Assembly: GCF_964213995.1 (NCBI RefSeq)
Contig: NC_135830.1
Coordinates: 16,058,001 to 16,122,000, forward strand
Origin: Mustelus asterias
Taxonomy: Eukaryota
Direction of reading: 5' to 3'
Length of the DNA stretch: 64,000 nucleotides
Shown: positions 1-64,000 of the stretch, piece by piece
Layout: every line of letters begins with the position of its first letter
How positions within the stretch are numbered: position 1 is the stretch's first letter
Notes under the pieces: model-generated
What the model saw: only the letters and a program-made list of their open reading frames with translations
Told to the model about the DNA's origin: nothing
Databases searched by the model: none
Program-made: the position numbers and the translations under genes

Positions 1-639
1 GGCAGCAAGATCATTATAATCAGTAAGGAGCATGGAGAACACATGGTTTCCGGGTATACATCTCGATGCAAAGTAACAAAATGCTCTAATTCTGCCGATG
101 ATTCCAATCCAGTGTAAAGGGTAGCCCCTGTTATAATCTGGGTTTATTTTTTGAGAAACTGAGGGGCATTTCCCAGAGACAGGATTGGCTACTCTGCCGG
201 AACTGATGGATATTCCCCGCCAATAAATGAGAGCTGTAAAGAATCGCATTTTCTGGTTCCTTCTGTGTCTCATGTGACTTTCATCATAACTCTGTCTCAT
301 TGCTTCCGTCTCTCTGTTATACCAACCTCTCATTTTTTGTAAACCTCCTTATCGCTATCAAATGACTGGAAATTAATTCAAATAATTCAAGGGGTGACAA
401 CTGATTTTGACAAACTCGACAAACAAAGCTACCCGAAACCACCAGCGGGTGGCGTGATTTACCGTAATTGCGGAGTTTTCACATTGCTACCTGACAATCA
501 ATGTGTCCTTTCTATTTGTCTCATTTAATGAAACCGTCATTACCAGAGACCATGTGAATGGCAGTGTAAATAAGAAACAGCTAAAGTTAACGACATAAAC
601 TTAAGATCACATGTGTTCTCCGCTCTTGGATTGTTTGGA

Positions 640-890
640 AATGGATAATGTTCACCAGATTTAAGCAGTGATCCTTCCTTGTTGATCAGCCCCACTACTC
701 GCCATCAGCAATTGCTGAAGCGATTCATTCCGCTGCTGTCTGCACCCGGGCAAAGACGGTGAAAGCAAAAGTAGTGGAGCAGACCATGGCTGTATTTCGC
801 GTTTTATTGACAGTCATCCAATGGAGCAGCACCACCTTATCCTCACTGCTCACATCCGCACAGCGAAGTGTGTAAACCACCAAGGGAATC
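640..890 (-). pseudogene. Possible highly degenerate TCR V relic
   Basis: Minus-strand translation across a frameshift gives DVSSEDKVV...MVCSTT, then CRQQRNESLQQLL...GRIT...TLSIS, resembling V FR1/FR2/FR3. No clear YYC or RSS. Confidence 0.25.
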
Positions 891-964
891 CTGCAAATCC
901 ATAATATTTGCAGATCGTGCGATGGGCCATTCACCCCATCGTGCGTGCTTGGCTGTCATTAATT

Positions 965-1280
965 GGTACAGTGGTGTCACAGTGGTTAGCACTGCTGCCT
1001 CATAATTCCAGGGATCCGGGTTCAGTTCCAGGCTACGTGGAGTTTGCAGATGCTCCCAGTGTCTGTGTGGGGTGCCCCTTTTCCTCCGACAGTTCAATGA
1101 TGTGCAGGTTAGATGCGTTCAGCATTCCAACTTGTCAAATATTTGTGGGTTAGAATAAATCGCCACGATAAATCTGTGGGGTTACGGTGATGGAGCAGGA
1201 GAGGACCAGGAAAATATGCTCTGTCGGAGAGTCACTGCAGACTCGAGGAGCCTGATGGCCTCCTTTTGCACTGTATGGAT
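965..1280 (+). mobile_element. tRNA-derived HE1-like (V-SINE) SINE, degenerate
   Basis: cagtggttagcactgctgcctca...gggatccgggttcagttcc head and ggagtttgca...tgtgcaggttag core; homologous to the copies at 16480-16780 and 33245-33590. Confidence 0.75.
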
Positions 1281-2029
1281 TCGAAGACAATTATTGATCT
1301 TTTCATCAACTGCATTCCCTAAACTCCATATTCCTTATGCAAACGTAATTGGAGCAGCGCTGGTAAGCTTACTTCCAGCAATGTAGCTCAAACAGACATG
1401 AGAGTTTCTTTATTGAATTTTCAGTCATCTACCGGAATCACTCAAACATTCTGGTTCACTGTGTACCATTCAGGATACCTGTCACTGTATCAAGTGGTTA
1501 GCTGTTTTCCGTCAAACACTTACTCATCTCGAACCTCTTAATGAGGAAGTATGATCTGTATTGCTGAACGTTCCCCTCCAGTTATTTCTCGGATCTGATC
1601 TGCTTTCTTCCCGACTACAGGATACAATAGCAAATCTTCCCTTGTTGGTGTTTCTTCCAACATTTCGGATTATACAAGCATCTAAAATCAATCGTAGGAG
1701 CTATTCGGTTACCTCCTTTACCGACTTCTTGCATAGAATTAATACGAGACAATATAAATCTCCATTACTATTGTTGCATAATTTGTCTGCATATTTCTTC
1801 CACTATCTTCCTTCCCGGTGCAGAGACATGGTGAGGGACACAATAAGTTCAGAGATAGGGTTGTCGAGGTGAAGAGCTATAGAGTGACACGAAGATGTAC
1901 AGATTCCGAAAGATACTGAGAAAGAAACTCCTGATATTGAGTTTGATGTAACGGTTAAAATGCACTCAGTGTAAACGTTTGCATCCCATCTTCTGATTCT
2001 GGTTCGCACGCTGTCTCTCAAAGGCAATC

Positions 2030-2220
2030 AAGAAAGACTTCCATTTATATACCGCCGTTCATGACATCAGGACTTCACAGAGCTTTACACCCAAAGAAGT
2101 CTTCGAATTTTCATCACTGCCTTAATATAGGAGACGTGGCAGTTAATAGGCGCGCTTCAAACTCCACAAAGAACAAAGTGATAATCAGGTCATCGATTTT
2201 AGTGATATAGATTGGAGGGC
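2030..2220 (-). mobile_element. Old SINE fragment (DeuSINE-like)
   Basis: aagacttccatttatatac...caaactccacaaag...gtgataatcagg pattern resembles shark SINE bodies; family assignment is from memory. Confidence 0.4.
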
Positions 2221-2434
2221 TGATGGAAAGTGACATCTGTCAGAAAACCTGTCATTCTGTCATCTAAGTTGCCATTTCCGCTCATCGGTCGCACAGATAT
2301 ACATTCAAGTTCTCATTTCAGGTTTTGGCTCATTTAGTTCCACTGTTGAGGTGGAGGGTGGGTGATGCAGGCTTTATAAACCTATTACTAAGGGTCCGAA
2401 GCTGTGTTGCTGCTGTGTTCTGTATTCTGATATT

Positions 2435-2787
2435 ATGCATCATTTTCTCTTTTTGACTTCGATATTCATTCTTCTCATTCAGGCCAGTGAGGAAATGGAG
2501 GCAGTGTTTCAGGATCCACCGAGTATCAGAGTGAGTTACGGAGACAGTGTGAAGCTAAACTGCAATTATTCGACATCACATACTTCTACTGCTTTCTTCT
2601 GGTATATTCAGCACCCAGAGAAACACCCTCAATATCTTTTGGAAAAAAGGAGTACTGGAAAAAATGTGACTGCCTTTGGGAAGCGGCTGCTTTATGCTAC
2701 TTTAGATAACACAGCAAGAACTGTTCCTTTAAGCATTCACTATGCGCAGTTCTCTGACAGTGCGATGTATTACTGTGTACTGGGACA
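2435..2787 (+). CDS. TCR alpha/delta V segment, apparently functional, leader and V in one exon
   Basis: MHHFLFLTSIFILLIQA leader continuous with VFQDPP..VKLNCNY..FFWYIQ..SDSAMYYCVLG; both canonical Cys and the Trp present; TATA-like tttataaa at about 2373-2380; RSS follows. Confidence 0.9.
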
Positions 2788-2826
2788 CACAACGTTACCA
2801 GGTCAGTCGAGACCCGTACAGAAAAT
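2788..2826 (+). promoter_or_regulatory. 23-RSS of the V at 2435
   Basis: Heptamer cacaacg 2788-2794, 23-bp spacer, nonamer acagaaaat 2818-2826. Confidence 0.85.
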
Positions 2827-3221
2827 GTTCCTTCTTTCTAATATGACGTTTTGACTCCACACAAGGTTGTGATATTTTGCAACTGCAGCAGCAATGTGAT
2901 GTACATTCTATTAACTACATTCAACAGTTAAATTTGTCTGTATGTGGTTCACTATCTCGTCGGTTGGGCTTTCTCCACCTGCTCAGACTCTTTTCGCAAA
3001 TCTCTTTATGTGGTTCCCGCATGCCTGACTGTGAGGTTTGTCATTCTCTCTCTCTCGCTCGCTCCCACATTCTCAGTTTTCTTTTCTCACATTCCCGTTT
3101 TTATCGCCCCATCAGACGCATTGCACTCGGTCTCATCTCCCGTTGATTTGCAATGGTATTAATTATCTCCGAGTATTATCATCCTCTGGGTTGGCATTGA
3201 ACAGAAACTGAGCTGGATTAT

Positions 3222-3298
3222 TGTGTGTTTGTGTGCGTGCGCGTGCGCGTGTGTGTGTGTGTGTCTGTTTGTCTGTCTGTGTTTTGTGCGTGTGTGTC
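3222..3298. repeat. (TG)n/(TGTC)n microsatellite
   Basis: Seen directly. Confidence 0.9.
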
Positions 3299-6200
3299 CC
3301 TATTTCTCTTACTATTCTTTCTGTCTATCGTTTTCTATAGTTCTGCCTCTCTATTTTCACTCTGTTGTTCTCTCAGCTGGACTTATGTCGTGTTCAACGG
3401 TTTGCAACTGTAACAAAATTAATTTTCTCTTAACCACACCCACTGATCCAATACATTAGTGCCTAACGGTATTAGATTGCAGTTTACTGGATCAATATTT
3501 CTGCTCAATTCGGTGACACGATTTCTCAACCAGTTTTTATTTTATATTGTCCCACAAATCTTTCTATTGGTAACATCAATTTCTGATACTATGATCACTA
3601 TTGCTGAGATTTTCTACTTCACCCACCTCCTTCCACATGGAATACAATCACAGAATCATTGCAGCACATCCAAGCTTTCGGCCCTTCCATTCCAGGCTAG
3701 CTCCTTGCAATAACAATTTACCTATATTCACTAGCCGACAGTTCCTAATAACTGTGGAATTTCATTTCATTCAGCTGTTAATGCTATTGCTCTTTGAAAA
3801 CCATGTGCTCATCGGTCTTTGCCACCAATTAATTTAACTGTAGACTTAAATCTACCATCCTGCCTGCGCCATGTATCCTTTGACTCCGTTGTAGATCAGA
3901 AACATGTCCAATTCAGCATTCGATATTTGGAAGGCCACAAAAAAAAACCTGAGAGAAGAAATTCCTCTTATCTCTGCTAAATTGGAGGCCTCTTAATTTG
4001 AAATTGTGCCACGAGTTCTCCTTTCTCCAATCTCCACATCTATGTTGTGAAACACGCTGAGAAAAAGTTATGTTTCCAAATGTTCGTCTCTCATTGATCG
4101 ATATTCAAGTGTATGCCGGCACTTCTAACTAAACATATTGCCACAATTCAAACATTTGTTCCCTGGAAATAACGTAATGAATCTTCCCCGAACAGCTTCC
4201 ATGCACGTATAACCCTTCTTAAATCAGGACACGAAAATTGTGTTGAGGTATGATTTCACCAACACTCTGTATAGTCAGAACATTTTGTTTGCCTTCCTAA
4301 ATATGTACCGTACCTGCAATGCTAACGTGTTGTGATTTATGTACGTATGTACCTCGGTAACGTGCAGTCTGTAGTCTCTCCCAAAATAGTCTTATTTTCT
4401 ATTCAAACCAGTAATCTGGACAATCTCATTTTTGCCCCATTTGCCTCAGGGACAAATGTCAATGTAACCTAATTTTTGGTGATAAACAATGGTTACTCCC
4501 CCGAAGTTCAGTGCGAGCATCACTGTTCTGCACTATATATGTTCCGTGTTCTTGTCATGTTGATTGAAATTTCTAAATATTTCGAATTGTGTCACAGATT
4601 GAGAATTGTACCTTTCAGCTGCAAACGGACAGGTGCAGGCTTGCAGAATTGGTAAATGAGTGAAAGCTGGAATTTAAGGTGATGCATCTTGACAAAAGGC
4701 GTTAACGAGGGCTGATATATGTCAATGCATGGAAGGGGTTCCAATGAAGGAGGTTGCTTTGACCTAGATCATGCCACGTTCCATCTTTGTTATTCCAAAT
4801 GTCGTCCTCAGTTGACTGTGTGAATTCGTTTTCTGCTTTGTCCACTATCCAGGAGCGCAACTCCCTCTGCACACTCATTTTGTTTTACTTTTATGCCTTT
4901 GTTCCATTCCCTAAAGGATAAATCCTTCAGATTGGCACAAGGGGTTTCAACACGAGGAGCCAGGAAACAAACCAGAACGCAACGACGATTTGTTAAGAAC
5001 TGGGAAAAATTTAGATTCGGAATAAACTTATTAAAACAAATGAAAATTGGGTAATATAAATTTTTAAAAGGAAATTTATGAGGACAGCTGAAAGAAGGGG
5101 GTACTGATAAGTGAACTAACATGCCAGTCAGAAAAGCAAGGGTCCACATATATGATTGAGGGAATACAATCAGGTGTGGAAGAGGTAACTTCAATGTGAT
5201 CGTTCAGGGAATTGGAACTTATATGCTCTAGATGCTCATACAGTTGTATAATATTGGTTGCTGTTTGGCAATAAGGGGCATGTCAGATTTCAGGAAAAGT
5301 TGGTTGTTGGAAAAAAAGGGGTTACTTCATGTTAACGTCCGTATTTATAGCCATTAGTGTAGTTACGTGCACTGTATTGGTGTTTTATCGCCATGCTTGT
5401 CATGCGCTTTTTAAAAATGTTAATAAATGTTCTTTATTAAATGATCGCAACAAGACTTGACTGTTCCTCCCGGGTTTGCATATCGTACTAAATGGACACC
5501 AAATTGAAATATAAACCATTAAGCACCAGTGTTCCAAGTTACACCTCTAGGTTCTGGGATACCCTCGTATTTAACATTAGCAGGGTACATAACAGATGTG
5601 TATTAGAGGCAGACAATGTGTGAGAATTGCGAAGATTAAGAAGCCACTTGGTTGAAACCTTGAAGATCCTGAAGGCTGTGACCGGCTGATTTTCTTCCTG
5701 ATGGCCTTAATGTGTGGAATGTTTTCTCAAAGAAAGAGTACCTGCATTTCAACTAGTTCAATGATTCATGCAAGGACAAATCACCAAATAATGTTTCTCA
5801 CTGATTTATTTTAGCACTTCACTTCTGACCTACGAGGTCACTTGACACTTTCACGTTTTGTATCCGGAGGCAGGAATTGCGAGAGGGACGGGGTGAAAAT
5901 TGAATAGTATGGGTATATAGTGTCTGGATTCAGATCATGAGAAGTTCTCAGTGACATGTTTCAACTCCTGTTTGAAGTTGACAGCGTGAATACTCAGAAG
6001 CTATTTCTCCATCCAGATAGTGTGAAGGATGAGAGTTTCAGATTAATGAAGAAGGACTGGAATGATGAGAAATAGCTGCGCTCAAATTGTTGATAATTTT
6101 GGATTTCACGATGAGATCGCTGTGGTTATTCAATTGTTCAACATGTTCAGGATTGATGTTGATGGATTTTGGGGCACTGAATGGCTTAAGGGATAAATGT

Positions 6201-6565
6201 ACAGAGCAGATTTATTGTTTCATGAAAAAGATTGGTCCCAAACATGTTAAATGACAGCACTGATTGGAGGAGCCGAGTGGCCTCTCTTCTCCCGATTCTT
6301 ATTTTCTTAAGAGGAAATCTCTAAGGAAGGATGGAGACAGAATGGAAGGGACAGGTTACATGAGCCTGGTGACCAGAAAGCAGCTGCCTTCTTTACATGT
6401 GATACAACTTTCTTCAATTGCCACCTCAGTGGAATAAAAGGGAAACTCGTGGTAGTTTTCTTACAGAGCTGCTGAAGACCAATTTCACCTCACAAGTCAA
6501 GGTGAAAAATTCTGTGACAAAATATACATTTCGATTTGTAATTTAAACCAAACCTTTTGGATTTT

Positions 6566-8684
6566 CTACTTTACTATGCTTACAGCGAGACTGCCAATAT
6601 ATATTGCTGCATGTTTCAATTCTTCTCGGAATTTCCTCTGCGTCACTGCATAAATACACGTGTTAGTGCAACAGCTCAGCAGCTGTAGCATGTTTCCACT
6701 TTCTTGGCGAATGAATTTTGGGTCATTGAAATTGGATCCTCCGAAATATGCTTCATCTGTAATTTTCACATAGAGGAAATCCACAACGTATGTCATCCAC
6801 AACAGAATGAAACTTCCCGAGATGGCGAAGAGTAAAACAACAGATTTCTTCCTGTTCTTCATTTCTGGATCACTCTGATTATCTGCACTGATGTGAGCCC
6901 GGAGTCGACGGCGGGATCTACTGGCCGCCAGGATGTGTCTGACGGTCAGTGCATTAAACAACAAAATCAGAAGGAATGGCAGAATGGGATTTAATATACG
7001 TGCAAACCAGTCATAGGCTGTCCATGAGAAGGACGTGTAGAAAGCTGACTTTATATTACAAAACCAGGGCACATTGTTCATTATATAGAGCGGTTCATAC
7101 ATAAAATACCAGGGAATGCTTTTTAAACAACTCAGCAAACAGACCATTCCAATCACCACAGCTGCAGTTTTCTCGGTGCAATAGTTTGCTTGCAGTTTCT
7201 GGCAGCAAATTGCTACATAACGATCAAAGGTGAAAACGACGGTTAACCAAACAGAACTCTCCGTGGCTGCATAGATTATCACAGTACTCAGAGTACAGGC
7301 TGGAGTCAACGACATAAAACTTACTGGAAAATAAATGCCAATAATCCGGTTGAATATCACAGCGGTGACAACGACAAGGAGATCCGTCACTGCCATGGAA
7401 ACCAGATATCGAGTGATGCATTTGGAGAGACCACACCTTCCGCGGGAGAGGATCACAATAGCCATCAAGTTAACTGAGAGCAAAAGCAAAATTAAAGTTG
7501 TAAATTTATTCAACAAATTCCAAGCACACGCATGGGTGCTGCGGGTTTTTTGTGACACTTTTGCTGGTTTATCTTCGTTATGCAAGACAGCTATTCTTGG
7601 CTTTTCAAGGTTAATTATATTTCATAAAGAGCTACAAGCGCAGACTCCATTTATGCCGCAAATTTAACGCTAAGGGTGTCTCAAGTCGCTTCACAGGAAA
7701 GCAATGCAGCAAAATTTGACACCTAACAACATGAGGCGATATCAAGTGAAATGCTGAATAACTTGACAATGAGAGCACTTGACACTTAAGGGAACTATAT
7801 AATGAGCAGAGTGAGGAAGAAAGGCAATGGCGGCAATTGCAAAGTTTGGGACCGAAAGGCTGTAGATCTCCGGGTTGCATGTAAAATTCGGCATTCAAGC
7901 TTTGGACCATGTAACAGATAAGCAGAATAGCCTGTAAATACGGTTGTCATATTAGTTACATCTGTGTGGTTAAAATGTATAATGTGATAAGGATTTGGTT
8001 TGGCTTGTTAGGATTCCACGGGAATATTTTCAGTAAGTATGATGTGTCAAATTAACACAATTTAAGGAGCATCAGCTGTGTTTTCATCAGAAATCCTGCT
8101 TGCTGGAAAAATACATTTCCAATCTGTTGAGCAATGACACTAATTGTTCCGTAATGAGAAGTGAAAGAAAAGGATATATATTGTCTGGAGTTTCGAAGAT
8201 CTTGTTGAAACAAACAAACTTCTCGAAAGGCTTGACAGAGTAAATACTGGAAGGTTGTGCCCGCTGATTTTGGAATCATGCCCAAAGATTGTATTGCTGG
8301 AAATGTTTTCTCACGTTACCCCCTGTCGCTGAATGCCCAGGAACTATAGGTTACAAAGATATGAAAAACCTCACCTCGGTATACACATACTGGCAAGAAC
8401 AGCCACAGAGTATTGAATGTGTCAGAGACTTAATGAGTAAGGCTTAAGTTTAAATAAAATACATATTTAAGTGATGAAAAGACAGGCTACCACTGAGTAA
8501 TAATGTTTTAGAAGAAACCTGGAAACAATTATGTCATGTTCTTTATTACCATAATGAGCGCTAACTTCATAAATCAATGATGCATCAAGTTAATGATTTA
8601 GTACCACGACTTACCCGGAACTCCAATGGCAGCAAGAATTGGATAGTAAATGGCATAAACTACACCAGATATTCGCCCGTGCAT
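6566..8684 (-). CDS. Class A GPCR, GPR139/GPR142-like; exon 1 8615-8684, exon 2 6566-7473, 325 aa
   Basis: Exon 1 MHGRISGVVYAIYYPILAAIGVP+G ends at a gtaagt donor. Exon 2 follows a ttgctctcag acceptor (VNLMAIVILSRGRCGLSKC...TFDRYVAICC...NTCIYAVTQRKFREEL). The phase-1 join is in frame (978 nt), with seven hydrophobic segments and no stops. Confidence 0.88.
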
Positions 8685-9109
8685 TCTGTATGAGAAACGA
8701 TGACAGTTAATCACAAAGATTCTCTGTCACAAAGTCACAGGCACCCACATTAATACTGTTGGAAATCTACAGGGACGCAATTAATTTCCAAAATTATTTA
8801 CACTTACTTGAACAAACAGATTCAGCATTCATTTTCCATGTTCATTCTGGGAGGGGTTAGCATATTGCGATATTCCAGGGAGGGGACGATCTAGTCTTTC
8901 TGTCTCTTGCCGCCTGGGTAATTTTGAGTTGAATTACTTAATACTTGGGCAAAAGTAACGGATGCTTATCATGTGAAATGTTCATTATAATGATACAGCT
9001 AAAAAAAATTATAGCTACGAGGCAGCAGGCAGCATAGCTCAGTGACATTAGAACTGATGAAAATCGGAATGATAGTAAGATTTAAAAAACTACTGAAGCT
9101 GGAATCTGG

Positions 9110-9270
9110 AACAAAAACAGAAAATGCTGGAAAATCCCAGCAGGTCTGACAGCATCTGTGGAGCGAAGCGGTCTGACAAAGGGTCATTCAGACTCGAAAC
9201 GTTGGCTCTATTTTCTCTCTGCAGATGCTGTCAGACCTGCTGAGATTTTCCAGCATTTTCTGTTTTTGTA
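9110..9270. mobile_element. Short palindromic Penelope-derived element with a degenerate hammerhead motif
   Basis: aaaaacagaaaatgctggaaaatc...cagcatctg and cagatgctg...ttttccagcattttctgttttt inverted arms; central ctgacaaagggtca...cgaaacgtt. Confidence 0.6.
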
Positions 9271-10196
9271 TCGAAATGACAGTGACCGTCACATGCTATC
9301 GAATGGCCTCATATAACAGAAGTAGGAGTCCCATGCAACATATAAGTTCCTCATAAAATGTAAGTCATTCCCAGACAGTACAAATGATGCCGACAGACTC
9401 CACCGACCATCACGCCACAATAGCATGCATTCTCACAAACACATTCACACAGCACCGGAAACATCATGAAACTGCCCAATGCGCACCACGTGGGAGCTGT
9501 CAAAAAATCCGACAGAAGAACATATGGAAATTAATAGATATGTTGATAACAATCCCAGCCCTCTTGACTATTCCACTCGTTTCTTTCCATGTTTATTTTT
9601 CTCTGGACCCCATTTCTATTGTGCTAGCTAGATTCTCCTTGTTTTCTGGTGTTTTAAAGCTCTGGTTATTTATTTCGTAGTCGTTGTGTCATTCATGAAT
9701 TCACTAGGCTCTCTCTATAATATTGCTTCATCATGGTCCCCTGTTTGATTAGGATACAGGGACGAACAAAATCGAGATTGTCTCTTCCGTCGCGGTATTA
9801 TGTTACATAATGGCATGCACCCCTCAGAAAGCATTCATTTTGCTTTGCATGTCGATTGTTTGAAATCTGTTTTAATGGACCCAAACATTCATTCCCTCCA
9901 CCACCAATGCAGCCGTCTGCACCATATACACGATGCACTGCAGGGACTCACCAAGCCTCCTTAAGCGGTACATTTCAAGCACACAACAGCTGAAACCTAG
10001 AAGGACACATCGGAACACTATCACTTTCCAGACTTGGAAATGTACTAGATTCCTTCACTGTCCCTTGGAAAATATTCTGGAATTCCCTCACTACCAGCGC
10101 TGTGGGTTTATATACACCGCAGCGACTGCAACCTTTCAAGAAGGCGGTTCACCACCACGTTATCAAGGGCAATTAGAGATTGGCAATGTCTACTGG

Positions 10197-11568
10197 AATA
10201 GGCCCGTGAGCCTTACATCTGTAGTGGGTAAATTGTTGGAAGGTACTTTGAGAGACAGGATCTACAGGAATTTAGAGATGCAAGGACTGATTAGGGAGAG
10301 TCAGGATGACTTTGTGAGAGGAAAATCATGTCTCACAAATTTGATTGAGTTTTTTGTAGGGGTAACCAAGAAGGTAGATGAGGGCAGTGCAGTTGACGTT
10401 TTCTACACGGACTTCAGCAAGGCCTTTCACAAAGTACCGCATGGTAGATTGTTGCATAAGGTTAAATCTCACGGGATCCAGGGTGAGGTATCTAAATGGA
10501 TACAAAATTGGCTTCTTGACGGAAGCCAGAGGTTGGTTGTAGAGAGTTGTTTTTTCCAACTGAAGGCCTGTGACCAGCAGTGTGCCTCAGGGATCAGTGC
10601 TGGGTCCACTATTATTTGTCATTTATATTAATGATTTGGATGAGAATATAGGAGGCATGGTTAGTAAGTTTGCAGATGACAGTAAGATTGGTGGCATAGT
10701 GGACAGTGGAGAAAGTTATCTTCAATTGCAACGGGATCTTGATTGGGCCACTGGGCTGACGAATGGCAGATGGAGTTTAATTTAGACAAAGGCGAGGTGA
10801 TGTATTTTGGTAGTTTGAACCAGGGCAGGACTTACTCAGTTAATGGTAGGGCGTTGGGAAGCGTTACAGAACAAAGTGGTCTCGGGGTACATGTTCATAG
10901 CTCCTTGAAAGTGGAGTCTCAGGTGGACAGAGTGGTGAAAAAGGCATTCGGCATGCTTCAATTCATCGGTCAGAACATTGAATACAGGAGGTGGGACGTC
11001 TTGTTGAAGTTGTACAAGACATTGGTAAGGCCACATTTGGAATACTGTGTGCAATTCTGGTGACCCTATTATAGAAAGGATATTATTAAACGAGAAAGAG
11101 TGCAGAAAAGGTTTACTAGGATGCTACCGCGACTTGATGGATTGAGTTATAAGGAGAGGCTGGATAGACTGGTACTTTTTTCTCTGGAGCGTATGAGGCT
11201 GAGGGGTGATCTTATGGAGGTCTTTAAAATAATGAGGGGCATAGACCAGCTAGATAGTCAATATCTTTTCCCAGACTTGCAGAGTCTAAAACTAGAGGGC
11301 ATAGGTTTAAGGTGAGAGGGGAGAGATACAAAAGTTTCCAGAGGGGCCTTTTCTTCACACAGAGGGTGGTGATGTAGTAGTGGAGGCGGGTACAATTTTG
11401 TCTTTTAAAAAGCATTTAGACAGTTACATGGGTACGATGAGGTATAGAGGGATAAGGGCCAAATGTGGGCAATTGGGATTAGCTTAGTGGCTTAAAAAAA
11501 AGGGGCGGCATGGACAAGCTGGGCCGAAGGGCCTGTTTCCATGCTCTAAACCTCTATGACTCTGTGAC
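10197..11568 (+). mobile_element. CR1 LINE, 5'-truncated, frameshifted RT
   Basis: [29 protein letters not shown] and FADD motifs; 8-bp TSD tctactgg at 10189-10196 and 11569-11576; empty site in the paralogous flank at about 23925-23945. Confidence 0.92.
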
Positions 11569-11896
11569 TCTACTGGCATCGCCAGCGAAGCCCACATCCC
11601 CTGAATCAATAACAATAAATAATCTATTCGAAACCAAGTCGAGCATGCCACCCACAACTGTCGATTACCTGCTGAAATTCTGGATTCTCGCTGCCGGGGG
11701 TTTCGACTGAAAATTCACAGCTCAGTTCCCCATTTAAATACTGGAGTTTCATTTTAAACTGTGGGCGTGGCCTCATTCACCGATGTTCGGGTCTGAAAGA
11801 CTTCAGTGCAGCTCTGAGATCCAGTCTCCCAGAGCAGTCCAGCTCTGTCGTCTCAGCTCCCTGGCATATAAACCGTCAGCTCCAGACAGCAGAACG

Positions 11897-12380
11897 ATGG
11901 GAATCCTTCTTGTTTTCACCCTGTGTGCCTGTTTACCCTGATGAGTACCGATCAAACTAACCCACATTGTGTGGATTGAATATAAAGTTGCTTCGTGTCC
12001 ATCTCAATTACAGACACTGTCTCGGATTTTAGCCCCTTTGTTTGGTTCGGCTCTGATGGTCCATTAAACTCTCTGTGTTTAATTTCCAGGATCTTTCAAT
12101 CAGCCAGTGACACAGAGCCTGGCAGCGTTGACCAGGAAGGAGTGTCAGTCTCTTACCATCACCTGTGTTTTCTGTGAAGTTCATGATTTAGAAAATGGTC
12201 ATTTTTTCAGACAAACCCAGACCGGGACGGAGCAGGAGCGCGTCACCAGCGGAGGGAGATTTATTGTATTGGTGAATAAAGCAGAAAAGACATTTTCACT
12301 GGAAATTCGGGATGTGAGAGTTGAAGACAGTGCCACCTATTACTGTAACGTTCAGCACTGGTACTACTCACATAGGACAC
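11897..12380 (+). pseudogene. NAR-TCR V (IgNAR-like), cassette 1; leader about 11897-11939, V exon 12090-12380
   Basis: MGILLVFTLCACLP leader with broken donor (ccctgatgagt vs ccccgtgagt in cassette 2, giving TGA). V: QPVTQSLAALTRKECQSLTITC...ERVTSGGRF...EDSATYYCNVQHWYYSHRT, with a VNAR-type short FR2/CDR2 and an FR1 Cys. Confidence 0.88.
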
Positions 12381-12408
12381 CGCATTCGGAGAGAGTTCGA
12401 CAAAAACC
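12381..12408 (+). promoter_or_regulatory. 12-RSS of NAR-TCR V cassette 1 (heptamer mutated)
   Basis: cgcattc + 12 bp + acaaaaacc; aligns with cacagtg-12-acaaatact in cassette 2. Confidence 0.75.
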
Positions 12409-12742
12409 TCAGGATAATCAAAACAGTAATTCCCAGCAATTCCCATGTTCGGTAACTTGACTTGTCGGTTTGATGTTATTCCCAGTTCAATCTAGTTTAA
12501 TTTCATTTTAATTTCCACCTATCAGTTATAATTCTTCCAGGTTTTTCGCCATTAATAAGAATCTTGCATCTCTGCTCCTGTTCCTGGGATATTTTACCAG
12601 GAACTCAGAGAGTCACAAGGAAAAGTTTGATCCAATGAGGTTTTTTTTAAACAACCAATGTTCATTATTGATTCAAATCCCCTGAATAATCGAGAAACAC
12701 TGATTGCTCGGTAATGGCTGCTCGGCAGTTTGAGGTGTCAAT

Positions 12743-12833
12743 CATTCTTGTGCTGGGCTGACTGAGAGCGCTGACACTGTGGGGAGAATGGAGATTGCAG
12801 ATGGGTCTGGGGCGGTGGTGACTGTCACAGCCG
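12743..12833 (+). pseudogene. NAR-TCR J cassette 1 (23-RSS 12743-12781, J 12782-12833), splice donor lost
   Basis: cattcttgt-23-cactgtg, then DGSGAVVTVTA; donor is ataagt instead of gtaagt. Confidence 0.88.
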
Positions 12834-13128
12834 ATAAGTGACTCCTAATCCTATTGTGTTGCAGCCTGTTTAGGTTAGTGTTCACCGTCAGTTTAAATTC
12901 GTTATCAGCATCACTTCAATTCTCTGCTTCTAAAGCAGGGTGCTTTCCAGTGGAAGATTTTCAATTGCAGATTTAGACTTGGGAGCAGATTAAGAAACCG
13001 AAGAGTCTCACAACTCGAAGAGTCAGGCTATGAGACCAGATTGAAGCAATGTGAGAACCCGAAGGACAGGTATCCCACAGGGAAGGAGGTTCAGCTCACT
13101 CGATCTGGACTATTATTGGTTTAAGGAA

Positions 13129-13675
13129 CAGTAAAATGTCTCACTACGCTAGATTAAAGGCCAACGGGTTTATTTGGAATCACGAGCTTTCGGAGCGCTG
13201 CTCCTTTCTGAGGTGAGTGGAGAGTTGGGTTCACAACACGGCATATATAGACAGAAACACAATTGCAAGACAATGGTTGGAATGCAAGTCTTTACAGGTA
13301 ATCAAGTCTTTACAGGCGCAGAGAACGCGAGTGGAGAGAAGAATAATCACAGGTTAAAGAGGTGCGAATTGTCTCAAGCCAGGACAGATGGTAGGACTTT
13401 GCAAGCCCAGGGAAAATGATGGAGGTTACATGTATTGTGACATGAACCTAAGATCCCGGCTGAGGCCGTCCTCAAAGATTCGCATTCCAACCATTACCTT
13501 GGAATTGCGTCTATGTGTATATGTGCCGTGTTTGCAAACCCAACTCTCCACTCACCTGAGGAAGTAGCTGCACTCCGAAAGCTCGTGATTCCAAATAAGG
13601 CTGTTGGACTTTAACCTGGTGTTGTGCGACTTCTTACCGTGCCCACCCCATTCCAACGCCGGCATCTCCAAATCA
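13129..13675. mobile_element. Penelope-derived element with inverted termini and hammerhead motifs
   Basis: 12-bp TSD tggtttaaggaa (13117-13128, 13676-13687); termini match the Penelope 3' end at 19500-19654; ctgagga...gaaagctc at about 13553-13587. Confidence 0.8.
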
Positions 13676-13754
13676 TGGTTTAAGGAAGGCATCGGTTAAT
13701 CCTCACAACTGCCTGCACTCTCACTCTCCTAACTGGTTTCAGTGAGCGCCCATT

Positions 13755-14075
13755 AGGGGAGGCCGTGACCAAGAGGAATTATCACTGGACAATGAATTCA
13801 AAAACACAGCTAAAGTTCTGGGAACCCGCCAGGGCAGATGGTGGAATTTCAATTCAATAAACATATCTGGAATTATGAATCTACTGATGACCATGAAACC
13901 ATTGACGATAGTCAGAAACCCCCATCTGGTTCACTGATGTCCTTCAGGGAAGGAAATCTGCCGTCTTTACCTGTCTGGCCTACATGTGACTGTAGAGTCA
14001 CACCAATGTGTCTGACTCTCAACTGCCTCTGGGTCACTGGCGACGGGCAGCGTCGACACCCAGTTCTCATCAATG
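13755..14075 (+). mobile_element. tRNA-derived SINE (second family; copies at about 20735-21120 and 37740-37825)
   Basis: Shared ...atcactggac...gatggtggaattt...gatgaccatg...gtctggcc...catgtgact motifs among the copies. Confidence 0.6.
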
Positions 14076-16479
14076 AATAAGAAGCAACTTGTGGACACAC
14101 CGAACCCTGCTTCCCGCTCCCCGCTGGGAGGAAGCGGAGCCACTGAGCACAGGATTTCTCTCTGCTCCAGGAAATGTCAATGAGCTACCGGGAGAAGCAA
14201 CCCAAAATTGCAGCGGCAGATCCAATACCTGCAGTGACAGGAAAACAGGAACATGACACAAATAGCTTCAAGAGCTAATTTTATAGTTGTAGGTGACATT
14301 TCATGCGCAATCAGTGACTAAAAATAATTACATCCTATCTGATTTTTATTTCCTTCCTCTTAACAATTATTTTGGCAGAATTCCAAAACGTTAGAATTGC
14401 ATTCTCTTCCACATATTGATCGCTGATGGTGGACAATTCTGTTTGCATTATGTTTTTTGTCGATTTCAAAAACATGCGATTGTGCTCACTGAAGCACAAT
14501 GAATCCCTCAAGAATTGGGTTGTGTCGCGGCTGAGGGTGCTGAACCGTTCCAAAGATTTTATTTTTGAGGACTAATGGAATCAATGGATTTGGAAATAGG
14601 ACGCACAGTTAGCATTAAGGTAGATGAACAGATCTGAACATTCCTGAATTGTACAGTGGGTCCCCAAGGTGGATTGGTCTACCATGTTTCTAAATTTTAT
14701 GTATCTTATTATCTGCATGAATTTCTTACACTCAGAGAATATAAATAATCAATCATGTGTATGGATATCGAAAGTTTGCAAAAGCTTTGACTTTCGGCTC
14801 TCGAAGGCCGGTAAGACATGAAAAACGGCATTGAAACACCGAACATTATGTTGTAGTTTCAAGGAGTTCCATGTGCAGAAACTGGTCCTTCGGTGGGAGA
14901 GCTGTTTCTTTCTTTAAATCATTCGTGTGACATGGCGTCGCTGGTTGGCCATCATTTATTGTGCATTCCTGGTCGCCCTTCAAATCAATGGCTGGCTAGG
15001 CCATTTTTAAGGGCAGTTGAGAGTCAATCACATTTCTGTGGCACTTTCTAAACATCCGAAATGGTTTCACGGTCAGCAGCAGATACTTAACTTCAGATTT
15101 TTAAAATTGAAGTCAAATTCCACCAACTGCCGAGGCAGGATTCGAACCAGGGCCCCAAAAGAACTGGATATTTATATATGAAATATGAAATGTCTATCAG
15201 AAGAGATAGACATGTTTAGAATATGTTTAAATCACGGGTAGATAGTTTTCTGATCGATAAGGGAATTAGGGGATATGGGGAGCAGGCGGGTAAGTGGAAC
15301 TGATTCGCTTCAGATCAGCCATGATCTTGTTGAATGGCTGGGCAGGCTCGAAGGGCCAGATGGCCTACTCCTGCTCCTATTTCTTATGTTCTTATGTTCT
15401 TATGATAGAAACATTCGGGTATATTTACACGGAGACACATCAGAATGTGAAACTCGCTCTTTGGAGAAACGGCGTGATGAATTTATGGCACAGCTTGGGA
15501 GAGAGGAATAAAAAGACACACAGCTCAGGATGTAAATGGTTATTTCGGGTTCGAGAGGTGAACGGGCGTCCGAGGACAATCTTCGACCAGCTGGACTGAG
15601 TGGCCTATTCGTGTTAAGTGGAAAGTGTAGAATGTTAAACTCAGAGACTATTGTGTTCGGAAAGAACAGGGAACAATCAGCCAATGGACTAAAAGGATTG
15701 AAATTCTCACATACCCTGAAGGCAGTTCCCAGTGAGTAACAGTAAAACCACTGCGGAAACTGAACAGACTGAACCAACCGACAACTGAGAGAAATTAGGG
15801 CAAGTTTTCATGACGGTTAGAAACCGCCATGAACAGACAGAAAACAACTCAGATGTAGAAATAAAATGAAATCAACTTGCAAATATTTCTAATGGAAGTA
15901 AAACGGTAGAATTGATGGACGGAAACAGACAAAGAGCCCAACGGCAGACAGGAGTTACCTTGTAGTGTTGAACTGCGGCCAAAGGTCGATTTTTGACCCA
16001 CAGGTATACATTGTCATTTCGGATTATTAGGTGCGGACGAAAATCTCTATTCTGTGCTGAACCTTGAGATTTACAGGTTCACAAGACTGCCCGATTTTCT
16101 TTCGGGCAATCAAATCTAGAGAGCAATTAATTCACTGAAAAGAAGAGTGAACTTTACGATTTAGTTTTCTGGTTCGCACTTCACCAATATATTTATTAGA
16201 AGATATTTAATAAAAATAGAATCATACTCCGCAAAAAAAAACACAATTCTGTCAGTAATTTGAAGGTTCTGCCAATGTACCTATTCGCTCTTCTTTGGTC
16301 CCCACTGGAATCCTGTCCTGTCCCAGAAGTTTCTCCCGCTCAATTACCGTTTGAAAGTTAATGCTAAGTCTGCTCCCAGCATCAGCCCTTCCGCATGCCA
16401 TTCAGGTGACTGCAATTCTCTGTGCAAAAAGGTCTGAAGATCTGCCACGCTTGTTTATTTCCAATTCAAATTCACAGAA

Positions 16480-16780
16480 TCCCAACAGGGCAGAAAGAGG
16501 TCATTCGGCCTATCGAGTCTGCACCGACCACGTCCCACCCAGTCCCAGGCTCTATTCCCATAACCCCACATATTTGCCTTTCTAATCTCCCTCTGGCACG
16601 AGGGTCAATGTCGATCAACGTAATCTGCACATTTTTGGACTGGGGGAGGAAGCCAGAGCACCCGGAGGAAACCCAAACGGTCACGGGGAGAACAGGCAAA
16701 CAGTGACCCGAGCGTGAAATTGAACCTGGGTCCCTGGCGCTGTGAGGCAACATTGGTAACTGTGTCACTGCGCCGCCCCC
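16480..16780 (-). mobile_element. HE1-like SINE in the J-to-Vdelta intron
   Basis: Reverse complement of the SINE at 33245-33590. Confidence 0.8.
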
Positions 16781-16887
16781 AAATTCAATTAAACAAATTG
16801 CTGCAACAGCCAGGTATTAACCCGATTGACAAGTTTCCAGGATAAACGGCGACGAAACAAACAATTCATTTTATTTCTACACTGCAG

Positions 16888-17193
16888 ATTCCAGCTCACC
16901 TGTGTCACCAAGTTCCCTTCTACAAACATCTGCTGCCGGCGACACGGTTATGTTAAGCTATGAATATTCAGGTCTCTGTCAGGACACAGTACACTGGTAC
17001 CGTCAGACCCGAGGACAGACTCCGAAGTGCCTGCTTCAGACACACACTTCAGGAGACGAGAATAAAGCAAACGCTGTCGCGGGGAGAATTTCTGCTTCTA
17101 TCGAATCTTCAGTCAAAATCAGCCGGTTAAAGATCTCCAAACTTCAACTGAGCGACTCCGCTGTTTATTACTGTGAAATGAGTTGGCGCACAG
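16888..17193 (+). pseudogene. Supporting TCR delta V (leaderless), cassette 1
   Basis: ctgcag acceptor; SSSPVSPSSLLQTSAAGDTVMLSYEYSGLCQDTVHWYRQ...SDSAVYYCEMSWR. First canonical Cys replaced by Tyr; CDR1 Cys retained; RSS heptamer is catagtg. Confidence 0.88.
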
Positions 17194-17242
17194 CATAGTG
17201 TCACAGAACACGGAGACAGCTGTACAAAAACCTGAACATGGT

Positions 17243-19654
17243 TCAGAGGAATTCATCAGGCGAATGAGGCTGCGGGAGTTCTTCCACAAACCCCAAGAGG
17301 CCAACAGCGAACACAATGAGACAGCTAATGAACCGGAACAGCAGACAGAGAGACCCGCAGTGCAACCGAAGAGGAAAGAGTCGAATTGGACTCCTCCGGA
17401 AGGCCGCTGCCCTCGACTTGACATGTATGCCCAAGCCATCAGGAGGTGCGTCAACACCAAATTCATCAGCCGAACTCACAAGACAGCACCGAACATCACC
17501 CAAGCACAACGCAACGCCATCCACGCTCTCAAGACCAACCGCAACATTGTCATCAAACCAGCAGACAAAGGAGGGGCCATCGTCATACTGAACAGAACGG
17601 ATTACTGCAAAGAAGTGCACCGACAACTAAACAACGAGGAACACTACGGAGAGTTACCCACAGATCCGACCAAAGAACACACCCGTCAACTCAACACTCT
17701 GATCAAAACCTTTGATCCGGACCTTCAGAGCACCCTCCGTGCTCTCATCCCACGTACTCCACGCGTTGGAGATCTCTACTGCCTCCCAAAAATACACAAG
17801 GCAAACACACCCGGCCGTCCCATCGTTTCAGGAAACGGAACCCTGTGCGAGAACCTCTCCGGCTATGTCGAGGGCATCTTGAAACCCATTGTACAAAGAA
17901 CCCCCAGCTTTTGTCGCGACACTACGGACTTCCTACAGAAACTCAACACACGTGGAGCAGTTGAACCAGGAGCACTCCTCGTCACAATGGATGTCTCGGC
18001 ACTCCACACCAGCATCCCCCACGATGATGGCATTGCTGCAACGGCCTCAGTACTCAATGCCGTCAACTGCCAGTTTCCAGATGCAATTTTACAACTCATC
18101 CGCTTCATCCTGGATCACAATATCTTCACCTTCAACAGCCAGTTCTTCATCCAGACACACGGAACAGCCATGGGGACAAAATTCGCACCTCAATATGCCA
18201 ACATCTTCATGCACAGGTTCGAACAAGACTTCTTCACCGCACAGGACCTTCAACCGATGCTCTACACTAGATACATCGATGACATTTTCTTCCTTTGGAG
18301 CCATGGTGAGCAATCACTGAAACAACTCTATGATGACATCAACAAGTTCCATCCCACCATCAGACTCACCATGGACTACTCTCCGGAATCGGTTGCATTC
18401 TTGGACACACGCATCTCCATTAAGGACGGTCACCTCAGCACCTCACTGTACCGCAAGCCCACGGATAACCTCATGATGCTCCACTTCTCCAGCTTCCACC
18501 CTAAACACGTAAAAGAAGCCATCCCCTACGGACAAGCCCTCCGTATACACAGGATCTGCTCGGATGAGGAGGATCGCAACAGACACCTCCAGACGCTGAA
18601 AGATGCCCTCATAAGAACAGGATATGGCGCTCGACTCATCGATCAACAGTTCCGACGCGCCACAGCGAAAAACCGCACCGACCTCCTCAGAAGACAAACA
18701 CGGGACACGGTGGACAGAGTACCCTTCCTCGTCCAGTACTTCCCCGGAGCGGAGAAGCTACGGCAACTCCTCCGGAGCCTTCAACATGTCATTGATGAAG
18801 ACGAACATCTCGCCAAGGCCATCCCCACACCCCCACTTCTTGCCTTCAAACAACCACGCAACCTCAAACAGACCATTGTCCGCAGCAAACTACCCAGCCT
18901 TCAGGAGAACAGTGACCACGACACCATACAACCCTGCCACAGCAACCTCTGCAAGACGTGCCGGATCATCAACATGGATGCCATCATCTCATGTGAGAAC
19001 ACCATCTACCAGGTACACGGTACCTACTCGTACAACTCGGCCAACGTTGTCTACCTGATACGCTGCAAGAAAGGATGTCCCAAGGCATGGTACATTGGGG
19101 AAACCATGCAGACGCTACGACAACGGATGAATGAACACCGCTCGACAATCACCAGGCAAGACTGTTCTCTTCCTGTGGGGGAGCACTTCAGCAGTCACGG
19201 GCATTCAGCCTTGGATCTTCAGGTAAGCGTTCTCCAAGGCGGCCTTCACGACACACGACAGCGCAGAGTCACTGAGCAGAAACTGATAGCCAAGTTCCGC
19301 ACACATGAGGACGGTCTAAACCGGGATGTTGGATTTATGTCACATTATCAGTAACCCCCACAGCTTGCCTCCTGGACTTGCACAATTTCACAAGCTGTAC
19401 TGTCTGGAGACAATACACATCTCTTTAACCTGTGTTGAATGCTCCCTCCACCCACATTGTCTGTACATTTAAGACCTGGCTGGCTGTAGAGATTTGCATT
19501 CTAATCAGTATTCTGTAATTTGATTTCTGTGTCTGTGCCCTGTTTGAGAACAGAGACCACTCCATCTGACGAAGGAGCATTGCTCCGAAAGCTTATGGTA
19601 TTTGCTACCAAATAAACCTGTTGGACTTTAACCTGGTGTTGTGAGACTTCTTAC
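17243..19654 (+). mobile_element. Penelope-like retroelement, 5'-truncated, uninterrupted RT + GIY-YIG ORF (to 19354)
   Basis: KPADKGG, PKIHK..PGRPIVS, GTAMG, RYIDD and VVYLIRC..WYIGET motifs; hammerhead motif in the 3' terminal region. Confidence 0.95.
19562..19598 (+). ncRNA. Minimal type I hammerhead ribozyme motif (Penelope-associated)
   Basis: ccat-CTGACGA-a-ggagc(att)gctcc-GAAA-gctt-atgg: stem I, catalytic core, stem II and palindromic aagctt stem III. Confidence 0.8.
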
Positions 19655-19966
19655 GATGATTACAGACACAGTGATTTGGTAGACGGAAAAAGCTTTACAA
19701 AAACCTGAACATGGTGATGATTACAGACAGAGTGATTTGGTACACGGAAACAGCTTTCCAGAAACCTGAACATGGTGAGAATTACAGACATTGTGATGAA
19801 GAACACGGAGAGAACTGTACAAAGGCCTGAATATGGTGAAGTTTACAGGCACAGTGATTTCGAACACGGAAACAGCTAGACGGAGACCTGAACATTGTGA
19901 GGATTACAGACATAGTGATACAGAACACGGAGAGCTGAACAAAAGCCTGAAGATGAATTACAGATT

Positions 19967-20271
19967 CTTGTAGTCCTCACCATGTCCATGTTTTTGCACA
20001 ACTCTCTCCTTGTTCTGTATCACTGTGTCTGAAATCCTCACCATGTTCAGGTTTCTGTCCAGCTCTCTCCGTGTTCTGTCTCACTGTGTCTGTAAGCCTC
20101 ACCATGTTCAAGTTTCTGTACGGCTCTCTCCGTCTTCTGCATCACTGTGTATGTAAGCCTCACCATGTTCAAGTTTCTGTACAGCTCTCTCCGTGTTCTG
20201 TCTCACTGTGTCTGTAAGCCTCACCATGTTCAAGTTTCTGTACGGCTCTCTCCCTGTTCTGCATCACTGTG
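19967..20271 (-). repeat. Tandem 61-bp 23-RSS array, 5 units, behind the intact supporting Vdelta
   Basis: CACAGTG heptamers at 20265-20271, 20204-20210, 20143-20149, 20082-20088 and 20021-20027; all spacers 23 bp; nonamers acagaaact x3, acagaaacc, gcaaaaaca; 22-bp linker tgaacatggtgaggcttacaga. Confidence 0.95.
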
Positions 20272-20577
20272 CTGTGTGCCGACTCAGTGCACAGTAATAC
20301 ACAGCGGAGTCGCTCAGTTGCAGCTTGGAGATCATTAACCAACTGATTTTTTCGACTGGGTCGACAAAAGCAGAAATTCTCGCCCCGGCAGCGTTTTCTT
20401 TGCTCTCCTCGCCTGATGTGTGTCTCATAAGCAGGTATTTTGGGGTTTGTCCTGGAGACTGACGGTACCAGTACAGTGTGTGTTGACAACGTCCCTGATA
20501 TTCGCAGTTTAAAGTAATGGTGTCGCCAGCAGCACACGTTTGGAGAGACGAATTCTGTGCCACAGATGAACTGGATT
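20272..20577 (-). CDS. Supporting TCR delta V (leaderless), cassette 2, apparently functional
   Basis: ttctgcag acceptor in phase with the J donor; ESSSSVAQNSSLQTCAAGDTITLNCEYQGRCQHTLYWYRQ...SDSAVYYCALSR; CDR1 Cys as in NAR-TCR supporting Vdelta; consensus heptamer. Confidence 0.9.
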
Positions 20578-22674
20578 CTGCAGAACCAATAAAATAATGC
20601 ACAATATTTCTATGATGCCATTACCTGCGTTGCATGTTAGTTTGCCCGGGGAAACATAATCGCGTCAATAGCTGACCATTTTGCCGCAATTGTTTCATTG
20701 AAGGGTGTTCGACATGTATTAACTATAATTGAGGAGACGGTGCCATAGTGGTATTGTCACTGGATTAGTTAATCCAGAGATTTAGTAATCCACGGAATGC
20801 CCTGGGGACACGGGTACGAACGGTACCACGGCCGATGGTGAAATTTGAATTTCAATTCAATCTTGAATTAATTCCAAAAAAAATGTTGAAGCAATGTCTA
20901 ATGATGACCATGGAACCATTGCCACTTATCGTTAAAACCACATCTGTTTCTCGAAGGTCCTTTTGGGAAGAAAATCTGCCATTCGTATCTGGTCTGGCCG
21001 CCATGTGACTCCAGGTCCACAACAATATGGTTGCCTCTTAAATGCCCTCTAAATGGGCTTCACAAGCCACCCAGTTCAAAGGCAATTAGGAACACCCACA
21101 TCCCGAGAATGAATTGAACAAATGGCAAAAGAGCGAGGGGCAAATATTTAGATGATTTTTATTTTATCACACAGCGAATTTTGCTCAATTGGATCCTTTG
21201 GAGATGTGATTTTGGGAACATATTCAGCACTCATTTTAAAACCGCCAATGGAAGAAATATACAGAATCAGATTAGAATTCCGGTGGTTTTGAAGAGTAGG
21301 AAGGTAACAGAGGTAAAGTTCAGTAGCACCTGCAAATAATCGCCACTTGGTCAGAATGATGTCCTTTTCCGGTTTCTCATTTTATGTTTTATATTTAGTG
21401 TCTGCTTCTGTGTATATTGGCGATTTACAAACCTGAGGAAATTACATGAAAGTTCACTTTTCTCACTATAACAATTGCTGTCCAGAGTTGATTGACTGAG
21501 AGTAACCCTACCTTTTTATATCCTGGGTCACATCAAGATTCAAGCGAAGATGGTCATACTCGCCCAGCGAAACTAATTATGCGAAAATGATATTGCATAT
21601 CTGTGTCAAAGATCAACCTTTGACTACCGTTTAACTCTTTGCACAGTTTCGTCCATCGATTCTACAATTTATATTATATATTAGAATGATTTTCAGTTAA
21701 TACCAGTGGATTTCTAAATCTGAGTTGTTCTCTTTGTGCTGCTTGCGATTTCTTGCCACCATGAGAACCTGTCCCATACACTCTCCAATATCAGTTGAGA
21801 TCAGCATGCTCAGTTTCCCCGATTGACTTGCTCACTGTTACTCACTGTGAAAATTGCCTTTTCAAGGTGCTTGAGATTTTCAATTCATTCCATCCATTGG
21901 TTGATTGTTCCCCATGCTTTCTGGGCAGAATCCCCTAAAAAGAGGTCTTTACCTAAAAAGAGGTCTGGGCAGAATCCTCTCTGTATTTTATATTATATAG
22001 ACTCTACAGAACAGAAGTAGGCCAGTCGGCTCACAGTACGCTTGTCCTTGCACTGCACACGTACCTACGCCCCTGTCACACTCGATCCCTAACGAAACCT
22101 TTGTACACTGAGCACTGTGTCCTTCTCCCTCCTCGATTTTTCACGCCGTCAGAAAAATTCCTTACGCCATTTACTGCAACCACTCCATCTGGTAGCGCCC
22201 TCCACATGCCTCCTAATTTCTTTTTCTTTTATCTCACTGGCATCATATTAAATGTTTCTTTAATCTGAATCGTTTTCTCCACACGTACATTAATGAACCT
22301 ATAAATTAATGCTAAAGATTTATATCAACAACAAAAACTGAAAAATGTTGGCAAACCTCAACAGGTCTGACAGCATCTGTGGAGACAGAATAGAGTCAAC
22401 GTTTCCAGTCGGGATGACCCTTCGTAAGAGCCACAGAGGGAATCAAAGTTGACACTAGGACAGAAGTCATAGCTTCAAAATGTGGACCCGACTCCAGTTT
22501 CCTATTATGCTCCCAAATCTAAAACTGCAATTGAAAATCTTCCACAGAAACCCCCCTTCCCCCACGCTGCTATTGTAGTCACAGCGGATTGAAGAGAGGC
22601 AGACTACAAGAATGAACTGACGGCGAAAACGAACCAGGACATTCTGCAACACGGGGGGATTTGGAGTCACTTAC

Positions 22675-22766
22675 CAGCTGAGACAGTCACCACCGTCCCA
22701 GACCCATCTGTAAATCTCCACTCTCCCCACAGTGTCAGCACTCTCAGTCAGCCCAGTACAAGAATG
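22675..22766 (-). CDS. NAR-TCR J cassette 2 (J 22675-22727, 23-RSS 22728-22766)
   Basis: cattcttgt-23-cactgtg, then GEWRFTDGSGTVVTVSA and a gtaagt donor. Confidence 0.9.
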
Positions 22767-23097
22767 ACTTACACGTCAAACTGATGGGGAAAAAATTACC
22801 GAATAGTCAGCGTTTATCAATTATTCAGGGGTTATAGATCAGCAATGAAGTATGATAGTTTTATAATTCCCATTGGAACAAACTGTTCCTTGGGACACTC
22901 TGAACTCTTGGCAAAACGGCCCAGGAACGGAGCGGAGATGGACGCTTCGTAGAAATGGAATAAAAAAGTTAAAGAAAGATAACTGAACGGAGGAAATTAC
23001 AACGAAATTAAACCATGTTGCAACGATAATAACCACAACCCGACAAGCTGTGGTCCGTGTCCTGGAAATTATTGCTTCGCTTGTTCAGAAATACTTA

Positions 23098-23125
23098 AGT
23101 ATTTGTTCTCCTCTCTTCCACTGTG
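23098..23125 (-). promoter_or_regulatory. 12-RSS of NAR-TCR V cassette 2
   Basis: cacagtg + gaagagaggaga (12 bp) + acaaatact. Confidence 0.88.
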
Positions 23126-23607
23126 GTGTCCCATGTGTGTAGTACCAATGCTGAGCTTTACAGTAATAGGTGGCAGTGTCTTCAATTCTCATGTCCCGAA
23201 TTTCCAGCGAAAATGTCTTTTCTGCTTCATTCACCGACACAACAAACCTCCCTCCGCTGGAGATCCGCTCCCGCTCTGTCCCAGTTTGGGTTTGTCTGAA
23301 GAAATGGCCATTTTCTAAATCGTAAACACCATTGAAAACACAGGTGATGGTGAGAGACTGACACTCCTTCCTGGTCACCGCTGCCGGGCTTTGAGTCACT
23401 GACTGACTGAAACATCCTGGAAATTAAACACAGAGAGTTTAATGGAGCATCAGAGCCGAACCGCACAACGGGGCTAAAACCCCAGACAGTGTTTGTAATT
23501 GAAATGGACTGGGGCAGCTTTATGTTCAATCCACACAATGTGAGTTAGTTTGATCGGTACTCACGGGGTAAATAGGCACACACGGTGAAAACAAGGAGGA
23601 TTCCCAT
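23126..23607 (-). CDS. NAR-TCR V (IgNAR-like), cassette 2, apparently functional; leader 23565-23607, V exon 23126-23416
   Basis: MGILLVFTVCAYLP|gtgagt...tttccag|CFSQSVTQSPAAVTRKECQSLTITC...ERISSGGRFVVSVNEAEKTFSLEIRDMRIEDTATYYCKAQHWYYTHGT; open frame; TATA-like catataaa at about 23631-23638. Confidence 0.92.
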
Positions 23608-25049
23608 CGCTCTGCTGCCTGGAACTGAGGTTTATATGACGGGGAGCTGAGACTGCAGAGCTGGACTGCTCTTGGAGACTGGACCTCAGAGCTGAATTGA
23701 AATACTTCAGACCCGAACACTGGTAAGATAGGCCACGCCCATCCTTCAAATTAAGTTCAAGGATTTAAATGGTGAATGCAGCTGTGAACTTTCAGTCAAA
23801 ACTACCCGGCAGCCAGAACACAGAGACTCATCCCGCTACCCACAGCAGTGTCTGCCATGCTCTACTTGCTCTCGAGTAGATTATTTATTGTTATTAATTC
23901 AGGGGATGTGGGCTTGGCTGGCGATGGCAGCAGACATTGCCAATCTCTAATTGCCCTTGATAAGATGCTGGTGAACTGCGTTCTTGAACGGTTGCAGTCC
24001 CTGCGGTGTAAGTACACCCTCCGCACGATTCGGGAGGGAATTCCAGAATATTAACCGAGACCGACGGACAGTAAAGGAACGGAGGATATTTCTAAGTCTG
24101 GATAGTGGTGGTGTTCGCATGGCCTTCTAAATTGTAGCTGTTTTGTGTCTGAAATGAAGCGCCTAAGGAGGCTTGGTGAGTTCCTGCAGTTCATCGTGTA
24201 CATGGTACAGAAGGTTGCCACTGTGCATCGTTGGTGGAGCGAGTGAATGCTGGTGAAAGCGGCACCAATCAAACGGGGCTGCTTTGTCCTGAATGCAACG
24301 CCCTGTAAATTGGAATCTCAGTGTGCAACTTTAGAACCACCTCCTTTGTCTGAGTAAGAAGGACAGCTTCACTGGAGGCGCATCCGACTAATTGTACTTC
24401 CTGTGTTATTCAGAGCAGCTGACTCAGTTTACACTCCTTATTCGCCGGAGTCAAACAGCGGCTGATAGGATCAAATGAGATCAAACCCACAATAGAGATA
24501 TTAACTGCGAAACAGCGGGATACTTAGGAGGATTCGAACAGTTGGATTCTAGTTCGACTTCCGGAACCCTTCAAAGTCTGTGGGAAATTTAATTTTAAGG
24601 GAACAAAAATGTGAAAGAATTTATGGGTTCCCCTTTTGATTCTTGTTCTGAAGCTCGATGAGTCCTTTAGCTTGCAATAGAACGAAGTTTTGTCACATAA
24701 CTATTGAACGAGGGGTGGGTGTGTAAACAAGGAGTGAACATTGGGGCATTTAAGGGGATAATAGAGGATGGATGGATGAACGGACCGACAGTAGGATGAA
24801 TGGAGGGACGGACGGATGCGAGTTTTGAATGACCATTCACTTTGATTGAGTGAAATTTACAATAGTTTGCTGCAGTGAAAAATTAGGTAATTGGAGGGAA
24901 AGAACATTGGATGTATGTATGGAAGACGCTGAAGGTGTTGGTTCAAATTGCACTTTAAAAACTATATAGAATTCGTGCCTCTATTTATAATGTGCAAATA
25001 CAAAAACAAAAGGTTTTTTCACAGGTAAACAGGCTTCACTTGAAGTATG

Positions 25050-25485
25050 TCAATCACGAGAGAAAGAGAGTTAATGTTTCGAGCCCAAATGATCCTTCTA
25101 CAGAATCTGAACAAAAGTCATATGGACTCCAGATGTTAACTCTGCTTCTGTCTTCACAGATGCTGTAAGAAGTCTCACGTTGTTTGTATCTTAAAGACTT
25201 GATTAGCTGTAAGTATTCGCATTCCAACCATTATTCATGTAAATTGAGTCTGTGTCTTTATATGCCCTGTTTGTGAACAGAATTCCCACTCATCTGAAGA
25301 AGGGGCTTGGAGCTCCGAAAGCTTGTGTGGCTTTTGCTACCAAATAAACCTGTTGGACTTTAACCTGGTGTTGTTAAACGTCTTACTGCGTTTACCCCAG
25401 TCCAATGCCGGCATCTCCACATCATGCCTACCATTCACAGATGCTGCCAGACCGGCTGAGTTTATGCAGAAGATTCTGTTTCCAA
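25050..25485. mobile_element. Nested Penelope-terminus fragments with a hammerhead motif
   Basis: ctgaagaaggggcttggagctccgaaagctt at 25291-25327 and the aaataaacctgttggactttaacctggtgttg terminus. Confidence 0.65.
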
Positions 25486-25758
25486 ATGCTGATTGAAAGG
25501 TTAGTTAAAGTAAATTTTATCTCAACTGTTAAGAAATTGCATGAATATTTGAAGGCAATAGATTTTCAGCGCTATGCGGAAAGAACAGACTGCGGGATAA
25601 AATAGTAACTCCATCGTCTGTCAATGCGGGCAATATGTACTGAATATTCTCGTTATTTTTTGTAACATTCAATGATTCAATGTCGAGGAGAATGAATGAA
25701 TTTTGACTGAGGTTCCCCATATCTAAACATGTATTTATTTTCTGGTTACCATTTGAAG

Positions 25759-26102
25759 GACTGTGTTATTCTGATACTGTGAAGCAAACTGCACCGTCAC
25801 TATTATGTTTGGAGCAAGAACCTATTCATTGCCCTATTCATTCTCCATAGCCAGTCGCCGCTATGATCTGCTCTAGTACCGACAAAAACCGAGGGAAGAG
25901 CCGGTATTTTTAATCAAAAGGAATTCGGAGGGAGAAACAGAGAAAGTTGAGCGTGTGGGAGGCCGATTTTCTTCAACGCTCTGAGTATTGGATCGTTTCT
26001 TCAGTTTAACCTTGACAGACATACAGCTGAGTGACATTGGGGTGTATTATTGTGCGCTGATCATTCGCAGTGATACAAACTAACAAACTAACTACGGAAA
26101 CT
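25759..26102 (+). pseudogene. TCR alpha/delta V pseudogene with defective RSS
   Basis: CYSDTVKQ...L*YRQKPREEPVFL...GGRFSSTL*...LSDIGVYYCAL with stops and a frameshift; RSS cgcagtg-21-acggaaact. Confidence 0.85.
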
Positions 26103-26923
26103 ATCACTGGAATGCCATATCAGCCGAATGATGGAAGCTCAGTTTGTGAAATCTGAACCTTCACCTCTGGCAGCTGCAGAATCAGACCGAGACCGTTTAT
26201 TGCTGTGTGAATGTAGTCGAAAATAGAGTTAATCGATGTGAAAAGACATTCTGAATGATTGAGCTCCTGACAAAATAGGGCGAGGGAAAGGCAAGGAAAA
26301 ATAAACAGGAAGATAGAACGGCAGCGAAAAAAGGGAGTAAAAGGCCGTGAGACACAAAGAGGTAGCGCGCGGGATGCCAGAGAGTTAAAGAAAGACTCTC
26401 TGAGAGTTAGGATCAGAAAAATAGAAAATAAGAAAGTAAGAAGAATATATAGAAGTGGGAGAGAGAGAAATAGAGAGATAATAAGAGAGAGCGAGACAGG
26501 GCCTTAGACAAAGACAGAGAGGCAAAAATGCAGTCTAATATCATCTTATTCGATTTCTGATGTGTGATTATATTTTATCAGTGGCTCCACTAAATATAAT
26601 CACACATCAGTGGAATAAGATCAGTGGCCCCAGGAAATAAATCACAGACCTCAGTAAAGACAGTTAACTTACTGGTTTGAGTGGACTCACTGAATGACTG
26701 ACCACGAGGAAATATTTAATCCTGTCTGTGAAAGAACATCAGCTCACCCAGGACCCGCATTTGAATCTGATTTAAATATCTGGCGGGTATCTTGTGGATT
26801 GCGTCATTGCCGGCAAATGATTGCAGGAGGAAGAGATTTTGACCAAATCAATCCTGTGTGGGTTTTTAAACTGCTCCGGGTTTGACATTGTAAAGGGAGA
26901 GAGGATCGGGCTCGGCAGCGGCC

Positions 26924-27407
26924 GTGCAGATATTCAGAGTCTGGATTGTGTTTGGGATAATTTTTGACGGTGAGGACGATTTCAACAGTGTTCCATTCAA
27001 ATTAAAGTTTTACTTTTTTGTTAATGCCCATCTTGTCTTGTTCCTGAACACATTACAAATCAGAGTGATGGAGATTCAATTCCTCAGTCCATCGCATCAG
27101 TGAGCGTGAAAGAAGCTGAAGCCGTGACTATAAAATGTATCTATAGCACTACAGAAGAAAGGTATTATGTATATTGGTACTTGCAGCAAGCAACGAAAGA
27201 GCCCCAGTTTGTTGTGTGGAGATGGTCTTGTGATGTTGTGGAATGGAAAGGCTCGGCGTTAGGAAATCGTTTTGCATCAGACCTCTAGCTGTCAGACTCC
27301 ACCACAAGATTAACCATCATGGACCTGCAACCGACTAACGCCGCCGTTTATTACTGCGCCCTGGGACTCACAGTAATAGAAAACAGTACCTACGCTGTAC
27401 AAAAACT
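26924..27407 (+). pseudogene. TCR alpha/delta V pseudogene (leader 26924-26969, V about 27059-27368, 23-RSS 27369-27407)
   Basis: Leader starts GTG rather than ATG; GDSIPQSIASVSVKEAEAVTIKCIY..VYWYLQ..RFASDL* (TAG 27286-27288)..AVYYCALG; RSS cacagta-23-acaaaaact. Confidence 0.9.
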
Positions 27408-27534
27408 GTCTTCCGATTGAAACTGCGATTCCTGCCTGGTGAGATTGTCTAAAATCTCGGAAAGGTGCAGTCACAACGAGGCTGTCAGCCACTCAAACAC
27501 ATAGAGGGGAATTCAATTACCCTCTGTTAATTGA

Positions 27535-28460
27535 TACATAGAAACATAGAAACTAGAAGCAGGAGTAGGCAATTCGGCCCTTCAAGCCTGCTCCGCCATT
27601 CATATTGATCACAGCTGATCATCAAATCCAATATCCTGGTTACCCCCTTCCTCCCACATCCCTTGATTCCCTTTAGCGCCAAGAGTTATATCTAATTTCA
27701 TCTTGAAATCAGACAACGTTTTGACCTCAAATACATTCGCTGATAGGGAATTCCACCCATTCACCTCCCCCCGAATGAAGACATTTCTCCTCACTTCAGT
27801 TCTAAATAGTTTACCCCTTACCCTCAAATATGACTCCTAATTCTGGAATTCCACACCATTGGGAACATTCTTTCTGAATCTATCCTGTCTCATCCTGTTA
27901 GAAGTTTCAAAGTTTCTATGAGATCCCCTCTCACTCTTCTAAACTCCAATGAATATATTCGTAACCGACTTAATCTCTCCTCTTAGAACAGACCTGCCTT
28001 CACAGGAATCAGCCTGGTAAACCTTCGCTGTACTCCCTCGATAACAAGGACATCCTTGCTCAGATAAGGGCACCAAAACAGTACTCCAGGTGTGGCCTCG
28101 CCAACGCCCGATAGAATTGCAGCAAAACATCCCTATCCCTATACTCAAATCCTGTCGCTATGAAGCCAACATACCATTTGCCTTCTTTACTGCCTGCTGT
28201 ACCTGCGTGCTTAATTTCAGCTATTAATGCTCAATGTCCAAGGTCTCGTTGAGTATCCAGCTCTTTCAATTTATACCCATTCAAGTAAAAATCTGTCTTC
28301 CTATTTTTGCTATCAAAGTGGATAACCTCAAATTGATCCACATTATATTGCATCTGCCATGCACATGCCCGCCCACTCAGCCTGCCCAAATCACACTGAA
28401 GCATCTCTGCATCCTCTTCACAGCTCACCCTCCCACCCAACATTTTATCACCTGCAAACA
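27535..28460 (-). mobile_element. CR1 LINE 3' fragment
   Basis: (catagaaa) tail and degenerate RT C-terminus. Confidence 0.85.
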
Positions 28461-29619
28461 GCAGATCGGGTAGATAATCCCAAAAACTCTTTGTCGCTTA
28501 CATCGCGCCTGTCGATGCCGGTCACATTCAGAAGCTAACTGTTTTCCATTGCACTACATTGCTTTATGATATACTGTAACATTTCCATGATTGCTGTTCT
28601 CCATCTTTTACTCAGTTCTCACCGCTTTACAACGCCCCCTCTCTAACTCCCACACAGGGAGCACAATAACAGCTGAAAATCTCGAGTTTAATGCTGCCAT
28701 CTTCACGATTTCTTAACAAGCATTTGTCAGAACAAAATGCTCTTGTTTGCAAACAGCCAGATAAATTTCTGTTGAAATCATATATTTCATCAGAATTTTT
28801 TCCTGATTGGTATAATTGACATCCTGTGGCTTTCATTGTCCTTTGCTCAAAGAATAGCAACGAGGTCATTGAAAACGCTCTTGTGTAAAAGGTGGATGAC
28901 GAGAAGGTGGAGGATGAAGCTTGAGCAGGTTAATGAGACAAATGACCTTAAAGCTGTTTGGAATCCAGTCAAATGTTGCACGCTAGGAATTAGGTACAGA
29001 AACCCCAATTTGGTTATTTGAAAAGTTAGCGCCCCAGGGCCGGGCCTAAGGCCCAGTCAGGCAATTGGCCTTGTTTGGGCGAATGTTGAGTGGGAAACCG
29101 AAAATGATGTGTGCAGGCCCGCAAGTTGCAATATTTATTATTGCTGCCAACCATGACGGACAGAGAAGGACGGCCGAGTCCCTCCAGTCTGCCCACAATA
29201 AAAATGACATAAATCTGAAGTGCAGTCACTATTGCAATGGAGGAAAGAGTCGCTATGAACAGAGCAAGATCCCTCGTCACGTGGTCATCTGTTGCAGATT
29301 GTCGACTGGCGTTTGAATGTCTTGGAAAATTGCCCTGCTTTAGAGGCTAGTGCGGTGAAATGTTTAGGATCCTCCAGAAAGGCCAGACGGAGCCTCTATT
29401 TAGTAGTTTATCTGAGCAATTCACTGCGGAGACGCTCGGACTCCATTACCACTGGCAGTGGAAGTGGCAGCTAGAATGTGCGCTCAGGTCTCTGAAGGGA
29501 CACCTGAATCCACAGTTTCATGAATAAGAGGCGATTGAATTGAGAAATGTAACAGTTAACACGGAACTGCAGATAGAACTTGAACTGGCGACACCACCTG
29601 TGCCAGTTCTGTTTGATGA

Positions 29620-30094
29620 GGTTTTTGTACAGCGATAGATGACCTCTGTGTCTCTCAACACGCAGAAATAGACAGCGATATCTTGGATTTCTGCTCGAGT
29701 AATAGTTAAAGAAAAAATATTTTCTGCATTCGTCTGACTGGCCTCGAATTTTCCCTTGGCAAAACCTGCGTCTCTTCTGTTGCTTCAATCTCGGTACAAA
29801 ATAAAATGCGGAGCCTGGTCCGTGTGCTCTCTGTAAAGAAAGGGATTTCTGTGACTTGTCGTGTAGCTGCAGTCCATTTTCATTCTGTCTCCTTCAGTAA
29901 TAGACAATTCAATCTGAGGTTGCGCCACAGAATCTGCTTGAATCAACCCTGAATAAAATATAAGGAAAGTTTAATGCAACACTGATTGCTGAGTCCATTA
30001 ACATCACAATACTGCCAGCAGATAAGAAGTTATTGTTTTACATACCGAACACCAGCCACAATATAACCAGATGACAAAACCAGAAGAGCCCCAT
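29620..30094 (-). pseudogene. TCR alpha/delta V pseudogene (leader 30046-30094, V 29651-29948)
   Basis: MGLFWFCHLVILWLVF|gtatgt; ADSVAQPQIELSITEGDRMKMDCSY..(Trp missing)..YRD*..QDIAVYFCVLR; RSS cacagag with only a 15-bp spacer and acaaaaacc. Confidence 0.9.
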
Positions 30095-31401
30095 TATTTC
30101 TTGGCCAGTGATCTCCTTGAATCGTATGTTTGGAGATATAGATATATTTACTATTGCAATCCTTTAAATTAAGCGACTGTTGTACAGAAAGCTAAAACAG
30201 AAGGAGAGGAAGAGTCCCGGGAAATTGTTTACCAATATAAAGTCGCAATGTGATAACTGGGTAGCAGCATGTTAACAAGAGTGCTGACTGGTCAGATACC
30301 ATCTCTCTAGTTCCTGTTCCACCATCTGATCGCGTCACTGCTCTGGGCGGCACTTGTGTTTGGAATTCAGCCCCGCCCCTTCCCTCCTCACGCTACTTGT
30401 TCAGAAAAGAATACATTTGGCCATGTAATCTGTCATTGAACTTTATTATAGATGCAAAGAAATGAAAATGGTGAATGAGAGAAACTGGCAGAGCGGCAAC
30501 AGTCCTGAAATAGAGGAAAAATGCAGAGCAAACAAGACACAAATGAAAAAGGAAAGGATGAGTTATGCAAACGGAGGAATAAATTATGTGCTGATATTCA
30601 TAAGGTGCCATATATTTTTGTGTTGTTCTATCTCTTCGCGAGTTATCGGCGATTATAGCAAGGCCACTATTTATTGTCCATCGCGAACTTCACATAAATA
30701 CGTTGTGCTCTCATCCTGAGTACCACGCCAGTGTGACTGTTGAAGGTGCTTCCACGATGTTATTCTGGAGGCACTTCTAAGATTTTGAACGAGAGACAAA
30801 AACAGGAACGGTTGTTTATGCCGGAGTTAGGATTGGATATGATTTATTGAATCACTGGATAAAACGACACAGAAGGAAAGCATTCGGCTAAGTTGTTTGT
30901 ACTTCTAATCTGCAAGAGCTATTCCTTCAGATCAGATACATATTATTTGTCCTCTACTTTGGTCTTTTTCCAACGTGCTGTTGCTTCTATTTATCACTGC
31001 ATATGCCTCCACCAGTCTTTCAGGCAGTGTTTTGAAGATCATAAGGCGTGCTTTGAACATAATCATAAATTTCTCCAGCATTTCTATTTACCGATGATCT
31101 TTAATCAGTATCTTCTCATTGTCATCCCTGCTGCCCATGTAAATAATTCCTCGTCATATATTAGTTAAAACCCTTTCATTAATTTTGACACTTCATTTTA
31201 AATTCACGTGAACCTTCTCTTTTCCAAAGGAACAATTCAGTTTCTCTATTCACTAAGCGGAAGTGATGCCTACAATCCTCGACAACAATTTGTCAGAACA
31301 AAACTGTTAGTTTTTTAAATCATCATATAAACGAGGGATTTTATTTTTCGTGGTTGGAAGATGCCTTTGTTGAACTCCCCGGTTTCGTTGTGTTTTAACG
31401 A

Positions 31402-31732
31402 GGTTTTTGCATGGGTCGCAGCCGGTTTGAAGCACCATGATACTCAATCCACAGAAATAGAAGACGCTGTCTTTAGTCTCCATTTGCAAAACTTGACAAA
31501 GAGAAAACCTGATATTGAATGAAATATCGAGCATCGAATTTTCCTTTGGAAAACACGGTGTTCTTGCGCCTGGTGTTATCCCGATACAATATAAACTGGA
31601 GCGGCTGGTTCGGGTACAGCCCGTGCTAGTAGCAATCCGGATCAACGGAACTGGAGTTCAATTGCACATCAGCTCCCTCAGGTACCTTTAACTTAGGTTG
31701 ACATTGTGTAACCGAATTCCATTGTATTTTAC
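31402..31732 (-). pseudogene. TCR alpha/delta V pseudogene, related to the V at 29651
   Basis: NSVTQCQPKLKVPEGADVQLNS..CY*..QPLQFILYRDN..FSKGKF..frameshift..KDSVFYFCGLS; RSS catggtg-22-gcaaaaacc. Confidence 0.85.
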
Positions 31733-32391
31733 CTGCAAAATAACATTTAAAACATTAGAAAACCGCTTTGTTGATTACGAGCGTATCTCTCCCTCTTCGA
31801 AAATAAGGACAATCAATCGCAATCTAACTATTACAGGAGGCATTTGGATTATGTACCCGAGAGAAAGGAGTACATCTCAATATTTGGATAGTATAGGGGA
31901 CAGACTGACAATTCACATCAATGAAGGCTTCACATATTCCTTTATACCCATTAAAAAGGAGATGAGGGAAAGTTGAATAGATGTCATTTCTACAGTGCTG
32001 CCAATATATTCCAGAATCTAACGTGCAATTCTTTTTGACCACGTGCCCACAGTGAGTTTAGTTTCCTTGAGACACGATCATTCCGTTGATGCTCCGAAAC
32101 GCTTTTCAGAACAAACAGCAGAAATGCCTCCGTGAAAGATAGAAACAAAAAACACACATGAGCGCTGGTCCGTTTCGATCGAAAGTATCACGCATGTGCG
32201 TGCTGAGGGGATGGTCTAGTGTAGTGTTAGTTGACACAGAAAGCAGAGTAATATAAACAGACAAATAATCCAGTGTTTTATAAATAAATGCAAGGTACCT
32301 TGCTGCATTAATGAATGCAAACCTTGTGTAATATAAACATAATCAGTGTCCAATACATTTTAACAGGAACGTATTCTAGTAAAGCACTAAA

Positions 32392-32392
32392 T

Positions 32393-32435
<43 letters not shown>

Positions 32436-32466
32436 TATGTATGTGTGTGTGTGGGTGTGTGTGTAT
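32392..32466. repeat. Compound (TA)n(GA)n(TG)n microsatellite
   Basis: Seen directly. Confidence 0.9.
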
Positions 32467-33244
32467 GCTGTAATTGTATTTTTAAAATAATGGATCAGGT
32501 ATGGGCGTCACTGGTCAGACCTGGATTTATTGTCCATCCCTAGTTGCTCTTGAGAAGGTGGTGTTCCGCTGCCTTCTTGAACCTCTGCTGTCCCCGAGGT
32601 GTAGGTACACGCACAGTGCTGTTAGGAATCTGAGGAAGCGTCTGGTATAATTGAAACAAAGACATGGTTTAGTTCTGATTTAATTGACACAGAGACGATG
32701 TTTACGGACTGACAATCATTTAGGAATGGAAAAACATATCTTCTTCATTGCAGTAACTACTGATACAGGGTATAGTGTATTCAGGACGCGGACATGTCTA
32801 CTACAGTAATAACTGCGACAGAGACGGGACTTATATCGACAAGATACACCTTTTTCTAATGTAAGTAGTGCATTGTCTTGTGCTGTAATAAGTGAGCGAG
32901 GTCCAAGCGCAATATTAGCAGCTGCCAAGCTAGAAACAGGGCACAGCAATACAGCACGGTAACGACATAAGTTACAGATAAGGAGACATGGTGCAGAAAT
33001 AATAGACAACTCGGCAAATGACATGTGCAATATCCAATACAACAGAAATGTAGACAAGCTCTGTACTGTCGTAGAAACAGAGGCAGGGCCTAGTCTTTTA
33101 AAAACAGATACATATTCTGGTGCACGCATAGCTGAGGCAGGGTTTTACTGAAATATAAACTGAGGTAATTTGCGTGCATTAATAACTGAGGGAGGATGAT
33201 TGTAATATACACATTTGAACGGCATAACATTAATAGATAGAACA

Positions 33245-33590
33245 CGGCACCCTAGCACAGTGGTTAGCACAGCTGCTTCACAGCTCCAGGGACCTGGGTT
33301 CGATTCCCGGCTTGGGTCACGGTCTGTCTGGAGTTTGCACATTCTCCTCGTGTCTGCGTGGGTTTCCTCCGGGTGCTCCGGTTTCCTCCCACAGTCCAAA
33401 GATGTGCGGGTTAGATTGATTGGCCATGCTAAAATTGCCCCTTAGTGTCCTAGGATGCGTAGATTAGAGGGATTAGCGGGTAAAATATATAGGGATATGG
33501 GGGTAGGGCCTGGGTGGGATTGTGGTCGTTGCAGACTTGATGGGCCGAACGGCCTCTTTCTGTACTGTAGGGTTTCTATGGTTTCTATGC
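33245..33590 (+). mobile_element. HE1-like SINE, near full length
   Basis: tRNA-like head (cagtggttagcac...gggttcgattcccgg), V-SINE core gtttcctccgggtgctccggtttcctcccacagtccaaaga, and CR1-like tail. Confidence 0.88.
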
Positions 33591-36241
33591 GACCATATAG
33601 TGTGATACAAACAGGGTGCGATATGAGCAGAGAGAGAATCTTATGCAGCAGAAATTGGGAATGGCCTTAAGCATTATGAACAATAACTTGTTCTCGTGCA
33701 CTAAGTAATGCAGGCCTAAGACTAACACAAGGAAAGCAATGAATCAGGTCCCAGTGTAATAAATCTGCAGCATAATTCAGTGCACTTATGTCAAAGAACT
33801 GGCCAACTGTAACATTAACAGAGATGTGCTCTATAGAAGCCGATTCTTCTCTAATGCAAACAGGGACACAGTTGAGCTGAGTGCATGGAAAAGGGACGAT
33901 CTGACTTTACATTATCATGGAGTGATACCATATAGTATAAACAGAAAGTTGTCGAGTGTAATATGAAATCAGGCAATGGCCTCAGGAAACGTGGGCAGGG
34001 AGAACGTCCAGTTTAATAATAAATTAGCTAAGACATATAATAAAATGTAAAGATATATTTTGCTGCTTACAACAGACACAAACCCTCAGTTAAGCACAAG
34101 GATGATCCAATGAAGTATTACATGAGGCAGGATCTGGTTGTTATCACCAGAAGCCTACTCGTATGCCAAAATAAAGAGGACTTCTTGCAATATCAACAGA
34201 AATACATCTGGTGCAAAGTGACTAGAGACATTGCCTGATAGAGCAAAAACTGGGAGAGGACCTCCTTTAAAAATCATTGACATGGGAAAGGTCGACAGTC
34301 TGGAAACATAGCTTGAACCAACTGCCACCAGGTGGACGTAGACTGCTATGACACGAGTTTCTCTGACCTCGACTGCTGATGGATGTCTCCGGTAAACGTA
34401 GATTTGGCTGAGCACCAATTTCTCTGTTCTCGTTCGCAGCGCAATTCCGACCAAACTCTTTCACCCAGGCCCGAACAACGTAGTGTACAGATGTCAGGAC
34501 TCCCCTGAACAAGGCCTTGGCCTGCCTCTCCAGTTCAGAATGGAGCCACTCTCAACTGTCGTCCCCAGAACATTACAAGATTTATAAATATAAAGATTTA
34601 AATTCAAATTTGGATAAAATAAATTGAAGGATTGGAAAAATAAAAGTACATCTATCTGAAGGGGTTTTTGATATGCGAATTAGCAAAGCAGCAGGGAAAC
34701 AATTGTTTACATGAGTAACTATGGATTGAAATGAAGAGTTGTACTTAAGATAGCATAACATCAAAAGGAATGGAAACTATAGCCATGGGAGCAGAGTACA
34801 GGAGGAGAGGCTTAGCGGCTACAATAGCCACAGCCATCTGTAGGAAGCAGACTCTGCAGAAAGGCAATGTACTGAAATAAGCTGCTGTAAAAAAACTCTA
34901 ACACAGAAGAACCGCTACGCGGGACTGAAAAAAGTTTTCCCAAACCGAAAAGTAACCTGTGGGTGGTCACTGTAATCTGCATTAAACTCATAGTCATATA
35001 ATTTCGAATGATGTTCGGGAGAGGGGCAGTTCTCAGAGGTCAGGAAACTGGACAGCTGGGAAAAGGGGTCAACCTCATGAGATACTTTGTGTGTGCAGCC
35101 ATCATTGAAGTTAACGGTTCTGCTGAAGTGCCTTTTTTGATGTGTGCCTGCTTTAATTTAATAATTATCCATTACTAATTATTTGCAACAAGGCTGGGCC
35201 ATGTCTCACTCATTTCCTTTTTTATATACGTTATGTCAAATTGAAAATTTCCACAACAAAAAATTGGTGTTCCAAATAATTCTTGTGTACTTTGGGATGC
35301 CCTCACATTTAACATCAGAGAGGTTCTTAACAAACACCACAGCATTGGGTGCCTTTACAGGTTAAATTGAATCGAGGAGTTAGCTGCCCCATAATGTTCC
35401 GAGAGATCAATTTTCTTTCTCAGGAGGTCAACCTTCCGGCCTCAGAATTTCTATTTACCGAAAATAACCCTATCCACCACTCTCGTAGGCAAAGTGTTCT
35501 GGGTGCTTAGTACTCACTGCGGAAAAATGTTCCTCCTCCATCGTCCTCACCCCCTCTGTCCATTGCCCATAACCTTAAAAATATGTTCCCTTCCATACCC
35601 CTACCCTATCTTCCGTTAGCACCACCAGCTAATGGGAACATCTTTCCTTTATCTACCTGAGCGAAACCTGGCCTAATTTCATCCACCTCGATTACATCTC
35701 TCCTCAATCTCCTCCGCTCCCTTGGAGAACACCTACAGCATCATCACCTTCTGGCTAATTTGTGAACGTTTCAAAACGAAACTTATTCAAAGATATTTCT
35801 CCATGGGGTTTAACTAGAATTGGTCAACTTTTGAAAAACTGGTATCGAACTGAAATATCTTGTGAACTTCTTAGCACTAAACAGACTTAAATAAATTCTT
35901 CCCTCGTATTTGACAAGTGTTGGTCAACTTTTTCGAAACTCGTTTCAGCATTTTCCAAAGTAACTTTTCCATACCATCATCCAGGCGGCTCCAACTTTTT
36001 AAAAAATAGCTTAAACTTATCAAAATGTTTTCCAAACAATATAGCAAAAGTTCGTTAAAAAAAGCTCGTTTTAAACATATTTAAGGCTCATCTTTCAGTA
36101 GAATTTAACTTTAAATACACGGTTTATGTTGAAAAACTAAGATAAATCTCTCCAGAGAAATTTATCTGAGTTGGTCTAAAGTTATTAAAGACAGTCATCA
36201 AAAGTAACATGAAATTTGTAAACTTCTTTTAAAAGTTGCAC

Positions 36242-36314
36242 CGAACAAGTCAGAAATCGAACTTGGAACCATCTACCCCATAGTCAGACACTTCATCCAT
36301 TGCGCCACTGGCCC
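36242..36314 (-). pseudogene. tRNA-Arg(ACG) pseudogene
   Basis: 73 nt gggccagtggcgcaatggatgaagtgtctgactatgggg...gttcgatt... aligns with vertebrate tRNA-Arg-ACG as recalled; anticodon changed to ATG and stems mismatched. Confidence 0.75.
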
Positions 36315-36565
36315 ATATGCAAATGTATGGCAGTTGTTCCATATTGGCTCGACGCTTCGGAATAGGGCAGAAGCTTTGTCAAAATTATTTGTTTACTTAT
36401 GAGGATAGGTTCCATCATTGTGATTTTCTTTATTCATTTGTAGTCATCCCTAATTGCCCTTGAATTGAATTGCTGAGTTAATCTGCCATGTTGCAATTAA
36501 AGACAATAATTCTGTCCAACCACTAACCACTCCCCTCACTGGATCAATAATCGAATATTACTTGA

Positions 36566-36735
36566 GGTGGAGATGTCCGGCGTTGGACTGGGGTGGGCAA
36601 AGTAAGAAGTCTCACATCAGGTTAAAGTCCATCACGTTTATTCGGAATTTCGAGCTTTCGGAGTGCTGCTCCTTCATCAGGTGAGTGATTCCAAATAAAC
36701 CCTTTGGACTTTAAGCTGGTGTGAGACTTCTTACT
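36566..36735. mobile_element. Short palindromic Penelope-derived element with a hammerhead motif
   Basis: TSD gaatattacttga / gaattttacttga; minus-strand ctgatga-aggagcagcactcc-gaaagctc at about 36650-36683. Confidence 0.75.
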
Positions 36736-39700
36736 GAATTTTACTTGAAAAGAATATTTTACAAGCATATGACACTGGCTGTTACATATGCCTCAAGATG
36801 CATTCGGAAAAAAGAATAGAAGTGCTGAAAATCCACTACAAACTGAGCACGAAAAGAGATGCTCATATTGTTGCTCAGCACACATTTTATCAGTTCGTGC
36901 AGTGGCTACAAGAGCAGGTCAGAGGCTGGGAATCTTGCGGTGAGGAATTCACCTCCTGAGTCCCTAAAACCTGGCCACCATTTACAAGGCACAAGTCAAG
37001 AATGTGATGGAATATTTTCCACTTGTCTGGATGATGCATGAACTCACCAAATGCACCTTAGAGAGCAGCTTCCAAACCCAAGACCACTATCACCTGGAAG
37101 CTCCCCTCCAGGCCAATCACCACACTGTCTTGGAAATACATCGCTGTTCCTTCACTGTCACTGGGACAACGTCCTGGAATAACGAAGCCCTCCCACCCCA
37201 CCCCCAACAGCTCTATGGATGTGCCTAAACCAATAGACTGCAGCGGTTCAAGAAGGCAGCTCACCAACACCTTCTCAAGAGCAATTACTGATGGGTAATA
37301 TTGCTGACACAACCAGCTACACCCACATCTCGTTGTTGAATAAAAAGAAACATCCAGCCGGATCCCTGAAAGGGCAATCATGGTGTCCCTTGAACAGGTG
37401 AATGGTGATAAAATGAATGTCTCCTTACAAGTCAAATCTTTTGAAAATATTTTTCTAGCGAGTGTGTTGTGCTGACGGATTCCCTGCAGTTTGTACTTAG
37501 ATTCTCAAACCAAACCACATGTGAACGCATCTCGAAGTCTCTATCGGAAAGAAATGAACAAAACCTGCGGATTGGGCAATAGAAATCAACATTACGTGGC
37601 TCGCCCTAGACCAACGAGCGTGCCCTTCCGGTGCATTAACCAAAATATAACTAATTTGTTTGTATCCAAAGCAGCGCAGACATTTCTGATAAAAGCCATC
37701 AGTGTTGGAAAAAATCAGCACGTCAGCATTTGAGGACTGAATGCACAGTGGTATTGTCACTGGACTAATAATGCAGAGACACAGGGTAACGTCCTGGGGA
37801 ACTGCTTTAGAATCCCACTCTGGCATTCATATCAGAGTTATGCATTGATGATGGTTTTGGGTGACATGTTCCCCCTGCGCTGCGTGGGTTTCGTCCTGTT
37901 GCTCCGGTTTCCTCCCACACTCCAAAGATGTGTCTGTTAGGAGCATTGGCCACGCTAAATAGCCTCTTAGTGTCCGGGGATGCGGAGGCTAGCAGTGTAA
38001 ATATGTGGGCCTACGAGTCTGTTGTTGGTGCAGACTTGATGAGCCAAATGGCCTACTTCTGCACTGGAGGGTTTCCATGATGTTGCTAACTCGAATGTTA
38101 GGAACTGGACGCTTTTGAGTATGAAGTACACATTTTACCCGCTACACAGCACAAACAATGCCGAGCGCCAAGCTCAACGGAGGTGATTTGTTTTCAGCAT
38201 ACCAACAGTAATACCAACCTTGACAACTCATCATAATATGTCACGTCAAACAATATAAGTTCGCTATCAATGCTAAAATAATATTTCTGCTTCGACATTT
38301 GTTTTTAATGACGTTTTCTCCGTCTTGTTACTGGCTGCGGTTGTGAGCCTGCAATTCATGTCCCTATCAGAGTCCATGTCCCTCAATACAAGAAGGCAAC
38401 CGTTACTTTCAACGTGATGCCTCAACGTATCTGGAATGTCAAAATTTAAAAGCGTTCATCCCGCAAATGTCTAAGGGAACAGTGATTTCTGCTGTAAATC
38501 ATAGAATCATCGAATATGCTCAGTCATTAATGCATCATTCTCATCTTCCGTCGAACAATTTCAAACAGTATTTGTTCTTCATTCAACATTTAAAATCTAT
38601 ACATTTAATTAACATATATGTCCTCATTCCGAATTGAATATCTCTGAAATGTACAAAAATGGAATGCAAACATGACTGACCAACAAAAGAAATCGAGCCA
38701 CCGGGTCATACACATACCAATCAAGAAATGTCTTTCTATTTGTCTCATTCAGTGAATTCATAATGATCAGAGAGTATGAGGATGCCGCAGTAAATATGAA
38801 ACGGATAAGTGAAGTCAGCAACACTCATTTCAGGTCATTTGTGATCTCTGCTGATGCATTGGTTGGAAATGAACATTCTTCACCTGATATAAGGAGAGAT
38901 GGACTTAGGCGCATAGGATTCACAGAATAATAGGGAGTGAAATGGACAGAAACACAATGACAATGACAAGTCAGTGAAAGAGTTAGGGGGAGATACAGTG
39001 AGAGAAGCAGATAGAAAAAGGAGAAGCAATGATTGAGATGGCAGAAGAAATTCAAGGAAGGCATAAAATCAACAGTATAAAGTACAATCTGATATGGGAA
39101 AGATTTATCTTGAAATATCATTTAAATTGAACTCTGATTGTGGAGCATAAGACCACAGGTTCATTTAAATAAATTTAAATTTGGGGCACAGATCAAGGAA
39201 GTTGACGAATGTAGCAGAGTCCAAAAAAATATCGTGGTCTCCTAACAAGTAAGGCAAATTATAAGGATGGGTGCAGTTTTCTGAATTGGCGACTTATGAT
39301 GAGAATTATGAGAGTCCCCATTCCCCCAGTGCCATGCGTCTTATTGATTGATTAGGTGCAGTGGTCAGGAATACGTAATGAATGGGCTCCCTCTGTTGGC
39401 GGTGACTGTTAAATTGCCTTATTTCTGGAGATTCACTGTATTCATTATATTCTCAAATTATGTGAATGCCAAATGTTCCCTGATTTGTATTATTGTTATT
39501 GTGATGTAAACTATAGGTTGTAGGACTAGTGTGAAACTGAATGCGAGTTGTTTTCTGCACAAATAGCTTTGAAATTTGCTGTTGAGTGCAATGACGTTGG
39601 GTTCAACGCCTGCAATGTTCTGCGAACATTCCCCAATTTAAAAGTAATTCTTTAATTCAAACCGTGGTCGCAAACAATGGGTATATTCCCATTACCATGA

Positions 39701-39981
39701 CATTAATTGTATCGTAGCTCGATGCATTTCCATTCTCTGGTTTCCAGCCCACCACCGACTTGTAGAGCAAGAGCACAAAAGTGGCCTGATTGTCTTTTGG
39801 AAGAATGAGTCGAGTATGGTTCTGTGCTGGATCTGCCTGCCAGGTTGGATTTTGGGTGGTGGTTTCATCTGAGGTTAACTTGGTTTCCTCTGTGTGTGTG
39901 TTTGAGAGGCTGACAGCTCAGATAACATCTGGCCATTAAGCAATCCTCAATCGTCACGGGATCGTTCCTCCAGTGTAAGCA

Positions 39982-40153
39982 GGCTTTTGCACGAAGGTGG
40001 GCCTTCTTTCTATCATTGTGCGTCTGAACACGCAGTAATAAGCGGCAGCATCAGTCAGGCTCAGGTCTAATATATTTAAACTGATGAATTTCTTCGAGGC
40101 CTGGAGATCTACATAAAACCGACTTTTAGAAACATCTGCTTTATATTCATAAC
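39982..40153 (-). pseudogene. 3' half of a TCR V (40021-40153) with an intact 23-RSS (39982-40020), cut by an ERV LTR
   Basis: YEYKADVSKSRFYVDLQASKKFISLNILDLSLTDAAAYYCVFR; cacaatg-23-gcaaaagcc; LTR terminus tgtcagggg begins at 40154. Confidence 0.9.
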
Positions 40154-40751
40154 TGTCAGGGGAAGTTTCTTGCTTCATACCACCAAAAAAGACAAGCAGA
40201 CATGAGTACAGTACAAACAGGCAACACAAGCTTTATTCCCTGTCCAAATAAAAAGCCACAGGCTTGGGGGAAGACAGCTGCTAGCCAACAGCTTTCTGTG
40301 GCCATTGTGCGCTTTACAATTTATAGGGTTTTGAACTTCGCGCCAAATGTATGGTAATGGGCTCATTCAAAGTGGTTGCTGATAACATGAATGGAACCCA
40401 CGTGGGTTATTGTCATTCACTACAAGTTATGTGATCAGTAACTACTAAAACAAATAACACAAAGCAGTGACACAAAAGCGAAGTATTGAAAAGCCATTAT
40501 AGATAGTTGGAGTTGATCTGTGGCTAATGATGAAGTGATCATATTTCCCCTGGGCTGATCTCATTCTGGAGGGTTCCCTTTGTGATTTGAAGTTCTTGCA
40601 TAATCGAATCAGTTGAGCTATTGTCTATGTTTTCCCTGCCTGGAGTCTACAGTGATTAAGACTGAAGTGATTAGGGGGTGCAAGGAGCCTCTCCATGAGT
40701 CATTGTATTGCTGTGAGGTGCTGACAACATTTCCCATCATTCATTACCGGG

Positions 40752-42306
40752 CAAAGAACAACAAAGAACAAAGAACAGTACAGCACAGGAAACAGGCCCT
40801 TCGGCCCTCCAAGCCTGTGCCGCTCCTTGGACCAACTGGATCATTCGTTTGTATCCCTCCATTCCCAGGCTGCTCATGTGACTTTCCAGGTAAGTCTGAA
40901 ACGATGCCAGCGTGTCTGCCTCCACCACCCTACTTGGCAGTGCATTCCAGGGCCCCATCACTCTCTGTGTAAAAAACGTCCCTCTGATATCTGAGTTTTA
41001 CCTCGCCCCTCTCACATTGAGCCCGTGATGCCTCGTAATCGTCACCTCCAACCTGGGAAAAAACTTCCCACTGTTCACCCTATCTATACCCTTCATAATT
41101 TTGTACACCTCTATTAGGTCTCCCCTCATTCTCTGTTTTTCCAGGGAGAACACGCCCAGTTTACCCAATCTCTCCTCATAGCTAAGACCTTCCACACCAG
41201 GCAACATCCTGGTAAACTTTCTCTGCACTCTCTCTAAAGCCGCCACGTCCTTCTGGTAGTGCAGCGACCAGAACTGGATGCAGTACTCCAAATGTGGCCT
41301 AACCAGCGTTCTATACAGCTGCAACATCAGACGCCAGCTTTTATATTCTATACCCCATCCTATTAAGGCAAGCATACCATATGCCTTCTTCACCACCTTC
41401 TCCACCTGTGCTGCCATCTTCAAGGATTTGTGGACTTGCACACCTAGGTCCTTCTGTGTTTCTATACTCTTGATGGCTCTGCCATTTATTGTATAACTCC
41501 CCCCCCCCACATTAGATCTTCCAAAATGCATCACTTCGCAGTTATCTGGATTAAATTCCATCTGCCATTTCTCCACCCAATTTTCCAGCCTATCTATATG
41601 CTGCTGTATTGTCCGACAATGTTCATCGCTATTCCCAAGTCCAGCCATCTTCGTGTCATCCGCAAACCTGCTGATAACACCAGTTACACCTTCTTCCAAA
41701 TCATTTATATATCTCACAAATAGCAGAGGTCCCAGTACAGAGCCCTGTGGAACAGCACTGGTCACAGATCTCCAGCCAGAAAAAGACGCTTCGACTGCTA
41801 CCCTCTGTCTCTTGTGGCCAAGCCAGTTTTCTACGCATCTAGCCACCTCTCCTTGTATCCCATGAGCCTTAACCTTCTTAACCAACCTGCCATGTAGGAC
41901 TTTGTCAAATGTCTTACTGAAATCCATATAGACGACATCCACGGCCCTTCCTTCGTCAACCATTTTTGTCACTTCCTCAAAAAACTCCACCAAATTTGTA
42001 AGGCACGACCTCCCTCTTACAAAACCATGCTGTCTGTCACTAATGAGATTGTTCCGTTCTAAATGCGCATACATCCTGTCTCTAAGATTCCTCTCCAACA
42101 ACTTCCCTACCACGTACGTCAAGCTCACTGACCTATAATTACTCGGGTTATCCCTGCTACCCTTCTTAAATAACGGTACCACATTCGCTATCCTCCAATC
42201 CTCAGGGACCTCACCTGCGTCCAACGAAGAGACAAAGATTTCCGTCAGAGGCCCAGCAATTGCATCTCTTGTCTCTCTGAGCAATCTAGGATAGATGCCA
42301 TTAGGC
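40752..42306 (-). mobile_element. CR1 LINE inserted in the ERV 3' LTR
   Basis: RT ORF with [15 protein letters not shown] and FADD; (aacaaag)n tail; LTR homology resumes on both sides. Confidence 0.92.
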
Positions 42307-42611
42307 ATCATGAATTCGATATAACCGCGCAAAAATGTCCATGACATTAAGCATCAAAGTCGTCCCCTTCCACACCTCCTCTTGCTCCTGGGCGCCCTCC
42401 TTGCACCCCAGTGAGCACACCATCTTGATTGAAGAGTTCGATGATTTCTTAGAGATTCCAGAGTGTTTAAAAGATGTTCAATAATTCGTCAAAGAGTCTT
42501 TGGTTTCCTTCAGTTGACAGACCTGGCGTGAGCCATGCTCCTCCGAGCTCCAATGATGGGTGTCTGCTGGAGGTGTCTCCATGGCGGTCTTTAAATAAAT
42601 CTTGTCGCTGC

Positions 42612-43893
42612 CTAGGCAGTGTGGTCGCGGAGCTGCGGTTGAGAAGGAGTCTCGGTGCGATACGCGGCGACAGCAGTTAGCCTGGGCACAAAACCTTTAC
42701 AAATTGCACTCAGACAGTCAGTCAGCACACAGCAAGCAATGACTATGCCAATTAGAACCATGGCTCCCTGCATTAAAAATACCCCCCATGAGCCCCCCAT
42801 CAGCCAATCCATCCAACTGCTGTTGGGGATCTCATGTAGTTTGTCACTTCGTTGTGAATGTGTTCCGCTAAATTCGTAAGGTTCTCTGAGGCGTCAGGGA
42901 TATATGTACAGCATTCTGTTCCTATTAAGGCACAGGTACCTCCCTTACTCGCAAGGAGATAATCTAAGGCTAGGCGGTTCTGTAGGGCTACTGTACTAAG
43001 GGCTATTAGCTCGCTGTTTACCTCTGCCCCAGCCTCCGCAGTAGCATTAGCAACTTCTTCCAGAATGCGATTTTCTTTTTGCACTCGTGCTGTGAGTTCG
43101 CCCCTCTGTAATCCTAGCCCTCCCAGGGAAGGAATAAGGATTCCCAGGTACGGAAAGGCCCCCCTCCTCTGGATACCCTCCTTCCATCGGCGATGCTCCT
43201 TTAGGGTGGGGATGTGGTGTATGTAGGGAATAGCATAGCCTAGATAGCATGACCCTGCCCAATCATGGGGGAACCAAGGGTATGCCCTGTGACCGCAGAC
43301 AAAGTAAGTTCCATTATAAGCAGCAGGGCTGTTTAAAATTCCTGGCTGCAGAAGGATCTGCACCGTGCTGTTTGGTGCACACTGGACTCTAAGGGAACTA
43401 TCAGGTGCTGCTGGCGTAATGTTGAAGGCGTGGCTACAGTCGCTCTTCCCGACTCTGAGGGCCCTGTCTGTCCCTGTTTTGGATATACAGACTGGCCTGA
43501 TTGGGCGCCCTGTCCCAGTGGTGTTCGTCAGGGTCAGGGAGGGTGACTGGTGTGTGCGGTCATGACCCAGCAGTCGCCATCTACCGAGTGTCCCTGCCTT
43601 GCACCCAGCAGACTGTAGCTTCTCCTGTATAGATTTAAGGTGGTGCGTGAGGCTCCTGCCTGCTTCCTGTATAACCCACTCTACGGTCTCTTGGGCTCTC
43701 AAAGGGATTGGCCTGAGGGGGATTCCAACTTTGGAATGTGGGTACATATCCAGCATTTCGATGCATTCCATTTCTTAGCATATACACGCGACAAATACAA
43801 GTACGTATTTACATTCAACTCGCGTCGGTAACGTTTTGAGAGACAGTCTCCCCTGGCACGCAGTAAAGCATAAAAACAAACAGCGATATACAT
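42612..43893 (-). pseudogene. env: ERV env (frameshifted)
   Basis: Basic cleavage site followed by a hydrophobic fusion peptide, immunosuppressive motif LQNRLALDYLL, CX6CC (CALIGTECC) and a TM helix. Confidence 0.9.
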
Positions 43894-44850
43894 CTTCCTG
43901 TCCGGTGCTGTGACCTGCCTGAAAAACAGGTAGAATGAGCTTGGAGGTACAATTATTCTTATTAGACTCGCATTACTGGATCATTGCTGTTCTCGCATCT
44001 TTTTAGTTGTGACCAATGCTTCCATTGCCCCTTTCCCCTGATTTCAACGCAGGCGCAGGTATCCCCACTAATGAGGACTCGGTGTCGTCCCGACCACCGG
44101 GGCGCTAGACCAGGCCTTTCAGGTAGCAATGTAACCATTACATGGGATCCTGCTTTTCGCACTGTGGCCTGTTCAGGGTACTGCCTTTCTTTATCTTTAA
44201 GTTCCTGCTGTTCTCTCGCCTGCTGTCTCATTTCTTTTAGCTGCTCACTCAGTTCTAAGACATATCTGCTGATTTTGTCTGTTAAGGGTCCAACATCTTC
44301 CCCTCCGGTAATTATGCCTGGGGGCAATTGCGTGGCCCGCCCGGTCATCAGTTCGTAACGCGATTAGGTGATGAGTTTCATAAGCACAGTGGGTAGGACC
44401 TCTGTCCTCCTGTTGTGTTTTCCATGTCAAGCCTTTGCGAGAGCGGACTGCAGGGTCCGATTCATCCTCTCGACCATACCTGAACTCTGTGGATGGTAGG
44501 GGATGCGGAACTTCTGCTTTATTCCCATCGACTCGCACGTCTTTTTCATAACTGTTCCCGTGAAGTGGGTGCCCTGATCGGAATCGATCTGCAAAGGGAC
44601 CCCCATCTGGGAAATACTTCACTCGCTAGGATTTCTGCAACAGTGGAAGCAATGCAATCCGGGTGGGGAATGCTTCCACCCACCGGGTGAATAGGTCAAT
44701 TATGACTAAACAATATCTCTTGCCCCGTGATGCGGGAAGTGGTCCTGTGAAATCTATCTGGAGATTTTCCCAAGGCCCCCGGGGTCTTGGATGGTGAGCC
44801 ATTCGGATCTTTATGGGTAGCCCGCGGTTGTGCTGCGCGCATATGAGACA

Positions 44851-47093
44851 TAGAACATAGAACATAGAAAGCCACAGCACAAACAGGCCCTTCGGCCCAC
44901 AAGTTGCGCCGATCACATCCCCACCTCTAGGCCTATCTATAGCCCTCAATCCCATTAAATCCCATGTACTCATCCAGAAGTCTCTTAAAAGACCCCAACG
45001 AGTTTGCCTCCACCACCACCGACGTCAGCCGATTCCACTCACCCACCACCCTCTGAGTGAAAAACTTACCCCTGACATCCCCCCTGTACCTACCCCCCAG
45101 CACCTTAAACCTGTGTCCTCTCGTAGCAACCATTTCAGCCCTTGGAAATAGCCTCTGAGAGTCCACCCTATCCAGACCCCTCAACATCTTGTAAACCTCT
45201 ATCAGGTCACCTCTCATCCTTCGTCTCTCCAGGGAGAAGAGACCAAGCTCCCTCAACCTATCCTCATAAGGCATGCCCCCCAATCCAGGCAACATCCTTG
45301 TAAATCTCCTCTGCACCCTTTCAATGGCTTCAACATCTTTCCTGTAATGAGGTGACCAGAACTGCGCGCAGTACTCCAAGTGGGGTCTAACCAGGGTCCT
45401 ATAAAGCTGCAGCATTATCTCCCGACTCCTAAACTCAATCCCTCGATTAATGAAGGCTAGTACGCCATACGCCTTCTTGACCGCATCCTCCACCTGCGAG
45501 GCCGATTTAAGAGTCCTATGGACCCGGACCCCAAGGTCCCTCTGATCCTCTAATCTGCTAAGAATGGTACCCTTCATTTTATACTGCTGCTCCATCCCAT
45601 TGGATCTGCCAAAATGGATCACCACACACTTATCCGGGTTGAAGTCCATCTGCCACTTCTCCGCCCAGTCCTGCATTCTATCTATGTCTCGCTGCAACTT
45701 CTGACATCCCTCCAAACTATCCACAACACCACCTACCTTGGTGTCGTCAGCAAACTTACCAACCCATCCCTCCACTTCCTCATCCAGGTCATTTATGAAA
45801 ATGACAAACAGCAAGGGTCCCAGAACAGATCCCTGGGGCACTCCACTGGTCACTGACCTCCATGCAGAGAAAGACCCCTCCACAGCCACTCTCTGCCTTC
45901 TGCAGGCAAGCCAGTTCTGGATCCACAAGGCAACAGCCCCTTGGATCCCATGCCCTCTCACTTTCTCAAGAAGTCTTGCATGGGGGACCTTATCGAACGC
46001 TTTGCTGAAGTCCATATAGACCACATCCACCGCTCTTCCTTCGTCAATGTGCTTGGTCACATTTTCAAAGAACTCAACCAGGCTCGTAAGGCACGACCTG
46101 CCCCTGACAAAGCCGTGCGGACTACTTTTGATCATACTAAACTTCTCTAGATGATCATAAATCCTGTCTCTCAGGATCCTCTCCATCAACTTACCAACCA
46201 CTGAGGTTAGACTCACCGGTCGGTAATTTCCCGGGCTGTCCCTGTTCCCTTTCTTGAATATAGGGACCACATCCGCAATCCTCCAATCCTCCGGAACCTC
46301 TCCCGTCTCCATCGACGATGCAAAGATCATCGCCAAAGGCTCCGCAATCTCCTCCCTCGCCTCCCACAGTAACCTGGGGTACATCCCATCCGGTCCCGGC
46401 GACTGACCAACCTTGATGCCATTCAATAGTTCCAACACATCCTCTTTCTTTATGTCCACATGCTCGATCCTTTCTGTCCTCCGCAATCCAGCAGTACAAC
46501 CACCCAGATCCATTTCCACCGTGAATACCGAGGTAAAGTATTCATTAAGCACCTCCGCCATTTCTAACGGTTCCGCACAAACTTTTCCCCCTTCACCTTT
46601 TAAGGGTCCTATGCCTTCACATCTCATCCTTTTACTCTTGACATATTTGTAGAAAGCCTTGGGATTCTCCTTAATCTTACCCGCCAAGGTCTTCTCATGA
46701 CCCCTTCTCGCTCTCCTAATTTCCTTCTTAAGCTCCTTCCTACATCGCGTATACTCCTCTAAATCCTTAACACCTCCTAGCTCTCTGAACCTTCTGTACG
46801 CCTCTCTTTTCTTATTTACCAGGTTCATCACAACCTTCGTGCACCACGGTTCCCGTACCCTACCAACACCCCCCTGTCTCATCGGAACGTTGTCATGCAG
46901 AGCTCCAGACAAACATTCCTTGAAAATCCTCCACTTTCCTTCGGCACTTTTCCCCAAGAATGCCTCCTTCCAATTTACCCGTCTAATTTCCTCCCTGATG
47001 ACACTGTATTTCCCTTTACTCCAGAGAAACACTTTCCTAGCCTGCCTGACCCTATCTCTTTCCAATGCTGTCGTGAAGGAGATAGAATTATGA
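44851..47093 (-). mobile_element. Young CR1 LINE (710-aa uninterrupted RT region, 5'-truncated) inserted in the ERV integrase
   Basis: Integrase reads AEYCQR | CLICAQH across the insert; (catagaa)n tail. Confidence 0.95.
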
Positions 47094-48511
47094 TCGCTGA
47101 CAGTATTCAGCTATGTCTCTTCCCATCGCCGGCCACCAATCCCTACTCAGGAGATGATTCATGGCGTTTCTGCCAGTGTGATCACGGCCATGGTTTAACT
47201 GCAGCAGGGTGCGCCTGATGCAATCTGGGGCTATTACCTTTCTTTCCTTCCTCCAGGCGCCCTGGGCATCTGGTTTCCCGCCTCTTTCTTCCCAGACCTG
47301 CTTCTCTGCCTCGGGGGTGTCCCGGTGTAACTGGACTATATCCACACTGTCTGTGGTGATACTAGGTGTTGGGAGAGCGTCACTTAAAACCTGCTGCGCT
47401 GCCTTATCAGCTGCAGCGTTCCCTGCTTGTTCTGGAGTTTCTATTTCCCTATGCACTTTGACTTTAATTACTGCTGCTTCTTTGGGCAGCTTTGAGGCGC
47501 GGGATAGAGCTTCAATCCTTTCCTGGTGCTTTATCATGTCCCCTCCCGACGTGACAAGCCCCCTGCGATCCCAGGCGGCCATATAATCATGTATGACTCC
47601 GAACGCGTATTGGCTGTCGGTATATACATTCACGGTTTTGCCCTCTGCCAGGGTCAGGGCCTGTGTTAAAGCCTCTAATTCTGCGACTTGTGCTGACAGG
47701 GTGCTGGCTAATCGCCCTGAGGCTTCCACTTCTAACTTGTCGATAACTGCTGCCCACCCTGTTTTGGGGGTACCGTCAATATATTTCCAGGACCCATCTA
47801 CATAGAATCTTCAATCAGCCTGTCCTCAGGGGAATTCTTCTACTGGGGCTGCATCTACCTCTAGGTCGATTTCAGCGCACACATGTAATTCGCCAGTGGC
47901 TAAAATCCCTGCAGCGGGGTTTACTCCTGTGTCCCTTATTATAGTGATTGATCGACCTTTGGGGAGCAGAACTGATTCCCACTTAGCTCTCCTTTAATTA
48001 GAGACTGCTCTGAGCTTACTATTGTTAAGCATTTCAACGATGGTATGCCTGGTGTGGAGGATGATTTCCCCCGTCATCACCGTGGGCTCGCTAATACTAA
48101 CTGCCCATGCAGCACAGTCAATTGCTGCAACGCAGCAGGACGAGCCGGCTGCCACTGGTGACTGCTGTGTGGAGCAGTAAGCTACGGGTCGCAGGGTTTC
48201 CCCATGTGTTTGGGCTATTACTGCGGCATAGAATCCCTCCTCATTCTCACAAAATATATGGAAGGGCTTCCTCGGGTCAGGTAAACCGAGACTCGGAACT
48301 GCTATAAAGGCTTGTTTTAACCTTGCATAAGCTTCCTCCTGTTCGGGTCCCCATTCTATCAGTTTGCCCCCCGGGGCCTCCCCCATTTACGAGCCGCTGT
48401 ATGGGCTCGGCTAAGGTGGCAAAATTGGGAATAAAGGTTCGGCTGTAGTTGAACGGTCCCAAAACCTTGCGGACTCCCCTCAGGGAGACTGGCCTGGGCA
48501 TGACCTGGATG

Positions 48512-48744
48512 TGGAGATGCCAGCGTTGGACTGGGGTAAACACAGTAAGAGTTTTAACAACACGAGGTTAAAGTCCAAAAGATTTATTTGGTAGCAAATG
48601 CCATTAGCTTTCGGAGCGCTGCTCCTTCGTCAGATGGAGTGGATATCTGCTCCATCTGACGAAGAACCAGCGCTCCAAAAGCTAATGGTATTTGCTACCA
48701 AATAAACCTGTTGGACTTTAACCTGGTGTTGTTAAAACTCTTAC
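48512..48744. mobile_element. Palindromic Penelope-derived mini-element with two opposed hammerhead motifs, inserted in the ERV RT
   Basis: Arms of about 100 bp centred near 48645; TSD catgacct(g/c)gatg at 48499-48511 and 48745-48757; motifs at 48601-48637 (-) and 48652-48688 (+, degenerate). Confidence 0.85.
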
Positions 48745-49968
48745 CATGACCTCGATGGAAACCCTCCTCTCGTGAGGCATGGTCCGAGTACCCTGGGATA
48801 TCTCCTGTCCATGTACATGACAGTGTCTCTTCCTGTATGGGCCTTTTTGGGGTTCATCGTCAACCAGCCCCTTTCTAAGGCTCGCAGCACCTCAATCAGG
48901 GCTACAGGATGTCCTTGCCTGTCTTCTGAGGCAATTAGGATGTCGTCCACATACTGAAGGACAGTGAAGCGGTCGGGGGTGAGATCTACTCCCTCTAATA
49001 TCCTATTCATAACCTGGTGGAAGATGGCGGGACTGTTGTGGAACCCCTGAGGGAGTCTCGTCCAGGTATATTGCTTTTCGCCCACAGTGAATGCAAATTT
49101 GTCCTGAGACTCCGTGTCTAACGGCACCGACCAGAAGCCATTTGCTATGTCTAACACCGTGAAAATGCTGTACTTAGGGCCCTATCCATTCAGGATTATG
49201 GAGGGGCGTGCCACTATGGGATGTACTTTTGGGGTGACTTTGTTAAGCTCTGTATAATCGATTGTTAAACGGAAGGTTTTATCGGGCTTTGCTACTGGCC
49301 ATACTGGGGAGTTTGTGGTACTAGTAGTGGAGCGTATTACCCCCCTCCCTTCTAGGTCCTGTACACGAGCCCACACGGCTTGGTATGCCTCCGGCTTTAT
49401 GGGGTACTGTCTGTGTGGTTTGTGGTCTGGGGTGGGAACATGGACCGGATCCATAGGAACCTTTCCTGTGTCCTGCTTATCCCTGGCCCATACTTCTGTC
49501 AGTACTTTACAAATTATTCCAAAAGGCTGGGGCTCTGTGTCCCAGTCCCTCTGAAACATTTTAACGCTCCCGATCATTGCGATGCTTTGGCAGGATTGGT
49601 GGAGCTTACATTTGTTCCCATTACTGTGGGACCAATGAATCTTATGATTCCTGGGGTCTATGAGTATGCTTAATTCCTCTAAAATATCCATTCCTAGCAT
49701 AGTTCCCTCGTTGTTCTGGAATACAAAGAACTGGACCGGCACCGGTCGCCCTGCTACCTCTGAGACTACCGTCTTGCTCTTGTAAGCCTTAATACAAGTT
49801 CCCCCCTACCCCAACTAGGTGGGTGTAATCCTTGGTCACGGGAAGGGGTAGGTCGGTCAGGGATACAGAGGCTCCTGTGTCTACTAACATTTCGCAAGGC
49901 AGGCCCCCCAGGAGGGCAGGCACGTAGACAAACTTGTCTCCCTCTGTGTCTATGGGAGCCGCCTGTGC

Positions 49969-51400
49969 TCATGCCTTCCCCTGGTCCCTCAGCCATTTCA
50001 GGAAGGCTTCCTGCATGTCTAAGTGGGGTTCGGGCTTGGGCTTGAGCCTGCACTGCTCAGCTGAGTGACCTGTTCTGCCACAGGTCCCACAAGCTTGTCC
50101 AGGTTCTGATCGACAGTGCCGAGCTATGTGCCCGGGTCTTCCGCAGCGGAAGCACTTAGATGTTGGTTTAAAGTTAGGGGCATCTATTTTTGAAGAGGCT
50201 GTCCGGGACCAGGGTGCGGTTCGGTTGCTCCCTGCCCCGGCCCTGGCATCTACCCGGCGTGCCCACTGGACTGCGGTATCGTAGGTGTCTGCAGTGACGA
50301 TTCCGAATTTTAAAACTTCCTGATGTGTCGGGGAAAGCCCGTCTAAAAACATTTGGATGCACGGGGCATCGTTAGGGTCGGGGTTTTCCTGCCCGGACGA
50401 CTCATAATAAGCCTCATGCAGGCGAGTAGCATAGTTGCTGCTGGATTCTCCCTTTTCCTTCCTACAGGATTGGAGTGTTCCCCAGTTGGTGGCAGGGTTT
50501 CCCAGAGCTGTACAGACTGCACGTTTAAAGGCATTATATGCGTCCCTGGATCGCCCTGGAGGCATTGTTAGGGACTCCGTTCGCCCATGCCCCATCCTGG
50601 ATCGTGGAGGTGACAGGGTTCTCCGGGTCAGTGCTGGTTAGAGTCCTCCATTCATCTGAGAGGCACTTCGCTCTGACTATCTGGTGGATATCACGGGGGT
50701 GGAGATCGTGGACATCCCACATCTCCTCAAGAGTCCTACAGAACTCTGTATTTTTACTTCGGGTGCGCAGAGTACCTAACTCCTTTCGGATAGTCTGCTT
50801 TTCTAAGGGAGTGAATGCTTTATAGCGATCCTGGCCATTAGCTGTCCTCTGTACTGGGGCACATTTCTGTACGCTGCCGGGTTCGTACTCGGGTGGTGCA
50901 CTAGGAAGTGCGGGGTACACCGAAGACGTGGTGGTCTCCGGGGCGCTAATTTTACGGGTTTCGGCTCATAATTCTGGGATCCGAGCCTCTAAACTTGCAA
51001 TACTCTTCGTCTTTTCCTCTAACTTTTCCTGGTAAACCAGGTTCATACGGACCGCTATCATTAACTGTTTAACTAAAATTACTGCAGCCTTTTTAGAAGC
51101 GTCCCGCTGGTGGCTATTCCACCATTCCCTTTGTAGTGGGAAGGACGCACAGGAGTCCCATCCCTCCTTTCACATTTTCCTGATTAGTTTCTGCTGTTGC
51201 ATCCCAAATATAAGAGATCCTTCTGGCCCCCATTCTAGGGAGAGGCTATCCTCTTGCTCCCTTCCTCCCCTTACGTATGCGCAACCTACTTCAGAATCTC
51301 TGTCCTGGGGTAATCTTTCCTCGGGCTTTCCTTCATGGGGCATTCTGTCTCTCTTTCTCTCTCTTGCCTTTCTGTACCTTTCACATTCCCTGAGCCCGTA
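49969..51400 (-). pseudogene. gag: ERV gag (frameshifted)
   Basis: PSAPPEY late-domain-like motif; two CCHC knuckles CFRCGRPGHIARHC and CGTCGRTGHSAEQC; TGA followed in frame by the protease. Confidence 0.88.
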
Positions 51401-52499
51401 CCCCACTCCTATTTTGAGTGCTTCTGGAATCTGTCAACCCTTTCGGTTCCCTAAGTTCCTGGCTGACAGAGGTATGCCTAACCTACCCGGTCATCCAATA
51501 AGGCCTTTTTCTTTATCACCCTTATTGGCGCACCGGGTGGTTAGCAGGGATATGAAGGCCTGCCATGACAATGGTCCACCTCTTGTGGATGCTTACAAGG
51601 CCCTCTCACAATAGGTAGCCGACCAATAGGTAGCCGACAGCAGTGTACTTAACCGTGTTACAAATTCAAAGTTCTCAATCAGTGAAATTTGTGCAGTAGC
51701 CAATCAGTGTATGTGCACTTTTTGTACCCACTCAGTCTACAGCTGTTATCCAGGTTGGAGGAAGTCCCCTCCTGGTCCCGACGGCGCTCGGATCCTTCCG
51801 GACTCTGGACGTCTGAAATTGACTTCTCACCCACTTGATCCTTGTCACCGTGGGTCCAGCAAGTGGTCGCTTCCTCCCGGGTTTTGGCACCAAACTGTAA
51901 GGGGAAATTACTCGCTTCCTACCAGCATAAAAGACAGGCAGGCATGAGCACAGTACAGAAAGGCAACGCAAACTTTATTCTCTGTTTAAAATAACAGAAA
52001 CAGCAGGCCTGGGGAGAGACAGCTGCTCGTCAACTGCTCTCCCTGGACATTCTGCGCTTTACAATTTATAGGGCTTTGAACTTCGCACCAAACAAACGGG
52101 AATAGGCTCATCATGTATTACCTGTTACATGATCAGTGCCTGCTAATAACAAAAAGCAGTGGCACAATAGCAAGATATTAAAAAGCCATTACAGATAGGT
52201 GGAATTGACCTGTGGCTGATGATGTTGTGAACCAATTTCCCGAGGCTGATCTCTTTCTGGAGGGTTTCCTTTGTGTCTTGAGCTTCTTGCATAATCTAAT
52301 CAGTTGAGCTATTGTCTATGTTTCCCCTGCTTTGAGTCTAAAGTGATGAGGCTGTCTGAAGTGATTAAGGGGTGCCCATGAGTCATCGCATTGCTGTGAG
52401 CTGCTGACAATATTTTAAAATAAATTTGATATACACGTGTAAAATTTCCATGGTATTAAGCATAAAAGTCGTCTTAAGAATAAAGGTCGCCCCCTTCAC

Positions 52500-54795
52500 C
52501 CTCCATACCAGGCAACATCCTGGTAAACCTTCTCTGCACTCTCTCCAAAGCCTCCACATCCTTCTGGTAGTGTGGCGACCAGAACTGGACGCAGTATTCC
52601 AAATGTGGCCCAACCAACGTTCTATACAGCTGCTACATCATATGCCAACTTTTATATTCTATGCCCCGTCCAATAAAGGTAAGCATGTCATATGCCTTCT
52701 TCACCACCCTCTCCACCTGTGCTGCCAGCTTTAACGATCTGTGGACTTGTACACCCAGGTCCCTCTGTGTTTCTGTACTCCTGATGGTCCAGCCATTTAT
52801 TGTACAGCTCCCCCTTACATTAGATCTCCCGAAATGCATCACTTCGCATTTATCTTGATTAAATTCTATCTGCCATTTTTCCGCCCAATGTTCCAGCCTA
52901 TCTATATCCTGCTGTATTCACTGACAATGTTCATCACTATCCGCAACTCCAGCAATCTTTGTGTCGTCCGCAAACTTACTGATCACACCAGCTACATCCT
53001 CCTCCAAATCATTTATATATATCACAAACAGCAGAGGTCCCAGTGCAGAGCCCTGCAGAACACCACAAGTTACAGACCTCCAACCGGAAAAAGACCCCTC
53101 CACTGTTACCCTCTGTCTTATATGGCTAAGCCAGTTCTCCACCCATCTAGCTAGCTCACCTTTTATCCCGTGAGATTTAACCTTTTGCACCAGCCTGCCA
53201 TGAGGGACCTTGTCAAACGCTTTACTAAAATCCATATAGACGACATCCACGGCCCTTTCCTCGTCAATCGTTTTTGTCACCTCCTCAAAAAACTCAACCA
53301 AATTTGCGAGGCATGACCTCCCTCGTACAAAACCATGCTGTCTATTGCTACTGAGATTATTCAGTTCTAAATGCGCATATATCCTATCTCTAAGAATCTT
53401 CTCCAACAATTCCCCTACCACCGACGTCAAGCTCACCTGCCTATAAATGTCCGGGTTATCCTTCCTACCCTTCTTAAATAACGGGACAACATTTGCTATC
53501 CTCCAATCCTCTGGGACCTCACCTTTGTCCAGCAAAGAGACAAAGATTTCTGTCAGAGGCCCAGAAATTTCATCTCTTGCCTACCTGCGGAGTCCAGGAT
53601 AGATGCCATCCGGCCCTCGGGATTTGTCTGTCTTAATGTTTCCTAAAGAACCTAACACTTCCTTCCTTGTAATTGAGATTTTTTCTAACGGGTCAACACA
53701 TCTCTCTGAGACACTACCAGTGAACATGTCCCTCTCCTTTGTGAATACTGATGAAAAGTATTCGTTTAGGATCTCACTTACTTCCTTTGCTTCTCAGCAT
53801 AATTCCCCTCCTTTGTCCCTGAGTGTTCCGATTCTTTCCCTAACAACCCGCTTGTTCAGAACATATGTATAAAATGCCTTAGGATTCTCCTTAATCCTGT
53901 CTGCCAAGGACATTTCGTGACCCCTTTTTGCCCTTCTATCTCCCTGTTTAGGTTATTTTCTGCTTTCTCTGTATTCCTCCAGTGCTCCATCTGTTTTTAG
54001 CTGCCTGGACCTCATGTATGCCTCTTTTTTCTTTTTGATTAGACCCACAATTTCACTGGTTATACACGGCTCTCGATTCCTACCTTTCCTATCCTTCCTC
54101 TTTACAGGCACATGCTTGTCCTGCAGTCCTATCAACTGCTACTTAAAATACTCCCACACGCCAGTTGTGGATTTATCCTCGAACTGCCTCTCCCAATCAA
54201 CAGCCACCAAATCCTGCCTAATCCGGCTTTAGTTAGCCTTCCCCCTATTCAGCACCTTACCCAAAGGACAAGACTCATCTTTTTCCATTACTATCCTAAA
54301 GTTTACAGAATTGTGGTCACTATTTGCCACATGTTCCCCCACTGAAACTTTGATGACCTGACCGGGCTCATTCCCCAGGACTAGGTCCAGTATAGCCCCC
54401 TTTCAATTGCCCTGTCAACATATTATTCCAAAGGACCTTCCTGTACGCATTTTATAAATTCTTCCCCGTCCAGGTACCCAGCCCTAAGCGATTTCCAGTC
54501 TATGTGAGGGAAATTAAAGTCTCCCACTACAACAACCCTATTTTTTCTGTACCTGTCCAGAATCTCCTTACATATCCGTTCTTCAACTTCCCGTGGGCTG
54601 TTGGGAGGCCCGGAGTATACCCCCAGCATAGTGACTGCGCCCTTCCTGTTTCTGAGCTCCACCCACAGTGACTCGTTACCTGACCCTTCCAAATTGTCCA
54701 CCCTCTGTACCGCTGTAATATGCTCCCTAACCAGCATTGCTCTCATAGCCCCTCCTCTGTCTCGCCTAAAACACTTATACCCTGGAATATTCAAA
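52500..54795 (-). mobile_element. CR1 LINE ORF2 fragment (endonuclease to RT), 3' end missing
   Basis: GDFNFP endonuclease and DFSKAFDKV/FADD RT motifs; sequence stops mid-RT at the LTR. Confidence 0.9.
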
Positions 54796-56420
54796 TCCTA
54801 ATTGAATGGCGCATGCCTAATTGACAGGGGGCACTCCTAATTGACAGGTGGCACGCCTAACTGACAGGGGGAACTCCTAATTGACAAGGGCACTCCTGAT
54901 TGACGGGGGGCCCTCCTAATTGACAGGGGCACTCCTAATTGAGACTCAGCACTCGTAACTGAAAGAGTCGCTGCTCCAAATCTAAATAAGTTGCATTCCA
55001 AACCGCTATAAGTGCACTCCAAATCGAGATAGGGGGCACTCCAAATCGAGATAGGGGGCATTCCTAATGGAGATATAGGTGGCATTCCAATCGAGATAGG
55101 GGGCACTCCAAATCGAGATATGGCGCGCACTCCAAACCAAGATAGGGTGGGCACTCCAATTCGAGATAGGGGGCACTCCAAATCGAGATATGGGGGGCAT
55201 TCCAAACCGAGATATGCAGGGCACTCCAAATCGTGATACGGGGAGGTTGGAAAACTCCAAATCGAGATATGGGGGGCACTCCAAATCGAGGGATTGGAGG
55301 ATCTTCAAATCGAGATATGGGAGGAACCGCAAACCCAGATATGGGGGGCACTCCAAATCGGGATATGGGGGTGCACTCCAACTCGAATGGGGGAAATCCA
55401 ATTCGAGATAATGGCACACCTAGTCAAGGTAGGGGCATGCCTAATTGACAGAGGGCACTCATAATAGACAAGGGACACTCATAATTAACAAGGGGCACTC
55501 ATAATTGACCCAGCCTCTCCTAATCGAAATAGTGAGCACTCCAAATTGAGATGGGAGCATTCCAAATCAAAATAGGGGGCATTCCAAATCGAGATATAGG
55601 GCATTCCTAATTGACCCGGGGCACTGGAAATTGACATTTGGAACTCATAATCGATCGGGGGCACTCCGAGTTGACACTGGCACATAATTGACAGGGGGCG
55701 CACCTAATTCACCCAGGTATTCCTGATTGGCGGGCCACCCCTAATTGACAGGGTCACCCCTAATTGACGAGGCCACCCGTAATTGACAGGGGGCCCTCCT
55801 AATTGACATTGGGGCACTCCTCATAGTCATGGGGGGGGGGGGGGCGGGCACTTGTCATCGAGATGTGGGGCACTTGTCATCGAGACAGGGAACACTCTAA
55901 ATCGAGATGGGGGTCACTCCAAATCGAGATCGGAGATGCTCCTAATTGAGATCGGGGGCACTCCAAATCGAGATAGGGGTCACTACAAATCGACACGTGT
56001 ACTGGTAATTCACAGGGGGCACACCTAATTGACCTGAGCAGTCAGAAATGACAGGGGGTACTCATAATGGAGACTGGTATTCCTAATTGTCTGGTGGCAC
56101 TCAAAATGGGCAGGGGGCACTCAGAATTGACAGGGGGCAATCCTAATTGACCAGGGCACTCATAATTCACCCGGAATTGACAGGGGTCACTCCTAATTGA
56201 CTCGGGCACTCATATTTGAGATTCGGGCACTCATAATTATTCGCTGCTCCCATAACTGAAATAGTCGGTCTCCAAATCTAAATTGAGATAGAAGGCTCTT
56301 ATTCGAGTTAGGGGATGCTCCAAATTGGGATGGGGTACTCTAAATCAGGATAGTGAGCAATCTAAATTGAGATAAGGCACACTTCAAATTGAGATAGAGG
56401 TCTCTCTTATTGGAGATGGG
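54796..56420. repeat. Degenerate 20-23-bp minisatellite with two interleaved unit types
   Basis: gggggcactcctaattgaca and gggggcactccaaatcgagat units. Confidence 0.9.
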
Positions 56421-57334
56421 GGAAGCCGGGAGTTGTGGGTGTTGCTGGATGTTTACTCTGGGCTCTGAGAGCCTCATTCCCCCATCATTAAGAGCAAAGG
56501 TGCTGCAGCAGGAGCATCAAGAGCACCCGGGGCAGCTGCCAATGAAATAAATAACAAGACACTGTTTGTGGTGCTGCCCAAATGGAAGAGTAGTGGGAGT
56601 AGTGGTCTGGGTAGTGGGGCGGTTGGGGGGTGAATAAGGGATACACACACAGATCACTGTTTCCCTTATTCACCACACCCCGCTACCCAGACCGATCGCC
56701 ACTCCTGCCCCCTTCCCCCCACCGATCGCCCGCAGAGTGACAGCGGACCCCCTGCACCCCCACCAGAGATCCATCTGCGCCCCCGCCCCCACCGCCCGAG
56801 ATACACCCTCGCTCCTGCTTGTCACTCCGGGTCCGCTTTCTGTGCTTTCTGCGGGTCGGGTGCGGTCCGACACGGGCGCACTTTCTCCAATTTATTTCTA
56901 ACTGCGCATGATCAGTTCCGAGATCTGATCGTTCCGGCCGCACTAAGCCCCGTCCACAGCGGGAATAGGACTGGAGATGGCTGAAAGTGTATGGGGGCGT
57001 CTGGAAGCAGACTTCTAAGTCGGATCCGTACTTTACCCAGATTTCACTTAGAATGAAAATAGTAAAATCGGGCCCTCTGTGTTAAATGCAAATATAATTC
57101 TCTAAGTTGAGAGAGACACCAATCTTGTAAATGCATTTTCGTGAAATCTAATACAACTGGGTCCAATTCATTACAAGCATTATCATACAGTATCTTGTTT
57201 GTATTTATTATAACGAAACCATTTTGAGGTGCAGGACACGAATACTTAATTGGTGGAGATGAGGGAGTAGAGCAAAATTCATATTCAAATGTACCATGTG
57301 CCAAGGAGGGTACCGAAGGGTTAGGTTAACTATC

Positions 57335-57760
57335 TAATGTACTGACCCTCTGACATTGCAGCACCAGCTCAGTACTGACTCTCTGACAGTGCGGCATTCC
57401 CTCAGTACTGACCCTCTGACAGTGCGGTGCTCTCTCAGTACTGACCCTCTGACAATGCAGCACTCCCTCAATCTGACCCTCTGACAGTGCAGCACTCCCT
57501 CAGTCCTGATCCTCTGGTAGTGCAGCACTCCCTCAGTACTGACCCTCCCACAGTGCAGCACTCCCTCAAACTGGCCCTCTGACAGTGCGGCACTCCCTCA
57601 GGACTGATCCTCTGACAGTGCGGTGCTGTCTCAGCACTGACCCTCTGACAATGCAGCACTCCTTCAATCTGACCCTCTGACAGTGCGGAACTCCCTTAGT
57701 ACTGATCCTCTGACAGTGCAGCTCTCCCTCAGTACTGATCCTCTGACAGTGCGCCCTCAG
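57335..57760. repeat. About 33-bp tandem repeat
   Basis: cactccctcagtactgaccctctgacagtgcag units. Confidence 0.92.
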
Positions 57761-58399
57761 TAGTGCACCAGCGTTTGCCTCAAGTGTTCAGGTCTCTGGA
57801 ACATTCCCAGTGAACTACCACTGCTAGACAGAGACAAAACACATTGTGAAGAGCAAGGGCAATTGACAGAGACTGGAGAAGAATTGAACAGATAACTTGC
57901 TGGAATTCAGGAACATTCAATACAGTAAGTGGTTTCTCGACTCTGTTGGTGAAGCAGTTGATGTAATCCAGGCCTGTGTTAACTCGAGTGAGGCGAGGTG
58001 CTCTCCCTATCTCTTTCTGTCAGGTAGCACTGAGTTCCCTGTCACTGATATGGACAATGGGCCAACTTCTCCCCACAGTAACAAAGTCAGAGTGTTGGAA
58101 AGAGGACCATTACCTTCGTTCACGGGGAAAAAATTATCCGGGAGATCTCCTGGTTTCTTCAACTCCTGGCAATCCTCCCTGGTATCCACCCCCATAGACG
58201 GCAGCCGGAGCAGATGGTTTTTCGGGGTCGGGACATTCCCCTCATCTCTCTCTCACATTCTGAACTCCTTTCAGGATGAAGAACCTCCTGGGGTTCCCCT
58301 TAATAGCTTTCCAAAAAAGCGATGGAGACTCAATTAAGGAAAGTTGGCCTGTCAGCTACAACTCTCACCAACTTCTCCAGATGCAGCAGATAAAACATT

Positions 58400-58870
58400 C
58401 TTTCTGATTATATCACAGCTTGATATGGTTGCTGCTCTGCCCAAGACAGCAAGAAACTACAAACGATCATGAACAAAACCCAGTCCATCACTCAAACCAG
58501 CCTCCCATTCATTGACTCCATCGACACTTCCCGCTGCCTCGGGAAAGGCAGCCTGTATAATTAAGGACCCTACGCACCCCGGACATTCACCCTTCCACCT
58601 TCTTCCGTCAGGAAAAAAGATACAAAAGTCTGAGGGTACGTACCAACGGACTCAAACACAGCTTCTTCCCTGCTGCTGTCAAACTTTTGAATGGTCCTAC
58701 CTTGCATTAAGTTGGTCTTTATCTACACCCTTGCTGTGACTGTAACACTACATTCTGCACTCTCTCGTTTCCTTCTCCTCTACGTACTCTATGAACGGTA
58801 TGTTTTGTCTGCATAGTGCGCAAGAAACAAAACTTTTCGCAATACATGCGACAATAATAAATCAAATTAA
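58400..58870 (+). mobile_element. Rex1/Babar-like LINE 3' fragment
   Basis: IIKDPTHPGHSPFHLLPSG..RTNGLKHSFFPAAVKLL motif; aataaatcaaat tail. Confidence 0.7.
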
Positions 58871-58914
58871 ATAAGGGTTTCACGATTCTCCAACCTTTGT
58901 AATCCCTTCTGAGT

Positions 58915-59200
58915 TATTCAAGGTTCTCCAGGGTCAAAAGTTTTACCTTCAGCTTCAGTGTACGCCTCGCCCACTTTGTGGGTTTTCAGTTGGTGATGCT
59001 CGTCCAGGAGGAGACAGTGGTCAGAAGAGAATGCCGGCTTGGCATCGGTGGACATTACTGTGAACTTTTGCGACAGGAGGCCCATCCTGGAGCGGACAGA
59101 CCCATCTGGCAGCAACCATGCTGATCTATACTGCACTCCATCTGCAGGGTTGTTGAAGACATCGTATTTCTTTGATTCTTTCTCTCATTGCTGACAGTGC
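58915..59200 (-). mobile_element. Degenerate LINE endonuclease fragment (Tx1-like)
   Basis: PDGSVRSR...SDHCLL resembles the APE C-terminal motifs. Confidence 0.4.
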
Positions 59201-59374
59201 GCAGTTTGCTGTCAGCCCTGCCTTATCTTCGAGTCTCCATCTTGTGCTTAATCCTGCCCCAGCTGTGTGAGTTTGCTGGGTTAACCCCACACTCCAGTGA
59301 CAGTTTAAACAGGGCTTTTATTTGTTTGAAATCAAAATGTTAATCAGTCATTGTCTGTTTCTTTGCCACCATGT

Positions 59375-59895
59375 TTTGTGTGTGCGTGTGTGTGTTTTCT
59401 ATATGTGTGTGTGTGTGCGTGTGTGTGTGTGTTCTATATGTGTGTGTGTGTCTGTCCAAGTTTATGTGTGTGTGCTTCTGTGTTCCGCAGTGTCAATTTT
59501 CCAGAATGTCACTCCATGATGAAATTGGTCATGAATTCTAAAACTGCCTGTGGCCCATTGCAAATCCACAATCATTTTAATATTAGCGAATCTTTCCCTG
59601 CTTCTCTCTGTGTGTCTGTCTCCATTAGACACTTGGTCAATTTGTCCGTCTCTGTCTCTCCCACATTGCCAGTCTCTCACATGCAGAGCTCTCGCTCTCT
59701 CACACACAGACAAAATCTCGCTGACACGCACACCCTCTCACAAACACATTCTCTCACACTATCTCACACAGCCAATCACACACTGAGTCAGTAAATCTTA
59801 CACTCTCACACTCAAAGACAGATACTCATACACATGCACACACGCATGCACGCTCAGAGTAACAAACTCTGACACCCAATCACACATCTCACACT
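59375..59895. repeat. (TG)n and (CA/CT)n low-complexity region
   Basis: Seen directly. Confidence 0.85.
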
Positions 59896-60134
59896 CAATT
59901 GGAGATTAAAAGGGTTAGAATGGATCTTATATCAATGATAAATTTCTAACAGGATTAGACAGGGTGGATTCCGAAAGACTGTTCCCGATGGTGGGGGCGT
60001 CCGGAACTAGGGGTCATAGTTTGAGGATAAGGGGTAAACCTTTTAGAACTGAGGTGAGGAGATTTTCTTTTCATCCAGAGGGTGATTCATGTGTGAAATT
60101 CGCGACCACCAACTCTCTCACACATACACACACG

Positions 60135-60263
60135 NNNNNNNNNNNNNNNNNNNNNNNNNNNNNNNNNNNNNNNNNNNNNNNNNNNNNNNNNNNNNNNNNN
60201 NNNNNNNNNNNNNNNNNNNNNNNNNNNNNNNNNNNNNNNNNNNNNNNNNNNNNNNNNNNNNNN
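60135..60263. other. Assembly gap (129 N)
   Basis: N run between CA repeats. Confidence 1.
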
Positions 60264-60274
60264 ACATACACACA

Positions 60275-63200
60275 ATCAAAGAACAAAAAACACTGCAGCA
60301 CAGGAACAGGCCGGCCCACCAAGCCTGCGCCGATCATGTTTACCTATCCTGATCAACCGCTTATATCCCGCTATTCCCCGCTTGTTCATATGCCTATCAA
60401 GATATGTCTTAAATGTGGCTGAAGTGACTGCATCAGTTGGCAGTGCGTTCAAGGCCCCCACCACCCTCTGTGTAAAAACCTTCCCCCGCACATCTCCACT
60501 GAATCTTTCCCTCCTTATCTTGAACTTCTGACCCCTTGTAGTTGTCACGTCTGCCCTGGGAAAAAGCTTACAACTGTTCACCTTATGTATAGAACATAGA
60601 ACAGTACAGCACAGAACAGGCCCTTCGGCCCACGATGTTGTGCCGAGCTTTATCTGAAATCAAGATCAAGCGATCGCATTCCCTATCATCCTGGTTTGCT
60701 CCATGTGCCCATCCAATAACCGCGTAAATGATCCTAAAGTGTCTGACTCCACTATCACTGCAGGCAGTCCATTCCACACCCCAACCACTCTCTGCGTAAA
60801 GAACCTAACTCTGATATCCTTCCTATATCTCCCACCATGAACCCTATAGTTATGCCCCCTTGTAATAGCTCCATCCACCCGAGGAAATGGTCCTTGAACG
60901 TTCACTCTATCTATCCCCTTCATCATTTTGTAAACCTCTATTAAGTCTCCCCTCAAGTTCCTCCGCTCCAGAGAGAACAGCCCTAGCTCCCTCAACCTTT
61001 CCTCATAAGACCTACCCTCCAAACCAGGCAGCATCCTCGTAAATCCCCTCTGCACTCTTTCCAGCGCTTCCAAATCCTTCTTATAGTGAGGTGACCAGAA
61101 CTGCACACAATATTCCAAATGTGGTCTCACCAAGGTCCTGTACAGTTGCAGCATAACCCCACGGCTCTTAAACTCCAACCCCCTGTTAATAACAGCTAAG
61201 CTGTGGAGATGCTGGCGTTGGACTGGGGTAAACATAGTAAGAAGTCTCACAACACCAGGTTAAAGTCCAACAGATTTATTTGGTAGCAAATACCATAAGC
61301 TTTCGGAGCACTGCTCCTTCGTCAGATGGAGTGCAAATGTGCTCTCAAACAGTGCACAGACACAGAAATCAAGTTACAGAATACTAATTAGAATGCGAAT
61401 CTCTTCAGCCAGCCAGGTCTTAAAGGTACAGACAATGTGGGTGGAGGGAGCATTCAACACAGGTTAAAGAGATGTGTATTGTCTCCAGACAGAGCAGCTA
61501 GTGAGATTCTGCAAGATCAGGGGGAAAGCTGTGGGGGTTACTGATAATGTGACATAAATCCAACATCCAGGTTTAGGCCGTCCTCATGTGAGCGGAACTT
61601 GGCTATCAGTTTCTGCTCAGCGACTCTGCGCTGTCGTGTGTCGTGAAGGCCGCCTTGGAGAACGCTTACCTGAAGATCCCAGGCTGAATGCCCGCGACTA
61701 CAGCTAACACACCATAGGCCTCCTTCACAGCTCTAACCACTTGAGTGGCAACCTTTAGAGATCTGTGGATATGGACCCCAAGATCTCTCTGTTCCTCCAC
61801 AGTCTTCAGAACCCTACCTTTGACCCTGTAATCCACATTTCAATTCGTCCTACCAAAATGAATCACCTCATATTTATCAGGGTTAAACTCCATTTGCCAT
61901 TTTTCAGCCCAGCTTTGCATCCAATCTATGTCTCTTTGCAGCCGACAACAGCCCTCCACCTCATCCACTACTTCACCAATCTTGGTGTCATCAGCGAATT
62001 TACTGATCCACCCTTCAGCCCCCTCCTCCAAGTCATTAATAAAAATCACAAAGAGCAGAGGGCCAAGCACTGATCCTTGTGGCACTCCGCTAGGAACCTG
62101 CCTCCAGTCCGAAAATTTTCCATCCACCACCACCCTCTGTCGTCGATCAGATAGCCAGTTACCTGTCCAATCGGCCAACTTTCCCTCTATCCCACACCTC
62201 CTTACTTTCATCATAAGCCGACCATGGGGGACCTTATCAAACGCCTTACTAAAATCCATGTATATGACATCAACTGCCCTACCTTCATCAACACACTGAG
62301 TTACCTCCTCAAAAAACTCAATCAAATTTGTGAGGCACGACTTGCCCTTCACGAATCCGTGCTGACTATCCCGGATTAATCCGCATCTTTCTAAATGGTC
62401 GTAATTCCCATCCCTAAGGACTTTTTCCATCAATTTACCAACCACCGAAGTAGGACTAACCGGTCTATAATTACCAGGGTCATTTCTACTCCCCTTCTGA
62501 AACAGAGGAACAACATTCGCCACTCTCCAGTCCTCTGGCATCATCCCCGTGGACAGTGAGGACCCAAACATCAAAGCCAAAGGCTCTGAAATCTCATCCC
62601 TTGCCTCCCAAAGAATCCGAGGATATATTTAATCAGGCCCACGGGACTTATCGACCTTCAGTTTATTCAAAACTGGCAGTACATCCTCCCTCCGAACATC
62701 TTTTTCCTCCAGCCTATTAGTCTGTAACACCTTTTCTTCCTCAAAAACATGGCCCCTCTCCTTGGTGAACACTGAAGAAAAGTATTCATTCATCACCTCG
62801 CCTATATCTACTGACTCCATACACAAGTTCCCAGTACTGTCCATGACCGGTCTTAACCTCACCCTGGTCATTCTTTTATTCCTCACATAAGAGTAAAAAG
62901 CCTTGGGGTTTTCCTTGATCCGACCCGCCAAGGACTCCTCATGCCCCCTCCTAACTCTCCTGAGCCCCTTTTTCAGCTCATTCCTTGCTAACTTGTAACC
63001 CTCAATCGAGCCAACTGAACCTTGTTTCCTCATCCCTACATAAGCTTCCCTCTTCCTTTTCACAAGACATTCCACCTCTTTCGTGAACCATGGTTCCCTC
63101 ACTTGGCCATTTCCTCCCTGCCTGACAGGGACATACCTATCAAGGACACCCAGTATTTGTTCCTTGAAAAAGTTCCACTTTTCATCAGTGCCTTTCCCTG

Positions 63201-64000
63201 ACAGTTTCTGTTCCCATCTTATGCCCCCTAATTCTTGCCTAATCGCATCATAATTACCTCTTCCCCAATTGTAAACCTTGCCCTGCCGTACGGCCCTATC
63301 CATCTCCATTGCAATAACAAAAGACTCCAAATTGTGGTCACTATCTCCAAAGTGCTCTCCCACAACCAAATCTTAGACTTGGCCCGGTTCATTTCCCAGT
63401 ACCAAATCCAATGTGGCCTCACCTCTTGTCGGCCTATCCCCAGATTGTGTCAGGAAACCCTCCTGCACACACTGCACAAAAACTGCCCCATTCGAACTAT
63501 TTGACCTACAAAGGTTCCAATCAATATTTGGAAAGTTAAAGTCCCCCATGACAACTACCCTGTGATCCCCACATATATCCATAATCTGCTTAGCAATTTC
63601 TTCCTCCACATCTCTATTACTATTTGGGGGCCTACAGTAAACTCCTAACAATGTGAGCGCTCCTTTCCTATTTCTAACTTCAGCCCATATTACCTCAGTG
63701 TGCAGATCCCCCTCGAAGTGCCTTTCCGCAGCCGTTAAACTATCCTTGATTAACAATGCTACTCCTCCACCTCTTTTACCAGCTTCCCTACACTTACTGA
63801 AACATCTATGCTCTGGAACGTCCAACAACCATTCATGTCCTTGTTCTACCCACGTCTCCGTAATGGCCACAACATCGCAGTCCCAAGTACCAATCCACAC
63901 CCCAAGTTCATCTACCTTGTTCAGGATGCTCCTTGCATTGAAGTAGACACACTTCAACCACCTTCTACTGGTACCCACCCTTGACCTTGATACCTTCCCC
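60275..64000 (-). mobile_element. CR1 LINE(s): short 3' piece 60275-60585 and a long ORF2 copy 60586-64000
   Basis: YFNARSI..ITETW..GDFNFP endonuclease; DFSKAFDKV and FADD RT. Confidence 0.92.
61200..61699 (-). mobile_element. Penelope 3' fragment with an intact hammerhead motif (61293-61329), nested in CR1
   Basis: Reverse complement of about 19190-19654; TSD acagctaa at 61192-61199 and 61700-61707. Confidence 0.88.

Follow-up and report, generated by a model that had tools for sequence, protein, structure and literature searches.

The question raised by this locus is how two arrays of RSSs, lying behind V exons of opposite orientation, came to meet tail to tail exactly at a border of their repeating unit. 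The locus lies in a stretch of 64,000 nucleotides from Mustelus asterias, which was analysed as a whole and is here called the window.

Organisation of the window

The window contains two cassettes in opposed orientation, tail to tail. In each cassette a NAR-TCR-type V comes first, followed by a J that carries a 23-RSS and then by a second V, whose CDR1 contains a cysteine. Behind both second Vs there is an array of 61-bp units, the unit being a heptamer, a 23-nt spacer, a nonamer and a 22-nt linker. The features are as follows.

9886–24249, no strand: inverted homology between the arms, in blocks at 71–79% identity
12046–12380, plus strand: first V exon of the left cassette, NAR-TCR-type, with a decayed 12-type RSS directly 3'
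12743–12835, plus strand: 23-RSS of the left cassette (heptamer end at 12781) and J, the end of the J being approximate
16882–17193, plus strand: supporting V-delta exon of the left arm, with the CDR1 cysteine
17194–17242, plus strand: proximal RSS unit of the left arm, heptamer CATAGTG, broken off after 10 nt of linker
17243–19654, plus strand: retroelement within the first linker, with approximate ends and repeated copies in the window
19667–19964, plus strand: plus array, 5 units of heptamer, 23-nt spacer, nonamer and 22-nt linker, the last unit decayed and 54 nt long
19965–19966, no strand: junction centre TT, type T1, between the opposed arrays
19967–20271, minus strand: minus array, 5 full 61-bp units by the unit parse, with CACAGTG in all
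20272–20583, minus strand: supporting V-delta exon of the right arm, open frame, with the CDR1 cysteine
22680–22766, minus strand: J and 23-RSS of the right cassette (heptamer at 22728), the end of the J being approximate
23098–23460, minus strand: first V exon of the right cassette, NAR-TCR-type, with a 12-RSS directly 3' (heptamer at 23125)

The homologous inverted blocks pair 9886–19955 with 24249–19969, with a short spacer between long arms. The retroelement, which we take to be Penelope-like, sits between the plus V and the plus array, looks young and has a long frame; the same insertion is also present in contigs C2349 and C444. Elsewhere in the window there are an additional V with a decayed RSS at about 2450–2800 (plus), two further 23-RSS sites at 27369 (plus) and 40020 (minus), and several minisatellites at 54796–57752, with repeats of 19–24 bp and 33 bp.

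In cartilaginous fish, the NAR-TCR cassette is described as a first V, D, J and supporting V-delta (available parts of PMC1845163 and PMC12227049; the latter and PMC6509286, also available in part, serve as background only). The present cassettes resemble those of PMC1845163, as far as its available text describes them, in having a first V with a leader, a cysteine in the a-b loop and no tryptophan of the WYRK type, and a supporting V with the CDR1 cysteine. The first V here has the a-b-loop cysteine and lacks the canonical tryptophan (...RKECQSLTITC...GHFFRQ), and a leader-like start of the left first V can be read near 11898. The supporting V-delta sequences, YQGRCQHTLYWYRQ and YSGLCQDTVHWYRQ, have the CDR1 cysteine and a J with a 23-RSS upstream. 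A further likeness is the V23-12D12-23J layout, which is complete in the unjoined paralogues L101 and L109. A PDB search returned generic V domains only. The tail-to-tail pairs and the tandem 61-bp RSS arrays meeting at a unit border distinguish the present cassettes, and were not met with in the literature searched.

It is worth adding that a 12-RSS lies directly 3' of the first V at both 12340–12410 (plus) and 23150–23098 (minus). The letters before it start CAC..ATGGG, as does the V's own RSS in the unjoined paralogues. This contact could be a deletion from within the V RSS, and not a clean V-D coding joint.

The junction between the arrays

The plus array ends at 19964 with ...GAATTACAGA (in a longer read, ATTACAGA), and the final linker of the minus array occupies the 22 nt from 19988 to 19967; TT at 19965–19966 separates the two. 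A sequence-only reading of the window had described the opposed arrays as stopping where the next heptamer is due, with about 2 nt (TT) between them, and the unit parse bears this out. It had also described the minus linker as a full 22 nt. The length is correct, but the linker ends in TACAAG instead of TACAGA, and only its length is that of a full linker. The plus array closes with a decayed unit, which has a heptamer starting CAT, a 21-nt spacer and a 17-nt linker. Depending on the parse, 1, 2 or 4 nt are inserted at the centre, the right end being uncertain by 1–2 nt. Because the left linker at this centre has its full 22 nt in the paralogues L039, L042, L040, L047 and L034, a full linker, 2 nt and a second full linker would appear to be a fair ancestral parse.

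The T1 joint has no RSS or heptamer letters left. It is 2 edits away from a blunt border-to-border fusion, compared to 6–7 edits from the second centre type (T3, below) or from a shared-heptamer product. In this it resembles a coding joint, but both arrays in the window consist of 23-RSS units only and the 12/23 pairing of a coding joint is therefore absent, so that it is not classed as one here. Of the TT, only the first T is compatible with a P nucleotide, a match with a chance of 1 in 4 in a joint too old to read.

CAC is retained in 43 of 53 full-length distal units. In a comparison of how well the parts of the unit are preserved, the values are 0.065 for CAC, 0.123 for the nonamer and 0.081 for the linker (74 of 83 units kept, the copies being non-independent). 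The heptamers and nonamers of distal units show no clear advantage over the linkers, and these figures give no sign, either way, of selection on the distal RSS.

Distribution of the junction

The assembly search gave at least 105 matches, and 40 of 58 candidates were scored. In all, 67 array ends at 45 loci were classified. T1 accounts for 22 ends on the left and 16 on the right, and T3 for 4; 2 ends are degenerate (L037/38), and 23 are cut by a retroelement. Where no retroelement has cut the 3' end of an array, the array always stops at a centre of this kind. T1 occurs at 22 places among the 45 loci, in six diverged sequence types; these are places and not genes, and some of the contigs are probably haplotype copies. 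Contig C153 is 100% identical to the window.

Gap-free contigs across the centre are found in three of four other runs: X3, from another sample (19905–20058, 1 difference), X5, from organism B (19808–20005, 15 differences), and X12, from organism C (19826–20001, 15 differences). These are short-read contigs, not long reads. For X7, the matches listed include no piece that bridges the centre.

The site is a palindrome within repeats, and the sequence-only reading had named an assembly or fold-back artefact among the things that would refute it. However, the arms are 70–79% alike and not identical, and the occurrence of the centre at 22 places in six diverged types, together with the contigs bridging it in three other runs, lays this concern to rest; we consider an artefact hardly credible. 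T1 is most likely a single ancient joint, inherited and then copied, and most likely older than the split of organisms B, C and this shark. Since the joint is common to the paralogues and to the contigs of other organisms, all these copies amount to evidence for one event only.

The search for unjoined relatives

Among the 67 array ends at 45 loci, there is no unjoined array, allele or paralogue showing the lost DNA. Nor was an unjoined left-clade cassette found: the left-clade intron is present at 27 places, of which 26 are among the classed loci, and at the 27th (C2969) the contig ends before the V. L037/L038 and L051/53/54/77/89/90 were considered as unjoined cassettes and rejected, their 3' flank being the inverted intron. 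In L037/L038 and L051/53/54/77 the flank is the inverted upstream intron, beginning at the splice acceptor, and these loci are pairs that have lost the right-arm V and array. In the remaining single-looking arrays, a repeat cuts inside the last unit.

The right-arm deletions at L077:4398–4420 and L037:3703–3725 remove the V exon and the array as far as the splice acceptor; the exon start and the linker are joined in L077 through the microhomology GATT. In L039, L042 and L044 the right arm meets the junction with just one RSS and its linker, this being either an ancestral state or a contraction.

The sequence GATTCTTG, behind arrays of the L036 type, was considered as a junction and rejected; it lies in repeat sequence from unit position 39–40. 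The repeat is presumably a LINE of CR1 type, and no second copy of it was found among the loci compared. Retroelement ends were also considered as a marker for breaks at the border and dropped, few of the 5 insertion ends being at the border or centre. The SINE in L040/L047 is at the border and the L045 element at the centre, while the other insertions start off the border, at position 53 or before in L031, at 39–40 in L036 and at 49 in the window.

The sequence-only reading had taken the junction for a germline RAG coding joint, in which two facing distal 23-RSSs were synapsed, the DNA between them was deleted, and the linkers were joined with P/N nucleotides. Joining of two 23-RSSs violates the 12/23 rule. 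It would also require a prior inversion as well as this deletion, and leaves T3 unexplained. The absence of an unjoined left-clade cassette among the 27 intron places tells against it, and the deletion of intervening DNA has lost its footing: no unjoined allele or paralogue was found, and an inverted duplication gives equal ends free. In its favour, both ends are at the border, which for two free breaks has a chance of (5/61)^2 = 0.7%; the first T is P-compatible; and the two V exons of the window are no more than 70% alike, each being nearer to other rows of the V tree than to its partner (p-AU 4e-86). The complete absence of RSS letters is as in shark germline joints, although these are reported with little TdT activity, which counts against the proposal (both from the available part of PMC2193156). 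What survives of the proposal is that the joint is real and germline, lies at a heptamer border on both sides and has no heptamer letters. The 23/23 synapsis is not supported, and we regard the proposal as a whole as distinctly improbable.

A second type of centre

The T3 centre occurs at L051, L053, L054 and L077 (4 of the 67 array ends), at the same unit border as T1. It consists of a linker, CACATG or CACTCG, and an inverted linker end. It thus retains 6 of the 7 heptamer letters, and is 1 edit from a linker, a whole heptamer and an inverted linker end; L077 reads CACA-TG and L090 reads CACT-CG. Because coding joints leave no heptamer letters (as described in the available part of PMC2193156), T3 is no plain coding joint, and some process other than the joining of coding ends must therefore have placed opposed linkers together at this border. 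The comparison of the two centres cuts both ways: T1 alone fits a border cut better, and T3 shows a route to the border that is not a coding joint. Given the place of the intact L077 arm in the intron tree (below), the two centre types may have arisen separately, and a border hit twice would indicate a targeted cut.

T3 also bears on another explanation, that a RAG-independent deletion joined already convergent cassettes at the heptamer or at fragile hairpins, and that the tip was then eroded. CACAGTG and CACTGTG on the opposed array are alike at 6 of 7 letters, and T3, as read in L077 and L090, is 1 edit from the product. However, the best exact microhomology of opposed units is longer (CTGTACAG, 8 bp) and lies elsewhere in the unit, off the border at unit position 27–34. 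T1 is 7 edits away, and no unjoined precursor was found among the loci classed. Such a deletion is more improbable still.

The centre behaves like a fragile palindrome. Arm deletions begin 9–20 nt from it in L077 and L037, there is a further deletion at the centre in L051/L089, and L045/46 have a retroelement in it. Small deletions at the centre and loss of arms are a known fate of palindromes, according to the available parts of PMC8701086 and PMC10766186. The heptamer itself is a weak fold-back site; 2-bp fold-back stems are centred at 16 of the 61 unit positions, and the sole 3-bp stem is not at the heptamer.

RAG joints in the V family

The assembly contains 4 independent, recognisable RAG joints of array-bearing Vs, and all 4 use the proximal RSS. 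In C122:393170–398946 (L075, L052, L099, L100, L111), inversion has placed the supporting V against the 12/12 D that lies upstream in the same cassette. The signal joint, at the proximal unit, is precise, and all 4 units of the array are kept; this locus is 99.55% alike to the unrearranged L055. The other three are V-to-D-delta joints, in C850 (L074), in C401 (L076), and one common to L071, L072 and L073 (C96, C119 and C436). The 12-RSS partner is seen in C122 and is implied elsewhere by the D-delta layout, and the ends are trimmed. In these respects the genuine RAG joints do not resemble the junction centre, which favours an origin without RAG.

The contigs with the shared joint are 98.4–99.4% alike, have unrearranged J 12-RSSs downstream, and match the closest unjoined V of the loci compared at about 97%. 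From the sequence, this is probably a germline-joined TCR-delta V-D. The other joints, 99.5–99.9% alike to unjoined copies, may be somatic. The V family has probably been a target of RAG in germ cells, and the shared V-D joint raises the prior expectation of germline RAG activity.

L123 (C71:11023780) and L113 (C138), taken with L074 and L076, add V-D joints and what looks like one D-D joint. D-delta occurs in several widely spaced copies on C71, which suggests repeated TCR-delta D-J clusters there.

The sequence-only reading had concluded that the distal units are real substrates, for which the assembly offers no backing. A D-delta copy directly after a linker was found in 0 of 15 cases, the sole signal joint found is at a proximal unit and none at a distal one, and the 4 joints, a small number, include no case of distal or 23/23 use. 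That real joints are proximal in 4 of 4 also counts against the 23/23 deletion.

RAG could nevertheless have acted in another way, by making a germ-cell cut at a distal unit's heptamer border, after which the hairpin was replicated, or sister or paralogous ends were fused, to give a palindrome. No 23/23 synapsis and no prior facing pair would then be needed, and each cut might have been made with a legal 12-RSS. The small distance of T1 from a blunt palindrome and its lack of heptamer letters agree with such a cut, as do the sister arm lineages, the retention of CAC in most full-length distal units, and the germline V-D joint in the family. Against this, no distal-unit joint is seen among the 15 D-delta copies and the signal joints, T3 demands another mechanism, the evidence is of one event only, and a replicated hairpin requires a second junction to rescue the chromosome. 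We consider this course of events unlikely.

Relationships of the arms

The V tree has 32 rows; in the intron tree 18 of 19 rows were kept, with blocks chosen by alignment to one flank. The V tree groups the left arms with L037 (98/95). In the intron tree, the left arms and the right arms of the window type form one side of a 100/100 branch, and the V tree has the same split at 83/94. Both of these arm types have the V-with-12-RSS state. The two other right-arm types are placed elsewhere in the intron tree.

A single clade of right arms is rejected by the intron tree (p-AU 5e-11), but not by the V tree (p 0.25). Swaps of arms have to be assumed to explain why the right arms of T1 do not hold together in the intron tree. 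A single clade of all paired arms is rejected in the V tree (p 0.012). A grouping of the intact L077 arm with the left arms is rejected by the intron tree (p-AU 2e-6), but not by the V tree (p 0.32). The sisterhood of arms can be mimicked by arm-to-arm conversion, whatever made the joint, and the root is insecure.

Origin of the junction

On the basis of these observations, we tentatively favour the reading that the T1 centre is the worn centre of an old inverted (fold-back) duplication, made once and without RAG. A broken or stalled strand would have folded on itself where a heptamer, or an end resembling one, has the symmetry CA..TG, and reverse copying of the cassette from the folded strand would have given the tail-to-tail pair. 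T3, with its linker, CACATG and inverted linker, retains this symmetry, although no single-copy ancestor carrying it turned up among the loci classed, and T1 would have arisen as the unstable palindrome tip lost a few bases. Slippage between the CACA of the centre and the CACA of the heptamer would have set the 61-bp register, so that the arrays end at the centre by construction. Arm swaps, deletions and retroelement insertions at or near the centre would have followed.

An inverted duplication makes equal array ends automatic and the arm lineages of the window sisters. A single coincidence (about 5/61) then has to be accepted, and not even that one if array growth began at the centre. It may well be that such a duplication accounts at once for both centre types, for the occurrence of the family in pairs and, with slippage at CACA, for the register of the arrays, although we put this no higher than a leading possibility. 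Against the fold-back duplication, the change from T3 to T1 needs a loss of at least 4 nt plus about two changes, the closeness of T1 to a blunt fusion suits a border cut, and the family has probably undergone cutting by RAG in the germline.

Comparison with known systems

Shark germline V-J joining takes place between a 12/23 pair. The nurse shark NS4 VJ is a germline-joined shark Ig gene, and such joints keep no RSS letters according to the available part of PMC2193156. T1 resembles them in the absence of RSS letters, in having few added bases and in being germline. The Ig genes, in that same portion of the paper, join V to J and have split relatives from which P nucleotides and trimming can be read. 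In contrast, the junction here joins two non-coding linkers behind 23-RSSs, and its sister centre keeps heptamer letters.

The palindromes of inverted duplications (ODIRA, PMC10766186; mouse data reviewed in PMC8701086), to the extent that the available parts describe them, are alike in having a short spacer between inverted arms, and also in their small changes at the centre, arm deletions and later rearrangement. They differ in that the centre here is an RSS heptamer border in register with a tandem array, and is very old and present in many copies. Such arrays or junctions are not described in the parts of the literature that were available, which included few subscription papers and the main texts only.

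The architecture is real and unusual. It is conceivable, although we lean against it, that a distal unit was once cleaved by RAG in the germline, the coding ends then being sealed together, by a replicated hairpin, a sister fusion or a 23/23 joint. The RAG and palindrome readings predict different outgroup genomes, and are therefore testable. If the palindrome reading is true, the RSS stacks and the paired cassettes would have a single origin, and this would explain the clustering of deletions and insertions at the centre. If instead RAG sealed the ends, the stacked distal RSSs would be true substrates, and the tail-to-tail architecture of this whole family of NAR-TCR cassettes would be the work of the V(D)J recombinase, which would have served to duplicate germline DNA. 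The junction would then be a relic of RAG at work in the germline, where it rebuilt a TCR locus and did more than fuse V, D and J.

Follow-up and report, generated by a model that had tools for sequence, protein, structure and literature searches.

The V-D fusion found in the NAR-TCR genes of Mustelus asterias is real, inherited and amplified. NAR-TCR is the doubly rearranging TCR-delta of cartilaginous fish, expressed as a V-V-C chain and reportedly described by Criscitiello in 2006. In the 64,000-nucleotide stretch of DNA analysed here (the window), the NAR-TCR cassette on the minus strand, referred to as cassette 2, is very probably such a fusion, as judged by the homology of its non-coding parts. 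V and D are fused, the V RSS and the V-D interval are gone and the D 3′ RSS is kept, which is the arrangement of partially germline-joined VD-J segments.

The fused cassette in the window

NAR-TCR is characterized, in PMC1845163, by an IgNAR-like V with a leader, a cysteine in the a-b loop and no canonical Trp, together with a supporting V-delta that carries a CDR1 Cys. Cassette 2 was correctly assigned to this family by the initial annotation. Its V has a leader (MGILLVFTVCAYLP), the a-b loop Cys (RKECQSL), a Phe in place of the canonical Trp of WYRK (GHFFRQ) and a supporting V-delta, and VNARs head its PDB matches (best E 7.5e-19). Among named proteins a Mustelus asterias gene model (P0002, 98% identity) comes nearest. 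The features of cassette 2 and of its damaged counterpart, cassette 1, are as follows.

23565..23607 (-): leader exon of the NAR-TCR V, cassette 2 (MGILLVFTVCAYLP), GT donor intact
23416-23126 (-): whole NAR-TCR V exon, open, ending DTATYYC-KAQHWYYTHGT
23138..23416 (-): V-derived part of this exon, open frame
23139..23150 (-): HWYY codons, V-encoded, last base 13 nt from the heptamer
23126..23137 (-): 12-nt junction CACATGGGACAC, 2-4 nt (CA or CACA) and a D-like core of ~8 nt, TGGGACAC
23098..23125 (-): 12-RSS (CACAGTG-12-ACAAATACT), derived from a D 3′ RSS and matching D 3′ spacers
22767..23097 (-): RSS-J interval of 331 bp, homologue of D-J intervals, with neither D nor heptamer
22728..22766 (-): 23-RSS of the NAR-TCR J (CACAGTG-23-ACAAGAATG), facing V
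22675..22727 (-): NAR-TCR J segment (GEWRFTDGSGTVVTVSA), GT donor intact
20272..20577 (-): supporting TCR-delta V exon of cassette 2, open over 306 nt, AG acceptor, CDR1 Cys (QGRCQH)
19989..20271 (-): five tandem 23-RSS copies of 61-bp period behind the supporting V
11897..12833 (+): cassette 1, a dead copy with the same V-D junction and defects in donor, heptamer and J
16888..17200 (+): supporting V of cassette 1, dead, first Cys changed to Tyr, heptamer CATAGTG

The RSS consensus and the 12/23 rule are the background against which the signals of cassette 2 are read. Beyond the second Cys of the V (23162-23160), the heptamer CACAGTG (23125-23119) is followed by a 12-bp spacer and the nonamer ACAAATACT (23106-23098). 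The window has one perfect heptamer with a 12-bp spacer and a nonamer of at most 2 mismatches, where 200 first-order Markov simulations of its sequence gave 0.005 on average. The nonamer of the J, ACAAGAATG, departs from the consensus at 3 positions and lies 331 bp from the nonamer of the 12-RSS. Neither strand of the interval holds an exact heptamer. Two 7-mers in it begin with CAC and are within 2 mismatches of a heptamer, and neither is accompanied by a nonamer (6-7 of 9 positions mismatched). The layout read earlier, with KAQHWYYTHGT, a 12-RSS, a 23-RSS J at 331 bp and no heptamer between them, is confirmed on the minus strand.

The supporting V of cassette 2 has no leader within the 220 bp upstream that were examined, carries its own 23-RSS and stands behind a J whose GT donor is intact. 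The 23-RSS copies at 19989-20271 (-) face a second stack of the same 61-bp period at about 19667-19900 (+), head to head. Across 19 VD cassettes the copies behind the supporting V number from 1 to 5.

Sister loci and the D side of the junction

A search of the same genome with the NAR-TCR V gave at least 87 matches among the best 150 of 815 candidates scored. Seventy loci were fetched, leaving aside partial pieces that were mostly the second halves of broken genes. They comprise 38 loci with the window layout, 24 with a conventional V, 2 IgNAR-like clusters, 1 other joined V and 5 that were left unassigned. A free D is kept in 15 of the 24 conventional-V loci, in the order V-22RSS, 12-D-12 and J with a 22/23-RSS; the free Ds are 13-19 nt long and lie about 420-470 bp beyond the Cys codon. 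One-off RAG-type joints occur in 6 of the 24 (L021, L026, L043, L048, L049 and L055), and in 3 no D is present in the DNA fetched. The separate V, D and J of the N-terminal domain are thus a property of 15 sister cassettes and not of cassette 2. The initial annotation had allowed that a 12-RSS V without a D might be the norm of the family; this fails, since the 15 cassettes of the same genome hold a free 12-D-12. In L034, L037 and L038 the 22-RSS is intact, no D or J lies within the 2.2 kb fetched, and repeat-like sequence begins less than about 400 bp away. The joined V of L066 (G000:C71, 2929530-2929781) is a distant one that runs in frame straight into the J motif FGRG, apparently as a fully joined V-J exon.

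The origin of the 12-RSS is seen from the sequence that surrounds it. The 331-bp interval of the window aligns with the D-J intervals of 13 of 14 conventional loci at scores of 86.5-126.5 (65-68% of aligned columns), the fourteenth being the inverted locus L048 (-14). With each of the 14 V-D intervals its score falls to between -5 and -46, and the shuffled D-J maximum is 12.5. The spacer of the 12-RSS matches D 3′ spacers at 6-8 of 12 positions and D 5′ spacers at 4-5 of 12, for 13 of the 13 free Ds compared. Therefore the V 22-RSS, the V-D interval and the D 5′ RSS were lost and the D 3′ side was kept, which amounts to a V-D fusion. The fusion proposed in the initial annotation is supported by both lines, the homology of the interval and the D 3′-type spacer.

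The piece added to the V is 10-12 nt long, because coding in unjoined Vs stops 25-27 nt past the Cys codon. It consists of CA or CACA followed by TGGGACAC and resembles the ends of free Ds, TTGGGACAGT in L044 and TGGGACCACT in L052. The left break is 0-4 nt away from where V coding normally ends, and the right one lies within a D of 13-19 nt. In cassette 2 the CA or CACA bases may be V end, N/P nucleotides or a remnant of the heptamer. The comparison of the V extension with free Ds, suggested at the outset, gives a divided answer: about 8 nt of the extension are D-like, and HWYY does not come from D.

It could also be supposed that no D was ever fused, either because a V-12RSS facing a 23RSS-J without D is an old or ancestral form of NAR-TCR or because the V RSS lost spacer bases. 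The tree of the RSS, interval and J is unrooted and does not fix the direction of change, and a nested weak RSS (CACATGG-24-nonamer, 4 mismatches in all) uses the same nonamer as the 12-RSS of cassette 2. This reading is very unlikely and is largely refuted by the interval alignment. Both the spacer and the whole downstream interval are of D 3′ type, there is no V-D interval, the heptamer follows a D-like core, and a distant shark displays a translated 22-RSS. The latter is the gene model P0064 (labelled Chiloscyllium punctatum), which reads KARYWYYT-HSDRPRLPVAQKL and is like the translated 22-RSS of L034, HSGRPRLPAVQKL, a likeness at the protein level only. Since P0064 reads as L034 does, the 22-RSS state looks ancestral.

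Inheritance and formation of the join

The junction is found at the same position in 38 of the 70 fetched loci, including decayed copies, and the intervals of the subfamilies are 69-72% alike. Because the position is held across diverged subfamilies and their decayed members, the junction is inherited and old. In the tree of the RSS, interval and J, which took 23 of the 38 VD loci after near-duplicates were dropped, the 23 VD rows and 14 conventional rows lie on two sides of one 100/100 branch. Resolution is poor in the V-framework tree (64 rows), where the VD label has to change twice, so that this tree allows one origin and does not show it.

Cassette 1 shares the junction, as NVQHWYYSHRT, and has a perfect nonamer at the same spacing as in cassette 2. 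This part of its described layout stands. The working 12-RSS ascribed to it does not, because the heptamer position (12381-12387) reads CGCATTC. Its leader donor is disrupted, its J is 1 nt shorter and AT replaces GT after the J. With the broken donor, heptamer, J and supporting V, cassette 1 was rejected as a second working example. The junction common to both cassettes supports the earlier view that the fusion is older than the duplication that produced them. The 12 window-like copies, spread over window 11897-23607 and 11 other contigs, all stand opposite a dead copy of the cassette-1 type at a distance of 8-11 kb, so that the convergent pair was duplicated as a unit. Assembly redundancy may account for some of these copies.

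The presence of the fusion outside this assembly is suggested by P0058, a protein from an outside contig. It has the junction of L013 (YWYYTHGT-PQWNGEGQIPK) and a longer, different CDR1, its V being identical at 79-81 of 102 positions to the nearest of 62 loci compared, which hints at the fused layout in a second species. Among the 32 records listed (11,616 others lie outside them), only record 8 of run X1 spans the junction with at least 31 letters on each side. This contig bridges the junction over 22844-23223 with 1 other letter, and run X1 may be the assembled sample. No HGT junction was seen in the named non-Mustelus gene models, which display the junction poorly. The models P0006 (labelled Carcharodon) and P0007 (Cetorhinus) have the same 17-residue stretch between V and the J motif (KAQYRYRCGSTVSKDAY), which may reflect germline joining of NAR-TCR in mackerel sharks or else one shared mis-splice.

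These findings bear on the idea that the join is a somatic rearrangement, in which lymphocyte DNA was built into the assembly. One-off RAG-type joints in 6 of the 24 conventional-V loci mean that the assembly may hold somatic events of this kind. An explanation of the window junction in these terms is nevertheless extremely improbable, as the same junction recurs in 38 loci that differ in their introns by up to about 30% and have decay in common, the X1 contig bridges it (with the reservation on that run given above), and P0058 has it beside a divergent V. The one-off joints take several forms. L021, L049 and L055 have D-J joins behind an unjoined V, and in L026 a D is joined to an unrelated heptamer-bearing sequence. 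In L048 (G000:C110, V 114493-114759) a stretch of 785 bp from the V RSS through D to the J RSS is inverted and is identical to L041 at 784 of 785 positions. At its ends the V coding end abuts the J RSS, and on the other side a perfect heptamer-to-heptamer signal joint is formed with a foreign 12-RSS.

The V-D join probably goes back to a single event in an ancestral germ cell, with RAG as the presumed agent. Such a join would have removed the V 22-RSS, roughly 350 bp of V-D interval and the D 5′ RSS, leaving the V end untrimmed and, next to it, 2-4 extra bases and a D remnant of about 8 nt. The joined cassette was amplified afterwards. Both breaks fall where RAG joining puts breaks, and PMC2193156 and PMC4279169 document RAG-like joining in the germ line for the Ig genes of sharks. 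A separate and very recent V-D join in L043 (G000:C110, V 84783-85049) is built almost alike, from an untrimmed V, a C, the trimmed D TGGGACAGT and a 12-RSS. Its 12-RSS lies 36 nt from the Cys codon, against 37 in the window V, and each of the 600-bp flanks of L043 differs by 1 base from the unjoined L044.

A non-RAG germline deletion that began in the V heptamer or spacer and reached into the D would likewise end in a V with the 12-RSS of a D; microhomology at TGGG (ATGGG in the V spacer, TTGGG in the D core) may have guided it. The junction begins with CAC(A) and then ATGGG, which matches the starts of the V heptamer and V-RSS spacer (CACCGTG or CACAGTG, then ATGGG), and in L059 and L060 it reads CACAG ATGGG. 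Because the start of the junction fits in this way, the deletion keeps an appreciable though minor probability. For the same reason the complete loss of RSS sequence, taken as a sign of recombinase action in PMC2193156, is an ambiguous guide here. The microhomology version needs a second loss of 2-4 nt inside the heptamer, and V coding ends of 25 to 27 nt, often CA or ACA (L034, P0064), account for the CA with no heptamer involved. The RAG-type join of L043, moreover, gives the same D break at nearly the same length. No P nucleotides can be assigned at the joint. The junction ends in AC, and 12 of 13 free Ds end in GT.

With V and D fused in the germ line, a T cell would finish the N-terminal domain by one 12/23 join, VD to J, instead of two. 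The completed NAR domain would then be spliced to the supporting V-delta, for which rearrangement of V-delta to D-delta to J-delta would still be needed as normal. Both the expression of the fused cassette and its effect on CDR3 are presumed from its sequence.

CDR3 core, intactness and related systems

The aromatic HWYY core had been ascribed to the fusion. This is not supported, since unjoined Vs with their own 22-RSS (7 of 24 loci) end in KAQYWYW, KAHYWYW, KADYWYY or KAQHWYG right at the heptamer. Together with the bamboo-shark model P0064, which also carries the core before a 22-RSS, they indicate that HWYY is V-encoded and old, and its derivation from D was rejected. Its position differs between the two kinds of gene: the core stands at the coding end in unjoined Vs and 13 nt inside the new coding end in the fused V. 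Junctional trimming acts at coding ends. HWYY would therefore usually survive it, and the chains would share a fixed CDR3 start and one variable junction. The functional idea of the first reading survives in this changed form, in which the fusion would shield HWYY from trimming. The VD-J junction and the entire rearrangement of the supporting V-delta would still diversify the chain, and semi-invariance, meaning a repertoire in which one CDR3 sequence or length dominates, is a hypothesis.

Many of the close copies are undamaged. In 14 of the 18 closest VD copies every part is intact, from the leader and splice sites through the V, the two RSSs and the J to the supporting V; these are 12 distinct DNA and 7 distinct V protein sequences, some of which may be assembly duplicates. 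The defects among the 18 are the missing ATG and donor of L004 and L005, the missing acceptor of L007 and the supporting V of L008, which lacks the first Cys. Damage affects 24 of the 38 VD loci, including all 20 outside the 18 closest. Between two intact subfamilies the V exon is 90% identical with an uncorrected pN/pS of 0.28-0.37. Comparisons with dead copies give 0.37, 0.42 and 1.09, and since two of these three are also low, the ratio is weak evidence of current function. It points to long-term constraint on the VD V exons, which does not in itself prove present use.

Rearranged products were sought in three ways. Contig sets on 19900-23800 come from 4 runs of one study, none on record as RNA, and among 15 of the 23 joints listed there was no V-J or J-to-supporting-V joint; contigs of this kind can demonstrate that a joint exists but not that it is missing. 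A joined VD-J product was likewise not found among the J-region matches (best 40 of 60 candidates scored), 37 of which (at least 86% identity) lie beside V matches at about germline spacing, as read off two tables and not computed. The matches of the protein searches included no cDNA-derived NAR-TCR, the named ones being genome gene models. These were left unused as evidence on the repertoire because their apparent CDR3s often read through RSS bases.

Cassette 2 resembles NAR-TCR in its leader and IgNAR-like V, its own J and its leaderless supporting V-delta with a CDR1 Cys. It differs in the first domain, where V and D are fused and one junction is left; PMC1845163, PMC6795676 and PMC12227049 describe NAR-TCR as the product of separate VDJ rearrangements, with V, D and J apart. 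The VD-J clusters of shark IgH are similar in having V and D pre-joined and J split, with the join attributed to RAG in germ cells (PMC4279169, PMC6795676 and PMC2193156). They are, however, antibody clusters with C exons of their own, and it is for Ig that the germline-joined feature is described in PMC6795676 and PMC4279169, whereas the window holds a TCR-delta cassette. The Vmu-j of marsupial TCRmu is a fully joined, invariant supporting domain thought to be retrotransposed, according to PMC7615758 and PMC3457774. In contrast to Vmu-j, the partly joined domain of the window is N-terminal and presumed to bind antigen, has its leader intron in place and cannot be completed without RAG. Literature searches brought up no account of a NAR-TCR with V and D joined in the germ line; an earlier mention is possible.

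It is conceivable, if rather doubtful, that an old RAG join in shark germ cells gave rise to a selected, amplified and expressed subset of NAR-TCR that is innate-like. If so, this would be the first germline-joined V in a TCR outside marsupial TCRmu and the first on an antigen-binding domain. Its protected (H/Y)WYY CDR3 stem and single variable junction would go with a conserved ligand and with occurrence in at least one other shark. The ligands of NAR-TCR are called unknown in PMC7615758. With a NAR-TCR family that is partly joined, amplified and intact, germline editing by RAG would reach a TCR locus as well. A NAR-TCR of limited diversity with a predictable CDR3 start would be a handle for clonotype tracking and for ligand searches.

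The window contains other TCR alpha/delta-like V segments, several of them frameshifted, at 2366-2851 (+), 27025-27417 (+), 29521-29893 (-), 31310-31657 (-) and 39957-40232 (-). An open frame of 351 aa at 6569-7621 (-) resembles by eye a class A GPCR, with a DRY-like motif. At 61843-63999 (-), also by eye, LINE-type endonuclease and reverse-transcriptase frames with stops can be recognized.
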